This document shows, piece by piece, positions 1-52,949 of a stretch of DNA of 52,949 nt. A program made the position numbers and the translations under genes. Under the pieces are notes generated by a model. The model had not been told where the DNA came from and did no database searches. It saw only the letters and a program-made list of their open reading frames with translations. How positions within the stretch are numbered: position 1 is the first letter of the stretch; the number at the start of each line of letters is the position of its first letter. Source of the stretch: a virus (lineage: Duplodnaviria; Caudoviricetes); IMG/VR virus record IMGVR_UViG_3300045120_000139, positions 1 through 52,949 of that record; one strand, given 5' to 3'.

Positions 1-334
1 CACCTTCTCGCACGGCATAGGTGATATATGCCGTCGGGTCTGATCCGCGATCAGTCGTCCCCACGAATTCCCACGGCGTATCCGGGAAGAAATCTGATGG
101 ATACCAGCCGCCTTGGCCCTCCTTTTCGCCATAAGAAGACGCGGCGCATTGCAGGACGGTGCTTTTACCCGCGCCGTTCTCGCCAACGATCGCAACTATT
201 GGGAATTGGAAATCAATGCGCTGTCCAGTCCATCCGCGAATTCCAAAAATTTCAATATATTCAAGGCGTTTTGCCCAGCCTGTATTGTTCCGCCACTTGT
301 TTTCCAAGCGACGCATTTCTGCGCTCATGCCCAT
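1..334 (-). CDS. ABC/OLD-type ATPase (AAA_15/AAA_21-like), N-terminal part, runs off the window start; probable IS cargo
   Basis: Not in the ORF track. Hand translation: MGMSAEMRRLENKWRNNTGWAKRLEYIEIFGIRGWTGQRIDFQFPIVAIVGENGAGKSTVLQCAASSY..., with Walker A GENGAGKST. Frame is open to base 1. Confidence 0.85.
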   Translation of the reverse strand, partial: MGMSAEMRRLENKWRNNTGWAKRLEYIEIFGIRGWTGQRIDFQFPIVAIVGENGAGKSTVLQCAASSYGEKEGQGGWYPSDFFPDTPWEFVGTTDRGSDPTAYITYAVREG

Positions 335-412
335 GTGCGGCTCCAGGGAAAGTGGAATGACGCGCGCCTGCGGCGCGAAATCAAATCGAAGCTGCCATTT
401 GTCTGATTTAAC

Positions 413-453
413 TTGCACCGGGGAACTTTATTTGATAAATTCTGCGACGTCAA
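413..453. promoter_or_regulatory. Overlapping divergent sigma70-like promoters for the ATPase and the transposase
   Basis: + strand TTGCAC(413-418)-17 bp-TAAATT(436-441); - strand TTGACG(453-448)-17 bp-TAAAGT(430-425). Confidence 0.5.
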
Positions 454-479
454 GTAAGTTTTGCGCCGCAGAGGTTGTC

Positions 480-1469
480 ATGGCCAAGGTTCAGAACCGC
501 AGCACCAAGAACGATCCAGTGCTAATGGCGATTCCTGCCGCCTGCGCTGACGAGCGCGCGGCGGTCGAGTTCATGGAAATGCAGCGTTGGGGCGATGCGC
601 CGGGCTGTCCGCGCTGCGGCGATATGGATGTGTACCAGATGAAGGACAGTGTGACTGGCGAACGTCAGGCGAACTTCCGCTGGCGCTGCAAGGGTTGCAA
701 GCAGCAGTTCACCGTTCGCATCGGCACCGTGTTTGAAGACTCGCGCATTGAACTGCGCCACTGGTGCTATGCCTTCTGGCGCGCGGCCACATCGAAGAAA
801 GGCGTCGCGGCTCTCGAACTGCACCGTCAGACCGGCTTGAGCTACAAGTCTTGCTTGTTCATGCTTCAGCGCATCCGCTTCGCCATGGGTGGTTCAATGC
901 CCGGCCCTTTGAGCGGCCCAATTGAGGCAGACGAAACCTTTGTCGGCGGCAAGCCCCGCTACAAGCTGAAGAGCAAGCACGAGCGCGAGGAGTTCTTTGC
1001 GAAGAAGCCAGCTGTGATGGCTATCCTTGAGCGTGGCGGGCGCGTGCGCACTGGTGTGATTGCGGACGTGACCGCCAAGACCCTTGGCGCTGCGCTGCGT
1101 GAGAACGTAGACCCACCAGCATCCACGCTGTACACCGACGAGCTGTTCTCATATCGCCGCGTGGGCAGGGAGTTCGCCGGCGGCCACCACACGACCAAGC
1201 ACAGCGCCGGCGAATACGCGCGCGGCGACGTGCACAGCAATACGGTTGAAGGGTTCTTTTCGAGCTTGAAGCGCGGACTAAACGGCATCTACCATGCGGT
1301 CAGCAAGGAACACCTGCACCGCTACCTGTGCGAGTTTGAGTTCCGCTACAACCACCGCCATATGGATGATGGCGACCGCACGCGAGCGGTGATCCTCGCT
1401 TCCGAAGGCAAGCGGTTGACCTATGAAGAATCGAAAGCCAGCGAAGAAGCGTACGGGTCCGAAGCCTGA
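480..1469 (+). CDS. IS1595-family (ISXO2-like) DDE transposase
   Basis: Zn ribbon CPRCG...CKGC; motifs IEADETFVGG, LYTDE, HSNTVEGFFS, HLHRYLCEFEFRYN. Likely start ATG 480. Confidence 0.95.
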   Translation: MAKVQNRSTKNDPVLMAIPAACADERAAVEFMEMQRWGDAPGCPRCGDMDVYQMKDSVTGERQANFRWRCKGCKQQFTVRIGTVFEDSRIELRHWCYAFWRAATSKKGVAALELHRQTGLSYKSCLFMLQRIRFAMGGSMPGPLSGPIEADETFVGGKPRYKLKSKHEREEFFAKKPAVMAILERGGRVRTGVIADVTAKTLGAALRENVDPPASTLYTDELFSYRRVGREFAGGHHTTKHSAGEYARGDVHSNTVEGFFSSLKRGLNGIYHAVSKEHLHRYLCEFEFRYNHRHMDDGDRTRAVILASEGKRLTYEESKASEEAYGSEA

Positions 1470-1578
1470 TAGCGTCAAGATTGAGGGCGACTGGGAAGAG
1501 GCTGTAGGTAAGGCGCTCAAACTCAAGCGGCCCAAGGAAGGATGGCCGGCTCCAGAGAAGAAAAAGGGCGGTAGTTAG
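1423..1578 (+). CDS. Small basic protein overlapping the transposase 3' end
   Basis: 51 aa, below the track cut-off: MKNRKPAKKRTGPKPDSVKIEGDWEEAVGKALKLKRPKEGWPAPEKKKGGS. Confidence 0.6.
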   Translation: MKNRKPAKKRTGPKPDSVKIEGDWEEAVGKALKLKRPKEGWPAPEKKKGGS

Positions 1579-1594
1579 CCGCCCCAAAATATAC

Positions 1595-1801
1595 CTATTC
1601 TTGCTTCAGCACCCGATCAAGGCTTAAGCCATCGGTTGCTTTGAGGCACTGAACGTATAGAGTCAGCCAATACTTGCGATCTTTCGTGTGCTGCTGCGCG
1701 TTCTCGTTGTGCGTAATCCTTTCCAAGAGTTTGAATGCGACCATTTCTTTGCTGGTCGATTCGATCTCCACAGGCCCTGACACGTTAAGACTTTCCGACA
1801 T
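1595..1801 (-). CDS. Small hypothetical passenger protein
   Basis: ORF MSESLNVSGPVEIES...RKYWLTLYVQCLKA, with a GAGGGG RBS-like run upstream; convergent with the transposase. Confidence 0.6.
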   Translation of the reverse strand: MSESLNVSGPVEIESTSKEMVAFKLLERITHNENAQQHTKDRKYWLTLYVQCLKATDGLSLDRVLKQE

Positions 1802-1982
1802 GGGAACCCCCTCAGCTGGCACCGGATGGTGTCCGTGCTAAGGATTCTCTCACCGCATAGCAAAAGCTGAGACTGCTAAACGTGACAGGGCTGAGCGCGA
1901 CTATTCAAAAGTGGCGTGCCCGCGTGCCACGACCTACCATAGTCCGTCAAGAAAAATATGTTTCGCTAAGTACATACTCCCG

Positions 1983-2023
1983 TACTCAGGGGTATTGACA
2001 AGCCTATTACCCGCGAGTACATT
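1983..2023 (+). promoter_or_regulatory. PL-like early promoter with two 12-bp operators
   Basis: TACTCAGGGGTA(1983-1994), TTGACA(1995-2000), 17 bp, TACATT(2018-2023); operator TACCCGCGAGTA(2008-2019). Confidence 0.8.
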
Positions 2024-2109
2024 CGCCTCCATCCACAGGGAGCAATCCATGCAATCCGAAGCACAGCAAGTCGAGCAGGCGTTTGCCGATAGCTGCGACC
2101 CAAGCGCGC
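1983..2109 (+). repeat. 127-bp exact direct repeat, copy 1
   Basis: Identical to 52823-52949. Confidence 0.97.
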
Positions 2110-2279
2110 GGTACGAGCGCGGCTTGTGGGTCGTAAGTTACTACGGCCTGAAGTTCCGGCTGACGCGCAAGGCCGCGCCGGGAAGCCGCGATCAGGAAAT
2201 GGACCTGTCGGTTTCCTTCACGACGCTCGGCGAAGCGCAGGCTGCTGCTGATGCGCGCAATGCTGGTGGTGCACTGTGA
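2049..2279 (+). CDS. Hypothetical protein, first early gene
   Basis: AGGGAG RBS before ATG 2049, directly downstream of the promoter. Confidence 0.7.
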   Translation: MQSEAQQVEQAFADSCDPSARYERGLWVVSYYGLKFRLTRKAAPGSRDQEMDLSVSFTTLGEAQAAADARNAGGAL

Positions 2280-2470
2280 AGTCCGCCCGCGAGAAATACC
2301 TGCGCAACGAGGCGACGAAGCAGGTCGAGCGATACCTCCGCAAAGGCCGCCACCCCAACGGTGGCCGCAACCGCCATCCGCGCAATGCCCGGAAGCACAC
2401 CAGCCGCACCAAGCCCGGCAAGCACACCCGTTCCCGAATCCGCATGCGTTCCCATGGAGGCCGCTCATGA
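2276..2470 (+). CDS. Small highly basic (R/K/H-rich) protein
   Basis: GTGA/ATGA-coupled to both neighbours. Confidence 0.55.
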   Translation: MKSAREKYLRNEATKQVERYLRKGRHPNGGRNRHPRNARKHTSRTKPGKHTRSRIRMRSHGGRS

Positions 2471-3012
2471 TTCCGCTCGTCAAAATTCTGGCCGAGATCG
2501 TCTTCACCGCGGCGCTGCCGATCATGGCGGTGGCCCTGGTCACGAAGCGCGACGGCTTCTCGATTCGCTGGAACGTGCAGGCGATGACGATGCTGCTGCT
2601 CGTGGTGGTGGTTGCGGGGTTGTCGGGTTGTGCGGTCTCGCCGAACATCGATCCGCACAAGTACATGACGCCGACAGGGCACAACGTCGAAGCCTCTCCG
2701 GGCATGACGGCTGGCCCAGGATACAAGCTCGACGACAAGTATTTCGCCGCCGCAGAAGCGCGCACCAAGCTGCAGCATTCTGAGCGCTGGGCAGCATTCT
2801 GGTGCGACATCGGCAGCACGGCCATTGCTCTCGGTACGGGTGGTGGCAACGAGCTGTGGGGCAACGCCGCGCTATTGGTCAAGGTGCCGGTCAGCTACGT
2901 GATCGAGAAGAAACTCGTGCGCGATGCCGAGAACGATCATCCGGTTGGGCTGAACATCGTCAACGGGTTTCATTGGGGCGCGTGCCTGTCGAACATGGCG
3001 AGGGTGTTGTGA
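2467..3012 (+). CDS. Membrane protein or lipoprotein
   Basis: Two hydrophobic segments; the second ends in lipobox-like LSGC. Confidence 0.65.
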   Translation: MIPLVKILAEIVFTAALPIMAVALVTKRDGFSIRWNVQAMTMLLLVVVVAGLSGCAVSPNIDPHKYMTPTGHNVEASPGMTAGPGYKLDDKYFAAAEARTKLQHSERWAAFWCDIGSTAIALGTGGGNELWGNAALLVKVPVSYVIEKKLVRDAENDHPVGLNIVNGFHWGACLSNMARVL

Positions 3013-3242
3013 TGCGCGCCCTGACCTTCCTCGGCGCCTGCCTCGGCATCTCGCTGGCGATCTGCTCGGTCGGATTCTTCATGGCGGCGTTCACGTATTC
3101 GGACCCGCACGAGAACGCACTGCGCGCGTGTCTGCACGCATCGACGTCCGAATCCGTGGGTTCGCCTGCGTACGAGTCTGCGTCGCTGTCATGCGAGGCT
3201 TTGGTCAGCATGCGCGAGCAGGCGGCGAGGTCGCAGCCATGA
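3012..3242 (+). CDS. Small membrane protein
   Basis: MRALTFLGACLGISLAICSVGFF TM segment; coupled start. Confidence 0.55.
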   Translation: MRALTFLGACLGISLAICSVGFFMAAFTYSDPHENALRACLHASTSESVGSPAYESASLSCEALVSMREQAARSQP

Positions 3243-3649
3243 ACCGCGCCGCCTACTACGCCGCTCGCCATGCCGCCCGAGCGCACGCACGCATCGACAT
3301 CAGCGCCGAGCTGCGCGCCGCGGAGTACGCCGACTCACCAGGATGGGCGCAGCAGCAGATTCGCGCGCGTCACGCCGCAGCCTGCCCTCGCGTCCCGTTC
3401 GCCTACTCGTGGGAATGGGAATTCTTCTTTCGCCAGAGCGCGATCCGACGCAACCGCGTGCTCAGCTTGATCCGCGAACGCCGCGCACTGGCTGGCAAGC
3501 CCGGCGAGTCCGCATGGTGCTATCGCCTCACCCGCGAGCTGCGCGATGTTCTGGACTGCTGGAAGCGCAACGGCATGCACATGATTCCGGTTGGCTTGCC
3601 GCGTGACCGAGTTCCGGTTTCTCAGCCTGAAATGCGGAGAGCCGCTTGA
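3239..3649 (+). CDS. Hypothetical protein
   Basis: GAGG RBS, ATGA overlap. Confidence 0.6.
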   Translation: MNRAAYYAARHAARAHARIDISAELRAAEYADSPGWAQQQIRARHAAACPRVPFAYSWEWEFFFRQSAIRRNRVLSLIRERRALAGKPGESAWCYRLTRELRDVLDCWKRNGMHMIPVGLPRDRVPVSQPEMRRAA

Positions 3650-4002
3650 ACGTCGAGACCTACCACCGCGAACTTCAATCCCTTCTGCAACTGCGCCGGC
3701 TGAACAAGGCGCTCAAGGAGACTGGTCGAATGAACGTTTTTGCTGAAATCACCGATCGCAATCAGATCGGCACCGTGATGGTCGATTTCGAAGCCGAGCG
3801 TGACCGGCGCTTGCTCAAGCATCACCTGATCAAACGGTGCGCGGCACTGCCGATCATGCCTGACACCTTCGCGATGGCCTATCAGTTGGCTTGCAACGCG
3901 CGCCATGCTGGAGCGGACCAAGAGCAGGCGCTGCAGGCCGGAGTGCGGTATGCCGAGAGGCATCAGCTGCGCAGCAGCCCGCAGCCGCCGGAGGCAGCAT
4001 GA
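3646..4002 (+). CDS. Hypothetical protein
   Basis: Coupled ORF with GGAG RBS. Confidence 0.6.
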   Translation: MNVETYHRELQSLLQLRRLNKALKETGRMNVFAEITDRNQIGTVMVDFEAERDRRLLKHHLIKRCAALPIMPDTFAMAYQLACNARHAGADQEQALQAGVRYAERHQLRSSPQPPEAA

Positions 4003-4098
4003 AAACTGCAGTCGTTCTCTACGGGATATTCATCGCCTCACTTTGGATCGGCGCGATTTGCATCATTGTGCATTTCGTTACGAAGTACTGGTGAGCGC

Positions 4099-4530
4099 AT
4101 GACCGTCGCCCTTATCGTTGTCGCCCTCGCCGCGATCTCGCTGATCGTCTTCCCGCGCCGCACGCGCCCGAACATCGACGACCGCGGCACGGTGCCGCTG
4201 CAACCGCAGGCACGCATGCATCGCTGGCGGCAATGCAGCGATGCGCAGGAAGGCACGGAAACCGCCACTGCGCTCGCACGCGCGGCCAAGGGAGCCAATG
4301 CGAAGGCGCTGCTGCTGCTGCGTGCCTCGAACCGCGCCAAGCGCCCGCAGAGCATCCAGAAGGGTTACGTCGTGCCGCTGCAGGTCGGCGAACGGTTCGG
4401 CGACGCATCCAAAGCACCGAAGCTGCGCGTCGTGCAGGTCGAGCCGCTGCGTTCCATTCGCACTGCGTTCGTGCCGAAGGCGGATGTGCCGGTGATCGTG
4501 AAGCGCCCGCGATTGTCGCTGGCGCGTTGA
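4099..4530 (+). CDS. Membrane-anchored hypothetical protein
   Basis: N-terminal TM MTVALIVVALAAISLIVF. Confidence 0.55.
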   Translation: MTVALIVVALAAISLIVFPRRTRPNIDDRGTVPLQPQARMHRWRQCSDAQEGTETATALARAAKGANAKALLLLRASNRAKRPQSIQKGYVVPLQVGERFGDASKAPKLRVVQVEPLRSIRTAFVPKADVPVIVKRPRLSLAR

Positions 4531-4553
4531 ATCAACCACAGAGAGGAAACGAA

Positions 4554-4874
4554 ATGAAGCTCTATCGTCAAGGTGATGTACTGATCCGCCAGGTTGCTTC
4601 GCTTCCGTCCGATGCGAAGCCGGTGAAGAACAAAGGTCGCATCGTGCTGGCGCACGGCGAGGTGACTGGCCACGCGCACGCGATCGCCGTTCGCGAGGCG
4701 CGCGAGTTCACGATGGCTGACGCTGCGGGTGCAGTGAAGCGCTTCCTCAGCGTCGTCTCCGAAGCGACCGTGCGTCACGAAGAGCATGCGCCGATCACGC
4801 TGCCTGCCGGCGTGTACGAGATCGTGCAGCAGCGCGAGTACACGCCCGAAGAAATTCGCAACGTCGCGGATTGA
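4554..4874 (+). CDS. Conserved small His-rich phage protein, usual partner of DUF6745-like genes
   Basis: Motifs YRQGDV, LAHGEVTGHAH, HEEH, LPAGVYEIVQQREY; GAGG RBS. Confidence 0.8.
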   Translation: MKLYRQGDVLIRQVASLPSDAKPVKNKGRIVLAHGEVTGHAHAIAVREAREFTMADAAGAVKRFLSVVSEATVRHEEHAPITLPAGVYEIVQQREYTPEEIRNVAD

Positions 4875-4903
4875 ATCCTGCCAACAACGTGAGGGGAGAC
4901 GCC

Positions 4904-6301
4904 ATGGAAAAAATTACGAAACTCACGTCGGCGCAGGAGCGCCGACTCGGTGAAACGCTGAACAACTGGCTATCGATCGGGCGCACTACGCAACCGATTG
5001 ACCACCAGCATGCCACGGACGCGATTTGTGCGATGTATGAAGCCATCGGAAAGCCGCGACCCGCCGTGTTGTTTTTCAGCTCGCCCATGATGTGCATTCT
5101 CGCGTACGGCGCTTTGCGCGCATTCGCGCAAAGCGCCGGCGCGGAGGGTAAACAGCTCAGGTCGCAGCTCGTGTCGCATCTCGGGTCGCAGCTCGGGTCG
5201 CATCTCGGGTCGCATCTCGGGTCGCAGCTCAGGTCGCAGCTCAGGTCGCAGCTCGGGTCGCATCTCGGGTCGCAGCTCAGGTCGCAGCTCAGGTCGCAGC
5301 TCGTGTCGCAGCTCGGGTCGCAGCTCGGGTCGCATCTCGGGTCGCATCTCGGGTCGCAGCTCAGGTCGCAGCTCGGGTCGCAGCTCGTGTCGCAGCTCGG
5401 GTCGCAGCTCAGGTCGCAGCTCTGGTCGCAGCTCGGGTCGCAGCTCAGGTCGCAGCTCTGGTCGCAGCTCGGGTCGCATCTCGGGTCGCAGCTCGGGTCG
5501 CAGCTCGGGTCGCATCTCGGGTCGCAGCTCGGGTCGCAGCTCGGGTCGCAGCTCGGGTCGCAGCTCTGGTCGCAGCTCTGGTCGCAGCTCAGCAATTATT
5601 TCGCCGGAGCGCAGTGGTGCGGATGGGAGGTTTTTTACGATTTTTGCGGCGAGATAGGCGTGCAATATAACGATTGGCAAAAATCGACACTGGCGCTCTG
5701 GTTGCGCCAGTCGCAGCACTGCCACTGGTGGTTCCCGTATGAAGGAATCGTCTTCGCCTCCGAGCGTCCGACGCAGCTCGCGGTGGATGTGCAAGGCCGC
5801 CTGCATGCGCTCGACAAGCAGGCGATCGGATATTCGGACGGGTGGGGCGTTCATGCCGTCCATGGCGTGCAAATCCCCGCCGAGCTGATCGAGCAGCCCG
5901 CGAGCATCACGACCGCGAGAATCGAATCGGAGCGCAACGCTGAAGTGCGGCGCGTGATGATCGAGCTGTTCGGCCAGGATCGCTACCTGCTCGACTCCGG
6001 CGCCAAGGTCGTTTCTCACGATCGAGCCGGCATTCTCTATCGCAAGGACCTGGCCGACGACGAACCCATCGTGATGGTGCGCGTGCTGAATTCCACGCCG
6101 GAGCCAGACGGCGTTATGTCGCGCGACGAAGCGATCGCAACATTCGGCGTGGCTGCGCGTGCTGCCATCGATTCACCGGAAGGCAGCCGTTTCAAGCAGT
6201 ACATGATCAGAGTTCCGCCGGAAGTGCGTAGTGCGCAGGAAGCGGTTGCTTGGACGTTCAATCTCAAGCCGGGCGAATACGAGCCGGCCGTCGAGAGCTA
6301 A
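4904..6301 (+). CDS. DUF6745-like protein with a tetrapeptide repeat array
   Basis: FFSSP, then xSQL repeats, then [54 protein letters not shown]. Confidence 0.8.
5159..5590 (+). repeat. 36 x 12-bp coding tandem repeat (A/G/T)GG|GTG-TCG-CA(G/T)-CTC
   Basis: Counted directly; encodes [R/V/G/W]S[Q/H]L. Confidence 0.97.
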
Positions 6302-6389
6302 ATCATTTCATCACACAGCGGCGCTGGCGCGCACTCCCCGCAATCCAAAATTGGCGCCGCTGTATTTCTTTCCGCAGGAGATTCCAAAA

Positions 6390-6572
6390 ATGCCGTTCAC
6401 TATCACGATCACCGAACAGAACACCGCGACCGCAGCAAACGAGTTTGCTGACGCGCCTGGCAAAGAGGTTTTCCGCCAGACCGTTGAAGCACTCGATCTG
6501 CAGGCGGTCTTCAGCGCAATCAACAAGAAGCCGAGGAAGCCGCGCGAGCGGAAGGCCAAGGTGACGCCATGA
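6390..6572 (+). CDS. Hypothetical protein
   Basis: AGGAG RBS, MPFTITITEQ... Confidence 0.6.
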   Translation: MPFTITITEQNTATAANEFADAPGKEVFRQTVEALDLQAVFSAINKKPRKPRERKAKVTP

Positions 6573-7324
6573 GCGTCGCGCCTGAAGCTGTGCGCGGCGA
6601 ATTGGTCGCGGCCGCGCCTCGCAAGCGCAGCGCGCTGACCACCACGACGCCAGCAGATCTGCTGCGCTTGGCCGTCGAGCAGGGAGCCGATCTGGACCGG
6701 CTGGAAAAGCTCATGGACCTCCAGACGCGCTACGAGGCCGACCAGGCGCGCAAGGCATACGTCGCCGCGATGGCGGCGTTCAAGGCCGAACCGCTGTCGA
6801 TCGACAAGGACAAGCACGTCCGCTACGTCAAGAAGGACGGCAGCGTTACCGAGTACGATCATGCGTCGATCGGCAACGTTGTCACGCGGATCTGCGCGGA
6901 GCTCGGCAAGCACGGTTTCTCACATCGCTGGGACACGAAGCAGATCGACGGCAAGGTGACGGTGACCTGCATCATTACGCACGAGCTCGGCCATTCCGAG
7001 AGCACGCAGTTATTCGCGAGCCCGGATGACTCTGGCGGCAAGAATGGCATCCAGTCGATTGCGTCGACGGTCACATATCTGCAGCGGTATACGTTGCTCG
7101 CCGCGACCGGTCTGGCTACGAGCGACCAGGAGGACGATGACGGCCGCGGCGCCGGCGATGCAGTTCCGATGTATCTGGCCGCGGAATACGCCGACTGGAA
7201 ATCGAAGATCGACGACTGCGTGACGCCTGATGATTTCGCGGCGACGTGGAAGGAAATGTCGCCCGGCGTGCGGAAGGTGATGGCGGACTACGTCAAGCAG
7301 AAAAAGGCGGAGGTCCTGCCGTAA
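6569..7324 (+). CDS. erf: ERF-family single-strand annealing protein
   Basis: ADLDRLEKLMDLQ; KNGIQSIASTVTYLQRYTLLAATGLA; EDDDG. Confidence 0.9.
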   Translation: MSVAPEAVRGELVAAAPRKRSALTTTTPADLLRLAVEQGADLDRLEKLMDLQTRYEADQARKAYVAAMAAFKAEPLSIDKDKHVRYVKKDGSVTEYDHASIGNVVTRICAELGKHGFSHRWDTKQIDGKVTVTCIITHELGHSESTQLFASPDDSGGKNGIQSIASTVTYLQRYTLLAATGLATSDQEDDDGRGAGDAVPMYLAAEYADWKSKIDDCVTPDDFAATWKEMSPGVRKVMADYVKQKKAEVLP

Positions 7325-8100
7325 TGATCATCCACAACTGCGCTCAGGGTTCACCGGAATGGCATCAGGCGCGCTGCGGAGTGATCACGGCGAGTATGTT
7401 CTGCGTGATCCGCAAACGCGTCGGCTGCCTGACCGATCAGCAGCAGCGATTCGTCGACGCGGTGCGCGCCGGCCGCGACGAGAGGGGTGCGATGGAAGCG
7501 GCTGGCTATAAGGCCAAGCCGCGCGCCGAGGGCATCGAGCGTGCGCTGGCCGGCGAAGTCGTCGGCGACTACTCGGACGCGGCGAAGGACTACGCCTTCC
7601 GCTTGGCCGTGGAGCGCATCAGCGGCGAACCGCTCGATGAGCAGTTCCAGACGTTCGCCATGCGCCGCGGCAACGAGCTCGAGCCGGATGCGCGGTTCGC
7701 TCACGAGATGGCCGCCGGCGTCACCGTGCGGCGTGCTGGCTTCGTCTCCACCGATGACAACGCGTTCGGCGGCAGCGCCGACGGCTTGATCGGCGAGGAC
7801 GGTGGCAGCGAGTACAAATGCCTGATCGATCCGGCCAGGCTGCGTCATGTACTGATCGATAATGACACCTCCGAGTTCACGGACCAGGTGCAGGGATGTC
7901 TCTGGCTGACCGGCCGCAAGTTCTGGCACTTCGCGCTTTATTGCCCCGCGCTGGCGCCGATCAGCAAGGAACTCTGGTGGAGAGAGTTCAAGCGAGATGA
8001 CGCCTACATCGAGCGCATGGAAGCCGACCTGGTCGCGTTCAAGACGCTCGTCGACAACAACGAACGCCATCTGCGCGAAGACGTGCGAATCGCCGCATGA
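7324..8100 (+). CDS. YqaJ/lambda-exonuclease family nuclease
   Basis: QGSPEWHQARCGVITAS, RGNELEP, GSADGL, EYKC, QVQG. Confidence 0.92.
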   Translation: MIIHNCAQGSPEWHQARCGVITASMFCVIRKRVGCLTDQQQRFVDAVRAGRDERGAMEAAGYKAKPRAEGIERALAGEVVGDYSDAAKDYAFRLAVERISGEPLDEQFQTFAMRRGNELEPDARFAHEMAAGVTVRRAGFVSTDDNAFGGSADGLIGEDGGSEYKCLIDPARLRHVLIDNDTSEFTDQVQGCLWLTGRKFWHFALYCPALAPISKELWWREFKRDDAYIERMEADLVAFKTLVDNNERHLREDVRIAA

Positions 8101-8333
8101 AAGGCAATGCAATTGCCATCCTAGCCGCGCTCGAATCTGGCCTGCAGATTGTGCCTGACATCGAGCGTGCGACGGGTATCGCGAGGGCATCGATCTGGGC
8201 GCGATTACACGAGTTCAAGCGCATTGGCGTTGTCCGGCCGATTCGATTGCGCAAGACGCTCGGGCGTGGCCGGAATGGTGAAAAGTACAAACGCTATTTG
8301 CTGATTCGCCTCGCAGGCTGGCGCGAAGCCTGA
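8097..8333 (+). CDS. Small putative winged-HTH protein
   Basis: DIERATGIARASIWARLHEFKRIG. Confidence 0.5.
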   Translation: MKGNAIAILAALESGLQIVPDIERATGIARASIWARLHEFKRIGVVRPIRLRKTLGRGRNGEKYKRYLLIRLAGWREA

Positions 8334-8893
8334 TGTCTTTCCAACTTGTGGAGAAAATTCCCATGCTGTTCGAATTCCAGAAGCAATGCACCGTCGAGCA
8401 CGTCAACGTTCGCCGCGGCACGAATGAAGAATCGAAGGTCGCGGTCGATGTGAAGCTGTCGGTCGAGGATCTGTCCGCGAAATGCGCTGGCGCGGTCCTG
8501 CGCGCGAACTCCGAAGAGGAAGTGCTCGACGCGTTCTTCGCCAACGACGAGGACCAGAATATGCGCTTCCTCGGCCTGACTTCCATTCCCATTGACGAGT
8601 TCTGGGAAGGCCAGCACCAGATCAAGATATCGAACGGCGGCAAGCTGCGTGTCGCGAAGCTGCACAAGGTTATCCTGGCGCCGCGCGCGAAAGGTCTCTT
8701 CAGCTGCAGTTTCACCGTGACGATCGAAGACCCGCCCGAAAACTTCCTCGAGCAGATCGCGAAGAAGCTGCATACGTCGTGCGCGGTCAAGTTGGAACAG
8801 GAAGCCGAGCTCGACCTGAAGAAGCCGCAGGACGAAGGCAAGAAACCCGGCGCAGTGAAGAAGTCCGAGCCTGTGCAGCGGACGTTGCAGTAG
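8333..8893 (+). CDS. Hypothetical protein
   Basis: 186-aa ORF in the operon with phage-like codon use. Confidence 0.7.
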   Translation: MSFQLVEKIPMLFEFQKQCTVEHVNVRRGTNEESKVAVDVKLSVEDLSAKCAGAVLRANSEEEVLDAFFANDEDQNMRFLGLTSIPIDEFWEGQHQIKISNGGKLRVAKLHKVILAPRAKGLFSCSFTVTIEDPPENFLEQIAKKLHTSCAVKLEQEAELDLKKPQDEGKKPGAVKKSEPVQRTLQ

Positions 8894-8993
8894 CGGCCAT
8901 GGGCGACATGGGCGACTTCTGGCGCGACGTGAAGGCACAAAAGCGTGCTCTCGCGAAACTCGAACGCAAGCTGGCGTTACCGGAGCCACCGAA

Positions 8994-9233
8994 ATGACCA
9001 CTCAAACGCGCGAACAGCCGAACACGCCTGAGAGTGGGGCCTTTCAGCGTGGCGATTTGGTGATCTGCAAGTGCGCTGGCGGCAAGGTGCGGCAGAACGT
9101 GGTGTGGGCCGTGGAGGGATGCTACGTCGCGGTATGCAGTGAACAAACATACCCGTTACTACTGGCCGATGTTCCCGGCACGCCGCAGCCCATCCGGTTC
9201 CCCGCAAGCGATGTTAGTAAGGCCACCGCATGA
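8994..9233 (+). CDS. Hypothetical protein
   Basis: ATGA-coupled ORF. Confidence 0.5.
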   Translation: MTTQTREQPNTPESGAFQRGDLVICKCAGGKVRQNVVWAVEGCYVAVCSEQTYPLLLADVPGTPQPIRFPASDVSKATA

Positions 9234-9466
9234 ACCTCTCGGCTGTTCGCGCTCTCATCATCGCACTCGTGGTCAACGGCACCCAACACCAAGCCACGGA
9301 GCTGCACTTTCAGCGTTCCGGTGCAGTCGCCTCATGGTGGGACGAGGGTGGAGTAACGAGGGTGTGTAGGCCGGTGGAGGGTTATAGGTTTTCATTTGAG
9401 GGCGCGAACATCTCGTGCCGGGAAGTCTGGCCTGACTTGATACACGTTGACGGATTTGGAGGGTGA
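9230..9466 (+). CDS. Small putatively exported protein ending in DLIHVDGFGG
   Basis: Hydrophobic N-terminus; C-terminus resembles the D-x-I-F-x-D-G-F motif. Confidence 0.5.
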   Translation: MNLSAVRALIIALVVNGTQHQATELHFQRSGAVASWWDEGGVTRVCRPVEGYRFSFEGANISCREVWPDLIHVDGFGG

Positions 9467-9469
9467 CAA

Positions 9470-9703
9470 ATGGCTCTTAGTTCTCGCATCACCTGTGAAA
9501 GCTGCGGAGAAGTGGCAACCGTTATGCACTCTCCGTCAACGTACCCAACGATTTGCGGCCAATGCCTAACGAAGGAAAGGCAGACGGAACGCGATAAGCA
9601 TTTTACAAAGCTGGACGCGCTATCAATCGAGGAACGCCTGCGCTTGGTTGAAGCGTGGATTTACGACTACCGACCGCAGTATGTGCGGCCACCCAGGTAC
9701 TAA
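9470..9703 (+). CDS. Zn-ribbon hypothetical protein
   Basis: CESC...CGQC; GGAGG RBS. Confidence 0.6.
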   Translation: MALSSRITCESCGEVATVMHSPSTYPTICGQCLTKERQTERDKHFTKLDALSIEERLRLVEAWIYDYRPQYVRPPRY

Positions 9704-9718
9704 ACGGAGACTACGCAA

Positions 9719-9919
9719 ATGACAACGACTGTGAAGATTCATGTGAACGGCAAATACCGCGCAACGGTGACTCAGGACGACCGGGAACCTGTGATTGTCG
9801 AAGGCAACTACAACGGCGGATCGGGCGAAAAATCGTTCTATCTGCCACATCCGGCCAAGGGGACATTCGTTGTTTCCGAGGAACAGGTCAAGGACGGCGA
9901 CGAACGGCCTGCCGGGTAA
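9719..9919 (+). CDS. Hypothetical protein
   Basis: GGAG RBS. Confidence 0.6.
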   Translation: MTTTVKIHVNGKYRATVTQDDREPVIVEGNYNGGSGEKSFYLPHPAKGTFVVSEEQVKDGDERPAG

Positions 9920-9986
9920 GCGTAGGCGTGGCACGGGTGACGTGCGGGGCTGTGGTGGATGACGTCGCTTATCGAGGGTTTGAGAA

Positions 9987-10730
9987 ATGACTACTGAACT
10001 AAAAATCATCTTGCGCGCAGTGGTCGGTTCGACGGTCCACGGTACGAACGTGGCGCAGCAGGACGACCGCGACGAAATGGCAATCGCCATCGAGCCGCCG
10101 CGTCTGGTGTTTGGCCTGACGCACTGGGAAACGACCGTCGAGCGCACGCAGCCGGAAGGCGTGCGTTCCGGGCCGGGCGATCTGGACTTGGTAATCCACT
10201 CGCTGCGCAAGTATTGCAGGCTGGCAGCCAAAGGTAATCCGACGATGCTGCTGCCGCTATTCGTGCCTGAGGACGCGATTGTCGAAATCACAGATACGGG
10301 TCGGTCGCTCATGAACTGCCGCAACATGTTCCTGTCGCGCGACTGCGGCAAGGCGTTCCTTGGCTACATGATCGCGCAGAAGTCGCGGCTTGAGGGCACG
10401 CAAGGCGGGCGGCATGGCTCGCGGCCTGAGCTGGTCGAGAAGTACGGCTTCGACACCAAGTACGCCGGGCATGTGATCCGCCTCGGCTACCAGGGCTTGG
10501 AACTGATGCAAACCGGCAAGCTAAGCCTCCCAATGGCCGCGCATCACAGCGCCGACGTGCGATCTATCCGCACTGGCGGCTGGACGCTGGATGGCGTGCT
10601 AAACCTTGCTGGCGAGCTTGAGCGCGACTTGCGTGACTCGCTCGATACCGGATTCCTGCCAGAGCATGCGGACGAACAGGCTATCAACTGCTTTTGCTCG
10701 AACGCCTACCTGAAGGAATGGGGTTATTAG
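9987..10730 (+). CDS. DNA polymerase beta superfamily nucleotidyltransferase (Nuc-transf/RlaP-like)
   Basis: VVGSTVHG...DDRDE (GS + DxD), KGNP, FLGY, YGFDTKYAGHVIRL. Confidence 0.85.
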   Translation: MTTELKIILRAVVGSTVHGTNVAQQDDRDEMAIAIEPPRLVFGLTHWETTVERTQPEGVRSGPGDLDLVIHSLRKYCRLAAKGNPTMLLPLFVPEDAIVEITDTGRSLMNCRNMFLSRDCGKAFLGYMIAQKSRLEGTQGGRHGSRPELVEKYGFDTKYAGHVIRLGYQGLELMQTGKLSLPMAAHHSADVRSIRTGGWTLDGVLNLAGELERDLRDSLDTGFLPEHADEQAINCFCSNAYLKEWGY

Positions 10731-10860
10731 TCAGGCCACCGCATGACCCGAGAGATTTTCGCGCTCCTGCCAACCGCCACCCAACCACCCATGCGGCCCT
10801 CTATGGGCAGCTGGGTGGAGTGCGAATAGCTGTGAAACGTTGAACCACTGGAGCTAAGAA

Positions 10861-11118
10861 ATGACCATTTCTCAACGTGAAGCGCATCGACTGCAAAAGC
10901 GCGTGAAGGAATTGGAATTGCATCTGGAGCATCAGCGCAACCGGTTCTCTTCCGAGTGGCCTGGTGGTGTGCATCTTGGCAACGTCATTTGGAACGGCGC
11001 TGACCACATTCCTTCAGCCGTCTATACGGCGCGTGCGCTCGGACATGCGGTTGTTCTCGTGAGTGTCAGCAAGACCGAATTCAGCTTGCGCGCCGTTCCG
11101 CTGGGCAAGCCGATCTAG
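10861..11118 (+). CDS. Hypothetical protein, last early gene
   Basis: GGAG RBS; converges on the late operon. Confidence 0.6.
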   Translation: MTISQREAHRLQKRVKELELHLEHQRNRFSSEWPGGVHLGNVIWNGADHIPSAVYTARALGHAVVLVSVSKTEFSLRAVPLGKPI

Positions 11119-11139
11119 CACCCCACCCCATAGTGGCGA

Positions 11140-12027
11140 CTATGGCGGAGATTCTCCGAAGCTGATCGGCGAGATGAAATATTCGTTGTCATCCCCGTCA
11201 AGCTCGATTGCCGAGTCCAGGTTCCCAATCATGAAGGTACGGCAAAGCCGCTGTTCGCTGATGGTCGACGCGTCAATCGTGGCGGGCGGAGCGTGCCTGT
11301 TCGTGGCGTTGTTTCGTGCGAGGTAGGTAGGGATGATGACGCAGGTCGAATCCTCGGCCAGTGGGTACATGACCTTTTGGAAGTCGTCCTGATCGCTGCG
11401 AGGACCGATGGCTTCCTCCTCAGTCATCGGCGTGATGTTGAGACTCGGTGCCTGGTAGGCCTTAACTGCCCAGGGCCAGTTCTGGTTCTCGTGCGACTTG
11501 CGCTGTAGCAATCCACCTTGAAGCGCGATCTTCAGGTTCTGCTTTACTCCCCAGTCAGATCCCGCACCCCACCAGAGTTCACCGAGATCGTATAGGCCAT
11601 CGTGAATGGCGAATGGCGAGCCGTTCTTGTCGTCATGGATGGTCAGCACAAGCTCGTCGATAGACGCCGCAGGGAAGACCGCAGGCCGACGCGTGGCGCC
11701 ATTCGGATGGGTGACGGTCCGCTTGCCTAGCGCATTCCCGCCTAGGACCACCGGAGAGCTTGCAAGCTTGCCTGCGAACTCGACCTTAACCCCTTCAGGT
11801 ATCAAATTCTCCGTGGATAGCCGCGGACTCAGGAAAGCCGCCGAGCGCGCATCGATGGGTGTGGTGAATGAGGCCGTGACGACAAGCTGGCCCGAAGAGT
11901 CGCCGCCCCACCGAATTCGGCAACCGGAAGCTGGCTGACCGTTGATTAGGTCGTCCGGGTCTCCGATGAATGTTCCGCCGCTGATGCTCCACACAACTGA
12001 GGCTGGTCTTCCATATCCAATATGCAT
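11140..12027 (-). CDS. Putative tail tip/distal tail protein
   Basis: Last gene of the tail operon; beta-rich, YDLGELWWG. Confidence 0.6.
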   Translation of the reverse strand: MHIGYGRPASVVWSISGGTFIGDPDDLINGQPASGCRIRWGGDSSGQLVVTASFTTPIDARSAAFLSPRLSTENLIPEGVKVEFAGKLASSPVVLGGNALGKRTVTHPNGATRRPAVFPAASIDELVLTIHDDKNGSPFAIHDGLYDLGELWWGAGSDWGVKQNLKIALQGGLLQRKSHENQNWPWAVKAYQAPSLNITPMTEEEAIGPRSDQDDFQKVMYPLAEDSTCVIIPTYLARNNATNRHAPPATIDASTISEQRLCRTFMIGNLDSAIELDGDDNEYFISPISFGESPP

Positions 12028-12028
12028 G

Positions 12029-14680
12029 TCACAACCCCCAAAATGTTAGCGTGGCGATGCCATCGCTCGGCTGTTCATTGATCCCGACAAGCAGCAGCTT
12101 CTGACCTGTCGCAAGCGTGGGAATGGCTTCGTAGGTCACAATCCAGACGTCGCCGATTTCGAATGACCTGCCCTGCTTTGCGAGCACTGCGCCAGTGTAG
12201 AAATTGCGCTGTGATTCGTAGAGCTTGCAGACGCGAGTGATTTCCGCCTGACCATCAGCCTCGCGGTCGAGCTGAGATTCCTTCGCGGCAACGCTCAGCG
12301 CATACTGGTATTTCGGCGACAGCACGGCATTGGCCGTCACAGTCCATTGGAAGCGCTGCTCGAGCTGATTGCGCAAGATCTGCGGAACATCGTCGAGGGA
12401 GACGTTGGTGAAGTCGGCTTCAGAATATGGGTCGTAGTTCTTGCACCCACTCATCCGTGTCGTCAGGTTTTCGGCATCGTCAGGCTTAGGCGTAAGATAG
12501 CCTTGAAAGTCGTTCGCAACCAGCGAGCCAGCCACTACGCCGTCATCGACATCCTCCGGCGCGAATAGACGAACCGCGGTGACCTTCTTCGAACGGTTCA
12601 GGAAGACATCAGCCGTCCACGAGTCGAGCACCAATCGCGCCACGTCCATAACTTGCGGCGTTTCATTCTCACTGACGTGGACTCCGCACTTATAGCCTGT
12701 GCGATCGTCAATATTCGTAGCGCCATCCGCGGCGTAATCGTTATCGACAAGCGGGCCGTGATCGATGAATAGGTCTTGAAGCATTGCATCTAGGCCTGGC
12801 CCATCGAGCGTGACGTTCTGCGCAAGGTCAGGCAACCGCACCAGACGGATGCTGGTCACGTCCAAAACGGAAGTGATATTGCCAGTCCCTTGAATCATGT
12901 TGTTGCAAAGGAATCCGAAAATCAGCGGCCGCGTGACGATGTCCTTGCTGGTGAAGGTGCCGCGGTAGGTAACTGGACCTGTGGTCGGGCCGCTATAGTT
13001 CTGCGGTGTCGGAATGTCGAATCGTTTCCAGATGTAGAACTGGAATGAATTGCTGTCGACGCCCCCGAAGCAGAGCTGAGCTGGAGGGATGTCGATTGGC
13101 TCGTTCTGCGCATCAACACCAGGACCGTAGTACGGCGCATTCTTGACGATGACCTCGAAGGCAACGCTTTCTCCAGGGTCGATGGTCAGCGTGTCGTGCT
13201 TGAGACGGTAGACGGTGTCCGCACTCTGTCCCTGATGGATGTATTTGTTCGGTGCAGCGCCAGTGAGCTGGAAGATCGTGTTCGGCGGATCCGGTGAGAA
13301 GTAACCCCCTGCCGCAGTCCAATGCAGCGGCCAACCATGCGCCCCTGTGGTCGTGCTACCGAACACGCCATCGCCTGAGAGGATGTCGGTGTCGGTCTCT
13401 ATGAAGGTTCCGCCGAATGTCGTTGTCTCTGCCGTGACCTTTGCTGTAGGAGCTATGGTTGCGGTGAAGCTCCTTCCATCAGGCTCAACGGTATAGTCAA
13501 TCGTGTAGCCCCATTCCCTGCCACCGTGACGCCATTTTCCAACCGCGGCGATGAACTCATCGCCCGCAGCCATCGTGAGGCCTTTGTAGAACGGCGGCAC
13601 ATAGGTGCGGCAGATGCCTCCGCTAAACGGCCATGGCTTCCCCGCGACCGCTGGATCCGCATTCGGGGCGAACAGCGGGCGCACGAGTTGGGATTGCAAT
13701 AACCCCAGCTTGTCGTTGCACACAAGCAGCTTTGTCTGGTCAGTCGGCTGCTCGCAATGGTCAATGATCGCATCGAGGATTGGCGTTGCCGTTGAGAACG
13801 CCTCGCCCTGGTACACATTCGAGATAGTGACTATCTGGTCACGAATGTCGAGCTCCATGAGCTCGTCATAGTCGTGATGCGGGTCAAGTATCGTGAACTG
13901 AATCTGCCCACCACGCTGCAGCTGCGACGGAGCGCTCGCGCCCCACGGCCAGAACTTAACTCCTCGGGTAAGCGTTACAACAGACTGCGCGTGATCGATG
14001 TCGCCCTGATACTTCTGATTCGGCGTGTCGTCATCGCCTGCGCACGTATAGGGTTCCGTGGCGAGGTAGAGAGGATCGAGACCTGTACGCGCATGGAACC
14101 AACCATCAACGCCCGTGGCTGGATATCGCTGCGGCGTCTGTCCAGCATTCGCCCATACCGCAAGGTCGCCAGGGATGCCGCTAACTGTGGCGGCGTAGTA
14201 ATACGGGATTGGTCCGGCGCTCTCGGATGGCAGATCGATCGTGCCGATGTGCGTGCCGTTCTTCGAGAACGATAGCGTTTGCCTGACCTGATTAAGCACG
14301 ACGCCTATATAATCATTCAGCGTCCATGAGGTGAAGTGCGCGATGACGGCACCGTTGTGCCAGACATAGCCATCCGGTTCAATGCCCCAGCCGTGGGCGT
14401 CCTGACCGACGAACTTGTTGAACGCTGCCTGCCCGTCGACGACTCCGACGCAGACTCGATGCCCGGAAGAAGAGGACGCGATGACATCTGCCGCAGCTTT
14501 TCCGTTCGGAGAATAGATGTAAAACTCGACACTAGCAGCGCCTGACCCAACTCCGAATTGCGACCGCGCCATGCGGTGTTCGTCAACCGTGAACTTGGTC
14601 TGCAGTATCGTGTCGTTGACGGACAAAACGAGTCTAGCCCCCAGCGAGGTTTCGCTGAAGGCGGAGGGATTGTTTTTCAT
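12029..14680 (-). CDS. Tail tip/hub protein with N-terminal SPRY/ConA-like domain
   Basis: 883 aa; ARSQFGVGSG, EFYI, CVGV, GWG, DYIGV, FSKNG pattern typical of SPRY-like domains; position in the tail module. Confidence 0.65.
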   Translation of the reverse strand: MKNNPSAFSETSLGARLVLSVNDTILQTKFTVDEHRMARSQFGVGSGAASVEFYIYSPNGKAAADVIASSSSGHRVCVGVVDGQAAFNKFVGQDAHGWGIEPDGYVWHNGAVIAHFTSWTLNDYIGVVLNQVRQTLSFSKNGTHIGTIDLPSESAGPIPYYYAATVSGIPGDLAVWANAGQTPQRYPATGVDGWFHARTGLDPLYLATEPYTCAGDDDTPNQKYQGDIDHAQSVVTLTRGVKFWPWGASAPSQLQRGGQIQFTILDPHHDYDELMELDIRDQIVTISNVYQGEAFSTATPILDAIIDHCEQPTDQTKLLVCNDKLGLLQSQLVRPLFAPNADPAVAGKPWPFSGGICRTYVPPFYKGLTMAAGDEFIAAVGKWRHGGREWGYTIDYTVEPDGRSFTATIAPTAKVTAETTTFGGTFIETDTDILSGDGVFGSTTTGAHGWPLHWTAAGGYFSPDPPNTIFQLTGAAPNKYIHQGQSADTVYRLKHDTLTIDPGESVAFEVIVKNAPYYGPGVDAQNEPIDIPPAQLCFGGVDSNSFQFYIWKRFDIPTPQNYSGPTTGPVTYRGTFTSKDIVTRPLIFGFLCNNMIQGTGNITSVLDVTSIRLVRLPDLAQNVTLDGPGLDAMLQDLFIDHGPLVDNDYAADGATNIDDRTGYKCGVHVSENETPQVMDVARLVLDSWTADVFLNRSKKVTAVRLFAPEDVDDGVVAGSLVANDFQGYLTPKPDDAENLTTRMSGCKNYDPYSEADFTNVSLDDVPQILRNQLEQRFQWTVTANAVLSPKYQYALSVAAKESQLDREADGQAEITRVCKLYESQRNFYTGAVLAKQGRSFEIGDVWIVTYEAIPTLATGQKLLLVGINEQPSDGIATLTFWGL

Positions 14681-16225
14681 TTAGGCTAGGCGGACCCACT
14701 TGTTAGCGGCAGCGCTTGAATTCCATTGGAATAGGAATCCTTGACCGCCGGACGGAACCGAGGTCGGCATCGGTAATGCGCTGGTGTCCAGATTTCCGCC
14801 CAAGGTTAGACTCGTGACGGAATCGTTGATCACGAGCCACTGAAACGGTGAGAAGACCGGATTGCCTGCGAATGGGTCATTGATGTTTACCGTAAGCGTG
14901 CTGAGCGGACCAATCAACCCGACGAAGAATGTAAAAGCGTTCTGTGCGCAGACTCCGACTTGGTTTACCGTTGAGCCATCGGTGATGCCGCCCTGAACTT
15001 CCGAATCATTCTCAATCGTCGCGTAGAGCCCGCCGCTGGTGTCCGTCGTGATGATGTTGCCGGGGTCGCCTGAAATCGTTGCGCCTGATCCTGTTGGTCC
15101 AGTCGCACCAGTTGCGCCAGTGCTACCGGTTGGGCCAGTGGCACCCGTTGCCCCTGTCGGCCCTGTTGCTCCACCACCACCTGAACTTGTTGAGGAACTC
15201 AGGTCGTAGACAACAGCTCCAGCGACATTGGTTCCGGTGACGTCTACGCTCCCGTCACTGCTATGGATTTGTATACTCCGCGGATTCTGCGGACCGAGAT
15301 CGCCTGAGCCATCCTTCGCGCGAATCGCAAATTGCGGAGCCGCAACCGTTACCGGGAGAGTCCCGAACAATGTCAGCGTTCCACCGAGAGCATCGGTTAT
15401 CGTGCCGTCTGGGAAATAGGTAAGGATCGCTCCCGTCGTCGGAGCAACCGGTGCGCCATAGATCGTCAATCCGCCACTGTTCAAATCGAACGTATAGAGG
15501 AGGCCGTTTGGCAATACGCCGTTTGCGTTGAACCCAGTCAGGACGAAAGAACCTTCCCCACCGGTCAGCGTGAAATGCTGTTCTCCGGATACGCCGCCTG
15601 TGAAGTAGTACGTCGGGTCATCAGGATCAAGGCTCATGCCGCTGACAAAGTTCAGCGAGCATCCGATATCGAGAGTGTCGCCGCTTCCAGCATCAGTCGC
15701 AGTCACGGTGAAAGCGTATTGCTGAGTTCCGGTATGCGTGCCGCTTAGCAACCCACCGGACGTGAGAGAAATGTCGCCAGGGATTGAGCCGGACGTGATC
15801 GCATACGTCACAGCGCCAGCGTTTCCACTGACCTGAAACTGGTACGAATACGGAACAGAGTCTTCGCCATCAGGAAGCGGGAAGGCAGACTCGAAGTTCA
15901 GGTTCGCAATTACGTCGAGCGTCCAACTAGACGAATATGTGTTCGTCTCGTCATCCGTAACCGTGGCAGTTACGACGCTGTGACCTTGCGCGGTCGGGGT
16001 TCCCGTTATTTCACCCGTCGCCGTGTTGAGCGTAAGGCCCGCAGGAAGTCCAGTAGCCGCATAGGTGAATCCACCAGCACCGCCGGTGCCTGCGAGATAG
16101 AGGAACATCGCCGCGAGCGCGGTACCGATATACAGCTTGCCGCTGATATGCATGGCCAAACCCAGTGGAGGAACACTCGTGGGATTGTTCCGAATCGCGA
16201 TGGTGGTGACAATACGTGGTTTCAT
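14681..16225 (-). CDS. Virion protein with putative Ig (He_PIG-like) domains and a short collagen-like stretch
   Basis: GLPAGLTLNTATGEITGTPT; GSIPGDISLTSGGLLSGT; GATGPTGATG... repeats. Confidence 0.75.
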   Translation of the reverse strand: MKPRIVTTIAIRNNPTSVPPLGLAMHISGKLYIGTALAAMFLYLAGTGGAGGFTYAATGLPAGLTLNTATGEITGTPTAQGHSVVTATVTDDETNTYSSSWTLDVIANLNFESAFPLPDGEDSVPYSYQFQVSGNAGAVTYAITSGSIPGDISLTSGGLLSGTHTGTQQYAFTVTATDAGSGDTLDIGCSLNFVSGMSLDPDDPTYYFTGGVSGEQHFTLTGGEGSFVLTGFNANGVLPNGLLYTFDLNSGGLTIYGAPVAPTTGAILTYFPDGTITDALGGTLTLFGTLPVTVAAPQFAIRAKDGSGDLGPQNPRSIQIHSSDGSVDVTGTNVAGAVVYDLSSSTSSGGGGATGPTGATGATGPTGSTGATGATGPTGSGATISGDPGNIITTDTSGGLYATIENDSEVQGGITDGSTVNQVGVCAQNAFTFFVGLIGPLSTLTVNINDPFAGNPVFSPFQWLVINDSVTSLTLGGNLDTSALPMPTSVPSGGQGFLFQWNSSAAANKWVRLA

Positions 16226-16252
16226 TTGTTTTTCGTTATTTACATTCTGCGG

Positions 16253-19200
16253 TTAGTTGACGCCAACGAAGATCTGACGGCCGCCCGCGGTGTTGCGGTT
16301 GACCGTAGAACGGCCAATTCCGCCGCGGAGGTAGGAATTCAGTTCGCGAAGTTCCTTCACCAAGTCGCTCTGGCCGGTCTTGGTACCATCGCCTACAGCC
16401 TGTGCGAGCTCACGCGACGATCCCGGACCGGCGACAGAGTTCGGGCCGCCCAACTTCCCGGCGCTCGCCAGAGGCACGGAGGGGATGGCTCCGAGCTGGC
16501 TGATGTCATACGGCAGCGTCTTGCCCTGAAGCGTTGCGAGGATGTCTTGCAAGAGTCCGGTCTGTTCGTCGCCCTGAGCCGACATCGTCGTGAGCGCAGC
16601 CGCCTGCTTCGTGGCCGCATCGATCTGCTTCGTGACCTGGTCCGCAGTGGTACCCAGCGTCTTAGCGAGCTGGTCAGGCGTCAGTCCGAATTGCTTCAAT
16701 ACTTCCGCGGTCGATTTTCCGGAAGCGAAGGCGAAGTCGCCAATCTTCTGGATCAGGTCGTAAGCTGCCGAGGCTTGGCCTGCCTGAGTCGCCGCGGCCT
16801 GTGCCTGAAGCGCGGCCTTGTTGTTCGCGACCACGTTGATGTTGTTCGGGCCATCGCCGAGCATGGGCGCGCCGTAGATCGCCGCCACGTCTTGCTGTAT
16901 GCCTGCGGAGAGCTTCGCCAGCGCCTGTCCTACAGCGAGCGAGCCCTGCGCCATGATACGAGCTAGGTCTTCCTGCGATGCCCCCGCAAGCCCCGCTGCT
17001 TTGGCCAGCTGATTCGCGGTGTCGATCTGCTGCTGCTCAGCAGAGACGATGCTGGCGAACGAGGAAATGAAGTCATCCCCATAGAGCTGCATTTCGAACT
17101 GAGCATACTTCTGCTTCGCCGCCACGATCTGGCTAGCCGAATCCGTCACAGCGGACGTATAGGTCGCCAGTGCAGCGCCGGCCGCATACCACTGCTCGAG
17201 CTGTTCAGGTGTAAGCGTCGGCAGCGCGGCAAGGAAATCAGCCTTGAACTGCGCCATAGATTCAAGCGGGTTCTCGCCGATCTTGCCGAGCGCGGAGTCG
17301 GATGCTTTCTTGAGAGACGCTTGGTTGGCGGCAGCAAGTTCGGCAGGGCTGAAGAACGCCTGATTGAACGTCTGCACCATCTGCGCGAGGTTCTGTACTC
17401 CCCCAGCAGCATTCGCAACGCCATCAGCGAAGGTGACAAACGCTGCGCCGGTCTTGCCAAGGTCAACGCCGGTCAGTGCCAGCGCGTCCCGCATGATCGC
17501 GGATTCTTGACCGAGCCTGGCGTAGGTATCGACAAGCTTCTCGCCGCCCTGTTGGAGGTCGGTGACGATCTTGGCGATGTCTGTCAGCGTTCCGCCGTCA
17601 CCAAGCAGGTTGATCCCCTGATTGATGTCGGCCGTAGCGGTGACGAGGAAGTTTGCGCCTTCCATCAAAAGGTCGGCACTGCCACGCCATTGCTCAGCAA
17701 TCGCGCTAGCGGCCTTTCCGGCCTCAGACGCCGCGACCGTAGCGACAATGGCTTCAGCGGAGATGCGTGTTGCAGCAAGTTCCTGCGAGGCTTCCTCGTA
17801 CTTCTTGCCGAGGATGTCCACCACATACTTCGTGGAAGTGACCTTGCCCTTCTTGTCGTAGGTATTGACGATGTCGAGCGCTGCTTGGATGACTGGCGGA
17901 ACTTCCGTCTGCATCTTGTGCGCAGCCGCGACCATGATCTTCTGGACTGAGTCGAATAGCTGCTGTGCGGCGTCCTGCGCGTCCTTTCCTGGATCCACAG
18001 TCTTGTTGCGATACTTCGTGCCGGAGAACAGCGCGCCCTGCTTGGACTGGCTCAGGAAGGCAGTGGCGTCTCCACCACCAGCGCCGATGCTAAGTGAAGT
18101 CGTACTTCCCTTCGTAGACCATGCCGTGCCGAACAGCTTGCCGCCACTGAACTTGTCGATCAGCATGGCCGCTATAGCGATCCAGCCGACAACCGGGATA
18201 GCCGCAAGACCTGCACTCAGTCCACCAGCAAGCGCTGCACTCACGCCAGCTCCGGCGAAGTAGGTTCCTACGCCGTAGGCAAGACCGCCGGCAACGCCCG
18301 CCGCACCACCGCCGGCAGCCTTGAACTCATTGACCCCGGCGAATACGCCACCTGCAACACCGATGCCCTGACCCAGCGCGGAACCATATCCGCCATAGTT
18401 CAATCCACCGATCGAGGCGCCGGCTTGAGAACCAGCGAAAGCTCCGGCGCCTGTATAGCCTTGCGCAACGGAGCCCGTAAACGCGCCAGCGCCGCCAGCG
18501 CCTGCAGCAAATCCTGTGGCCGTGCTGCCGCCAAAGAATCCGTTCCAGAGATTCTTCCCTGCGCTCAGCCATGACGATGGCGAGAACAATTGGAACCCAC
18601 CGCCAGCGGCGCTTCCAGTCGCGCCTACGCTGCCACCGCTCAGAACTTGCTGCGAGCCGCCGCTGTTGATCAGCGCATTGACAGCTCCTCCTGTCCCACC
18701 ACCTCCACCGAAGGCCGTGTTCGCCATCGTCGGAAGCAACTGGAACCCGGCGCCCATACCCTGCTGGCTGCCAAAGATCGAGTTGAGAATCGGATTGATG
18801 ATTGCAAGCTTGGCGAAATAAGCAATGATCTGCTCGACGGTTTGCTTGGCAAGGTCTTTCAATCCCTTCATCAAAGAACCGCCGTTTACAAGAACCTTGG
18901 CGAAGGTGTCTGCGATTCCATTGCCTGCGGTAACCCAGATGGACTGCCAGCCCTTTGCTGCTTCGGTGTTTAGCTCAAAAGCTTTCTTCTGATCGTATAG
19001 ACCAGCCGTAACGCCAGCAATGCGATCCTGCGTTGTCTTGAGCGTTGGATTGAGGATGCCAAGTTTTGTGTAATCTGCTTGCTGGGCTTCGGTCAGGTTA
19101 TCCCACCACTTGACCTGCTCCTGAATCGCCTGTGTGATTTCTTTCTGGCGATCTGTCAAACCAATGAGCGACTCTTCATCCTTAACCTTGTCGAGGTATT

Positions 19201-20764
19201 TTTGGACGGAATCATTTTGCTTGACGAATTCTTTCGTCTCTTCCTGCAGAGCCTTGACGTTCGCCTGAGTCTTGGCGATGAGGTTGGCCTTGGCGCGAGC
19301 CAGGTCATCGGCCTGCTTGCCAGACTTAGCGGCAAGGTCGAGCTCGTGCTGATAGGCGTCATTCGCTGCAATGATGTTCTTGATGTAATCGCCATACATC
19401 TTCTGCAGCGGGCCGAGTTTGCCTCCGAGCTGCGCGATGATCTCGGCATCCTTGGCGAATGCCATGTTCAACTGCTCGTGTGCTTTCGCTGCGGCATCTG
19501 CCGCGGCTGCATTCGCAATTAGCGGCGCAGCGGCTTCCTTTGTTGACTTCCCTACGTGATCTGCGCCCTTCGCGGTCTTTTCTAGGCCATCGAACAGCGC
19601 ATCAGAAGCTGCGGTCGCATTCGCAAATGCCTGAGTCCATCCACCGCCTACCGCGTCAGTGATTTTCGCACGCGCTGCGGCAAAACGCTCACCAATGCCA
19701 GCCACGCGCGCTTTAAGCTCGGCGTCGGCTGCATCCATCCCCGCTTTGTCGAGATGGAAGGCTGCAGTCAGACTCTTTCGCGTGCTTTCGGCAAAAGCGT
19801 CGATGAGCTGCCCAGCTGCGCTAAATGTTTCCTTTACAGCGTCATAGAATCCGACGATGGTCTGCACGACCGCACTGATAATCTCCTTGGCTGCGATCAG
19901 CGCCAGGACAAGATATTTCGCACCATTGGCGACAGTCGTGGCGCTGTCGTTGTAGCCATCGGCCGTCTTGCCAGCCTCCACCCATGAATCACTGAGCCTA
20001 TCTAGCGACGGCAGCAATTGAGCTACAACGGCATTCGCGAATCCCTTGGCTTCTATGCCGAGCTTCGACAGATTGTCGTTGAATTGCTCGGCCTGCTTTG
20101 CTGTTTGCGTGGAAATGACCGCGCCGAACTTCTCCGCCTCTTCGCGCGCTCCTGCGAATCCTTGCTTTCCAAGGTCGTTGAGAAAAGGAATCAAATTGGC
20201 GCCGGATTTTCCGAAGAAGGCCTGCGCGTCTGCGGTCTTAGTAATGCTTGCGCCGTAGCTTGCGAATTTCCCAGCAGTATCGCCAAGCAAATCCTGCATC
20301 GAGCGAACATTGCCATTGGCGTCTTTCACAGATACGCCGATTGCCTTGAACGCTGCTGCGGCTTCTTTGTTCCCTCCGGCAGCCTGAGCTGCGATCTTGG
20401 AGAACTTCTCCATACCGCCCTGTAGGTCTTCCATGCTGACGTTAGCCAGCTTCGCAGTCACGCTCAATGAAGACAATGACTCGACGGACAGACCTATTTT
20501 CTGGGATGCCTTTCCAAGCTGGTCCGCCGTCTCAATCGCCTGCTTGCCGAACTCCAGCATCTTGTCGATGGCGAACGCAGCAGCGACCTTCCCGGCGATG
20601 TCCTTGAGGCCGTCGCCAATGCCATCAACTGCGCCCTGGATGCTGCGCTTGATCTGATTCGCGCGCTGGTCAGCCAGCCGCTGTGCCTTGGTGAACGCGT
20701 CTTCGAACTTCGCGTAGTCCAGCACCATGTCATAAGTAAAACTTCCAAGCTGTGCACCGGCCAT
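16253..20764 (-). CDS. Tail tape measure protein
   Basis: 1503 aa, Ala/Gly-rich and helical, after the tail chaperones. Confidence 0.93.
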   Translation of the reverse strand: MAGAQLGSFTYDMVLDYAKFEDAFTKAQRLADQRANQIKRSIQGAVDGIGDGLKDIAGKVAAAFAIDKMLEFGKQAIETADQLGKASQKIGLSVESLSSLSVTAKLANVSMEDLQGGMEKFSKIAAQAAGGNKEAAAAFKAIGVSVKDANGNVRSMQDLLGDTAGKFASYGASITKTADAQAFFGKSGANLIPFLNDLGKQGFAGAREEAEKFGAVISTQTAKQAEQFNDNLSKLGIEAKGFANAVVAQLLPSLDRLSDSWVEAGKTADGYNDSATTVANGAKYLVLALIAAKEIISAVVQTIVGFYDAVKETFSAAGQLIDAFAESTRKSLTAAFHLDKAGMDAADAELKARVAGIGERFAAARAKITDAVGGGWTQAFANATAASDALFDGLEKTAKGADHVGKSTKEAAAPLIANAAAADAAAKAHEQLNMAFAKDAEIIAQLGGKLGPLQKMYGDYIKNIIAANDAYQHELDLAAKSGKQADDLARAKANLIAKTQANVKALQEETKEFVKQNDSVQKYLDKVKDEESLIGLTDRQKEITQAIQEQVKWWDNLTEAQQADYTKLGILNPTLKTTQDRIAGVTAGLYDQKKAFELNTEAAKGWQSIWVTAGNGIADTFAKVLVNGGSLMKGLKDLAKQTVEQIIAYFAKLAIINPILNSIFGSQQGMGAGFQLLPTMANTAFGGGGGTGGAVNALINSGGSQQVLSGGSVGATGSAAGGGFQLFSPSSWLSAGKNLWNGFFGGSTATGFAAGAGGAGAFTGSVAQGYTGAGAFAGSQAGASIGGLNYGGYGSALGQGIGVAGGVFAGVNEFKAAGGGAAGVAGGLAYGVGTYFAGAGVSAALAGGLSAGLAAIPVVGWIAIAAMLIDKFSGGKLFGTAWSTKGSTTSLSIGAGGGDATAFLSQSKQGALFSGTKYRNKTVDPGKDAQDAAQQLFDSVQKIMVAAAHKMQTEVPPVIQAALDIVNTYDKKGKVTSTKYVVDILGKKYEEASQELAATRISAEAIVATVAASEAGKAASAIAEQWRGSADLLMEGANFLVTATADINQGINLLGDGGTLTDIAKIVTDLQQGGEKLVDTYARLGQESAIMRDALALTGVDLGKTGAAFVTFADGVANAAGGVQNLAQMVQTFNQAFFSPAELAAANQASLKKASDSALGKIGENPLESMAQFKADFLAALPTLTPEQLEQWYAAGAALATYTSAVTDSASQIVAAKQKYAQFEMQLYGDDFISSFASIVSAEQQQIDTANQLAKAAGLAGASQEDLARIMAQGSLAVGQALAKLSAGIQQDVAAIYGAPMLGDGPNNINVVANNKAALQAQAAATQAGQASAAYDLIQKIGDFAFASGKSTAEVLKQFGLTPDQLAKTLGTTADQVTKQIDAATKQAAALTTMSAQGDEQTGLLQDILATLQGKTLPYDISQLGAIPSVPLASAGKLGGPNSVAGPGSSRELAQAVGDGTKTGQSDLVKELRELNSYLRGGIGRSTVNRNTAGGRQIFVGVN

Positions 20765-21250
20765 TTATTTAGCTCCAGCCTGTTTTGCTGCGCGATCGAT
20801 TCCAGCCTTCAGCTTGTCGCCCACGATCTTGATAAGCTGCGGCTGCACGACTTGAATGGCGGGGCGGAAGAACGGACGTGCGGCCATCTTTGATGTGCCG
20901 TACTCCAAGAACTTCCAATAGAATGGGTTGTCTGCGAAGGTCAACTCGACGCCAGCCTTTGCGGCACGGCGGAGCAAGCGCTTGACCTTGCGAGCTATCT
21001 TGATCTTGCGAACGAGCACAGAGTAATGGACGGTTGCGCCGATTCTCTGCGGCTGTCGATCGCGATAGGTGATGATGTTGTTGCGCAGGTTTCCCGTGCG
21101 CATAGGTGCATGCGCTACGACTTCTGATTGCAACGCCTTTGCTCCGGCGAACACAGCGCCATTGAGCACCGTCTTTTTGATCTTGTCGGATAGCTGATTG
21201 AGCTGGCGCTTCATCTCTTCGATGCCAGTCAATTTAACGGTCGAGGCCAA
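20765..21250 (-). CDS. HK97 gp10-family neck/tail completion protein
   Basis: APMRTGNLR, FYWKFLEYGTSKMAARPFFRPA. Confidence 0.9.
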   Translation of the reverse strand: MASTVKLTGIEEMKRQLNQLSDKIKKTVLNGAVFAGAKALQSEVVAHAPMRTGNLRNNIITYRDRQPQRIGATVHYSVLVRKIKIARKVKRLLRRAAKAGVELTFADNPFYWKFLEYGTSKMAARPFFRPAIQVVQPQLIKIVGDKLKAGIDRAAKQAGAK

Positions 21251-21299
21251 GGCTATGCTCCGAAAAGAAAGGCCGCTGGAGCAAGCGGCCTTGAGGTAA

Positions 21300-21608
21300 C
21301 TACCATTCACCAAGAAGCAAGTCGTCGATGTGACCTTCTTCCTCGCCTTGATCCTTGAACAGCATGCAATCCTGCATCGATAGCTTTCGCCCTGACTTAG
21401 GATCGGCGTTGATGTTGATCAGGGATGAATGCAGGTAGGCGACCGGCATCTGGAAGTTGCTGCGGTCGTCAATCGGGCTGATGGTTGCGAAATAAAGGAA
21501 CTCGGAAGCGTCGCGATGCGTCAGCTTGCGCTTCGCCTCACGCGGGGTGAGCCCGGTTCTGACGAACAAGGCCCACCAGACGAACTCCGAGCCCTCTACG
21601 CGTTTTTT
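21300..21608 (-). CDS. Tail assembly chaperone frameshift extension (gpT-like)
   Basis: In the -1 frame relative to the upstream chaperone, open from the slippery site. Confidence 0.8.
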   Translation of the reverse strand, partial: KKRVEGSEFVWWALFVRTGLTPREAKRKLTHRDASEFLYFATISPIDDRSNFQMPVAYLHSSLININADPKSGRKLSMQDCMLFKDQGEEEGHIDDLLLGEW

Positions 21609-21928
21609 GCTTCAGCCTGCGACTCGGCATCCATGCCGTTGATGTGCAGCGCTTCCTTCTCCAGACGCTTTCCGATGGAAGCCGGGAATGCCTTGGCCTG
21701 GTCGAAGGTGATCGGCTCGCCGTTCTCGCTGCATGTCGCTGCGATGATGTTGGGTCCGAAAGCCTCCATCGCCTGCCGCTTCTTCTCGGCGTCTTGATGG
21801 TTCAGGGCCGCTGAGATGTTCTGCAGCAATCCATAATTGGACTCGCGCACGAGGAAGGTTCGCTTCTTTCCCTTGCGCTCGATTACCACTTCGCTGGTCA
21901 GATATTCGTCGTTCTGTTCTGTGCTCAT
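21596..21928 (-). CDS. Tail assembly chaperone (gpG-like)
   Basis: Follows the tail tube gene; slippery site before the stop. Confidence 0.8.
   Translation of the reverse strand: MSTEQNDEYLTSEVVIERKGKKRTFLVRESNYGLLQNISAALNHQDAEKKRQAMEAFGPNIIAATCSENGEPITFDQAKAFPASIGKRLEKEALHINGMDAESQAEAKNA
21602..21608 (-). other. -1 programmed frameshift heptamer A AAA AAC
   Basis: GCA AAA AAC GCG TAG at the chaperone end; the -1 frame reads KRVEGSEFVWWALFVRTG... Confidence 0.8.
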
Positions 21929-22029
21929 GTTCGTTTCCTGCCGTTAGATAGACGCAATCGGCGTGACGCACGCGCCACGGCAAGGGAGCGCGCTTTATGC
22001 GCGCCACGCCGACCGCAAGAGGAATGCCG

Positions 22030-22503
22030 TTAAGCCTTGAAGTGAAAGGTGCGGGCACCGGTACGCTGGATGGAAGCGGACGACTTCACATTGGCATTGA
22101 CCGCCAGATCGAGTGGGACGTCGGCGACGTAACCCAGGAAGCTGATATACGTGCGCGTGGTCGGGTAAGTCACAACGCCGGTTCCTGCGTTCACGGTAGG
22201 GAGCGCCGTGCCGTCCGAGAGCGCGACGATCCAGGTGTTCGTCGTATCGTTCTCGTCCATATGGATGAGATCCTGATGTGAGACCTTCGACGGATCGAAA
22301 TCCAGATCGATTGTCAGCGCGCCAGGATTCGGCATGCCAGGGCCGAATTCCATTTCCAAGCTGTCCAAGCAGGTCTCGTCGATCTGAGGCTTTGCGCCAC
22401 CCAGACCTTGTACACCCTTCGGACAGCCGAGCTTGACCAACGAATAACCGTTGGAGTTGTTGAAAACAAAAAACACCTCTGTACCTTTTGTGCGAACTGC
22501 CAC
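22030..22503 (-). CDS. Major tail tube protein
   Basis: TKGTE, QIDETCLDS, PGMPNPG, FDP, WIVALSDGT, FLGYV. Confidence 0.9.
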   Translation of the reverse strand: MAVRTKGTEVFFVFNNSNGYSLVKLGCPKGVQGLGGAKPQIDETCLDSLEMEFGPGMPNPGALTIDLDFDPSKVSHQDLIHMDENDTTNTWIVALSDGTALPTVNAGTGVVTYPTTRTYISFLGYVADVPLDLAVNANVKSSASIQRTGARTFHFKA

Positions 22504-22718
22504 GACTGTTCTCCTTCATCGATGAAGGCGCCGGTTGACGCCAGGAACGGTTGCTTGCCCAACCGGTTTGCGACGGAGCGCTCCGTCGTATTCGAATGTT
22601 CTATGCGGTCCTATCGCGCCGCGGGTCGCCGGATTCACCGCGCTACCGTATTGCGAAGCTACCGGAGGCTGACTAGACGCCAGCCCAGTACACGACACAC
22701 ACTTGATCGCGCGTCGAA

Positions 22719-23099
22719 CTAATTTTCACGGGCTATGAAGAACTCCGCGTCCAGGCTCCAGCGGAATAACTTCGTGTCAGGCTCGAACAATGGTTCCGGG
22801 CCGCGCACTACATGCGTCACACCTTCCATTGCCGCCAAGGCGCGTTCGGACAGAATCCGCGCGCTTGTCTGGAATGCCGAATAGCAGTCGATCTGCACGA
22901 GTTGATCATCATCGTCAGGTGGGTCAGATAGGTTGTTATTCGGGATGCTGCTGATGATGCTCCACACGATGTAGCTGAGCTGATTTCCGCTGGCGTCCTT
23001 GGTCTTGCTCTCATCCAGCACGATCTGCTGGAAGATACGCTCGCCAACCAACTCCGTTACGCCGCCCCAGTTCTCCAAGGTCTGCTGTACCGGAGGCAT
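22719..23099 (-). CDS. Tail terminator (DUF3168-like)
   Basis: LVGERIF, YIVW, VQIDCY, FEPDTKLFR. Confidence 0.85.
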   Translation of the reverse strand: MPPVQQTLENWGGVTELVGERIFQQIVLDESKTKDASGNQLSYIVWSIISSIPNNNLSDPPDDDDQLVQIDCYSAFQTSARILSERALAAMEGVTHVVRGPEPLFEPDTKLFRWSLDAEFFIAREN

Positions 23100-23100
23100 T

Positions 23101-23610
23101 TCAGTTCACCTCGAAGCAGCGCAGCGCGCTATTCGGCGTGCGGTTGATGATTCTGAAACCTGCCTTTTTCATCTCACCGCCGAGTGCCGCAAGCTGCACG
23201 GCGAAGAAGTTGAAGCGTTCCTGCGTAGTGTTGCGCAACGGCTCGGGATGCAGTCCGAAGTAGTGCGTGCCGTGATTATCGAAGCCGTGCAATTCGATCT
23301 CCTTGATTCCGGTTTCGCAGCCCATGCGACGCGCGACTTCCAATCCGAGGACACCAGAGCTTGAGCCACGCTGCACGTAGTCGCTGAACACCTGTTCGAC
23401 GCCGACGATCTTGTTACAGCTGAACTTGCGGCCAGCGAACTCGCGCGCCGATGGATGCTCGCGCCACCAAGAATGGTCCTGCGCACACAATGCAGCGGCC
23501 CACGGCGCCAGCTGGTATGCGTTGTTGATCGCGATGCAGCGTTCAGCACGCAGGCTATCTGCAATCGACTGGGACATACTCGGTCCCGTCGCAAGTAAGC
23601 AAATCTTCAT
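23101..23610 (-). CDS. Putative glycosyltransferase, sialyltransferase/Maf (DUF115)-like fold
   Basis: LLATGPSM, IAINNAY, SSGVLG, IELHGFD, HYFG. Confidence 0.65.
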   Translation of the reverse strand: MKICLLATGPSMSQSIADSLRAERCIAINNAYQLAPWAAALCAQDHSWWREHPSAREFAGRKFSCNKIVGVEQVFSDYVQRGSSSGVLGLEVARRMGCETGIKEIELHGFDNHGTHYFGLHPEPLRNTTQERFNFFAVQLAALGGEMKKAGFRIINRTPNSALRCFEVN

Positions 23611-23764
23611 CGGGTATTTCCATGCGCAACAGCTGCTCGCCATTGTCGCGGTTTTCGATAACGGTCTGGACGCTCCATTGGTGACCGTCGCCGAGCCACA
23701 TCTTGTCGCCAACCACCTTCAGCACGCCGTCAGGCGGCAAGTAGACCATCTGCGAGGTAGCCAT
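23555..23764 (-). CDS. Small hypothetical protein
   Basis: Start overlaps the stop of the upstream GT (TAATG). Confidence 0.4.
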   Translation of the reverse strand: MATSQMVYLPPDGVLKVVGDKMWLGDGHQWSVQTVIENRDNGEQLLRMEIPDEDLLTCDGTEYVPVDCR

Positions 23765-24414
23765 TAGCCGACGTGTTCCATTTCGCGGCGCGCAAAGTGC
23801 CACAAGTCAGCCGCTGGCGCGCTGGTGTAGTAGTCAAACGCGGGCATTCCGGCAGTCCAGTGAAGCACCTTTCCGCCTTCGTGCTCCTGGCCCTCATCCA
23901 CCAGCCGATTCCATTCGGCAGGCAGTGCGCCGATCTCGCTGTCCTTCAAGAAGCGCAGCCCTAGCAGGTCAGCCGGCAGCAGTTCATTGATATCGATGCG
24001 CCACGCCGGATGCGCGCAGTTGAAGATGGCGACGGACATCCAGTTCTTGCGCTCATAGTTCAGGTTCGGGCATTCCATAGATGTGCAGCGGTACTTCGTG
24101 CGGTGCTGTGTCTTATAAGGCGGATGCTTGACAACCTGAACCGCGAACTGCGGATCGAACAGCGCATCGAGCTCGGCAATGTCGCCTAGGCACAGCATGT
24201 CGCAGGCGTCGGCGAAGATGGCGTGGCCCTGATAACCCATCAGCTTTGGCACTAGGAAGCGCGAGAGCGTGAACGCGTTCGACCCCTCGCCCATTCCCAT
24301 CGATGCAAGCGGCGTGATGCTCACCGGCACAGTGGCACGGCGCAGGACGCTATCGGCGAAGACATGGAACCCGAGGCTTTCCCTGATGTCGTGCCCCGCA
24401 AAAAGATTTATCAT
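23764..24414 (-). CDS. GT-A fold glycosyltransferase (GT8-like)
   Basis: FAGHDIRE, FTLSRFLVP, FAD/CDML, RKNW, EWNRLV, VLHWTAGMP. Confidence 0.85.
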   Translation of the reverse strand: MINLFAGHDIRESLGFHVFADSVLRRATVPVSITPLASMGMGEGSNAFTLSRFLVPKLMGYQGHAIFADACDMLCLGDIAELDALFDPQFAVQVVKHPPYKTQHRTKYRCTSMECPNLNYERKNWMSVAIFNCAHPAWRIDINELLPADLLGLRFLKDSEIGALPAEWNRLVDEGQEHEGGKVLHWTAGMPAFDYYTSAPAADLWHFARREMEHVG

Positions 24415-24479
24415 AGCGAGGCCCCCAGCGACTGCGAATCGACTGAGGGCCTCTGACCAATCAGCACTGGAGATGCTTC

Positions 24480-24980
24480 ATGGCTACCACAGATTCTACC
24501 GCGCTCGTCGCTAGGCTTCGCGAACTTCTCACCTACGATCCATCCACCGGCATTCTCAGATGGCGTGTTGGCAAGTCCAACGTCAAGGCTGGAAGCGTGG
24601 CCGGCGGCCTGAATGATCAAGGCTACATTTTGCTCAGAGTCGATCGCGTTGCCATGCGCGCGCACAGAGTAGCGTGGGCAATCATGACTGGCTCCATTCC
24701 AACCCTTGAGATTGATCATAAGAACAGAATTCGATCAGATAACCGATGGGAAAATTTGCGCGAAGTAACGCACGCCCAAAACTTCGAAAATCTCAGCATG
24801 CGAAAGGACTGCCGGCATGGATTTAGAGGTATCGAATTGCACAGCAGCGGCCTCTGGAAAGCCCAGCTCACGATAAACAAAAAACGCATTCGTCTTGGCT
24901 ACTTCAAAACGCCAGAAGAAGCATTTCAAGCAAGACTAGCCGGCGAGGCTAAATATTTTAAGAATCAGCGGGTCGCCTAG
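24480..24980 (+). CDS. HNH homing endonuclease with AP2-like C-terminal domain
   Basis: LRELLTYDPSTG, AHRVAW, IDHKNRIRSDNRWENLR, LGYFKTPEEA; antisense to the late operon. Confidence 0.92.
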   Translation: MATTDSTALVARLRELLTYDPSTGILRWRVGKSNVKAGSVAGGLNDQGYILLRVDRVAMRAHRVAWAIMTGSIPTLEIDHKNRIRSDNRWENLREVTHAQNFENLSMRKDCRHGFRGIELHSSGLWKAQLTINKKRIRLGYFKTPEEAFQARLAGEAKYFKNQRVA

Positions 24981-25470
24981 CCTCGAGTCTAAAGTCTCTG
25001 TGCTCCCTGCCGCACGGATGAAAGACGGTTTGCGCTTCGATGATCGACACGAAACCTGCGGCCTCGACTATTGGCCGCAACGTCATGAACGAGTAGGCGT
25101 AGCGGTGCAGCATGTGCTCGTCTTCCGTTCTCGTATCGCCGTACAAGGCCCACAGTCCAAGCTGGTCCGGATGCTTGCCGCCCTTCTTCTTTCCTTCCAC
25201 GATGTTCAGGCATGCCTTGTACAAGTCGGGCATCTCCAAGATCAGACGTGCGCCCTTCTTGAGCAACCTGCGCCATTCCCTGAGTGCGAACGGAAGTCGC
25301 CACGGCAAGATGTGCTCGCAGAGATGAACCGCTAGCACTTCCTCTGCGCATTCGTCGGGTAGTGGTATGGCGTCAGCCGGCGCAACGATATCCGCTGCAT
25401 CGCGCTTCACCGCATCCACGCCGGTATATCCAGGCAGCTTTCGCGTGCCGCAGCCCACGTTCAATCTCAT
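24958..25470 (-). CDS. Class I SAM-dependent methyltransferase
   Basis: RLNVGCG motif I, HLCEH, LKKGARL. Confidence 0.88.
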   Translation of the reverse strand: MRLNVGCGTRKLPGYTGVDAVKRDAADIVAPADAIPLPDECAEEVLAVHLCEHILPWRLPFALREWRRLLKKGARLILEMPDLYKACLNIVEGKKKGGKHPDQLGLWALYGDTRTEDEHMLHRYAYSFMTLRPIVEAAGFVSIIEAQTVFHPCGREHRDFRLEARRPADS

Positions 25471-25474
25471 GCCG

Positions 25475-26212
25475 TTATTCTCCAGTCAGTTCGCGTAGGA
25501 ACGCCCAAGCGTCTAGCGCTTCTTCGTGATTCCACTGGAGCCATGCGAGTTGACGCAGGAAGGCCACGCGGTCGCCGCGATAGGCCATTGCGGCTCCGTC
25601 TGAGCATTCGAATGGAACGCCAGCAATGATCGCGTCGATCGCCACGTTGCTGTGATGAGTCACAACCAGCGAAGCGCCGTCTAGTACCTTGTCGATCCTC
25701 GGCGCGTCCGCATGCCGCAACGGCTTCTCTCGTACGACTATGGGCCGCGAAGGGAATCGATATCTCAATGCAGCCAGCGCCAGCTTGTCCCATTTGCCGT
25801 GCAGCGTCTTCGACTTGTGGCCCATCCCGGCGAACACAACCGGTCCGCTAGCGTTTGCCACGGAGCGAAGGCGGATTCCAGAGTTTTCGAATCGCTCGGC
25901 TGGCCAAGTCTTCTTCCAGACCCATTCCTGCGGATGCATCGCATCTATTGAGACCCGCATCATCCGCTGGCGATCCCAGTATCCGAGATCCCATGCAATC
26001 GTCCTGCGTCCTGAGCGGATGTGCGACTCGAAGGCGCGAATGCGATCTTTCCCGCCCGCGCCGTAGAGCATCAGCCAGTCAGACTTGCCTGAATATCTGG
26101 ACACCAATGTCGCATCAACGCGCGCTTTGGCAGCGCATTCAATCAACGCGCCGAGCATTGTCTTGCCGCGCATCGCGGTATCGTTCGTAATCAACACCTC
26201 GCAACTCAACAC
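25475..26212 (-). CDS. GT-B glycosyltransferase, KpsS/KpsC (capsule synthesis)-like
   Basis: DLGY, VVREKP, LVVTHHSNVAIDAIIAGVP, LAWLQW. Confidence 0.7.
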   Translation of the reverse strand: MLSCEVLITNDTAMRGKTMLGALIECAAKARVDATLVSRYSGKSDWLMLYGAGGKDRIRAFESHIRSGRRTIAWDLGYWDRQRMMRVSIDAMHPQEWVWKKTWPAERFENSGIRLRSVANASGPVVFAGMGHKSKTLHGKWDKLALAALRYRFPSRPIVVREKPLRHADAPRIDKVLDGASLVVTHHSNVAIDAIIAGVPFECSDGAAMAYRGDRVAFLRQLAWLQWNHEEALDAWAFLRELTGE

Positions 26213-27051
26213 GCGAATTGCGCCTTCAGGAAGGTGTGCAAATCAGCCGCTGCATGCTCGACTGTGTAGGCGGCCCGCACAAAGCGATCGCAAATCAGTT
26301 CGCGCGCCGATTGGTCAGCAAGCCAGTTCAGCGCGACCCGCAATTCCTGCGGATCGTCGGCCCAGTATTCGCAGCCCGTGGCGATCTCTAGATAGCCAGC
26401 TTCGCGCGCTCCGATGAATGGCGTCCCAGAAGCGTGTGCGTTCTCGCACTTCACGCCACTCTTCCAGTTGCGCGCCGTATAGCCCTTCGGATTGCGAACC
26501 GCAAGAACTACATCGCAGTCCGCTAAACGAACAGGATTCACGACAAACTTCGCGCCGATGCGCTCACATTCCTCGCGAATCCATTCCTGACAGCCGTCAA
26601 GGTATACGGCCGAGCCTTCATAGCCAACTACCTGCACCCGCTCGCGTATCGGATTGCGCGCTATGCCAGGCCGATGATGATGCCGTAGCCAGAGAACCGG
26701 AAGGCCGAACTGCTTCAGGTCTTCCGCCATCCGCGCCGTGGCTGCGATCACAGCATCTGGCCTGATGCGGTCAAGTTCCTCGCTGAGCCAGCGCATGGCC
26801 GAATCCTCGGCCCAGTAGTTTCCGTTAAGCATGCCTTGTTGCTGCGGCCAAGCGTCCAGAACGTCATAGACGATCTTACGCCCGCGCATCGCGCGAAGCG
26901 TCCTGTCCTCGACGCGTTTCACGATCACCACGACATCCGCGTCGGAATGTGTTGCGTTCGGGATTGCTTCGGAGCCAAGTGCTTGTGAAATCTGCTCCCC
27001 GCGCACACGCCAAGATCCGGACGTGCCGCGCCCGGTGAAAAGGATTTTCAT
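26206..27051 (-). CDS. GT-B glycosyltransferase-like protein
   Basis: GSWRVRGEQ, IVYDVLD, VGYEG, KSGVKCENAHASGTPFI. Confidence 0.7.
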   Translation of the reverse strand: MKILFTGRGTSGSWRVRGEQISQALGSEAIPNATHSDADVVVIVKRVEDRTLRAMRGRKIVYDVLDAWPQQQGMLNGNYWAEDSAMRWLSEELDRIRPDAVIAATARMAEDLKQFGLPVLWLRHHHRPGIARNPIRERVQVVGYEGSAVYLDGCQEWIREECERIGAKFVVNPVRLADCDVVLAVRNPKGYTARNWKSGVKCENAHASGTPFIGAREAGYLEIATGCEYWADDPQELRVALNWLADQSARELICDRFVRAAYTVEHAAADLHTFLKAQFAC

Positions 27052-27054
27052 CGG

Positions 27055-27588
27055 TCAGATGGATTCGATATGAAACGGACCGCGAACACCGCCACTGTGC
27101 GCTTCTGCAGCTGCAAGGGCTGCCTTGATGCGCTCCCGCGCCGGCATATCGCTCAGTGCATGCAAGGCGCCATGCGCAATGTCCATACCGCAGCCGCAGG
27201 CCGCATATTTCGCGGCGTTCTCTCCGACTTGGTAGTCCTCGCAAATGTTGAACAGCCTGCCGGCGTACCCTATCAAAAATTCGCCCGCCGACTCCTTTTC
27301 ATTTTCCTTCTTCGCGTAGCCAGCAGACTTCAGGCATGCGCGCAAGGCATCGATGAAATCAGTGACCATGAAATGCATTACGTCCTTTTCAACTGGACGC
27401 TTCGGCGGAGTGAATCCATACGCCAGAATCTGACCCATTCGAAATGAGGTCGTGAAACCGATCAAGAATTCGCCGTTCTTGAATACCTTCCTGTCCGTGC
27501 GAACCTGCAAAGTCCATCCTGCAAGACCAGCGCTATCGCCACCGATCCAAACCTTACCTTTATCTGCAACGCCAACAATTGCCGTCAT
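27055..27588 (-). CDS. HslV/proteasome-like Ntn peptidase
   Basis: MTAIVG (Thr nucleophile), GGDS, KVF, ACGCG, GVRGPF. Confidence 0.8.
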   Translation of the reverse strand: MTAIVGVADKGKVWIGGDSAGLAGWTLQVRTDRKVFKNGEFLIGFTTSFRMGQILAYGFTPPKRPVEKDVMHFMVTDFIDALRACLKSAGYAKKENEKESAGEFLIGYAGRLFNICEDYQVGENAAKYAACGCGMDIAHGALHALSDMPARERIKAALAAAEAHSGGVRGPFHIESI

Positions 27589-27636
27589 GTTGCTCACCTT
27601 GCCGTGAGTAAGCGGGCGAATGCGTCGCCCGACCAT

Positions 27637-27667
27637 AAAAATAAAAAGGCCACCCGGAGATGGCCTT
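27637..27667 (-). terminator. Intrinsic terminator
   Basis: AAGGCCA-TCTCCGGG-TGGCCTT followed by TTTATTTTT. Confidence 0.8.
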
Positions 27668-27788
27668 GCGCTCTCCCCGCGTTGACGGGGAACCGATTAT
27701 CTCTAGATGCCCTGCCGTGCGATCAGGGGCGTTTTCCTCGGTCTATACACACGTACGCTAACAACAAGATGTTCGCGGCGGAGCGCAA
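27637..27788 (-). ncRNA. Candidate structured ncRNA or attenuator leader
   Basis: Closing stem TTGCGCTC..CCGCG / CGCGG..GAGCGCAA, with internal stems, between a promoter and a terminator. Confidence 0.5.
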
Positions 27789-27793
27789 TTACA

Positions 27794-27821
27794 ATTATAT
27801 ACCTATACCAGAGCTAAGCAA
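27794..27821 (-). promoter_or_regulatory. Sigma70-like promoter
   Basis: TTGCTT-16 bp-TATAAT in an AT-rich patch. Confidence 0.6.
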
Positions 27822-28517
27822 CCTTTCGAAGGCTAGGCCGCTGCGAATCTCGGAATGAGTGGATTGCCCCCATGCCAAACACCTCAGCATCGCAAGGCGC
27901 CCTTCGTCCGTGTTCTCGCAAGCCGCAATCCAGTAGCGCTGGTGCGACTCTACCGGGATGCCCCATATCAACGCCAGAACCGCAGCACCGCTGCCCCACG
28001 TCACGACGCGCCCGCATTGCGCCAAGTCCTCGCGGAGCGGCTTGGAGTTCGTGTTGCGGCCTGGGTGCGCCCTGATGCGGCCACGCTGGCGCTGCGGCCA
28101 ATCGCCCGGCATGCGGTATGCAGCCGGACCTATGCCGCGAGATGCCAGAACAACGGTCTCGCCCTCAGTCCGCCACGGCTCAAGTTCAACGCCGAGCGAA
28201 TCGAAGCGGTCAGGACCGAGATCCGGAAACGTCCCCGCGACATTGTGGAAATTCCTTGTTAGCGTGTACCACTCGCGGCCGGCGAACGAATTGCCCCAGG
28301 TCGCGTTCTCTGTCACCAGCACAGTGTTGCCACGCTCCGTGAAGATGCGCGCAACCGTGTCGCCTTCATGGATGCGATTCCATGTGCAGAGTATGTCGCC
28401 GGGCTCAGGCGCATGCGTCATGCCGTCAACGACTTCGTAGCCGAGCCTGCGCAGCCCTTTCGTGAACATCGCGCGCCGTTCTGGAACGGTAAAACGGAGA
28501 TTCAGGTATGCGCGCAT
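27795..28517 (-). CDS. GT-B glycosyltransferase, KpsS/KpsC-like (second paralog)
   Basis: IRAHP, VVTWGSGAAVLALIWGIPV, LAWGQ. Confidence 0.7.
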   Translation of the reverse strand: MRAYLNLRFTVPERRAMFTKGLRRLGYEVVDGMTHAPEPGDILCTWNRIHEGDTVARIFTERGNTVLVTENATWGNSFAGREWYTLTRNFHNVAGTFPDLGPDRFDSLGVELEPWRTEGETVVLASRGIGPAAYRMPGDWPQRQRGRIRAHPGRNTNSKPLREDLAQCGRVVTWGSGAAVLALIWGIPVESHQRYWIAACENTDEGRLAMLRCLAWGQSTHSEIRSGLAFERLLSSGIGI

Positions 28518-28868
28518 TCAACCACGATTTATCAATGCAATCGCCGGAATGCTCATCCAATCCAACCCAGTCTCAGGATCGCGTATCGGCGGCGCAAGGT
28601 TGAATATCGTTCCGTCCACCCCGTTGATCACATGCACCGCGCGCATGCTCGCCTTGATGGCCGAGTTGTAGCGCATGATGATCACGGTCGTGCTTTCCGA
28701 GGCAACCTGCTCGCTGGCGAGAAGATCGCGCGCGCTCAATGGGCGAATTTCAGCCCAGAACGTATCGAGTTCTTCCCATTCAACATCCGTCTCGCCGAAG
28801 CTGTTCTTCGTCTGGACTTGCTGCTCAACGCGGATGCGATGACGCAAGCGCCCTGCAAGCAGTTTCAC
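28518..28868 (-). CDS. Head closure/head-tail adaptor (SPP1 gp16-like)
   Basis: AGRLRHRI, WAEIRPLSARD, MRY. Confidence 0.9.
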   Translation of the reverse strand: MKLLAGRLRHRIRVEQQVQTKNSFGETDVEWEELDTFWAEIRPLSARDLLASEQVASESTTVIIMRYNSAIKASMRAVHVINGVDGTIFNLAPPIRDPETGLDWMSIPAIALINRG

Positions 28869-29254
28869 CAGCGCCACCAGCAACGGCGAGTCTTGAGCTT
28901 GGCGTACTCCGCATCCGTGACGCCGCATGTCGGTACGCGGTATGGGTAAAGCAACGCCGAAACAGGACGCGGCAAAAACCCCAACTCGTATTCGTGCCCG
29001 CCATCTTCGTCGCGCTGCCGATCGAAATATCCGATAAGCATCAGCGTGGCGATCTGCACATCTTCCGGGACGTCGATCGCAATACCGGCACTGTCCTCCG
29101 GAATCTCCCCAGACGACTCCGCGAACGATGGCGATTTCAGATAGGTGACTACTGCGCGCGACGCGGCCTTCACCTTCAGCAAGATGTCGTTGTCTCCATC
29201 CGTTGTATCTACGCGCAGATGCTCCCTTGCCTGCTGAAGCGTGACGAGCATCAT
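28865..29254 (-). CDS. Head-tail connector (HK97 gp6-like)
   Basis: LVTLQQAREHLRVD, VPEDVQIATLML, LLYPYR. Confidence 0.9.
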   Translation of the reverse strand: MMLVTLQQAREHLRVDTTDGDNDILLKVKAASRAVVTYLKSPSFAESSGEIPEDSAGIAIDVPEDVQIATLMLIGYFDRQRDEDGGHEYELGFLPRPVSALLYPYRVPTCGVTDAEYAKLKTRRCWWRW

Positions 29255-29853
29255 TGCGCGATTCTCACTGGCCGCGGCGCCTGAGCTATCCTCACCGTCT
29301 CACGTCCATCACGCCCGCGCTTGACGGCCAAGCGCCAATCCTGGCTTGTCCCAGGCTCACCCTCAGGCCCATCCTTTTGCGCAATAAAGAACGAACCGCG
29401 CCAGCTTACGCCGTCGCCTTTCAGATATGAGTCCGCATCCACATCCCACACGCCACGATCGAGAAAAGCAGCGAGCTTGACGGGAAACTCCTTGATGCTG
29501 TCGCCAAGCGAAAAGCGGAACACCGCATTCCTTTCATCGATCTGCTCGAATGACAGATTATCGAACCCCAGCGCATCCTTGCCGTCCTTTGGCTTAGGTG
29601 CATTCTCCATTGCTCGAATCAGCAAGTCTTGAGCGCGGCGCTCGAAGTCCAGTTCCCAGCTTTTGACGGCCGGTGCAAGAGAAAGCGCAACATCTTCTGC
29701 GGTGATGCTATGCGCTTTGTTGATGGAATCCACGTCCTTCCTGAGCGCCGCAATAGACTCGACGATCGGAGCAATAGCCTTTGCGCACATCGATCGCATT
29801 GCAGCAGCGACAGCTTGCGCCATGCCTTTCGACTGAGCCGCTGTGTCGCTCAT
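29251..29853 (-). CDS. Conserved portal-adjacent head accessory protein
   Basis: PKDGKDALGFD, DRGVW, YLKGDGVSWRGS, WRLAVKRGRDG. Confidence 0.75.
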   Translation of the reverse strand: MSDTAAQSKGMAQAVAAAMRSMCAKAIAPIVESIAALRKDVDSINKAHSITAEDVALSLAPAVKSWELDFERRAQDLLIRAMENAPKPKDGKDALGFDNLSFEQIDERNAVFRFSLGDSIKEFPVKLAAFLDRGVWDVDADSYLKGDGVSWRGSFFIAQKDGPEGEPGTSQDWRLAVKRGRDGRETVRIAQAPRPVRIAQ

Positions 29854-29942
29854 TTCAACTCCCAATAATTTCCTAAGTTCAATGCGACATCCTTCAGCCG
29901 CGACTTGATGACGCATAGGGCGCGCTCGGCGAGGGATTTCAT

Positions 29943-32030
29943 TTAGTTCTCGGTGTAGACAGAGATCGATTCCACACCGATCGTGGCGTCGCCAGCGGTG
30001 GTGTTGGCCGTTCCGTTCGACATCAGGACCGCATATCCGAGAGCCGTGGTGTTGACTGGCAAGTCCGTGTTCGTGCATGTGTCGACCAGCGTCGTTGCCT
30101 GAATAAGATCATCGAGCCTGTAACAAATCTGTGTGTCGTTTGGATATGCATGAATGTAGGCGATGAACGCAGTGTTGTTCGTGGCAAGCGTTGCCTGCCC
30201 GCCAATCGCATCCTTGGTGGCTGTGCCGCTTCCATCGTTGTGGCAGAACGTCCAAGCCGTATCGCCGAGATCAAAGCAGAACCCCGCAATATTCACCAGC
30301 GAGGAAGGATTTCCGGTTACCGTGTTCGCTCCGGCGGTCGATGGCTGCATCCCGACAAAACCGCGCATGCCTGTCTTGATCGAGGTGAAGCCGAACCGCG
30401 TGATCTCCATGAACCCGCCGACGCCCGCAGCATTACCGCGGAAGTGAGAGAACGCCCCCTCGCGCATCCCCACTTGCTGATTCTGCGTCGTCACCACCGA
30501 AGCGAATGTGCTTCGCTTCATCGTGGTGTATCTGTTCGTAATCGTTGGGGTGGGTGAGGCGGCCGTTCCGGCTTGTGAGTTCGGCACGCCGTACACCAAT
30601 CCAGCGGCGCCGCCTGTAGCCATCCATCCGCTCTTGAAACCACCCGCCTCCGGGAATTCCAAATATCGCGGGACGCCTAGTTGTCCGACATCGCAAAGTG
30701 TTTCGCGACCGGAGAGTTTGCAAGCCTGGAACGTGGTGTTGCTGGCCGCCGGCGCCGATTGAATTGCAGCGGTTGCCATCACCAGCGACGGTGTAGATGA
30801 CAGTGTCTGCGCTCCCGTGATCGTCGGCGTCGCAATCGTCGGACTCGTGCCGAGCACGACGGAATTGCTGCCAGTGGTGCCGTTTGTTAGATCGGAGGCG
30901 GCCAGCGTCTGAGTGCCACCGAGCGCCACGGAATGACCGGCGATGGTCATCGACGAGTTGCTGAGCGTCGCGTTCGGAATAGCGCTCAGCGTCAGCACAC
31001 CAGAGCTGGAAAGCGTTGCGGTTGCGCCCGAACCACTTACTGTAACCGGCGCGTATGCTGTGCCGCCTGCATTGCCTGCGAGGATTTGACCAGCGCTCGG
31101 TGCCGTATTCGGAACGATCGCGGCCTTGGTCTGCGCGTCATTGGTTACGTTGCCTAGCACCGAACCGCCCAGGGCTGTTGACGTTCCGCCGATGGTGATG
31201 GACGAATTCGCAAGGTCCGCGTTCGCCACGGTCGCGCACGTCGGCACAGCGCTGCTGTTGATGGAACGAACGAACTGCGTGGTGCAGGTTCCGCCCGGCG
31301 TGTTGCCGTTGACCTTGGCGACCGTGGGGCCGGGATAGCTTCCGGACAGGTCGCCGCTTGCTGAGCCGTTCGGCGGCAAGGACGTTGCCGAGCACCCGGT
31401 CGCGCCGTTGGACAGGTCAGCGCACGCCGCCTGCGAGACGACGCCGGAGCCGTTGCCCTTGAGCGCGCCCGTGATTGTGCCCGCACCGCCGCGTGCTGCT
31501 GCGAGCGTGCCGCTGCCGATGTTCGAAGCGTTGGTCGCGTCCGTCGCGCAACTGGCCGAGGCATCGGAGAGATCGCCACACGCCGGCTGCGCAGCTGCAG
31601 GAACGCCGCTGGTACTGATCGAGGTAAGGAAGTTGTGCGATACCGCCGTCTTCGACTGCACGCCACCCAGCGACGACGACGACGGATTCGGCAGCCGCGC
31701 CGCGCCAAGCGTGCCGGAACTGATGTTGCTGGCGTTCGTGGTATCGGTCGTGGCGCTGGCAGCAAACGCGACGCCATTGGTCTTGGTGCAAGTCAGCACG
31801 CCAGAGCCGCCGGGCGTGGTGCAGTCGCCGCTGAGCGGCGCCAGCATGGTCAGGTCGAGATAGCCGAGCGGGTTGATTAGCGGCACCTTGGCCGCGTCTC
31901 CAGCGCCTGCGCTCGTGTCCTTGGCCGCGACGAGCCCATGATTCGGCGGGTTGCTGGTGACTAGTGTATTGGTCGCCGCACCGGCTGAAATGGAAATCAG
32001 CAGCGCGAGCAGTGCATGGAATCGCATCAT
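29943..32030 (-). CDS. Repeat-rich S/T/A/G fibre-like protein with a signal-peptide-like N-terminus
   Basis: 695 aa; repeats TNASNIxSGTLxAAR, CxDLS, NxxLxNSSxTI; globular C-terminus. Confidence 0.75.
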
Positions 32031-32923
32031 GGAATCGGACCATCAGGGGTTTGAGTACGGAGATTCAAAACCGTTGCGCTCAATGCGTCGCCGAGGACGC
32101 AGATGTAGTTTCCGGAACCTGGAACGGCGGCAGTCAGGAATCCGGCCGTGGCCGCGCTGAGATAATATGTTCCAGCGCTCAGCCCGCCAACCTCTCCAGA
32201 GACAACCGCGTCCCATTGAGCCGTGGGAAGGCTCACTGCGCCGCCAATCTGTATTGAACCGGTTGCGCCAGCGACAATCGACACATCAGCCACCAGCCCA
32301 CAGACGCGAATGGTATTGACCGAATTTGCTCGAGCACGCTTCACTACGCCTGCGGCACTGATGTAAACGGCCATGCCAGCGGTCAGAGTAACGCTGTCGC
32401 CATTCTGCATCTGCACGAAGAACTGCGATGGTCCGGCAGCGCCTGTTGGGCCTGGCGGTCCGGTTGGGCCAGTGGATCCGGATATGTTGACGTCTCCAGC
32501 TCCGACGCTGGCGACTACTCCGCCATTCAGGCCTTGCGGGCCGCGCAGATCTACCGCCAACCCCCAAGTTCCATCGGGGTTCTGAAATTGCAGCTTTGTG
32601 CCTAGCCAGCGATGCGCAGGGATTGGCCCTTGCGGTCCCTGCGGACCTTCTGGGCCTCGCTCTCCGACAGCGCCGGCCGGACCAGGAGCGCCGCGCGCTC
32701 CTGTCTGACCTTTCTCGCCTACCTCGCCACGGAGGCCACGCGGACCGCCCGGAGGGCCTTGCTCGCCACGCGGGCCAGGGTCGCCCTTGGGGCCGCGCTC
32801 GCCGCGGTCTCCACGGTCGCCCTTGCTGCCAATCTCGCCCTGCAGGCCAGACCTGCCGCGCAGCACTTCCCGTTTTTCTACGCAAATCTCACTGATGAGA
32901 CGCGTAAGCTGGCGCTCATCCAT
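32027..32923 (-). CDS. Collagen-like protein with C-terminal capsid decoration/head-fibre-like domain
   Basis: Long G-X-Y run; TAGMAVYIS...GTYYLS...VLGDALSAT. Confidence 0.8.
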
Positions 32924-33323
32924 TCACTTCGGCCTCGAGCGCGGAACGAAATTCGGCGAGATCGAAGCCGAACTCGCCCGGATCACCTTTCTCGCCCTTC
33001 TCACCGCGTTCACCTGACAGGCCGCGCGGACCGGCATCACCTGGTTCACCTTGTAGGCCGCGCTCGCCAATAGCGCCGCGGTCTCCGCGTTCTCCGGTGT
33101 CCCCACGTTCGCCCTGTGGACCGATAAGGCCGTCCAGCCCATCCTTGCCGTCGATTCCGTCTCGTCCTTCCTTGCCCGCAGGAATGGCCTTGATGGCTTC
33201 CTGCCATTCCAAACGCGCAGCCGAGAGACCGCTGTCAATGCGACTGGCAAGTTCATCAAGTGCAGGCTGAACAAAACCGCGAACCTGTTTCATTACCACC
33301 AAGGCAAATTGCGAAATGTCCAT
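32916..33323 (-). CDS. Collagen-like protein
   Basis: About 22 G-X-Y triplets after an N-terminal helix. Confidence 0.8.
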
Positions 33324-34756
33324 CAGGCGGCCTTCGAATGGATTGGCGCGGGAAGTGAAAGAGGCGCGATGCTGGCCGTCACAAGTTCGAACTCCGCCTC
33401 AAGTATGTCGACAGTGATTGCCTTGGCCGGAGGTGCTTGCGCCGGATCCGCTGTAGCTGGTGAGCCATCAGCGGATGGCGTTGGGTTCGAAGTTGGCCGA
33501 TCGATCACAAACGGGTTATCCAACGAGTCGCGCTTCGAAAGGGCTTTGAGGCTGAAATTCTGCTGCTGAAGGTACGGCGTATCGCCGCCCGCAGCCTTCC
33601 GGAGGCCGAGTTTCTTACGCGCATCGTTCGGCGCCAGCATGCCGCGCGCAACACCCTCGCCAAGGGTATTCATCTGAGTCTTCTGATCCATGCGCAGCAA
33701 GGCGTCTGTGTCCAGAAGAATGTCGTACGGGTCTTTGATTCCCAAGCCTTCCTCAAGCAGTTGCTCCATCTTCTCGATAAGCGTCTGCAGGCAGTCGCTC
33801 AGATATTGCTGGTTCAGGGCTTCAATGTTGTCGTAGCTCGGCATGGTTCCAACACCGACCTTGTGCGGCGGCATCTGGAAAACCGTGCAGACCTGAAGGT
33901 CGGACATCTTGAGTTGTTCGATCATCTGCGCATCCACGCTGCTCATTGTGAGCTGCGTGAATTTCAGACCGTCGCCGAGGATGGCGACCTTTCCTGCGTT
34001 CTCGCCCGTATATCCAGCGTTGAACTTCTTCTTCAATTCCGAGGCTTGCTCGTCGCCAATGTTTCCAGGCGCCGTGATGATGCCGCTGATTTTTGCACCG
34101 TTGAGATAGAAGCGGGCCGAGTTCTTTTCGATCTCCAGTCCCACAGCCGCAGGCAGTGCAGCTGCGAAAAGCGGCGAAATGCCTATCAACGGATGGAATA
34201 GGCAGTTCATTCGGTCATGGATGATCTCTGACGCCGGAACCACGACAGACTCCGGAAGCTCAGAAATGTTGTCTGCCGAGAGCTGGTAGAAAATAGACCC
34301 GTCAGTCGCCACAAGAGGCTGCACGCGAAGCGGATTCAGCACATGCAGCGCCGTGACCACGCCACGGTTGTCTCTCTGCTTGAGAACAAACGTGTTGCCA
34401 GTGCGCAGCTTGCTGATGATCCATGACTCTTTGAAGTCGATATGGGTCTGGAACGAATTCGGCTTGTTCAGTACCGGAGAAAATGCCGGGCTGGTGGTTT
34501 CCTCGTAGACGTCATCCTCGACTTCGGCAACCAGCATCAAAGCCATCTTCCCGATGTCTGACGAGATGCGCGTGATGCAGGCAAAAACTGCGGTATGTGA
34601 GAGCGCGGTCTCCGGGCTGCATTCCAGATTGCGCTGCCACGCTCCGCCGAAAGGTTCGCGTACTACTGGGAACCACCCACCCCCGCCGAATACGTTGGAC
34701 ATCCAGTTCGGCGCATTCTTCTTCGAACGCGTTATTTCCAGCCCGAAGAAACGCAT
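33323..34756 (-). CDS. Portal protein, HK97 family
   Basis: [39 protein letters not shown]; likely start ATG 34756. Confidence 0.95.
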
Positions 34757-34980
34757 CAGCTTGTGGCCGTGGTCATCACGCGGCGGCGATAGGGACGCTT
34801 CGCACGTTCTGCCATAACGCCCGCGAGTGCAGTTTGAGTCTCGGCGTGCGCAGGAGCGCGCTCGCACCAGCCAAGCGCTTCGGCGATCTTTGCCGAGTCT
34901 TCGTCTGCCTCGTAAATGTCGCCGGGAGATTTCTGTCGCTGGTTCATCGTGTGACGAACCAAGGTCTTCATTCGTGCCAT
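34756..34980 (-). CDS. Small post-capsid protein
   Basis: GGAG RBS; PGDIYE...YRRR. Confidence 0.65.
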   Translation of the reverse strand: MARMKTLVRHTMNQRQKSPGDIYEADEDSAKIAEALGWCERAPAHAETQTALAGVMAERAKRPYRRRVMTTATS

Positions 34981-35047
34981 GTGAAACTCCAAAAGAGGCG
35001 CCCGGTTTCCCAGGCGCCTTTCCAACCACAAACTCACTGAGAAACGG

Positions 35048-36508
35048 TTAGACCGGGAATCCGCCCCAGTGCACGCCGGTCAGGTAGAACGCGGCCTGGC
35101 TGCGCGCTGCTTTCCAATTTATCCAGCGCTCCGCCCTTAACGCCACCGAGTTCGTCTGGAACATCGAGACCAGCGAAGCGCCGGTACCGGTCGCCGACGA
35201 GTTCGACGGCGCATCGGACATTTCCAGCGAAGCCTCGCGGCTGGCATCGACCGCCACCTGGCCGTCATCAGCCAGAAGGACGTCGTCTTGCTTGAGCAAC
35301 ACCACGATGTGCGCGCCGTCCGAAGCGCCCACGATGCCCGCGGCGTTCGACACGATGATCGGCAGGCCTTCCAGCACGCCGCCGTTGATGTCGACGCCAG
35401 GGAACACCTTGTTGCCCAGCGAGTTCACCATCAGGCCGAGCGCCATCGCGGTGACCGGCGACATGATCCACACGCAGTTCACTGGCGTTTGATTGCCAGA
35501 AATAAACGGCGCGAATGCCGTCATGATGTCGGTTGCGATGCCGGCCTGCGTGTTCGTGCCAGTGGCTACGGCAGTCGCCGCACCATTGGTGATCGATGCC
35601 GGCTTGATGATGCCGGAACCCGCGTTCGCAGGATCGATGAAGTCGCTGTCGAGCTGCTGCACGATGGCCGCTGCGAGGTCATTGCGGACCAGCATGTCGG
35701 CCCCCGGTGTGGACAGACGCAGCGTTTCGTCCGTAATCACCGTGATCGCTGCGATCTTGGTGAAGTCGAGCAGCACAGTGTCGAACGCCTGCGAGGTCAG
35801 CGGCTTGGCTTTGCCTTCACCAACCCATCCTGCCGTTCCGCCACCCGTCTGACGCTTTACGCGAACTTTGAACGGAACGCGACGAACCGCCGTCAGCTTG
35901 CCGATGATTGTCTGCGGACGCAGGAACTCGATGAACTCGCTGGCGAGGTCCTGATACTGGACCAGGGCGCCGGCAAATGCCGAGTTCGACGTGAGGGCTG
36001 CGTCGACCGTGGCCTTCTCGATGAACTGCGTCGACTGGCCTTGGCCGAAATGCATCTTGATGATGTTGTGCAGCGGCGTCTCTTCGGGATAGAGCGACTT
36101 GGCCTGTTCGAAAGCATCTCGAGCATTGCCGTTGCTCATCGCCATGAGTTTCACGAACCGCGTAAAGCCGATGCCGGGCGGCAGCTTCTTCTCGACAGCA
36201 ACCACGCGCTGATGGCCGGCGCGCGCGTCGCGTTCCTGGTTCGCTTTCCGCGCGGCGACGATCGGGTCTTCATCCGTCTCGACGGTGATCTTGGTAGCCG
36301 TCGAAGCAAGAAGCTTCTCTGACTTCGCCAGACGCGCCAGATGCGTGTCGATCGTTTCGATTTCCTTCTCGATCGCGTCGTATTCCTCGGCCGCTTTCGC
36401 GTCCAGAGTTTCGCCGTCGACCTCGGACTTTTCGAGCAGCACCTTGAGGGCCGCTGCCTTGACCGCACGTGCGTCGGTGAAGGACTTGATCTGACCTTGG
36501 ATGTTCAT
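35048..36508 (-). CDS. Major capsid protein, HK97 fold
   Basis: Coiled-coil delta domain, EFIEFLRP, WVGEG, KIAA, WIMSP, LEGLP, SMFQTN, RAER. Confidence 0.95.
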   Translation of the reverse strand: MNIQGQIKSFTDARAVKAAALKVLLEKSEVDGETLDAKAAEEYDAIEKEIETIDTHLARLAKSEKLLASTATKITVETDEDPIVAARKANQERDARAGHQRVVAVEKKLPPGIGFTRFVKLMAMSNGNARDAFEQAKSLYPEETPLHNIIKMHFGQGQSTQFIEKATVDAALTSNSAFAGALVQYQDLASEFIEFLRPQTIIGKLTAVRRVPFKVRVKRQTGGGTAGWVGEGKAKPLTSQAFDTVLLDFTKIAAITVITDETLRLSTPGADMLVRNDLAAAIVQQLDSDFIDPANAGSGIIKPASITNGAATAVATGTNTQAGIATDIMTAFAPFISGNQTPVNCVWIMSPVTAMALGLMVNSLGNKVFPGVDINGGVLEGLPIIVSNAAGIVGASDGAHIVVLLKQDDVLLADDGQVAVDASREASLEMSDAPSNSSATGTGASLVSMFQTNSVALRAERWINWKAARSQAAFYLTGVHWGGFPV

Positions 36509-37131
36509 GTCTCTGCCTTTGGTAGGGGGATGTCAGCAAGGCGGACGACGCCAGCCTTGGATTTGCCCGCGACGCCGGGCGAGAGACGCACAACACCAGC
36601 AGCAGGTTTGCCAGACGCGGCGCGCTGCTTGGAGTCAAGCGATTTGATGGTTTGAATGGTGCAGTCGGAGTTGCACGGTATCGTCACGACGGACAATTCC
36701 ATGACCTCGGTTTCGTTGAACTTGATGCCGCCGGTTTCCAGGAATTCCATTGCGTTGTTAACCGCGCGGAACCCGATGGACAGGCCGGCTACGAGCTTGT
36801 ACTTGATCGACTGTACAGCCTCATTGATTCGATCCTGAAGAATCCCTGCCTCTTTGACTTTTGGGATTGCCGCAGTGATTGGAATGCCGGACTTCGTGGC
36901 CTTCGCATTCGTGACGTTGCCGATCGGTGAGCGGGAATCGTGCTGCCACAGAAGCGGCAACGGTAGAGCGAACTTCGCTCCCATCGGGTCGATGATATCG
37001 CCGAGACGGTCAGGCGTCGGGGTAGTTGCAAGCCCGGTGATGTAGTAATTGTTCTCGTCCTCTGTGAAGGCACGGATGTCGATCTTCGAATATCCGCGTG
37101 TGATCACTTCAGGACTGGTTTCGGTTTGCAT
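36505..37131 (-). CDS. HK97-family prohead protease
   Basis: DRLGD, LLWQHD, PIG, GLSIGF, ELSVVTIPCN. Confidence 0.95.
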   Translation of the reverse strand: MQTETSPEVITRGYSKIDIRAFTEDENNYYITGLATTPTPDRLGDIIDPMGAKFALPLPLLWQHDSRSPIGNVTNAKATKSGIPITAAIPKVKEAGILQDRINEAVQSIKYKLVAGLSIGFRAVNNAMEFLETGGIKFNETEVMELSVVTIPCNSDCTIQTIKSLDSKQRAASGKPAAGVVRLSPGVAGKSKAGVVRLADIPLPKAET

Positions 37132-37141
37132 CTCAAAACTC

Positions 37142-38809
37142 CTATACCCAAACGCAGTTGTATGTTTTCTTCTGCGGCGCAGGATTCAGCGACATCAGCG
37201 TCACTGCATCGAATGTCGCCATCAGCGGATCGATTTTGGCGGAGCCAGAAATCTGCTTCGTGATCATGATGGCATTGCCGCGAGGCTCGACCTTCGCGTT
37301 TCCTACGCACCACGCCATCAGGCTCGACGCACAATGCACGAACTGACCCTCGGCCAATTTCCGCTCAGTGGTCTTGATGGCTCCGACCATCTTCCAGCCC
37401 TGAGGGATTCCGACGATGCGCTCAATCGAAATGCCGATACCAACCAAGGCGTCCATGATCGAACCGAGCTCTGCCTGGTCAACTCCGACGCGCTCGAGCA
37501 ATCCAGCGTCCTCGCACTGCTTGATGCGCGCAACAAGATGCTCGATGTCGTCGCCGATCTTTTTAACGATCGTGAGTTCGCCGAGTTTTTCGAAATCCCG
37601 GAAGCGCGCTGCTTCCTTTTTTCTGCGCTGCAGCACAATCGGGTGAATCCAGGCATGCGCCCAATGCAGCCACAATCCGGTCTTAGCCTCCCTGCCAACT
37701 ACCGATAGCCCTAGCATGTCGTCTAGGCCGCCACCATCGATCCCTGCGGTGACCACCTCGCAACGTGCCAGCAATCCTTCGAGTGTTAGACCGACCTCTG
37801 CCTGACACTCCCAGAAGTCGCTACCGGCCCAACCGTTCGAATGCAGCGACAGACCGATCTCGACATTCAGGTGCTTGGCCAGGAAGCCACGGACAGACTC
37901 TTCGCCGGACTCCTCGGCCTTCATCAGCTCGCGCTGCAGGAACTCCTCATCGACTGAGGCGCCGAGGTTAGGATTCGTGATGTAGGCGTTCGCCAGATCC
38001 CGGCACGACTCGTCCTCAATCATGGCCTTCGGGAACTCGTAAATCACTGGCAGGAATCGCTTATCGGCTATCCGCCCGTCCCTGACGCCGCGGGCATAGT
38101 CCAGCTTCTGCTTGAATACGCCTGCCGGCGCTTCATCTGACTCGGTGGTCAGGTAGATCACGAACCCTTCGGGCCGAGATGCCAATCCGCCCGTTGCCTC
38201 ACGGAGCATGTTCTCGGCATTTGCACGCTTTCCGAACAGCCAAAGCTCATCGATCAGGACGCCAATGGCCTTCTTGCCACCGACCGCTTCGCTATCCGCA
38301 GCGATAACCTTGAGCGTCGCGCCAGTCGTTCGATGCGTGATGGTGCGGTAGTGTTCCTGCACATGCATTAGGTCGGACAATTCCTCATCCGACTTGACCA
38401 TGTCCCGTGCTGGAAAGAACGAATTGTTCGCCGTCTCGATGGTTGGCGCCAGAATGATGAACTCGCCGGACATCCTCCAGTTCAGGATCAGCGCCGTCAG
38501 CATGATGCCAGCGGCAGTGGTCGACTTCGAATTCTTCTTTGCCATGCAAAGCAGGAACTCGCGGATCAAGCGCCGACCCGATTCGGCATCGTAGGAACCA
38601 AACACCGCCGCCACGAAATCAAGTAGCCATTCCCTGCTTATGGCGCCCATCTTCGGGCTTCCAGCCACATCCACAACGCAGAGCTCGCGGAAAACCTTCA
38701 GCGCGATGTCTGCCTGGTCCTGAAATAGCGGCGGGAAGGTGATGAGCGAGCGCCGCTCAACAACCCGCTGCTCCCAGTCCAAGCAAGCAGTTGACCACGC
38801 TGGAATCAT
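37142..38809 (-). CDS. terL: Terminase large subunit
   Basis: AKKNSKST Walker A, LIDELW Walker B, GIDGGGLDD, KIDP. Confidence 0.96.
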   Translation of the reverse strand: MIPAWSTACLDWEQRVVERRSLITFPPLFQDQADIALKVFRELCVVDVAGSPKMGAISREWLLDFVAAVFGSYDAESGRRLIREFLLCMAKKNSKSTTAAGIMLTALILNWRMSGEFIILAPTIETANNSFFPARDMVKSDEELSDLMHVQEHYRTITHRTTGATLKVIAADSEAVGGKKAIGVLIDELWLFGKRANAENMLREATGGLASRPEGFVIYLTTESDEAPAGVFKQKLDYARGVRDGRIADKRFLPVIYEFPKAMIEDESCRDLANAYITNPNLGASVDEEFLQRELMKAEESGEESVRGFLAKHLNVEIGLSLHSNGWAGSDFWECQAEVGLTLEGLLARCEVVTAGIDGGGLDDMLGLSVVGREAKTGLWLHWAHAWIHPIVLQRRKKEAARFRDFEKLGELTIVKKIGDDIEHLVARIKQCEDAGLLERVGVDQAELGSIMDALVGIGISIERIVGIPQGWKMVGAIKTTERKLAEGQFVHCASSLMAWCVGNAKVEPRGNAIMITKQISGSAKIDPLMATFDAVTLMSLNPAPQKKTYNCVWV

Positions 38810-39117
38810 TTCACCGCGACAAGCTTCGGGGGAGCGATCGGTGCGAACTTGCCCTTCGCAACCTCGCTCGCCGCATCAGCCTGCTCACCCTTCTTGCCGA
38901 CTTCCTTCTTCGAGCGCTTCTGATGGGCCAAAAGCTTCACCGCCGCCTCTTGGCGTAGCCTGAAATCGATAGACTTGTCCCGCATAGAAGCCTTCAGGAA
39001 CGCCACAGGATCGTCGGTGTCGAAATCATCGGACTCCACCATGACCGCCTGCCTGGGTGCGCCTGAGTTTGGCCGTGGGCCGCCGTGCGGGGGTTTTTCA
39101 GCCTTGCCAGCCATCAT
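38806..39117 (-). CDS. terS: Terminase small subunit
   Basis: HGGPRPNSG; directly upstream of terL. Confidence 0.8.
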   Translation of the reverse strand: MMAGKAEKPPHGGPRPNSGAPRQAVMVESDDFDTDDPVAFLKASMRDKSIDFRLRQEAAVKLLAHQKRSKKEVGKKGEQADAASEVAKGKFAPIAPPKLVAVK

Positions 39118-39119
39118 GG

Positions 39120-39228
39120 TTGCCGTAGGGAGGGAAAATTTTGTGTAAATTAGTAGCTACGCGGATTCGGTGAGGCCAACCGAAAAGGTTGAGAAGTCCC
39201 CCCGGTATCCTGTTGAAACAATTGAATA
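39120..39228. other. Probable cos packaging region
   Basis: Non-coding gap between HNH and terS with a G6 run and AAAATTTTCCC; position matches HK97-type cos phages; cut site not determined. Confidence 0.5.
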
Positions 39229-39576
39229 TCACCAACGCAAACTCGCGCCGATCTCTGCGTTCTCTCGCTTGGTCTTGCGCTTATGGCACTCGATGAGAAG
39301 CGTCTGCAAGTTGCTGTCGTCCTCAGTGCCGCCTTCACTGAGTGGCACTCTGTGATCGACTTCAAGCTGACGCTCTGTGCCGATCCGATTGCATCCGCAC
39401 TGGCAAGTGAAGCGGTCACGCAGTTTGATCCTGAAGTTGCGCTTCTGGAGGGCTTCCCCACTCATGCGCTTCGGGGATAGGTTGTTCTTCGCCCACGGGC
39501 CCGTCGGTTGCTGGCTGAGTCTTGATTGGAGCGGCTGAATCGTCCGTTCCAGCCGCGTTGGCCGTAGCTTCTCCAT
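39229..39576 (-). CDS. Terminase-associated HNH endonuclease (HK97 gp74-like)
   Basis: RDRFTCQ, EVDHRVPL, NLQTL, CHKRKT. Confidence 0.9.
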   Translation of the reverse strand: MEKLRPTRLERTIQPLQSRLSQQPTGPWAKNNLSPKRMSGEALQKRNFRIKLRDRFTCQCGCNRIGTERQLEVDHRVPLSEGGTEDDSNLQTLLIECHKRKTKRENAEIGASLRW

Positions 39577-39741
39577 TCTCAGGCTCCAAAGCTTCGAGTT
39601 GCGAGGCGCAATTCCGAAGCTGCTTAGCTAGCAGGATCATCTGGACTGCCTTGCCCTCTACGCACTTGCGCTTGTAGGCCTTGGCTGTGCGGTCTAGGTC
39701 GTCTGCCTCGGTGCGCCATGCTGCTGCAAGATCAGCAGCAG

Positions 39742-39957
39742 TCATGCAGCTCTACCGACTGCTGCTGTCTCGACGTACTCGCTATCGATGTCCGTGAGAT
39801 CAACCGTGCGTGGCGTTAGGTAGATGATGGCGCGCGCTTGTTTGCCTGCCTCGAGCAGCACCTCAACCTTGCTGATGCCTTTGATACGCTCACCGTTCAC
39901 CGTCACCGCAGTATTACCATTGACGCTGGGACCAACACACTTGATGTCGACGTTCAT
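39742..39957 (-). CDS. Hypothetical protein
   Basis: MNVDIKCVG..., ATGA-coupled. Confidence 0.55.
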   Translation of the reverse strand: MNVDIKCVGPSVNGNTAVTVNGERIKGISKVEVLLEAGKQARAIIYLTPRTVDLTDIDSEYVETAAVGRAA

Positions 39958-40199
39958 TGCGCTGGCGCCGGCTTTGGCGTCGTCACCGTAGTCGTGGTAG
40001 TAGTACCCTCGGGCGCGCAACTGATATCGAACGCCACCGTTGCCGTGCCGAGCGTACCGCCAACGCTGCCCGTATAGTGGCGCGTGCAGTCGTGGCTGAG
40101 ATTGTCGAGGAACGGTTTCATCTGGTCCGCTGCGCAGCCATTGAGGCCAGCGCATGCGCAGATGGCGAGGATGAACAGAATTGCTGTGTAGTTCTTCAC
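39954..40199 (-). CDS. Lipoprotein
   Basis: Signal peptide with LNGC lipobox; Thr-rich tail. Confidence 0.7.
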   Translation of the reverse strand: MKNYTAILFILAICACAGLNGCAADQMKPFLDNLSHDCTRHYTGSVGGTLGTATVAFDISCAPEGTTTTTTVTTPKPAPAQ

Positions 40200-40630
40200 G
40201 TTGGAACTCCTGCGTATGGCGGGAAATCACCGCCTTTGGACATTCGTGTGTAGCCTGAAGCGCGCAATGCCTTGTTCTTTTCCCACGCCGGTGAGCCGAA
40301 CAAGGAGACGGCAGCGAAGATCGCGTGCACCACAACGTCATCGCAGCCGAGGAGAACCATTGCCTCGCGCAAGACGCTGTTCGCTGACTGCATGGAAGTT
40401 TGCTGCGACCAGAACAAATGATCGTGCAAAATCGCTGCTGCCGAGTAGCGACCGAATGGTGGCAGCGTGCTCCACAGCGCCTTCGGGATCGACGCCAGAT
40501 CGCTGATGAAACCCGATGGAACGACAACCTCTCCAATCAAGTCGGACTGATAAACCAAGTCCGCTTGCAATGCATATTGCAATCCATCTGGCATTGGGCT
40601 CAGGACCAGTTTGGTGTCGAACCGGCTCAC
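40196..40630 (-). CDS. DUF1353-family protein
   Basis: VPSGFISDLASIP, AAILHDHL, AN...EAM. Confidence 0.85.
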   Translation of the reverse strand: MSRFDTKLVLSPMPDGLQYALQADLVYQSDLIGEVVVPSGFISDLASIPKALWSTLPPFGRYSAAAILHDHLFWSQQTSMQSANSVLREAMVLLGCDDVVVHAIFAAVSLFGSPAWEKNKALRASGYTRMSKGGDFPPYAGVPT

Positions 40631-40920
40631 GGCTGAAGCTCCGCAGTCGTGTACTTGAGAACGTCCTCGCGCGCGGCCTTGATGCTGGCCCTGCTCGGAT
40701 CACCCTCGGCGATCGTGAGCGCGGCTGCTGCGTTGTAGCCGGCCGTCCTGACGCTGTCGCACTTCGTATGCGAAGCGCAGTATGTCGGCTCATAGCGCTG
40801 CGCCTGAACGTAGGCTGCACGTATCTCTATCAGGTCACGCTGCATGCTCGCTGGTGACGGCGCACAGCACGCGCACGCGGTCAGCAGCACAGCAACACCG
40901 ATCGCCGGCCATGCCCTCAT
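40627..40920 (-). CDS. Lipoprotein, possible o-spanin
   Basis: VLLTAC lipobox-like; helical body; lysis region. Confidence 0.6.
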   Translation of the reverse strand: MRAWPAIGVAVLLTACACCAPSPASMQRDLIEIRAAYVQAQRYEPTYCASHTKCDSVRTAGYNAAAALTIAEGDPSRASIKAAREDVLKYTTAELQP

Positions 40921-41537
40921 GGCGCGTGCCCCGTTGCCTTGATGAACAGCGCAGCGATTGTCACAAGAAGCGATATTCCGGCGATCACGTAAGCCACGGT
41001 GGACGCAGATGCACCGCGCGCGCCTGAAGTCGTCGCATTCACCTCAACCAACTTGCGCACGTTCTCGGCGAGAGCGGCAATCGTGGGGTCTTGGAATGAT
41101 TGCTTGCCCTTGCCTTCGTACTGCGCTTGCTCAAGCGTGGTCAGCCGCGCTGATAGCGTGTTCGCTAGTTGCTGTTGCGATTGCGCGACCGTCGCCGCGG
41201 TAGATGCCACCAGCGTTCTCAACGCCTCGGCTGACTGCACGACCTGATTCGCCAGCACGCTGGCTTGGTCTGCGGCGCGCTGACTCGCTACCGCTACGGC
41301 ATTGACGTCCACAGCGCGTATTGCATCGATGCGCTTTGCTTCAGCTTGGCGCAGCTTTTCGTCGTAGTCGGCACGCAGCGCCATCTGCTCGTCGACTCGC
41401 TTCGATTCGGCCATCCGGGCTTCATCTAGACGCTTGGACTCAGCTTCTACCAGCGCGATGACGTTCGCCGTTGGGTCGATTACCGGGCTGCCTGCAGAAT
41501 CAACACCAATGCCTGTCGGCCGCCTCCCGTTGCTCAC
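40917..41537 (-). CDS. Coiled-coil protein with a C-terminal TM segment
   Basis: VIDPTANVIALVEA...; C-terminal YVIAGISLLVTIAALFI. Confidence 0.7.
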   Translation of the reverse strand: MSNGRRPTGIGVDSAGSPVIDPTANVIALVEAESKRLDEARMAESKRVDEQMALRADYDEKLRQAEAKRIDAIRAVDVNAVAVASQRAADQASVLANQVVQSAEALRTLVASTAATVAQSQQQLANTLSARLTTLEQAQYEGKGKQSFQDPTIAALAENVRKLVEVNATTSGARGASASTVAYVIAGISLLVTIAALFIKATGHAP

Positions 41538-41890
41538 GGCTTCGTTTCCGCCGTTGCCGTAACGCTCTCGCCTGGCGCCAGCGGAACGACCTTTTCGGGC
41601 GCACCTTCCACGCGCGGCAATGCGCCCTGCGCCGCTGCGGCTGTCTGGGCCTGCGTCGCAATGATCTCGTCCTTTTTCTTGCTCGCGTTGCTGGTGCCGA
41701 AGCACCAGTCGTAAACGGTCGATAGCTTCGCCGTGATGAATCCAACCAGCCCGATAACGACATCGCGGAACGTTGGCTGCACCGTACCGTTTACAAGCGC
41801 AATCGTTATATAGGTCAACAGGATGCACAGAAAAGCGGTCAGCGCGGCGCCCAGCCAGTTTATTGCTTGCTGGTCCGCTCTCTCGTTCAT
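41534..41890 (-). CDS. Two-TM holin-like membrane protein
   Basis: Two TM segments, then VYDWCFGTSNASKKKD. Confidence 0.7.
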   Translation of the reverse strand: MNERADQQAINWLGAALTAFLCILLTYITIALVNGTVQPTFRDVVIGLVGFITAKLSTVYDWCFGTSNASKKKDEIIATQAQTAAAAQGALPRVEGAPEKVVPLAPGESVTATAETKP

Positions 41891-42039
41891 ATCCTGCCGC
41901 GCACTACGATTACGATGATCAGAATGAGCAGAACCAGGCCGACGCCACTGCCACCATAGACCGGGCCACCGACGAAAAACCCGCCACCGCCGAATAGCAC
42001 GAGCAACAGGATGATCAACAGAATCGTACCGAGTGACAT
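41887..42039 (-). CDS. DUF3309-like small membrane protein
   Basis: 50 aa, not in the track: MSLGTILLIILLLVLFGGGG...YGGSGVGLVLLILIIVIVVRGRI; AGGAG RBS. Confidence 0.75.
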   Translation of the reverse strand: MSLGTILLIILLLVLFGGGGFFVGGPVYGGSGVGLVLLILIIVIVVRGRI

Positions 42040-42048
42040 GGCGTTCTC

Positions 42049-42522
42049 CTACGCGACCAGGAATTCTTCGAGCACTTCGCCAGAACAGATGCGCAGTGCG
42101 GTCTCCACCGCCCGCGCCTTCGTTTGGATCAGGTAGGGCGTCAGTCGATGCGAAAGGTTCGTTAGCAGATGAAACGCCGCCTCGTCCCAATTGCGTTGCT
42201 GTAGATAGCGAAGAAACGGCACGAACTGCGAGAGCGTATCCTTGCCCATGTTGAACGCCAAAGCAATCAGCGCCTCTTTGCGCACGAGGTCGAACGAATC
42301 CATGTTTGGAACCAAATCGAGCCCATCGTAATATCCAGTCTGGATATCCTCGACCAACCATTGCGACTCTATGTCGCTGGTAATCGATGGCGAGCTGGCC
42401 GTAATGCCGTGATGGCGGCCCACACCCTGAGTCCAGAATCCGAGCGAGTCCCTGTATGCGATAAGCGATTCGCCTTCCCACCGCCGCATATCGGCGTGGA
42501 GTTGAGCGGAGGGTGTGAACAT
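42049..42522 (-). CDS. Endolysin, GH24/T4-like lysozyme
   Basis: EG...YRD...TQGVGR catalytic E-D-T pattern; LAFNMG. Confidence 0.9.
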   Translation of the reverse strand: MFTPSAQLHADMRRWEGESLIAYRDSLGFWTQGVGRHHGITASSPSITSDIESQWLVEDIQTGYYDGLDLVPNMDSFDLVRKEALIALAFNMGKDTLSQFVPFLRYLQQRNWDEAAFHLLTNLSHRLTPYLIQTKARAVETALRICSGEVLEEFLVA

Positions 42523-42680
42523 CAGCCGATAAAACGGTGCGAGCTGTGCTCGTCGTCTCGGATGGCCTGACATCGCATCCATAACGAAAACGCGATGCTC
42601 AGGCCTAGAAGGATGCCGATGATCAGCGCGCAGGCGAAGGCTTCGTGGTTAAGAAGCCAGTTCAGCGTGCGTGCTATCAT
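42522..42680 (-). CDS. Small single-TM protein
   Basis: MIARTLNWLLNHEAFACALIIGILLGLSIAFSLW; stop overlaps the endolysin start. Confidence 0.5.
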   Translation of the reverse strand: MIARTLNWLLNHEAFACALIIGILLGLSIAFSLWMRCQAIRDDEHSSHRFIG

Positions 42681-42687
42681 TTAGGAT

Positions 42688-42858
42688 TCAGGAAACCGGT
42701 TCGCCAGGCGTGAGGTTGGCCAGCTCGATCAGCCGCGCAATCAGCCATGCGGCGATGACGCTCTGATCCATGCTCATCTGGCCTTGGTGCGAGGCGTTTA
42801 CCAGTTTATCGATGGCTGCTTTCCCGCCGCCGCCGTTGCCAATAATGACCGTGCTCAT
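42688..42858 (-). CDS. Hypothetical protein
   Basis: ATGA-coupled. Confidence 0.5.
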   Translation of the reverse strand: MSTVIIGNGGGGKAAIDKLVNASHQGQMSMDQSVIAAWLIARLIELANLTPGEPVS

Positions 42859-43178
42859 GGCTTCTTTTCCAGATTGTTGACTCGAGTCACCAGTTGTCCG
42901 ATATCGCGCCGGTAAATGTCCGACCACGCCTGAAGGCTGTCCACGCGCTTGTCAAACACCAGCAACGCAACCCATGTTGCGAGACATGTTGCGATGCAGA
43001 ATCCGACGAAGGCGCCATGGTAGAAATTCGTGCTGCCGATCGTGAGCTTGTTCGTGTTGCTTGTTGCTGGAATCGCAGCCACGCGTACCGCTTTTGTCAG
43101 CTCCCTGCATTGTTCGATCAGGTCATCAAGCTTCTGGATCACTTCTATTGGTTCGTCCGGGGTGTCGGGCGCTCCCAT
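42855..43178 (-). CDS. Single-TM membrane protein
   Basis: Central TM flanked by coiled coils; GGAG RBS. Confidence 0.65.
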   Translation of the reverse strand: MGAPDTPDEPIEVIQKLDDLIEQCRELTKAVRVAAIPATSNTNKLTIGSTNFYHGAFVGFCIATCLATWVALLVFDKRVDSLQAWSDIYRRDIGQLVTRVNNLEKKP

Positions 43179-43434
43179 TGTCCATTCTCCGTGTGAGTTC
43201 TTTCACGGCAATCGTCAGCCCGCTAACCTCCACCCCGAGCTGATCGACTTTGACACCTAACGACACTGAGGAACGAATGAAATCAACCTCCAATTTGCGA
43301 TGCTCTCGCTCGGCTTCCGTCATGCGATTCATGATCTCTTCGGCTTCCTGCCTTGGCGTTTTGAAAAACCACATGACTCCGTGTGCTGCGATCGCCACAG
43401 CCAGCCCCCCGACTGCGACGGTCAACGGATCCAT
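43126..43434 (-). CDS. N-terminal TM plus coiled-coil protein (holin-like)
   Basis: MDPLTVAVGGLAVAIAAHGVMWFF. Confidence 0.6.
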   Translation of the reverse strand: MDPLTVAVGGLAVAIAAHGVMWFFKTPRQEAEEIMNRMTEAEREHRKLEVDFIRSSVSLGVKVDQLGVEVSGLTIAVKELTRRMDNGSARHPGRTNRSDPEA

Positions 43435-43895
43435 TACGGCTTGAAACCTTGGCCCTGATTCGTGGTCGGATCTGGCAGAGCGTTCAGCCCATCCGTCACG
43501 TCCTGCACGGTCGGCCATACCGGCGAGCCGTCGCGGAGGTTCACGGAAGCCGCCACGAATACGCCGGGCGTGAAGAACTTGCCGTTATCATCATGCACGG
43601 CCAGCGTCTTGAAGCCGTTGAACATGTACAGCGTATTGATGTAGCCGAGCCATTTATTGCCGAAGTCCTTGGCAGCGCCGGGCGGCAGGGAATTGACGAT
43701 TTCCTGCGTGATTCCGCGCTCGTTAGCCTCCGGGCGACTAGCGCGCAATAGCAAGCACTTTACTGCCGCATGCTCGTCCGGCGCGTCATGATTCGACTCG
43801 GACGGGACAACGATGTTGAACGCCGCGCATACCGCTGCGCAGACTTCCTCGGTTTGGGCCTGAACCCATGCCAGAAGCGTGGTTTTGTTACTCAT
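43434..43895 (-). CDS. Hypothetical protein, first late gene
   Basis: AAGGAG RBS. Confidence 0.7.
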   Translation of the reverse strand: MSNKTTLLAWVQAQTEEVCAAVCAAFNIVVPSESNHDAPDEHAAVKCLLLRASRPEANERGITQEIVNSLPPGAAKDFGNKWLGYINTLYMFNGFKTLAVHDDNGKFFTPGVFVAASVNLRDGSPVWPTVQDVTDGLNALPDPTTNQGQGFKP

Positions 43896-44121
43896 GTGCT
43901 ACTCCTTCGAATAAAAATCCCGCAGCGGGCGCCGTTTTTGCCCATGCGCTTGTCATTGGCTCAGGGGAAGGTGAGCCCACATGGTGAAATCCTGCCGCAT
44001 CTCACGACGCTGCCTTAGCCCGCTGCGGAGGTTGAAAGGTGCCCCGATGGCCCAGGTACAGACCGAACGCGAACCGACGTCAGCCACCGCTGAACATTCG
44101 ATTGCTGGGGCGTAGAAATGC

Positions 44122-44146
44122 AAAAGCCCGCTCAATAGGCGGGCTT
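44122..44146 (-). terminator. tR'-like terminator downstream of Q
   Basis: AAGCCCGC-CTATTGA-GCGGGCTT then TTGCATTT. Confidence 0.75.
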
Positions 44147-44201
44147 GTATCGTACTTTGTCAAAAGTAACTCAAACCGTGCGCACTTTCTAGGTTACATT
44201 T

Positions 44202-44912
44202 TCAGGCGACTTCGAGCGGGTCGAAAATATCGCGACGGACGATCTGGAACAGCTCCTTGGCTGCCTTGTTCTCGGCGTCGGCAATGACACGATAGACCCA
44301 ATCGTACACTCCTGCCCAATGCCGAGCGAACTTGTCACGCGATAGGCCGAACTGTCCGGCGCGCCATGACTTCGTTTCATGCCTGACGCCAGAAGCATTA
44401 CAGCGACGGCAGTTCTTGATTCCGCTTTCATCGATGTAGATTCCACGGCCACAGCATGCCGGGCAATGGCGCGGACGGCGCATCTCTTCCACCACGACCG
44501 GGAACATCCGGCTGTATCGCTCCAAGCTCCACGGCCAACGACGCGCGCTGGCGCGGTCTATTTCCCTCTTTAGGTCCGCAACAATCTGGTCGTCCCAATC
44601 GCCCTTTTTAGGCTTTGCATCGAAAGAGGATTGCGCAATATTGAGTTCAAGCCGCGCAGCGACATGGGCCCGTTCACGGTCTGAATATTCATTCAGCAAA
44701 CGCACCCGGACGGTCTCCGCCATGCTGTCGAATACCGCGTGCGAGCCATCAGGCCACCAGACGACGCACAGAATATCGCGCGCGAATTGGTCTTGAATCA
44801 TCCCCAGCGCCCCGGCTATATCGATGTTGGTCAGTTCCGGTATTCCACCGCGGCCGATTTCATAGCGGACCGCTGGGACGTTCAGGCGGGCAAGTAGCTC
44901 ACGCGGATTCAT
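44202..44912 (-). CDS. Late antitermination protein Q-like
   Basis: ELTNIDIAGALG, CPACCGRG...CRRCNASG Zn finger; position before the terminator and lysis genes. Confidence 0.8.
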   Translation of the reverse strand: MNPRELLARLNVPAVRYEIGRGGIPELTNIDIAGALGMIQDQFARDILCVVWWPDGSHAVFDSMAETVRVRLLNEYSDRERAHVAARLELNIAQSSFDAKPKKGDWDDQIVADLKREIDRASARRWPWSLERYSRMFPVVVEEMRRPRHCPACCGRGIYIDESGIKNCRRCNASGVRHETKSWRAGQFGLSRDKFARHWAGVYDWVYRVIADAENKAAKELFQIVRRDIFDPLEVA

Positions 44913-45133
44913 ACCGCCGCCCCTTGTGCCCACAGCCGTTGATTCTTCAGCCGCGTCTTGCGCCGTGCCGCGCGAGGGTCGAACTGGAGCATCGCGATGC
45001 GTGTCATTCTGCCCTGCCGTAGATGCCACAGAATCGAGCTACGGCTCAGTCGCGGCACCAGCTTGCAGATCTCGGCGCAGGTCAGTTGTTGGCCTTCGAA
45101 TTCGTAAGTTGGCGCGGGGACGTGATTTTTCAT
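44909..45133 (-). CDS. Hypothetical protein
   Basis: ATGA-coupled. Confidence 0.55.
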   Translation of the reverse strand: MKNHVPAPTYEFEGQQLTCAEICKLVPRLSRSSILWHLRQGRMTRIAMLQFDPRAARRKTRLKNQRLWAQGAAV

Positions 45134-45681
45134 GCGGCGATACTCGCGGCTTGCTCTGTCTCGACGGCGTACAGCGCCAGCATTAGCGCGTCGGCGCGGC
45201 CAACATCTTTCTTGCGCGCCAGCTCCGATGCCAGCTGCGGAAACCGGTTGATAGCCATTGTGCGCGATCGGTCTTTCAGCGCAGCCTTCTCCTGCGCCGT
45301 CTCAGCCTTCCCGGTCAGACCGAAATAACCCTTCCAGCGTTGCGGTCGAACGAGCTTGTAGCCTATGCCTAGCGCCGCCAGCACGCCTTTCAGCACGCCA
45401 TAGCTCTCGCCGAATCGGAACATTCCGCTGCCACCCTGCCCTGGCATCGCAGCGACCGCTTCGACAACGGCAAGGAAATGCGCGCCTTGATGTTGCTGGA
45501 ACAGACCGCGCAGGCGCGCTGCGAGCTCAGCGCCGTTCACTTCCTCGCCGCTGCCGTTCGTGCGTGCCATCGTCGGCATGTCAATGAATCCGGCCGGTAC
45601 ACCGTCAGCGAGAATCGCCAGCGCGCCGGACTGGCCTGGATCGGCGCCTATCGTGACTCGAAAGGTCATCACTTCACCCAT
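45130..45681 (-). CDS. RuvC-like Holliday junction resolvase
   Basis: IGADPGQSGA, VVE, FG.SYG, PQRWK, GRADAL. Confidence 0.88.
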   Translation of the reverse strand: MGEVMTFRVTIGADPGQSGALAILADGVPAGFIDMPTMARTNGSGEEVNGAELAARLRGLFQQHQGAHFLAVVEAVAAMPGQGGSGMFRFGESYGVLKGVLAALGIGYKLVRPQRWKGYFGLTGKAETAQEKAALKDRSRTMAINRFPQLASELARKKDVGRADALMLALYAVETEQAASIAA

Positions 45682-46061
45682 GGTCTTGCGACGTAGCGCG
45701 GGATAGCGCCGTCGGCAGTTGGTTTAGCTAGCTGTTTGCTCATGCGTGGCGCGATTGCGGCCAGCGGCATTGCGCGACCCTCGCGCAGAAGTTCAATGCG
45801 GCGCCTTGTTTCGTTGATTGCCCGCATCGGCGTCATCTTCGCAGCGCGCCAGCGCGACTTATCGCCGTGCCAGCCATGCGGATGTCCTGGCCCGCCGTGG
45901 CAGTCCTTGCAGCAGCCTATGCCGCAAAGGTGAAGTCCCTGCTCCGGGTGATGCGCTTCGCCCGGCGGCGGAGCGTTGCATACCACGCAAGGGATGCGCT
46001 TGCAGTCCGCCAGATACGCGGCCTCGATATCGTCGTGCGCGCGGGCGTTCTTCGTTCTCAC
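45669..46061 (-). CDS. Ref/DUF968-like HNH-fold nuclease
   Basis: PCVVC...EAHH...CKDCH. Confidence 0.65.
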   Translation of the reverse strand: MRTKNARAHDDIEAAYLADCKRIPCVVCNAPPPGEAHHPEQGLHLCGIGCCKDCHGGPGHPHGWHGDKSRWRAAKMTPMRAINETRRRIELLREGRAMPLAAIAPRMSKQLAKPTADGAIPRYVARPWVK

Positions 46062-46624
46062 GGCGCGCGTTCCTCGACCGCTGCGATGATTTCCGCCAAC
46101 GCTTCAGGCGGTACGCCGTGATATTTCTCGCGGATGTACGCGCAGACGGCCAGCACCAGCTTGTTAAAGTCCTCTTCCAGCATGGAATCAAACGCGATGG
46201 ATTGCGGCTGCAGCACTGGCGCCTGGATGATGCCGATGCCGAGGCTCGTCAAGTCGAGCTCGACGTGCGATTCGTCGCAGCAGACCTTGGCTTCGGTCTG
46301 AGCTTTTTTGAGGGCTGCATGGGTCTCCATCCCCTCGAAGCCTTCGCAATGTTCGACCAGTAACGCGCCGAGCGCGTGCGCCATTGCGTTGAACTTCGGA
46401 TTTCGTGGGCGCTTCGCCTCGACGCGGATCGTTTCGTTGATCTTGAAGCCGCGATCGCGTATCGCGCGCGCGTCCCATTCCGTGAGCGGCGCAAGCATGC
46501 TCTGCGGGCCGCCGAGCATCTCTCCGGTCTTCGCGTCGACGAGAATCGCCTTCACTGCACGCATGTAGAGCGGCTTCTGCGGCTTCGCAGGCTTGCGCGG
46601 CCTTGTGGCAGCTGTGGCGTTCAT
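46058..46624 (-). CDS. NinB/DUF1367-like recombination protein
   Basis: RPRNPKFNAMAH, PQSIAFDSM.E.DF. Confidence 0.65.
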   Translation of the reverse strand: MNATAATRPRKPAKPQKPLYMRAVKAILVDAKTGEMLGGPQSMLAPLTEWDARAIRDRGFKINETIRVEAKRPRNPKFNAMAHALGALLVEHCEGFEGMETHAALKKAQTEAKVCCDESHVELDLTSLGIGIIQAPVLQPQSIAFDSMLEEDFNKLVLAVCAYIREKYHGVPPEALAEIIAAVEERAP

Positions 46625-46787
46625 TGCGCGTCAACATCCCCGACAATCGCCTGCGCCAGCTTCGCCCGGCAGGTTTCGCACCAGACCGAATGCGAGCCGT
46701 CCTGCAGCACCGCGACAGGCTCACCGCATTCGCAGCGCAGCGTTGCGGGCTTGTGCTCGCTGTGTTCGCGCTGGTTAGGCTTGCTGT

Positions 46788-47777
46788 TCATGCGGCTTCA
46801 TCTTCCTGCTGCGCGAAAATGTCTTGCTGCGCAACTTCCTTGAGCGCGCCGCGCGCCGCTGCCTCCATATTGCGCACTGCCTGCTTGTAATAGCTGGACT
46901 TGAGTTCTGCGCCGATACCGCGGCGGCCATGCGTGACTGCCGAATAGACCTCAGAGCCAACACCCATGAATGGTGTGAATACGTTTTCCCCGGCATTGCT
47001 GCGCATCTGCACGATACGATCGATCACGTCGAGTTGAAGCGGATGAACATGCTTTTCGTCGTCCTCATCTTTCGATGCCTCGTAAGGCAGCACGCGGCCG
47101 AGGCGAATGTCGTCCCAAATAGACGATGCGTAGCGGCGCCAGATCCAATGCGAGAAACGGTTTTGCTTCTGGTCGCCCTGGAATCCACGCAATGCGCGCA
47201 CGTCGCTCGGCATCTTGGAATCGTCGCCAGCGTATTCGAGGAAGCCTACCGGGTTCGACACAGGCACCGGATTTGCCCCGCTCTTGGCAAATACAAGCAC
47301 GTAGTCAGCGGAGGCGACGCCGCATTGCACTGAATCATCCACGGCGGTCGCGTGCGCAAGGTTCTTCTGCATCGTGCGGCGGCGCACGCCAAGAGGCTCC
47401 TTCCATATCGCGTGCCGCGCAATAAAGTCGAAGCCTTCACGGGCATGCAGCCGGATAATGTCGCCAGGGAAATCGGTATATGAGCGGAACTGACAATTGC
47501 CGTTCGGCACATCCATGCAATGCACAGCAGTGCAACGACCTGGCATCGTCAGTCGCGCAATCTCGCGCACCACATAAGCGTAATGGTCGAAGAACTGCGC
47601 ATAGTCCCGACAGTTCGATAGGTCGCGCTCGTCGGACGAGTAGTGATACAAGCCTCCGAACGGCGGCGAATAAACGGACAGATGAACCGACTCGCTAGGA
47701 AGCGAGCCCATGACCTCGATGCAGTCGCCGTTGAATATCGCATAGCGCTCTGTCAAGGCCTGTTCGATCACAGCCAT
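46788..47777 (-). CDS. DNA amino-methyltransferase (N4-C/N6-A, beta class)
   Basis: GDC, SPPF, HVHPLQL, VFTPFMGVGSE, GAELK. Confidence 0.9.
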   Translation of the reverse strand: MAVIEQALTERYAIFNGDCIEVMGSLPSESVHLSVYSPPFGGLYHYSSDERDLSNCRDYAQFFDHYAYVVREIARLTMPGRCTAVHCMDVPNGNCQFRSYTDFPGDIIRLHAREGFDFIARHAIWKEPLGVRRRTMQKNLAHATAVDDSVQCGVASADYVLVFAKSGANPVPVSNPVGFLEYAGDDSKMPSDVRALRGFQGDQKQNRFSHWIWRRYASSIWDDIRLGRVLPYEASKDEDDEKHVHPLQLDVIDRIVQMRSNAGENVFTPFMGVGSEVYSAVTHGRRGIGAELKSSYYKQAVRNMEAAARGALKEVAQQDIFAQQEDEAA

Positions 47778-49165
47778 GAGGGAATCTCCAATTTCTGCGC
47801 GTGAGTTTTCTTCGCGCTGAGGTGAATAGCATTGTTCATTTCTGCGACCAGGTTGCCGAACATCTGCTGCGCCTGTCGCGCCTTTCGTTCTTGGTTTTCG
47901 ATCACTCGTGCCTCGCCAGCCGTATGCACAATATCGACGCGCACAGAATTGCGCTGACCGAAGCGGTAGCAGCGGCGCACCGCTTGGTAGTATTGTTCAT
48001 ACGAGTGCGATGGGAAGTACGTCACATGCGCGCACTGCTGCCAGTTCATGCCTAGTCCGCCGATCTTTGCCTTAGTCACTAGCTTTTTGATTTGACCTTC
48101 GGCAAACGCAATAAACCGCTCTTCCTTCACTGCGTCTTTGTCTGAGCCGGAAACCTGCACCGCGCCAGGCACTAGATCTTCGAGCAAATCCCCTTCCTCG
48201 TTGAACTGGCACCACATGATTGACGGCTGATCATGCGCAACCAATTCAGCGACTCTTTCGCAGCGTTCACGCACGGTGCGTTTCTTTTCCTCGCGCTGCT
48301 CTGGCAATGTTGCCGCTGGCAGGTTGAACAGCATGCCGTTCGCCAGCGACTTGGCGTCAACAAGATGGCGCTCCTCTGTCAGCGGCGGCAGGATGAAAGC
48401 GCCGTCATCGAAGCCGAGATCTGATGGTTTGCGCAATGCGCGCGCCCATGAACACACCCAACGCCAGAACGGAAGTTCAGCATGCCCCTTGAATCGCCAT
48501 TTCGGCGCCTCGCCATAGTGGCGCCGCGTAGCGCTGTTGTTCAGGTCGTTCTTGAAGAACCGATTGAGCATGTCCATGAAGCCCATGTAGCCAAGGGCCT
48601 CGGACGATGTGCCTAGTTCGATGTAATCGTTCGGCGCTGCGGTTGCTGTTTCAAGCAACCGGTATGGCACCTTGCGCATGAAGTCAGTTATCTGCGACTT
48701 GATCGCGCCGTCGAACGATTTTAGGATTGATGACTCGCCGCAAATTACTCCAGAAAAATCGGCCGGGTCGAAGTGTGCAAGCCGCTCGTAATTCGTGACT
48801 ATAAACTTGCCCGAGTACTCGCCATCGCTCGACCGCTTTACCTCTACGCCGATCTTTCCAGCCTCGCGAATCGTCTGCGCAGCGACCGCGAGCGGAGTCA
48901 GATAGAGCACTGGCTTGTTTGTGTGCTCGATAACGTTCTGGCCCCAGGTCAAAGACTGGAACGTCTTGCCAAGCCCGCAATCCTCGAACAGCGCAGCGCG
49001 CCCCTTTCGCACCGCGTAGTGAACCATCGCCTGCTGAAAGTCGAAGAGTTGCGTCGGCATGAACGTCGGCTCAAAACCGTGATCTGCTCCCTCATGCAAC
49101 TTGCGATCGAGAAAGCTGCCGTACTGCGGCAATTCGGATGCACCGCTGAATTCGAAATAGCTCAT
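47768..49165 (-). CDS. SNF2-like SF2 helicase
   Basis: LFDFQ, CGLGKT, GESS (degenerate DExx), TATAAPN, QAVRRCYRFGQ. Confidence 0.88.
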   Translation of the reverse strand: MSYFEFSGASELPQYGSFLDRKLHEGADHGFEPTFMPTQLFDFQQAMVHYAVRKGRAALFEDCGLGKTFQSLTWGQNVIEHTNKPVLYLTPLAVAAQTIREAGKIGVEVKRSSDGEYSGKFIVTNYERLAHFDPADFSGVICGESSILKSFDGAIKSQITDFMRKVPYRLLETATAAPNDYIELGTSSEALGYMGFMDMLNRFFKNDLNNSATRRHYGEAPKWRFKGHAELPFWRWVCSWARALRKPSDLGFDDGAFILPPLTEERHLVDAKSLANGMLFNLPAATLPEQREEKKRTVRERCERVAELVAHDQPSIMWCQFNEEGDLLEDLVPGAVQVSGSDKDAVKEERFIAFAEGQIKKLVTKAKIGGLGMNWQQCAHVTYFPSHSYEQYYQAVRRCYRFGQRNSVRVDIVHTAGEARVIENQERKARQAQQMFGNLVAEMNNAIHLSAKKTHAQKLEIPSWL

Positions 49166-49329
49166 GCGGCACCCAGGAGGAATTCGAACCAATCCTTGCG
49201 CGCCTCGCGCCAATTCTTGCGAGCCTTCTGCACTCTAAAGTCCATCGGCGCCTGCCGACCGTATTCGCAGGCTACGCGCCAATAGGTGGCGACGAAGGCG
49301 ATTGCGAGGTCTTCGATTAGCGGGGTCAT
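49162..49329 (-). CDS. Hypothetical protein
   Basis: MTPLIEDLA..., ATGA-coupled. Confidence 0.45.
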   Translation of the reverse strand: MTPLIEDLAIAFVATYWRVACEYGRQAPMDFRVQKARKNWREARKDWFEFLLGAA

Positions 49330-49462
49330 GCGTCGCGCTTCCCTACTTCGTGGCCGTTTTCGGCTGCGTGAATTACACGAGGCTGGAACGCGGCGAGCAT
49401 GTCCATCCATGCGGCGGTTTGCGGCATGCGCTCGCGGTTGCGGCGCTTGCGTTCGTCGAGGC

Positions 49463-51292
49463 TCACGCCACTTCGCTCTGGCTGTCGACCACACTGAGCG
49501 GCATCAGCGACCGCGGGCGTTGGTTCGGCCCGCTCAAGAATTGCGTAGTTGTCTTGTCGAACCAAAGTGCGATTGATGGCTCTTCTCCAGTGGCGCGCTG
49601 CTTGCTGACGAACAGCACAGTGTCTGGCGCGTTGGCGAATTTCTCGTCGAGCTGCTCGGGCTCTTGTCCGATCTCGGCGAGATTTGCGTTCTTGTCGGCG
49701 AGATTCTTCACGGCGCGCTCGCGCGGCCGATTGCGCCATATCTCGATTGTCGTGTCGGCCATATCGGTAATACCGCCGGATCCCTTCACGCCGCTCTTGC
49801 CCGCAGGCCGATCTTCGCTCTCGCCTTTTCCGCCCTTGCGCATGTGCGCGACGATGGCGATGTGCGCGCCAGACTCGCGGGCGAAGTCGGTCAAATCCTC
49901 GACAAAGGTTTTCTGGCCCGCGTAATCGTCATCGGCGAATCCGCACTTCGTGAGGTTGTCGATGACGAACAGGTCTATCTGATAGCGGCGGCGCGCGTAC
50001 TTGAACACCTCAAGGATTCGCTGACCCTTCGCGCGGCCGGCCACATCGAACGCGAACATGCAGGCCGAAAGCTTGCGATGAATCTCCCGCGCGAATGCCT
50101 GTGTAGGCTTGCAAACTCCTGCCACCTGACGATTCATGCGCATCAGCCACATCGGCGTGCGGAACTCCATGCTGGCGACACAAACCTTCGAACCGGCCAG
50201 CGCCAGGAATCCGACGACATAGCTGATCACGGCAGACTTTCCGTGGCCGCTGTAGCCTGCCCATATCGATGTCTCTCCCGGGCGAAGGCGCAGCGTGTTA
50301 TGCGTCTTCGGCCATGGCAGCAGCATGCCTTCGTCAACGCGGTCATACTCCGCGATCACGTCGTCTTCGAAGTCTCCGACGTTGCGCAATTCGTCAGGGT
50401 CTTGCGTGCGCGCCATGCGCATCGCTTCGATAATCTGCTCACGCGTAATGCCTTGTACAAGGCATTCGTTCGCGTCCTTATGCGGCAACCGAACGACCTT
50501 GCAACGTTCGCGGCCGAGGCGCTCCACAAGATCCGGTATAGCCTTGCGGCCTGCGGCGTCATCGTCCATCGATAGGTAGATCGTATCGAATCGCTCGAGG
50601 CGCTCGTACTCGCGCTCAATCCATCCATGCGCTCCGGCGCCGGTAGGAACACTTAGACTCGGGAAGCCGTACGCGTGCATCGCTATCGCATCGAGTTCGC
50701 CCTCGGTGATGCACACTGCGCGCGCCTTGAGACTCAGCGCCTGCCAGCCGAACAGAATCGGCTCGCACTCCGCATCGGCGCTGAACTGCTTCGGCAGCTT
50801 GCGGTACTTTGCGAAGACTAGGTCTTCTCCGAGCAGATAGGGAAACATCAGACGCTCGCCGCGGCTCGCCAGCTTGTATGCGTCGATCGACTCAAGCGGC
50901 AGATTGCGTACGTCCGTCAGCCAGGTCAGATGTTCCGCGGTCAGGCGACTGACGCCTTCGCGCGTCGGCCGGCTCCATGCGCGCGTGTCTCGCCTCACCG
51001 GACGGTCTTCGCTGATCCCGAGAAGCGCCAGCGCTTGGCTGCATGCCTCTTGCAGCGTGCAATTGCGCGCCGCCATCCATAGTCCGATGAAATCGCCCTT
51101 GTCGCCGGTGCTGAAGTCAGACCACACCCCGGCCTTATCGCCAGTCAGATGCACGCCGAGGGAATCGCCTGGCTCGCCGCTGAGGCTGCCGCACTTCCAT
51201 TCATGACCGACGCGCTTTCCCTGCGGTAGCAGTTCGCGCACCACAGATTCTGCTTGCGCGCCGAGAAGCCGCGAAATATCAGAAGCTCTCAC
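49463..51292 (-). CDS. Fused TOPRIM primase / SF4 (DnaB/T7 gp4-like) helicase
   Basis: ITEGELDA, MDDDAAG, KDANE; GYSGHGKS, FVIDNL, VAH, KGSG. Confidence 0.92.
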   Translation of the reverse strand: MRASDISRLLGAQAESVVRELLPQGKRVGHEWKCGSLSGEPGDSLGVHLTGDKAGVWSDFSTGDKGDFIGLWMAARNCTLQEACSQALALLGISEDRPVRRDTRAWSRPTREGVSRLTAEHLTWLTDVRNLPLESIDAYKLASRGERLMFPYLLGEDLVFAKYRKLPKQFSADAECEPILFGWQALSLKARAVCITEGELDAIAMHAYGFPSLSVPTGAGAHGWIEREYERLERFDTIYLSMDDDAAGRKAIPDLVERLGRERCKVVRLPHKDANECLVQGITREQIIEAMRMARTQDPDELRNVGDFEDDVIAEYDRVDEGMLLPWPKTHNTLRLRPGETSIWAGYSGHGKSAVISYVVGFLALAGSKVCVASMEFRTPMWLMRMNRQVAGVCKPTQAFAREIHRKLSACMFAFDVAGRAKGQRILEVFKYARRRYQIDLFVIDNLTKCGFADDDYAGQKTFVEDLTDFARESGAHIAIVAHMRKGGKGESEDRPAGKSGVKGSGGITDMADTTIEIWRNRPRERAVKNLADKNANLAEIGQEPEQLDEKFANAPDTVLFVSKQRATGEEPSIALWFDKTTTQFLSGPNQRPRSLMPLSVVDSQSEVA

Positions 51293-51317
51293 GGTTGCAC
51301 CACTGAGAATGCGGGGC

Positions 51318-52121
51318 TCATATAGCTGTCCTCAGCAGGAAGTCGAGGTCATCAGCCGCAGGCGCGCCGTTCCCGACGGAAGTTGTGGCAGATACGTTCG
51401 AAGTCTTCGACTGAATGCCGTCGTTCCAGCGATCCTGGTTGAGGTAGGTTTCAGGGTTCGGGACAAACCCGTCGCGCCATCTGCGATCCGTGGCGATGCG
51501 TTGCCTGACGTCGGCAATGATAACCTCCGCTACACGGTCAAGCTGGCGGGCCTTCCACTTCGTCGCACAAGGCTTCTTCCCAACCTTCTCGGGGTATAGT
51601 TTCCAGAATTCGTCAAACCGGGAAGTGGGAACTTGCTGCGGTTCGCTGAATATCTTTTGATCTTTCTTCTCTTCTTCTTCTTCTTCTTCTTCTTCTTCTG
51701 GTAACGCTTTATGTAACGCATCGAGCGTTACATGCGTAACGCTCAAATCGTTGCATTCAGCGTTACTGATGCGTTTCACTTCTCTGTAATCAGAGACACG
51801 TTTATTCGTAACTGCCCGTTTCTTCGCTGTTTCTCCGTTGTGCCTGTCGAAGTTAGGGAAAGTCACCGTACCGCCGTCGATCAGCAACCAGCGTACCTCG
51901 ACCATTGCAGAAGCGAAGCCTGTTCGCCCGATCTTGCGATCTATCCAGTCTGCTGTAACGCTGACAGCGTTACCGTCGACGCTGTGCTTATCTGCCCACG
52001 ACCACAGCCAGTGAAGGTGCCCGACAACCTCCGCCTCGCGGATGTCCAGCTTCCCTGCGATGGAGATCACCGCTGGATCTTCGTGCAGGTCGTGACGCAT
52101 CTTGATCCACTCCCCAGACAT
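51318..52121 (-). CDS. Replication initiator
   Basis: WIKM, LHWLWSWAD, FDEFWKLYP, PETYLNQDRWND. Confidence 0.8.
   Translation of the reverse strand: MSGEWIKMRHDLHEDPAVISIAGKLDIREAEVVGHLHWLWSWADKHSVDGNAVSVTADWIDRKIGRTGFASAMVEVRWLLIDGGTVTFPNFDRHNGETAKKRAVTNKRVSDYREVKRISNAECNDLSVTHVTLDALHKALPEEEEEEEEEEKKDQKIFSEPQQVPTSRFDEFWKLYPEKVGKKPCATKWKARQLDRVAEVIIADVRQRIATDRRWRDGFVPNPETYLNQDRWNDGIQSKTSNVSATTSVGNGAPAADDLDFLLRTAI
51662..51972. repeat. Putative origin inside the initiator gene: GTAACG/CGTTAC iterons beside a (GAA)n tract
   Basis: Several GTAACGC copies in both orientations at 51701-51766 and 51955-51972; TTC run at about 51665-51699. Confidence 0.6.
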
Positions 52122-52234
52122 TGGTCACAGGCTCCGCAGGTTGAAAACGGCGAATAGCCGATTGACGTTTTTCGGTGACAACAGCCGATGATGGAACAGC
52201 CACATCGCAGCACGCTTGAGATGCCGGCGGATCA

Positions 52235-52442
52235 TCAGGAGAGTCCCTTCTCGCGCTCCATGGCCTCGACCTGAGCGGCTGAGCGGCCATCAATCAGGTT
52301 TCGCATTGCGGTCCACCAATACCGCTTGAGAGGCGCGCTGGCAGTTGCCTTCATCGCCTCAGCACAAGTGACGATTGCGCACTCGCGGTCTTCGTCTGAA
52401 AGTTTTCCGGGGATTCCGGAGAGCAGCGGAGCTGACTGCATC
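52235..52442 (-). CDS. Hypothetical protein
   Basis: RSAAQVEAMEREKGL motif; start approximate. Confidence 0.55.
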
Positions 52443-52502
52443 GTGGAGTATTCTTCGGCTATCACGGTAGCTCCCGCAGTGAAATTATACTTTTCCACAA
52501 GT

Positions 52503-52534
52503 GAAAACGGCTCCGAGAATTGCTCCCGGAGCCG
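52503..52534 (-). terminator. tR1-like terminator after cro
   Basis: CGGCTCCG...CGGAGCCG followed by TTTT. Confidence 0.6.
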
Positions 52535-52538
52535 TGAA

Positions 52539-52763
52539 TTAGGCAGCTTTTTGTTCGGTATCACCCCAAATATCCGGCCGAAGCTCCTCGCGCTTCACCG
52601 CGTCGCCACTTTCATCGGCGAGACGGCGCACAAGGCCTCCGTCTATATTTGGTTTCGTTGAGAGTGCTTTGCGAAGATAGCCGATTGAGGTACCGCAACG
52701 CTTCGCGTAGGCGGCTTGATCTTGAACGGAGAGTGTTGCGAGGTAAGCGCGTAGAGTTTCCAT
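52539..52763 (-). CDS. cro: Cro/YdaS-like HTH regulator
   Basis: QAAYAKRCGTSIGYLRK...GDAVKREELRPDIW. Confidence 0.88.
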   Translation of the reverse strand: METLRAYLATLSVQDQAAYAKRCGTSIGYLRKALSTKPNIDGGLVRRLADESGDAVKREELRPDIWGDTEQKAA

Positions 52764-52770
52764 GTCGCGC

Positions 52771-52812
52771 AATTTACTCGCGGGTATGAAGCGATGTCAA
52801 TACCAACAGGAA
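52771..52812 (-). promoter_or_regulatory. PR-like promoter with operators
   Basis: TTGACA(52800-52795)-18 bp-TAAATT; operator TACTCGCGGGTA(52775-52786); weaker site TACCAACAGGAA(52801-52812). Confidence 0.75.
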
Positions 52813-52822
52813 ATAATTATTT

Positions 52823-52949
52823 TACTCAGGGGTATTGACAAGCCTATTACCCGCGAGTACATTCGCCTCCATCCACAGGGAGCAATCCATGCAATCCGAA
52901 GCACAGCAAGTCGAGCAGGCGTTTGCCGATAGCTGCGACCCAAGCGCGC
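52823..52949 (+). repeat. 127-bp exact direct repeat, copy 2 (window end)
   Basis: Identical to 1983-2109. Confidence 0.97.

What the first reader, a model, noticed from the sequence alone, without database searches (positions are those of the whole stretch)
1..2109. Two alleles of the phage switch: empty, or filled by an IS1595 cargo transposon that ends exactly at the operator
Seen: the same PL promoter and first gene (127 bp) has two different upstream neighbours. At 52822 it follows the cro promoter. At 1982 it follows a TIR-like end (reverse complement CGGGAGTATGTACTTAGCGAAAC) of an IS1595 element, and the junction is the first base of operator TACTCAGGGGTA. Known: IS1595 elements carry passenger genes and make ~8-bp target duplications; in lambdoid phages this slot holds cI and immunity genes. 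Inference, three options: (a) a cargo transposon inserted into the phage switch in part of the population; (b) the IS branch is the ancestral immunity region and the circle is a deletion derivative; (c) the transposase joins this integrase-less phage to another replicon, or excises a cassette as a genetic switch.
Basis: partly seen in the sequence, partly recalled or inferred. Interest (0 to 1): 0.8.

Follow-up and report, generated by a model that had tools for sequence, protein, structure and literature searches.

The report
Cargo transposon polymorphic in a phage
About one fifth of a 50.8-kb soil phage population seems to carry a gene-carrying jumping element, loaded with a likely anti-phage defence gene, inserted exactly between the phage's two early promoters, while the rest have the empty site.

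Summary
Bases 1983-2109 equal 52823-52949 exactly (127 bp), with no match further left. The contig is therefore a 1982-bp tail joined to a 50,840-bp circle. 127 is the largest k-mer of the JGI metaSPAdes workflow.

The tail ends at 1982 in a genuine terminal inverted repeat. Among 86 loci with homologous IS1595 transposases, 64 have the same 22-bp repeat on both sides. Of the 63 that could be checked, 58 have perfect 8-bp target duplications.

The elements are 2.0-4.6 kb and carry very varied passenger genes. Most also carry a conserved 51-aa ORF. In the window the cargo includes the N-terminus of a HEC-04/IbfA-like ABC ATPase, a validated defence type.

In the best-matching run the tail has depth 4.6-5.8 against 22.9 for the circle. 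A run from a second study holds the filled junction.

The empty site is a symmetric divergent-promoter region carrying three copies of an operator-like motif.

Option (a), insertion in part of the population, is best supported. The left end of the element was not recovered. This is a known kind of event, moderately interesting.

The parts
2..418 (-). N-terminal 139 codons of an ABC-type ATPase that runs off the window's left end. The likely true start is near 334, where homologues begin. It is a HEC-04/IbfA-like cargo gene.
   Evidence: Pfam AAA_23 2.9e-10. PADLOC HEC-04 7.3e-14, residues 33-112 on model positions 9-81 of 494. Full-length metagenome homologues of 477-484 aa (52-58% identical to this piece) match the whole HEC-04 model at 2.3e-51 and 1.9e-50.
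425..453 (-). Promoter-like site facing the ATPase gene (TTGACG-17-TAAAGT).
   Evidence: Consensus scan, 9 of 12 matches. Pattern only.
480..1469 (+). IS1595-family transposase, 329 aa, full length.
   Evidence: Homologues of 329-334 aa cover 99-100% of it at 83-92% identity. L003 matches residues 1-329 at 83%.
1423..1578 (+). Conserved 51-aa basic ORF (GPKP..KIEGDW..AV.K.L..KRP..GWP) that overlaps the end of the transposase gene in another frame. Function unknown.
   Evidence: tblastn hits in 74 of 86 loci and in 55 of 58 complete elements, always inside the element. Codon-position entropy is 1.31/1.16/1.67, highest at the third position. No Pfam, PADLOC, NCBIfam or Atlas name.
1565..1585 (-). 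Terminator-like hairpin downstream of the 75-aa ORF.
   Evidence: Pattern only.
1595..1822 (-). 75-aa ORF of unknown function.
   Evidence: No family hit. One homologue at 50% identity, in the same place next to the right TIR of L003, the closest element.
1961..1982 (-). Right 22-bp terminal inverted repeat of the element (CGGGAGTATGTACTTAGCGAAA read inwards).
   Evidence: 18 of 22 identical to the consensus of 116 ends. Conservation drops after position 22. The boundary is defined by 8-bp duplications in 58 of 63 loci.
1983..1990 (.). Predicted 8-bp target-site duplication, TACTCAGG. This is the right copy. The left copy is not in the window.
   Evidence: Inferred from the family's 8-bp duplications and from the single copy in the empty site at 52823-52830.
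1983..2109 (+). First copy of the 127-bp exact repeat, where the tail enters the circle.
52823..52949 (+). Second copy of the 127-bp repeat, where the circle closes. This is the assembler's overlap.
   Evidence: The JGI workflow uses metaSPAdes with k up to 127 (Assembly passage).
52771..52863 (.). Empty-site control region. It holds two divergent sigma-70-like promoters: minus strand 52800 to 52771, and plus strand 52835-52863 (= 1995-2023). It also holds three 12-bp operator-like motifs (52776-52787, 52823-52834, 52848-52859) and nested inverted repeats.
   Evidence: 3 promoter-like sites against 0.3 +/- 0.6 in shuffles; direct-repeat family D1, inverted repeat I1 (16 nt, 94%) and I2 (10 nt, 100%).
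52539..52772 (-). Cro-like HTH gene. The start is probably the ATG at 52763, as in relatives. It heads the leftward operon: replication initiator 51318-52121, primase/helicase 49463-51292.
   Evidence: phrog_25161 3.2e-11, phrog_35 4.6e-10, phrog_2509 5.2e-54 and phrog_239 7e-109. Relatives start with METLR.
2049..2279 (+). First gene of the rightward operon, 76 aa, with no family. A YqaJ-type exonuclease lies further on at 7246-8100.

Best explanation
The window is a 'lollipop' contig. A 50,840-bp circular (or circularly permuted) tailed-phage genome occupies 1983-52822, and the assembler's 127-bp overlap closes it. Attached to it is a 1982-bp tail, which is the second left-hand neighbour of base 1983 present in the same reads.

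The tail is the right-hand part of an IS1595-family transporter IS. Reading inwards from the right end it holds a 22-bp TIR, a 75-aa ORF, a conserved 51-aa ORF, the transposase, and a divergently transcribed HEC-04/IbfA-like ABC ATPase gene. That last gene runs off the window. The left TIR therefore lies further left, and the whole element is probably about 3.1-3.4 kb or more.

The DDE transposase inserted the element into the AT-rich spacer between the phage's two divergent early promoters and should have duplicated TACTCAGG. Both promoters keep their -35 and -10 boxes. The rightward promoter keeps its adjacent operator-like motif, but the two halves of the symmetric control region are now kilobases apart.

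The empty site is the original state. The filled allele makes up roughly a fifth of the population in the best-matching run.

Shown: the repeat, the TIR and its exact boundary, the family's 8-bp duplications, the identity of the genes, and the depth step.

Inferred: the left junction, the total size, that the filled genomes are viable phages, and that the ATPase protects the phage's host cell against other phages.
For: Structure. Exact 127-bp repeat with zero leftward extension. 127 is the top k-mer of the JGI metaSPAdes workflow, and the record is an IMG/VR entry.

Element boundary. The junction 1982/1983 falls on the last base of a TIR. Of 86 loci with transposase homologues (80 genome, 6 viral), 64 have the TIR core on both sides of the gene. 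63 of these have enough flank to test, and 58 of the 63 have a perfect 8-bp duplication. TIR conservation is 0.61-1.0 over positions 1-22 and at most 0.41 beyond.

Target choice. Duplications are 78% A+T in flanks with median 58% G+C. This fits the AATAATTATTT|TACTCAGG site.

Empty allele. A 3249-nt Logan contig of run X1 (depth 22.9) starts with 22 letters, TACCAACAGGAAATAATTATTT, before 1983. These equal window 52801-52822.

Filled allele. Tail contigs of X1 have depth 3.9-5.8. Run X2, from another study, has a 151-nt contig covering 1955-2105 with no differences.

Native empty site. It has nested inverted repeats and three copies of the motif.

Phage nature. Terminase, portal, major head protein, tape measure and a Q-like protein are present.

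Cargo. HEC-04 is reported as an ABC ATPase-TOPRIM that defends against coliphages, with Walker A and metal-site mutants inactive (passages). IbfA is reported as its homologue (passages).
Against: The left TIR and the left junction were never seen. No TIR lies in 1-480, or anywhere else in the window.

Three searches found nothing: a metagenome scan for the phage flank of the site, and IMG/VR scans for the phage side of the junction and for the predicted left junction.

In X1 the listed Logan contigs stop at 1812. By my arithmetic on the depth bins, none covers 1813-1982. In that run the filled junction therefore rests on the original assembly alone (5 records were not listed).

The X2 contig has only 28 letters left of the junction, under the tool's 31-letter bar. 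X2 has no exact cover of the element's interior.

Logan depths are one figure per contig, and the tail's depth sums every copy of the element in the sample. 'One fifth' is thus an upper estimate for filled phages.

The predicted duplication TACTCAGG is only 50% A+T. Only 9 of 58 family duplications have four or fewer A/T.

An extra 3 kb or more may strain packaging. This was not tested.
Confidence: 0.75

Rival explanations
1. The filled junction belongs to a cointegrate or to another replicon. A resident copy of the element in the host chromosome or a plasmid transposed replicatively into the phage circle. The integrase-less phage then sits between two copies of the element.
For: The record has no tyrosine or serine recombinase and no S24 repressor, so another route into a replicon is conceivable. 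A cointegrate gives the same phage-element junctions as a simple insertion. The contig and the Logan contig both stop at window base 1, which could mark a branch in the reads.
Against: No host DNA is seen. Nothing shows that IS1595 elements transpose replicatively; I recall the mechanism as unsettled. Both assemblies could equally stop at base 1 because of a coverage gap, given a depth near 5. The phage lacks the marks of a temperate life style that would make integration useful.
Confidence: 0.1
2. The two alleles belong to two different, related phages or prophages in the sample. They share the early region, and one of them carries the element. They are not variants of one population.
For: Lambdoid genomes are mosaic (recalled). 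In X2, exact cover stops at 3013 although the junction is present. This suggests a relative that shares only part of the region.
Against: In X1 no variant letters are listed in 1983-4000, and one contig of depth 22.9 covers it. Contigs do hide rare variants, however. This reading still implies an insertion at this same site.
Confidence: 0.08
3. The filled form is ancestral and the circle is a deletion derivative that lost an immunity region.
For: The circle lacks a cI-type gene. In contrast, 10 of 11 inspected IMG/VR loci with a homologue of the cro-like gene have a divergent S24-type repressor gene next to it. Nine of these were tested by Pfam and all nine hit PF00717 at 2e-13 to 3e-28. The window shows no hit with these proteins (best E 0.063).
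Against: The empty site carries exactly one copy of the 8-bp target and is a symmetric promoter-operator region. A deletion ending precisely at a TIR terminus while removing the element is not what IS-mediated deletions do (recalled). The tail shows element DNA next to the junction, not a repressor gene.
Confidence: 0.04
4. The tail was joined to the circle by an assembly error.
For: Logan contigs of X1 do not bridge 1982/1983.
Against: The tail and the circle share no sequence left of the junction that could mislead a de Bruijn graph. The break falls on the exact terminal base of a TIR. A contig from a second study holds the same junction.
Confidence: 0.03

Closest known systems
Transporter IS (tIS) of the IS1595 family. 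Source: Siguier, Gagnevin and Chandler 2009, not read here. It is cited as the source of 'transporter ISs' in PMC3129680 and of the family's features in PMC8101967 (passages).
   Same: DDE_Tnp_IS1595 domain plus an N-terminal zinc ribbon. Short TIRs. 8-bp target duplications. Passenger genes unrelated to transposition lie between the TIRs.
   Different: This clade has a second conserved gene, the 51-aa ORF, in 74 of 86 loci. Its 22-bp TIR is nearly invariant across phyla, and almost every copy carries different cargo. Its transposase is at most 41% identical to any in 72,556 plasmid records and at most 32% to any in 50,697 phage records. I could not compare it with ISfinder entries.
IS insertions in lambdoid phage genomes (classical lambda IS1/IS2 insertion mutants; recalled, no call).
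   Same: A bacterial IS lands in the early regulatory region of a phage and coexists with the wild type.
   Different: Here the element carries cargo, sits between intact promoters rather than inside a gene, and is seen in an uncultured population.
HEC-04 / IbfA single-gene defence (bioRxiv 10.1101/2024.01.29.577857 and PMC12111858, passages only).
   Same: The N-terminal ABC ATPase with Walker A matches the PADLOC HEC-04 model. Full-length homologues match the model end to end.
   Different: Only 139 residues are in the window, so the TOPRIM half is unseen. The carrier is a transposon inside a phage, not an Hma island or a plasmid. No function was tested.
Tn7-like transposons with defence cargo (PMC8649781, search listing and abstract only).
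   Same: Transposons whose variable cargo is rich in conflict systems.
   Different: The transposition machinery is unrelated and much larger, and it is site-specific. The present elements are 2-4.6 kb with a single DDE transposase.
Lambda immunity region with accessory genes (cI-rexAB; morons). Recalled.
   Same: Accessory, possibly protective genes sit between the divergent early promoters.
   Different: There is no cI here. The genes arrive by transposition and are present in only part of the population.

Membership tests
IS1595 family | Transposase with a DDE_Tnp_IS1595 catalytic domain | tested here: met
   PF12762 1.2e-37. NF033547 at 177.7 bits against a cut-off of 75.
IS1595 family | N-terminal zinc-ribbon domain (all groups but IS1016; PMC8101967 passage) | tested here: met
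   PF12760 1.3e-10, residues 24-76.
IS1595 family | 8-bp target-site duplication | tested here: inconclusive
   Met in relatives: 58 of 63 testable loci have a perfect 8-bp duplication. For the window's copy only the right flank, TACTCAGG, is available.
IS1595 family | Terminal inverted repeats at both ends | tested here: inconclusive
   The right TIR is present at 1961-1982. No left TIR lies in the window. 64 of 86 related loci have both.
IS1595 family | A single gene, the transposase (classical IS; PMC8101967 passage) | tested here: not met
   At least three further ORFs lie within the element's part of the window. It is therefore a transporter IS, not a simple IS.
Transporter IS (tIS) | Passenger genes between the TIRs that move with the element | tested here: met
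   In 58 complete elements there are 176 ORFs of 70 aa or more, falling into 146 clusters. All lie inside TIRs that are flanked by duplications. For the window's copy the ATPase counts as cargo only by inference, because no TIR separates it from the transposase gene.
HEC-04 / IbfA defence ATPase | ABC-type ATPase head with a Walker A motif | tested here: met
   GENGAGKST is present. HEC-04 model positions 9-81 match at 7.3e-14.
HEC-04 / IbfA defence ATPase | C-terminal TOPRIM nuclease domain | not testable with these tools
   The gene is cut by the window's left end. Homologues 52-58% identical to the N-terminal piece match model positions 8-489 of 494.
HEC-04 / IbfA defence ATPase | Protection against phage infection | not testable with these tools
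   This needs expression and plaque assays.
Lambdoid immunity region | Cro-type HTH gene at a divergent promoter-operator region | tested here: met
   phrog_35 4.6e-10. Promoters and repeated motifs were found by pattern.
Lambdoid immunity region | Divergent cI-type (S24) repressor gene | tested here: not met
   No PF00717 match in the record. tblastn with nine cI-like proteins from relatives gave a best E of 0.063. The gene is present in 10 of 11 inspected relatives.

The most novel reading that the evidence does not exclude
A large clade of IS1595-type elements, apparently undescribed, is common in soil Acidobacteriota, Planctomycetota, Gemmatimonadota and Gammaproteobacteria. It has a two-gene core (the transposase plus a 5-kDa basic protein), an almost invariant 22-bp TIR and two cargo slots.

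This clade may act as a shuttle for conflict-system genes and move them into phage genomes. In this case it has given a cI-less, integrase-less lambdoid phage a HEC-04/IbfA-type abortive-infection gene, in the very slot where relatives keep their immunity genes. The filled phage is viable and spreading, since it is seen in two studies. That would make it a snapshot of how phages acquire defence 'morons' by transposition.
Probability: 0.3. Interest if true: 0.65.

Novelty: new member of a known kind. Interest (0 to 1): 0.45.

Why it matters
The finding shows, in an uncultured population, a transposon with a likely anti-phage gene caught part-way through spreading in a phage genome. It sits at a site that leaves both early promoters intact. 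That is a concrete and testable route by which phages gain accessory defence genes.

The comparison also defines an abundant clade of cargo-carrying IS1595 elements. At least 6946 transposase relatives score E <= 1e-20 among the 8000 candidates scored. The clade has exact ends, 8-bp AT-rich targets, a conserved small protein of unknown role and hypervariable cargo. It could be mined for new conflict systems.

For assembly users it is a clear example that an internal repeat of k-mer length at a contig end marks a circle with an attached alternative allele. IMG/VR classes the record 'linear', and CheckV rates it 75% complete.

Tried and rejected
Searches for close relatives of the tail. blastn of 1-2300 found nothing in deposited phages. 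In plasmids it found only short 72-77% matches within the transposase gene.

Exact-pattern scans that found nothing:
- IMG/VR, for the phage side of the junction.
- IMG/VR, for the TIR end.
- IMG/VR, for the predicted left junction.
- Metagenome contigs, for the phage flank of the site.

Left end of the element. It was not recovered. Metagenome relatives of the ATPase (8 loci, 39-58% identical) are stand-alone genes. Only chance-level TIR-like strings lie near them. They served solely to show the full-length architecture.

Inverted repeats inside 1-2300. None pairs with the right end. The weak CGGGG... string at 419-441 matches the TIR at 11 of 23 positions (my own count) and was rejected as a left end.

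The 51-aa and 75-aa ORFs. No Pfam, PADLOC, NCBIfam or Atlas name was found.

Literature. Searches for IS1595 with passenger genes, defence or cargo, and ISfinder group names found no description of this clade or of IS1595 elements carrying defence genes. The library lacks most subscription journals, including the 2009 IS1595 paper. PMC7371123 held nothing useful.

Logan data for run X1. The part without cover (1813-1982) and the shared stop at base 1 are no evidence either way.

Supplementary files were not seen; Table S2 of the HEC preprint may define HEC-04 more closely. No structure, complex or RNA tools were used. They were not needed for the question.
Full report
1. The observation

The window is one IMG/VR virus record of 52,949 bp. 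IMG/VR classes it 'linear', and CheckV estimates it 75% complete. Bases 1983-2109 and 52823-52949 are identical over 127 bp. The identity stops at once on the left, with 0 further matching bases.

The contig is therefore a circle of 50,840 bp (1983-52822) closed by a 127-bp overlap, with a 1982-bp tail that enters the circle at 1983. The JGI metagenome workflow assembles with metaSPAdes at k = 33, 55, 77, 99 and 127 (Assembly passage). An overlap of exactly 127 is what that assembler leaves when a path returns to a k-mer it has already used. That this record came from that workflow is my inference.

Two left neighbours of base 1983 therefore exist in the reads...ACATACTCCCG from the tail and ...GGAAATAATTATTT from the circle.

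2. What the tail is

ORF 480-1469 (+) is a full-length IS1595-family transposase. It matches PF12762 at 1.2e-37 and PF12760 at 1.3e-10, and NF033547 at 177.7 bits against a cut-off of 75. Relatives of 329-334 aa are 83-92% identical over 99-100% of it.

I fetched 86 loci that encode relatives, 80 from species genomes and 6 from IMG/VR. I then searched them for the reverse complement of 1961-1982. The string recurs on the + strand upstream and on the - strand downstream of the transposase gene in most loci.

Using a 14-nt core with up to 3 mismatches, the tally was as follows:
- 64 of 86 loci have it on both sides. One of these lies at a contig end, so its flank cannot be read.
- 10 have it only on the left, 9 only on the right, and 3 not at all. 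Many of these loci are cut by contig ends.
- Of the 63 loci with readable flanks, 58 have a perfect 8-bp direct repeat immediately outside the two ends.
- The other five are L009, L042, L066 and L069, with 2-4 mismatches, and L064, with N in the flank.

Where a locus had several candidate ends, the script kept the pair with the best duplication. Most loci had one candidate per side.

The ends are conserved over exactly 22 bp. The share of the commonest base is 0.61-1.0 at positions 1-22 and at most 0.41 beyond. The window's end matches the consensus at 18 of 22 positions. The duplications are 78% A+T, although the flanks have a median of 58% G+C.

This is a bona fide mobile-element family, and the window's tail ends on its terminal base. 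A chimeric join would have no reason to fall there.

3. The element family

Complete elements measure 1965-4566 bp, with a median of 3019.

Besides the transposase they share a small ORF, which in the window is 1423-1578 (51 aa). It is found in 74 of 86 loci and in 55 of 58 complete elements, always inside the element. In 52 of those 55 it has the orientation of the transposase gene. Third codon positions vary most, with entropy 1.31/1.16/1.67. This speaks for a protein. It has no name in Pfam, PADLOC, NCBIfam or the ESM Atlas.

Everything else varies. The 58 elements hold 176 mechanical ORFs of 70 aa or more, which fall into 146 clusters. The largest cluster has 7 members.

Of the 106 ORFs of 110 aa or more:
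- Pfam names only a few: NYN 3, HTH_3 3, HTH_31 3, Proteasome 3, Peptidase_M78 2, SocA_Panacea 2, HARE-HTH 2, and single methylases, HNH, Mrr_cat, a Clp protease and MqsA.
- PADLOC at E <= 1e-5 names HEC-09 3, RmrA 2, MTase_II 2 and capP 2, and DrmMII and PDC-S42 once each.

The cargo thus leans towards toxin-antitoxin, restriction and defence themes, but most of it is unknown.

Transporter ISs with passenger genes were first described for this very family (PMC3129680 passage citing Siguier et al. 2009). [quoted passage not shown] The kind is therefore known.

The clade itself looks unexplored. The nearest transposase in 72,556 plasmid records is 40.9% identical. Only 2 of 50,697 phage records have any match, at 32% or less. 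Metagenomes, in contrast, hold at least 6946 relatives at E <= 1e-20 among the 8000 candidates scored.

4. The window's copy

Reading inwards from the right end at 1982, the tail holds:
- the TIR (1961-1982);
- a 75-aa ORF (1595-1822, minus strand), whose only homologue sits in the same place in the closest element, L003;
- the 51-aa ORF;
- the transposase gene;
- beyond a 61-145-bp spacer with a promoter-like site, the start of a gene transcribed leftwards that runs off the window (2-418).

Its 139 residues carry a Walker A motif and match the PADLOC model HEC-04 at 7.3e-14, on model positions 9-81 of 494. Eight metagenome loci encode relatives 39-58% identical to this piece. Five full-length ORFs of 477-505 aa were read from them, plus a more distant one of 524 aa. 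The two I scanned match the HEC-04 model from position 8 to 489 at 2.3e-51 and 1.9e-50.

[quoted passage not shown] IbfA of Salmonella plasmids is reported as its homologue (passages).

No TIR lies between this gene and the transposase gene, or anywhere else in the window. One match was found at 1964-1982, against 0.01 expected. The ATPase gene is therefore cargo by inference, and the left TIR lies beyond base 1. With a gene of about 480 codons, the element should be about 3.1-3.4 kb or more, which is inside the family's range.

5. The insertion site

The circle is a tailed phage with a lambdoid layout.
- Leftwards from the site run a cro-like HTH gene (phrog_35 4.6e-10), a replication initiator (5.2e-54), a primase/helicase (7e-109), a helicase and a methylase. 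Further on come a Q-like protein, the large terminase, major head protein, portal and tape measure.
- Rightwards run small ORFs, a DUF6745 protein, a YqaJ-type exonuclease and an RlaP protein.

Between the two operons lie only about 120 bp. This stretch holds two divergent promoter-like sites, each matching 10 of 12 consensus positions. In all, 3 sites were found against 0.3 +/- 0.6 in shuffles. It also holds three copies of a 12-bp motif (52776, 52823, 52848), a 16-nt inverted repeat (94%) and a 10-nt inverted repeat (100%).

The element sits 22 bp from the leftward -35 box and 12 bp from the rightward -35 box. It lies at the first base of the middle motif. Both promoters stay whole, and the rightward one keeps the complete motif.

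This symmetric architecture, with a single copy of TACTCAGG, is what an unoccupied target looks like, not a deletion scar.

6. Support from reads

One run, X1, holds 94% of the sampled words of 1-4000. It may be the source sample. A second run, X2, from another study, holds 16%. Only Logan contigs could be laid, not raw reads.

In X1:
- Tail contigs have depths of 5.8, 4.6, 3.9 and 5.1.
- The contig from 1983 onwards has depth 22.9 and begins with 22 letters identical to window 52801-52822, which is the empty junction.
- The ratio is about 0.2-0.25. This is an upper bound for filled phages, because other copies of the element would add to the tail's depth.
- The listed X1 contigs stop at 1812. 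The bin depths (2.66 and 4.79) equal what records 7 and 8 alone would give. Logan contigs of X1 therefore probably do not cover 1813-1982, and this says nothing either way.

In X2:
- A 151-nt contig covers 1955-2105 without a difference. It holds 28 letters of TIR and 123 of phage.
- This is below the tool's 31-letter bar for a bridge, but it is an independent sighting of the same junction.
- X2 has no exact cover of the element's interior, and none of 3014-4000.

7. The options

(a) Insertion in part of the population is best supported (0.75).

(c) A cointegrate or another replicon gives identical junctions and cannot be excluded (0.1). The record has no integrase of either type.

A related second phage carrying the element is a variant of (a) (0.08).

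(b) Deletion from a filled ancestor is unlikely (0.04). One fact does bear on it: the phage lacks a cI-type repressor. Of 29 IMG/VR loci with a homologue of the cro-like gene, I inspected 11. Ten of them have a divergent S24-type gene next to it. Nine of these were tested and all nine hit PF00717. L102 carries the same ORF as L101. L108 has a Rha-like gene instead. The window has neither a PF00717 match nor any similarity to those proteins (best E 0.063).

The 'empty' allele is therefore a cI-less and integrase-less lambdoid phage. It is probably lytic, or controlled in some other way.

Assembly error is very unlikely (0.03).

8. How it most likely works

The first step is inferred from established knowledge of DDE transposases. 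The transposase binds the two 22-bp ends, makes cuts staggered by 8 bp in an AT-rich target, and joins the element. Repair then yields the 8-bp duplication.

The ATPase gene has its own promoter-like site and would be expressed in infected cells. There, a HEC-04-type protein could abort infections by competing phages. That benefit would explain a frequency near one fifth and the presence of the junction in two studies.

This last step, and any role for the 51-aa protein in transposition, are speculation.

9. Verdict

It is an insertion polymorphism of a known kind of element (an IS1595 transporter IS) in a phage. Two points are of wider interest: a likely defence gene delivered into the control region of a phage, and a large, sharply defined and apparently unstudied clade of cargo elements.

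Interest 0.45. New member of a known kind.

Noticed in passing
window 1423-1578; e.g. L003:4944-5087, L025:6262-6393: A 45-51-aa basic ORF (GPKP..KIEGDW..AVKK.L.KKKP..GWP) is a second conserved gene of these IS1595-type elements. It occurs in 74 of 86 loci. In about half of the elements it ends 64-131 bp from the element end that it faces. No database names it.
   Followed up: partly
L004:2489-2630: A 142-bp miniature element bounded by the same TIRs lies 8 bp from a full-length element. It looks like a MITE-type derivative of the family.
   Followed up: partly
L086, L087, L088 (IMG/VR contigs): Three viral contigs end inside the transposase gene at about the same residue (111). This is probably an assembly break at a repeated element. 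L087 and L088 also carry a second, solo left-type TIR about 840 bp upstream.
   Followed up: no
L083:2155-6309, L084:3873-6000, L085:3918-6613: Complete relatives of the element, flanked by duplications, sit in other IMG/VR contigs. Their sites differ. In L085 the element lies between a helicase/methyltransferase gene and the portal gene. In L083 it lies near a methyltransferase gene. The promoter slot is therefore not a preferred phage target.
   Followed up: partly
window 52771-52863 and the whole record: The phage has a cro-like gene but no cI-type S24 repressor and no tyrosine or serine recombinase. In contrast, 10 of 11 inspected relatives pair the cro homologue with a divergent S24 repressor gene. 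The -10 box lies 7 nt before the likely ATG at 52763, so the cro-like mRNA may be leaderless.
   Followed up: partly
window base 1: The IMG/VR contig and an independently built Logan contig of run X1 both start at exactly the same base, inside the ATPase gene. This could be a coverage gap at depth about 5, or a further branch in the reads. It is not resolved.
   Followed up: no
DATJYK01 (L036, L039) and JBAUAN01 (L055, L066): Two MAGs each hold two copies of the element family with different sizes and cargo. This suggests several active lineages per genome.
   Followed up: no
window 51318-52121: The replication-initiator gene encodes a run of ten glutamates followed by lysines in its middle. 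This also flooded the pattern search.
   Followed up: no
window 4871-6301 and 9987-10730: The rightward early operon encodes a DUF6745 protein (3.5e-58) and an RlaP 'RNA repair pathway DNA polymerase beta family' protein (1.7e-25). Both are unusual phage early genes.
   Followed up: no

Follow-up and report, generated by a model that had tools for sequence, protein, structure and literature searches.

A lineage-specific, non-coding insert of ~180 bp appears to occupy a mosaic joint in the late operon of what would be a temperate, lambdoid-type soil phage. We read it, with a probability of about 0.5, as a moron-like promoter/terminator cassette brought in by recombination, in which the terminator would be the functional content and any RNA a by-product. 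The phage is represented by a 52,949-bp IMG/VR virus record (IMGVR_UViG_3300045120_000139; soil phage; estimated completeness 75%), all of which was analysed and is called the window below. The initial annotation of this DNA had proposed a structured RNA with its own promoter and terminator, or a riboswitch-like attenuator. What it had observed is real as far as the motifs and the terminator go, and its elaborate fold is no better than chance. What it had concluded stands for a non-coding promoter-like/terminator unit outside any Rfam family and is not supported for a structured RNA or for an attenuator. The alignments also point to something it had missed: the DNA is peculiar to this lineage and was inserted at a recombination joint, between two diverged ORF-A 3' ends.

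The joint between head and tail genes

PHROG matches lay out the late genes as a single long operon on the minus strand, in the order terminase, capsid, portal, adaptor, head closure, ORF-A, insert, peptidase, accessory genes, tail terminator, Neck1 and tape measure. The insert lies between the head-completion and the tail genes. Its earlier placement within the late operon is borne out by these matches, with head closure and ORF-A on one side and the peptidase and tail genes on the other.

37142-38809, minus strand: large terminase (PHROG)
36505-35048, minus strand: protease and major head protein (PHROG)
33323-35029, minus strand: portal (PHROG)
28865-29254, minus strand: head-tail adaptor (PHROG)
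28518-28928, minus strand: head closure (PHROG, also Pfam Phage_HCP)
27795..28517, minus strand: ORF-A, the last gene ahead of the insert, 240 aa with its stop (ORF list)
27055..27588, minus strand: HslV-like (Ntn-hydrolase type) peptidase gene (phrog_1040, E 3.9e-22)
22719-23099, minus strand: tail terminator (PHROG)
20765-21313, minus strand: Neck1 (PHROG)
16253-20764, minus strand: tape measure (PHROG)

The order of the head genes is odd in its own right, the portal gene lying downstream of the capsid gene. A 208-aa product encoded at 36505-37131 matches the N-terminus of a major head protein family as well as head maturation protease families, and a 275-aa product encoded at 29251-30078 matches only the C-terminal end of the portal family phrog_1289.

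ORF-A gave no family match in Pfam, PHROG or NCBIfam, and its protein relatives reveal how the joint is built. The closest, in loci L016 and L017, are 83% and 73% identical to it, and at the DNA level ORF-A is 77.5% identical to L016. Both relatives lead from ORF-A straight to the next gene with no insert; their ORF-A terminates in …ARLL(..)TAR plus a stop, and its last codons also contain the next gene's ribosome-binding site. Three stretches replace this arrangement in the window.

27795..27848, minus strand: 3' end now used by ORF-A (IRSGLAFERLLSSGIGI and stop), a substitute whose homology to the tails of other ORF-A genes reaches to about 27814
27635..27813, minus strand: 179 bp particular to this lineage and without a counterpart in any relative (alignment gap against L016 and L017)
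27594..27634, minus strand: remnant of an ORF-A 3' end of the L016 type (…SGDAFARLLTAR and stop), left stranded after the terminator

The two ORF-A ends differ in ancestry. Positions 27634-27593 are identical to L016 3671-3712 at 42 of 42 bases and are no longer part of ORF-A; by its sequence, this remnant now does no more than supply the peptidase gene with its ribosome-binding site. The tail now in use matches that of L022 at 30 of 38 bases, resembles L022/L024-type tails in general and uses other synonymous codons than the remnant. Alignments (blastn) of the window to L020, L024 and L022 stop at 27844, 27817 and 27814, respectively, and the last 5-6 codons of ORF-A come from inserted DNA. 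These comparisons indicate that the joint is a mosaic between two ORF-A lineages with a foreign non-coding piece inside. The stranded 42-nt remnant suggests that the joint is young, so that the mere presence or persistence of the DNA is weak evidence of function.

The stretch between the two genes is non-coding. From the ORF-A stop to the peptidase ATG it spans 206 nt (27794-27589). The true peptidase start is the ATG at 27588 (MTAIVG…), since all 14 homologues begin M-T-[C/A]; a longer reading frame from 27636 is an artefact of the joint. The invariant start of the peptidase would fit an N-terminal threonine nucleophile. On the minus strand the longest frame in the insert is one of 21 aa with a TTG start (27788-27723), ahead of which no Shine-Dalgarno-like run was seen in the sequence, and the plus-strand frames are Arg/Pro-rich, in keeping with the earlier statement that there is no credible ORF.

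Terminator, promoter-like site and fold

Only the intrinsic terminator, of all the motifs listed for this stretch, beats chance. Four elements had been described there.

27816..27821, minus strand: -35-like hexamer TTGCTT, matching TTGACA at 3 of 6 bases, inside conserved Leu-Leu codons of ORF-A
27794..27799, minus strand: -10-like hexamer TATAAT, a 6/6 match, holding the ORF-A stop codon (TAA)
27666..27788, minus strand: 123-nt 'core', the proposed multi-way junction, with no ORF and an ordinary folding energy
27635..27667, minus strand: intrinsic terminator, a 9-bp GC-rich stem with a 4-nt loop (27667-27646), then the U-rich tail TTTATTTTTA

The terminator hairpin folds at -15.4 kcal/mol (z -3.52), a stability equalled by just 1 of 200 shuffles, and its pairs form with probabilities of 0.96-1.0 in the full predicted transcript. 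It is the strongest terminator of the late region. As had been described, this GC hairpin with its U tract shares 2 nt with the closing stem of the core, and both coexist in the minimum free energy (MFE) fold. Judged from the sequence, the terminator is the only part of the insert with evidence of function.

The core does not share this distinction. Its closing stem joins TTGCGCTC (27788-27781), 5 bases past TATAAT, to GAGCGCAA (27673-27666), with pair probabilities of 0.74-0.86. These were taken from the ensemble of a 121-nt cut (27789-27669), which stops three bases short of the 3' end of the stem. Two inner helices, ACCGA/TCGGT and GCCC.TG/CAGGGC, appear in the MFE fold, and the stems drawn by eye are therefore where they had been placed. 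The core as a whole reaches an MFE of -43.0 (z -1.14), matched by 26 of 200 shuffles. Set against 2642 windows of equal length taken from the two strands of the genome, the 121-nt cut had a GC-adjusted residual z of +0.05, and 53% of the windows folded as well. Perfect long-range stems of 8 bp or longer turned up in 96 of 1000 dinucleotide shuffles. Over the whole 159 nt the z is -1.88, a value largely owed to the terminator. The multi-way junction is not beyond chance, and the claim of a structured RNA is not supported; stems picked by eye in GC-rich DNA require a control against the genomic background.

Searches for known RNA families agreed with the earlier view that there is none here. Rfam 15 returned no match at gathering score over the whole window. 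With E up to 10 on 451 nt, Phe_leader alone appeared (E 1.4; 18.6 bits against a cut-off of 55), a match to the 3' 69 nt ending in the terminator hairpin (27708-27640), which was rejected. ARAGORN found no tRNA or tmRNA. Other parts of the record fold with unusual stability. The most stable 121-nt window for its GC content lies at 42561-42681 on the plus strand (MFE -57.1, residual z -4.1), and 51669-51801 is unusually stable on both strands and richer in AT (GC 0.42-0.43; residual z -3.9 on the plus strand, -2.8 on the minus strand).

The promoter-like site is present as annotated, TTGCTT-16-TATAAT on the minus strand with a spacer of 16 nt. A relaxed scan for TTGNNN, a spacer of 16-18 nt and at least 5 of the 6 bases of TATAAT returned two sites over both strands of the whole window, this one included, against 5.1 +/- 2.1 expected from block shuffles. 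TATAAT by itself occurs three times (3.4 expected). The site is missing from the list of a stricter promoter scan because TTGCTT fits TTGACA at only 3 of 6 positions. On the question of chance, the site is suggestive.

Any promoter here would be a hybrid of old and new DNA. TTGCTT encodes conserved Leu-Leu codons of ORF-A and is found unchanged in the ORF-A tails of L022 and L019, both of which have no insert; the -10 hexamer lies in inserted DNA. The promoter claimed for the element is a candidate one: a predicted site is there, one of two such in the window, and its -35 belongs to pre-existing ORF-A codons.

Distribution of the insert and its surroundings

The insert is absent from every relative's locus examined. 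None of 21 ORF-A loci with a complete 3' end carries it (18 distinct sequences, since some contigs are present in two collections). These comprise L016, L017, 13 others and 6 further loci; twelve loci were left out as cut before the end of the gene (among them L026, L027, L030-L033, L035, L037, L039, L040 and L051), and the viral loci L041-L043 and L045 duplicate contigs already examined and were not given a second reading. In the 21 loci, as read from the printed sequences, the next ORF begins at the stop or a few tens of bases on. The peptidase homologues gave the same answer, with no similar stretch upstream in any of 14, all of them in unrelated contexts.

Direct searches for the element were likewise negative. 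Five exact patterns drawn from it, including both repeat arms, had no match in IMG/VR, a search from which the window's own record was possibly excluded. The 22-mer of the terminator had no exact match in the species genomes, and contigs of these genomes held no relatives of ORF-A. Comparison of the element with all loci by blastn (word size 7) and tblastx gave chance matches only, and 701 nt gave no match to INPHARED phages by blastn at the distant setting. A covariance model, R1, derived from this one sequence with its fold, recovered nothing but itself in 226,546 bases from 47 sources; against five whole related virus records it found nothing, an empty answer that is uninformative.

One partial likeness came from PLSDB, where the distant setting returned 31 nt at 93.5% identity (29/31) in 101 Ralstonia megaplasmid records. 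An example is L052 601-631, at a spot without annotation in the Ralstonia pseudosolanacearum GMI1000 megaplasmid. We rejected this match as a homologue: only the terminator hairpin is alike and the upstream sequences are unrelated, which probably reflects convergence. As a hint of a betaproteobacterial host, the likeness is at most faint.

The same DNA does recur in soil. Among the contigs of four DNA runs, of which X1 may be the source, the further soil runs X2 (27533-27890) and X3 (27523-27717) carry the stretch without a difference, and no contig has a joint that skips the insert. This identity shows that the lineage recurs, but it offers no variation from which selection or covariation could be read. 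The search for homologues to support the proposed fold by covariation came back empty, with no diverged homologue and two identical copies.

The position after ORF-A is a variable-gene slot. It holds the peptidase in the window, a Cys-rich ORF of ~62 aa in L016 and another small ORF in L017, each coming after the same conserved boundary motif (…TCACGGCAAGGTGA), in which the stop and the ribosome-binding site lie (window 27600-27586, L016 3700-3720, L017 1483-1500). Across the relatives of the cluster that were read (L016, L017, L019-L025, L028, L029, L046-L050), ORF-A is directly followed by an MK.L.TG.G.SGSW protein, by a product that reads as methyltransferase-like, or by other genes. The slot may be a recombination hot spot.

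About eight accessory genes lie between the head-closure and tail-terminator genes (28517-23101, minus strand). They include ORF-A, the HslV-like peptidase, genes for a 281-aa protein that begins MKILFTGRGTSGSW and for one of 245 aa, a methyltransferase-like gene (Pfam Methyltransf_11) and one that is sialyltransferase-like (phrog_4603). When the proteins encoded nearby were searched by sequence in Pfam, NCBIfam and PDB, nothing was gained beyond the PHROG names. Homologues of the peptidase (phrog_1040; L002-L015) occur in scattered contexts, after terminase-like, tail-like and thymidylate-synthase-like genes. The cluster may serve virion or surface modification and, with its variable slot, may be a more interesting lead than the insert itself.

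Readings of the insert and known systems

The layout of the record suggests a phage that is temperate and lambdoid in regulation, as weak family matches and gene order would have it. A Q-like antiterminator gene is assigned by one PHROG match, its product giving nothing usable in Pfam and NCBIfam, and it is followed ~55 nt later by a strong terminator. Toward the end of the record, near 52.8 kb, a TTGACA-N18-TAAATT site lies between the inverted repeats TACTCGCGGGTA and TACCCGCGAGTA.

44202-45029, minus strand: Q-like antiterminator gene (phrog_127, E 1.2e-9)
44146-44124, minus strand: terminator with an 8-bp stem including 6 GC pairs, the only other strong minus-strand terminator among those listed for 32001-52000
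52880-52760: region of the inverted repeats, which on either strand ranks with the window's most stable folds at 121 nt (z about -3.6 to -3.8)

The last of these is probably the operator/promoter region of an immunity switch, and its TTGACA-N18-TAAATT site implies that the host polymerase probably reads sigma-70-type promoters. TTGACA and TTGAGT hexamers stand just upstream of the 44146-44124 terminator, and the stretch 45029-44124 could hold a late promoter with a short terminated leader.

The preferred reading assigns the insert a simple place in this scheme. In lytic growth, polymerase modified by the Q-like antiterminator would pass the terminator, which must be read through at that stage because essential tail genes lie downstream. 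Unmodified polymerase would halt at the hairpin, leaving the downstream genes silent without Q. The hairpin would end transcripts from the hybrid promoter after about 150 nt, together with stray transcription from upstream, and the ~150-nt RNA, if made, would be a by-product with no structure-dependent function. Several considerations weigh against this. The scarcity of promoter-like sites (2 versus 5.1 +/- 2.1) and the right distance of this one to the strongest late terminator favor a real short transcription unit; by our own rough, post hoc estimate, only ~1% of terminators would have a site of this kind within 150 nt by chance. Phages rarely retain useless DNA, which counts against a mere passenger. 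The identity in X2 and X3 shows that the lineage persists. Finally, the Q-like assignment on which the scheme depends comes from a single PHROG match.

The first of these points lends some weight to the main alternative, a tentative one, in which the insert is a moron encoding a trans-acting sRNA of ~150 nt (27788 to about 27640). This RNA would be transcribed from its own promoter in lysogens, stop at the terminator and, through base pairing or decoy action, affect targets in the host or in competing phages. The site has a perfect -10, a TTG in its -35 and a 16-nt spacer, is one of two such in the window, and combines rarity with its spacing from the terminator; the early-region site makes sigma-70-type promoters probably readable in the host. 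Terminators with long U tails are a trait of many Hfq-type sRNAs, and the terminator here is strong and has such a tail. There is no ORF, and lambdoid prophages are known, from the available parts of the literature on them, to bear sRNAs. The arrangement of extra DNA, promoter and terminator is the canonical moron layout in the available part of PMC3594210. The evidence on the other side is that no homologue exists in the collections searched, and hence no evidence of selection; that the -35 predates the insert, in coding sequence already there; that the core has the GC content of the genome (0.58), unlike typical morons; and that complementarity to the phage's own genes is no more than chance, the best that the element showed to other parts of the window being 13/14 nt, with E no lower than 6. 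A more specific version is doubtful. It holds that the stretch would be an orphan sRNA gene of ~150 nt, a protein-free moron between head and tail genes, transcribed in the prophage and acting in trans, for example by regulating host genes or as a decoy for some system of the host or of a rival phage; its fold would be real yet statistically invisible because no relatives have been sequenced. If a ~150-nt RNA is made and active, the insert would be modestly more important, since protein-free morons outside enteric prophages are little documented.

Control in cis is improbable. A riboswitch or attenuator, in which a leader fold sensing a ligand or factor decides the terminator and so gates the peptidase and downstream transferase genes, would suit the position directly upstream of the peptidase gene and a terminator that follows the foldable stretch at once, with 2 nt shared. 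It would need a competing fold, and none appeared: when the 3' arm of the terminator is blocked, which costs 12 kcal/mol, the 5' arm stays unpaired and the remaining fold keeps its shape. Since the 5' arm finds no other partner, an antiterminator is lacking and a riboswitch is unlikely, all the more with terminator probabilities of 0.96-1.0. No Rfam aptamer matched at E up to 10, where Phe_leader at E 1.4 stood alone, and the element is absent at all 14 peptidase homologues and all 21 ORF-A loci. A conditional stop would also gate virion assembly, given the tail genes downstream. The earlier idea of an attenuator gating the peptidase and GT genes is not supported on these grounds: the lack of a competing fold, an overlap of just 2 nt and no similar sequence upstream of any of the 14 peptidase homologues.

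Equally hard to credit is a MITE-like remnant of a mobile element with the 'closing stem' as its terminal inverted repeats. Imperfect inverted repeats of 8 + 5 bp do bracket about 107 bp, and the DNA is an insertion relative to all kin. The window holds a single copy, exact patterns that included both repeat arms found no other copy in IMG/VR (in bacterial genomes the copy search covered the terminator 22-mer), no target-site duplication is seen at the repeat ends, and a long-range repeat of 8 bp arises in about 10% of shuffles. Least credible is a very small protein from the 21-aa frame at 27788-27723. In its favor, the TTG that opens the frame coincides with the predicted transcript start, and the middle of the peptide is hydrophobic; against it stand the lack of any Shine-Dalgarno-like run, a hydrophobic run of only ~13 residues and the absence of tblastx relatives.

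The preferred reading, a recombination-borne cassette, places the insert beside the morons of lambdoid phages, which were first named in HK97 and HK022. With a sigma-70-like promoter ~150 nt upstream of a terminator and no ORF, the stretch would have the layout of a moron without a protein gene. The available part of PMC3594210 defines a moron as extra DNA in a phage operon with its own promoter and terminator. Measured against that text, the insert is DNA extra to related phages at the same spot (0/21 loci), lies in the late structural operon and has a promoter-like site at one end and, as judged by sequence and energy, a terminator of its own at the other. It differs from morons in having no protein gene, in a -35 that lies in the neighbouring gene, in being known from sequence alone and in its base composition, which is that of the genome (0.58 for the core versus 0.57-0.60 in neighbouring 2-kb windows) except for ~25 AT-rich bases at the left edge (27813-27789; about 28% GC by manual count).

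Short terminated transcripts are also familiar from the late promoters of such phages. The lambda 6S RNA at tR' is one, and the insert would similarly give a short non-coding RNA set by a promoter and an intrinsic terminator. StxS of Stx phages is another: in the available part of PMC7547250, it is a short non-coding RNA from a constitutive late promoter, with an intrinsic terminator that Q-modified polymerase overrides. Both lambda 6S and StxS come directly after the Q gene, unlike the insert, which lies 16 kb further down the operon; the phage's own Q-adjacent site is the terminator at 44146-44124.

Prophage sRNAs offer a third comparison. DicF, the anti-sRNAs AgvB/AsxR and svsR are, in the available excerpts of their descriptions, conserved among related prophages and have transcripts and targets shown. 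As far as those excerpts go, the insert shares their size class, lack of an ORF, U-tail terminator and prophage setting, and it differs from them in having no homologue and in being known as DNA.

Novel joints in mosaic phage genomes arise by illegitimate or short-homology recombination at gene boundaries, and the insert shares several of their features. Relatedness shifts abruptly at the gene end, from 77.5% to 42/42, leftovers of a displaced gene end remain, and a variable slot follows a conserved boundary motif. Unlike usual mosaic joints, this one also carries a complete terminator and a promoter-like site. As it stands it is a routine example of mosaicism: midway through a late operon, a recombination joint left behind a terminator, a putative hybrid promoter and the stranded end of a gene. 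Mosaic joints and moron-like cassettes are both known already, and this stretch would be a further case of both.
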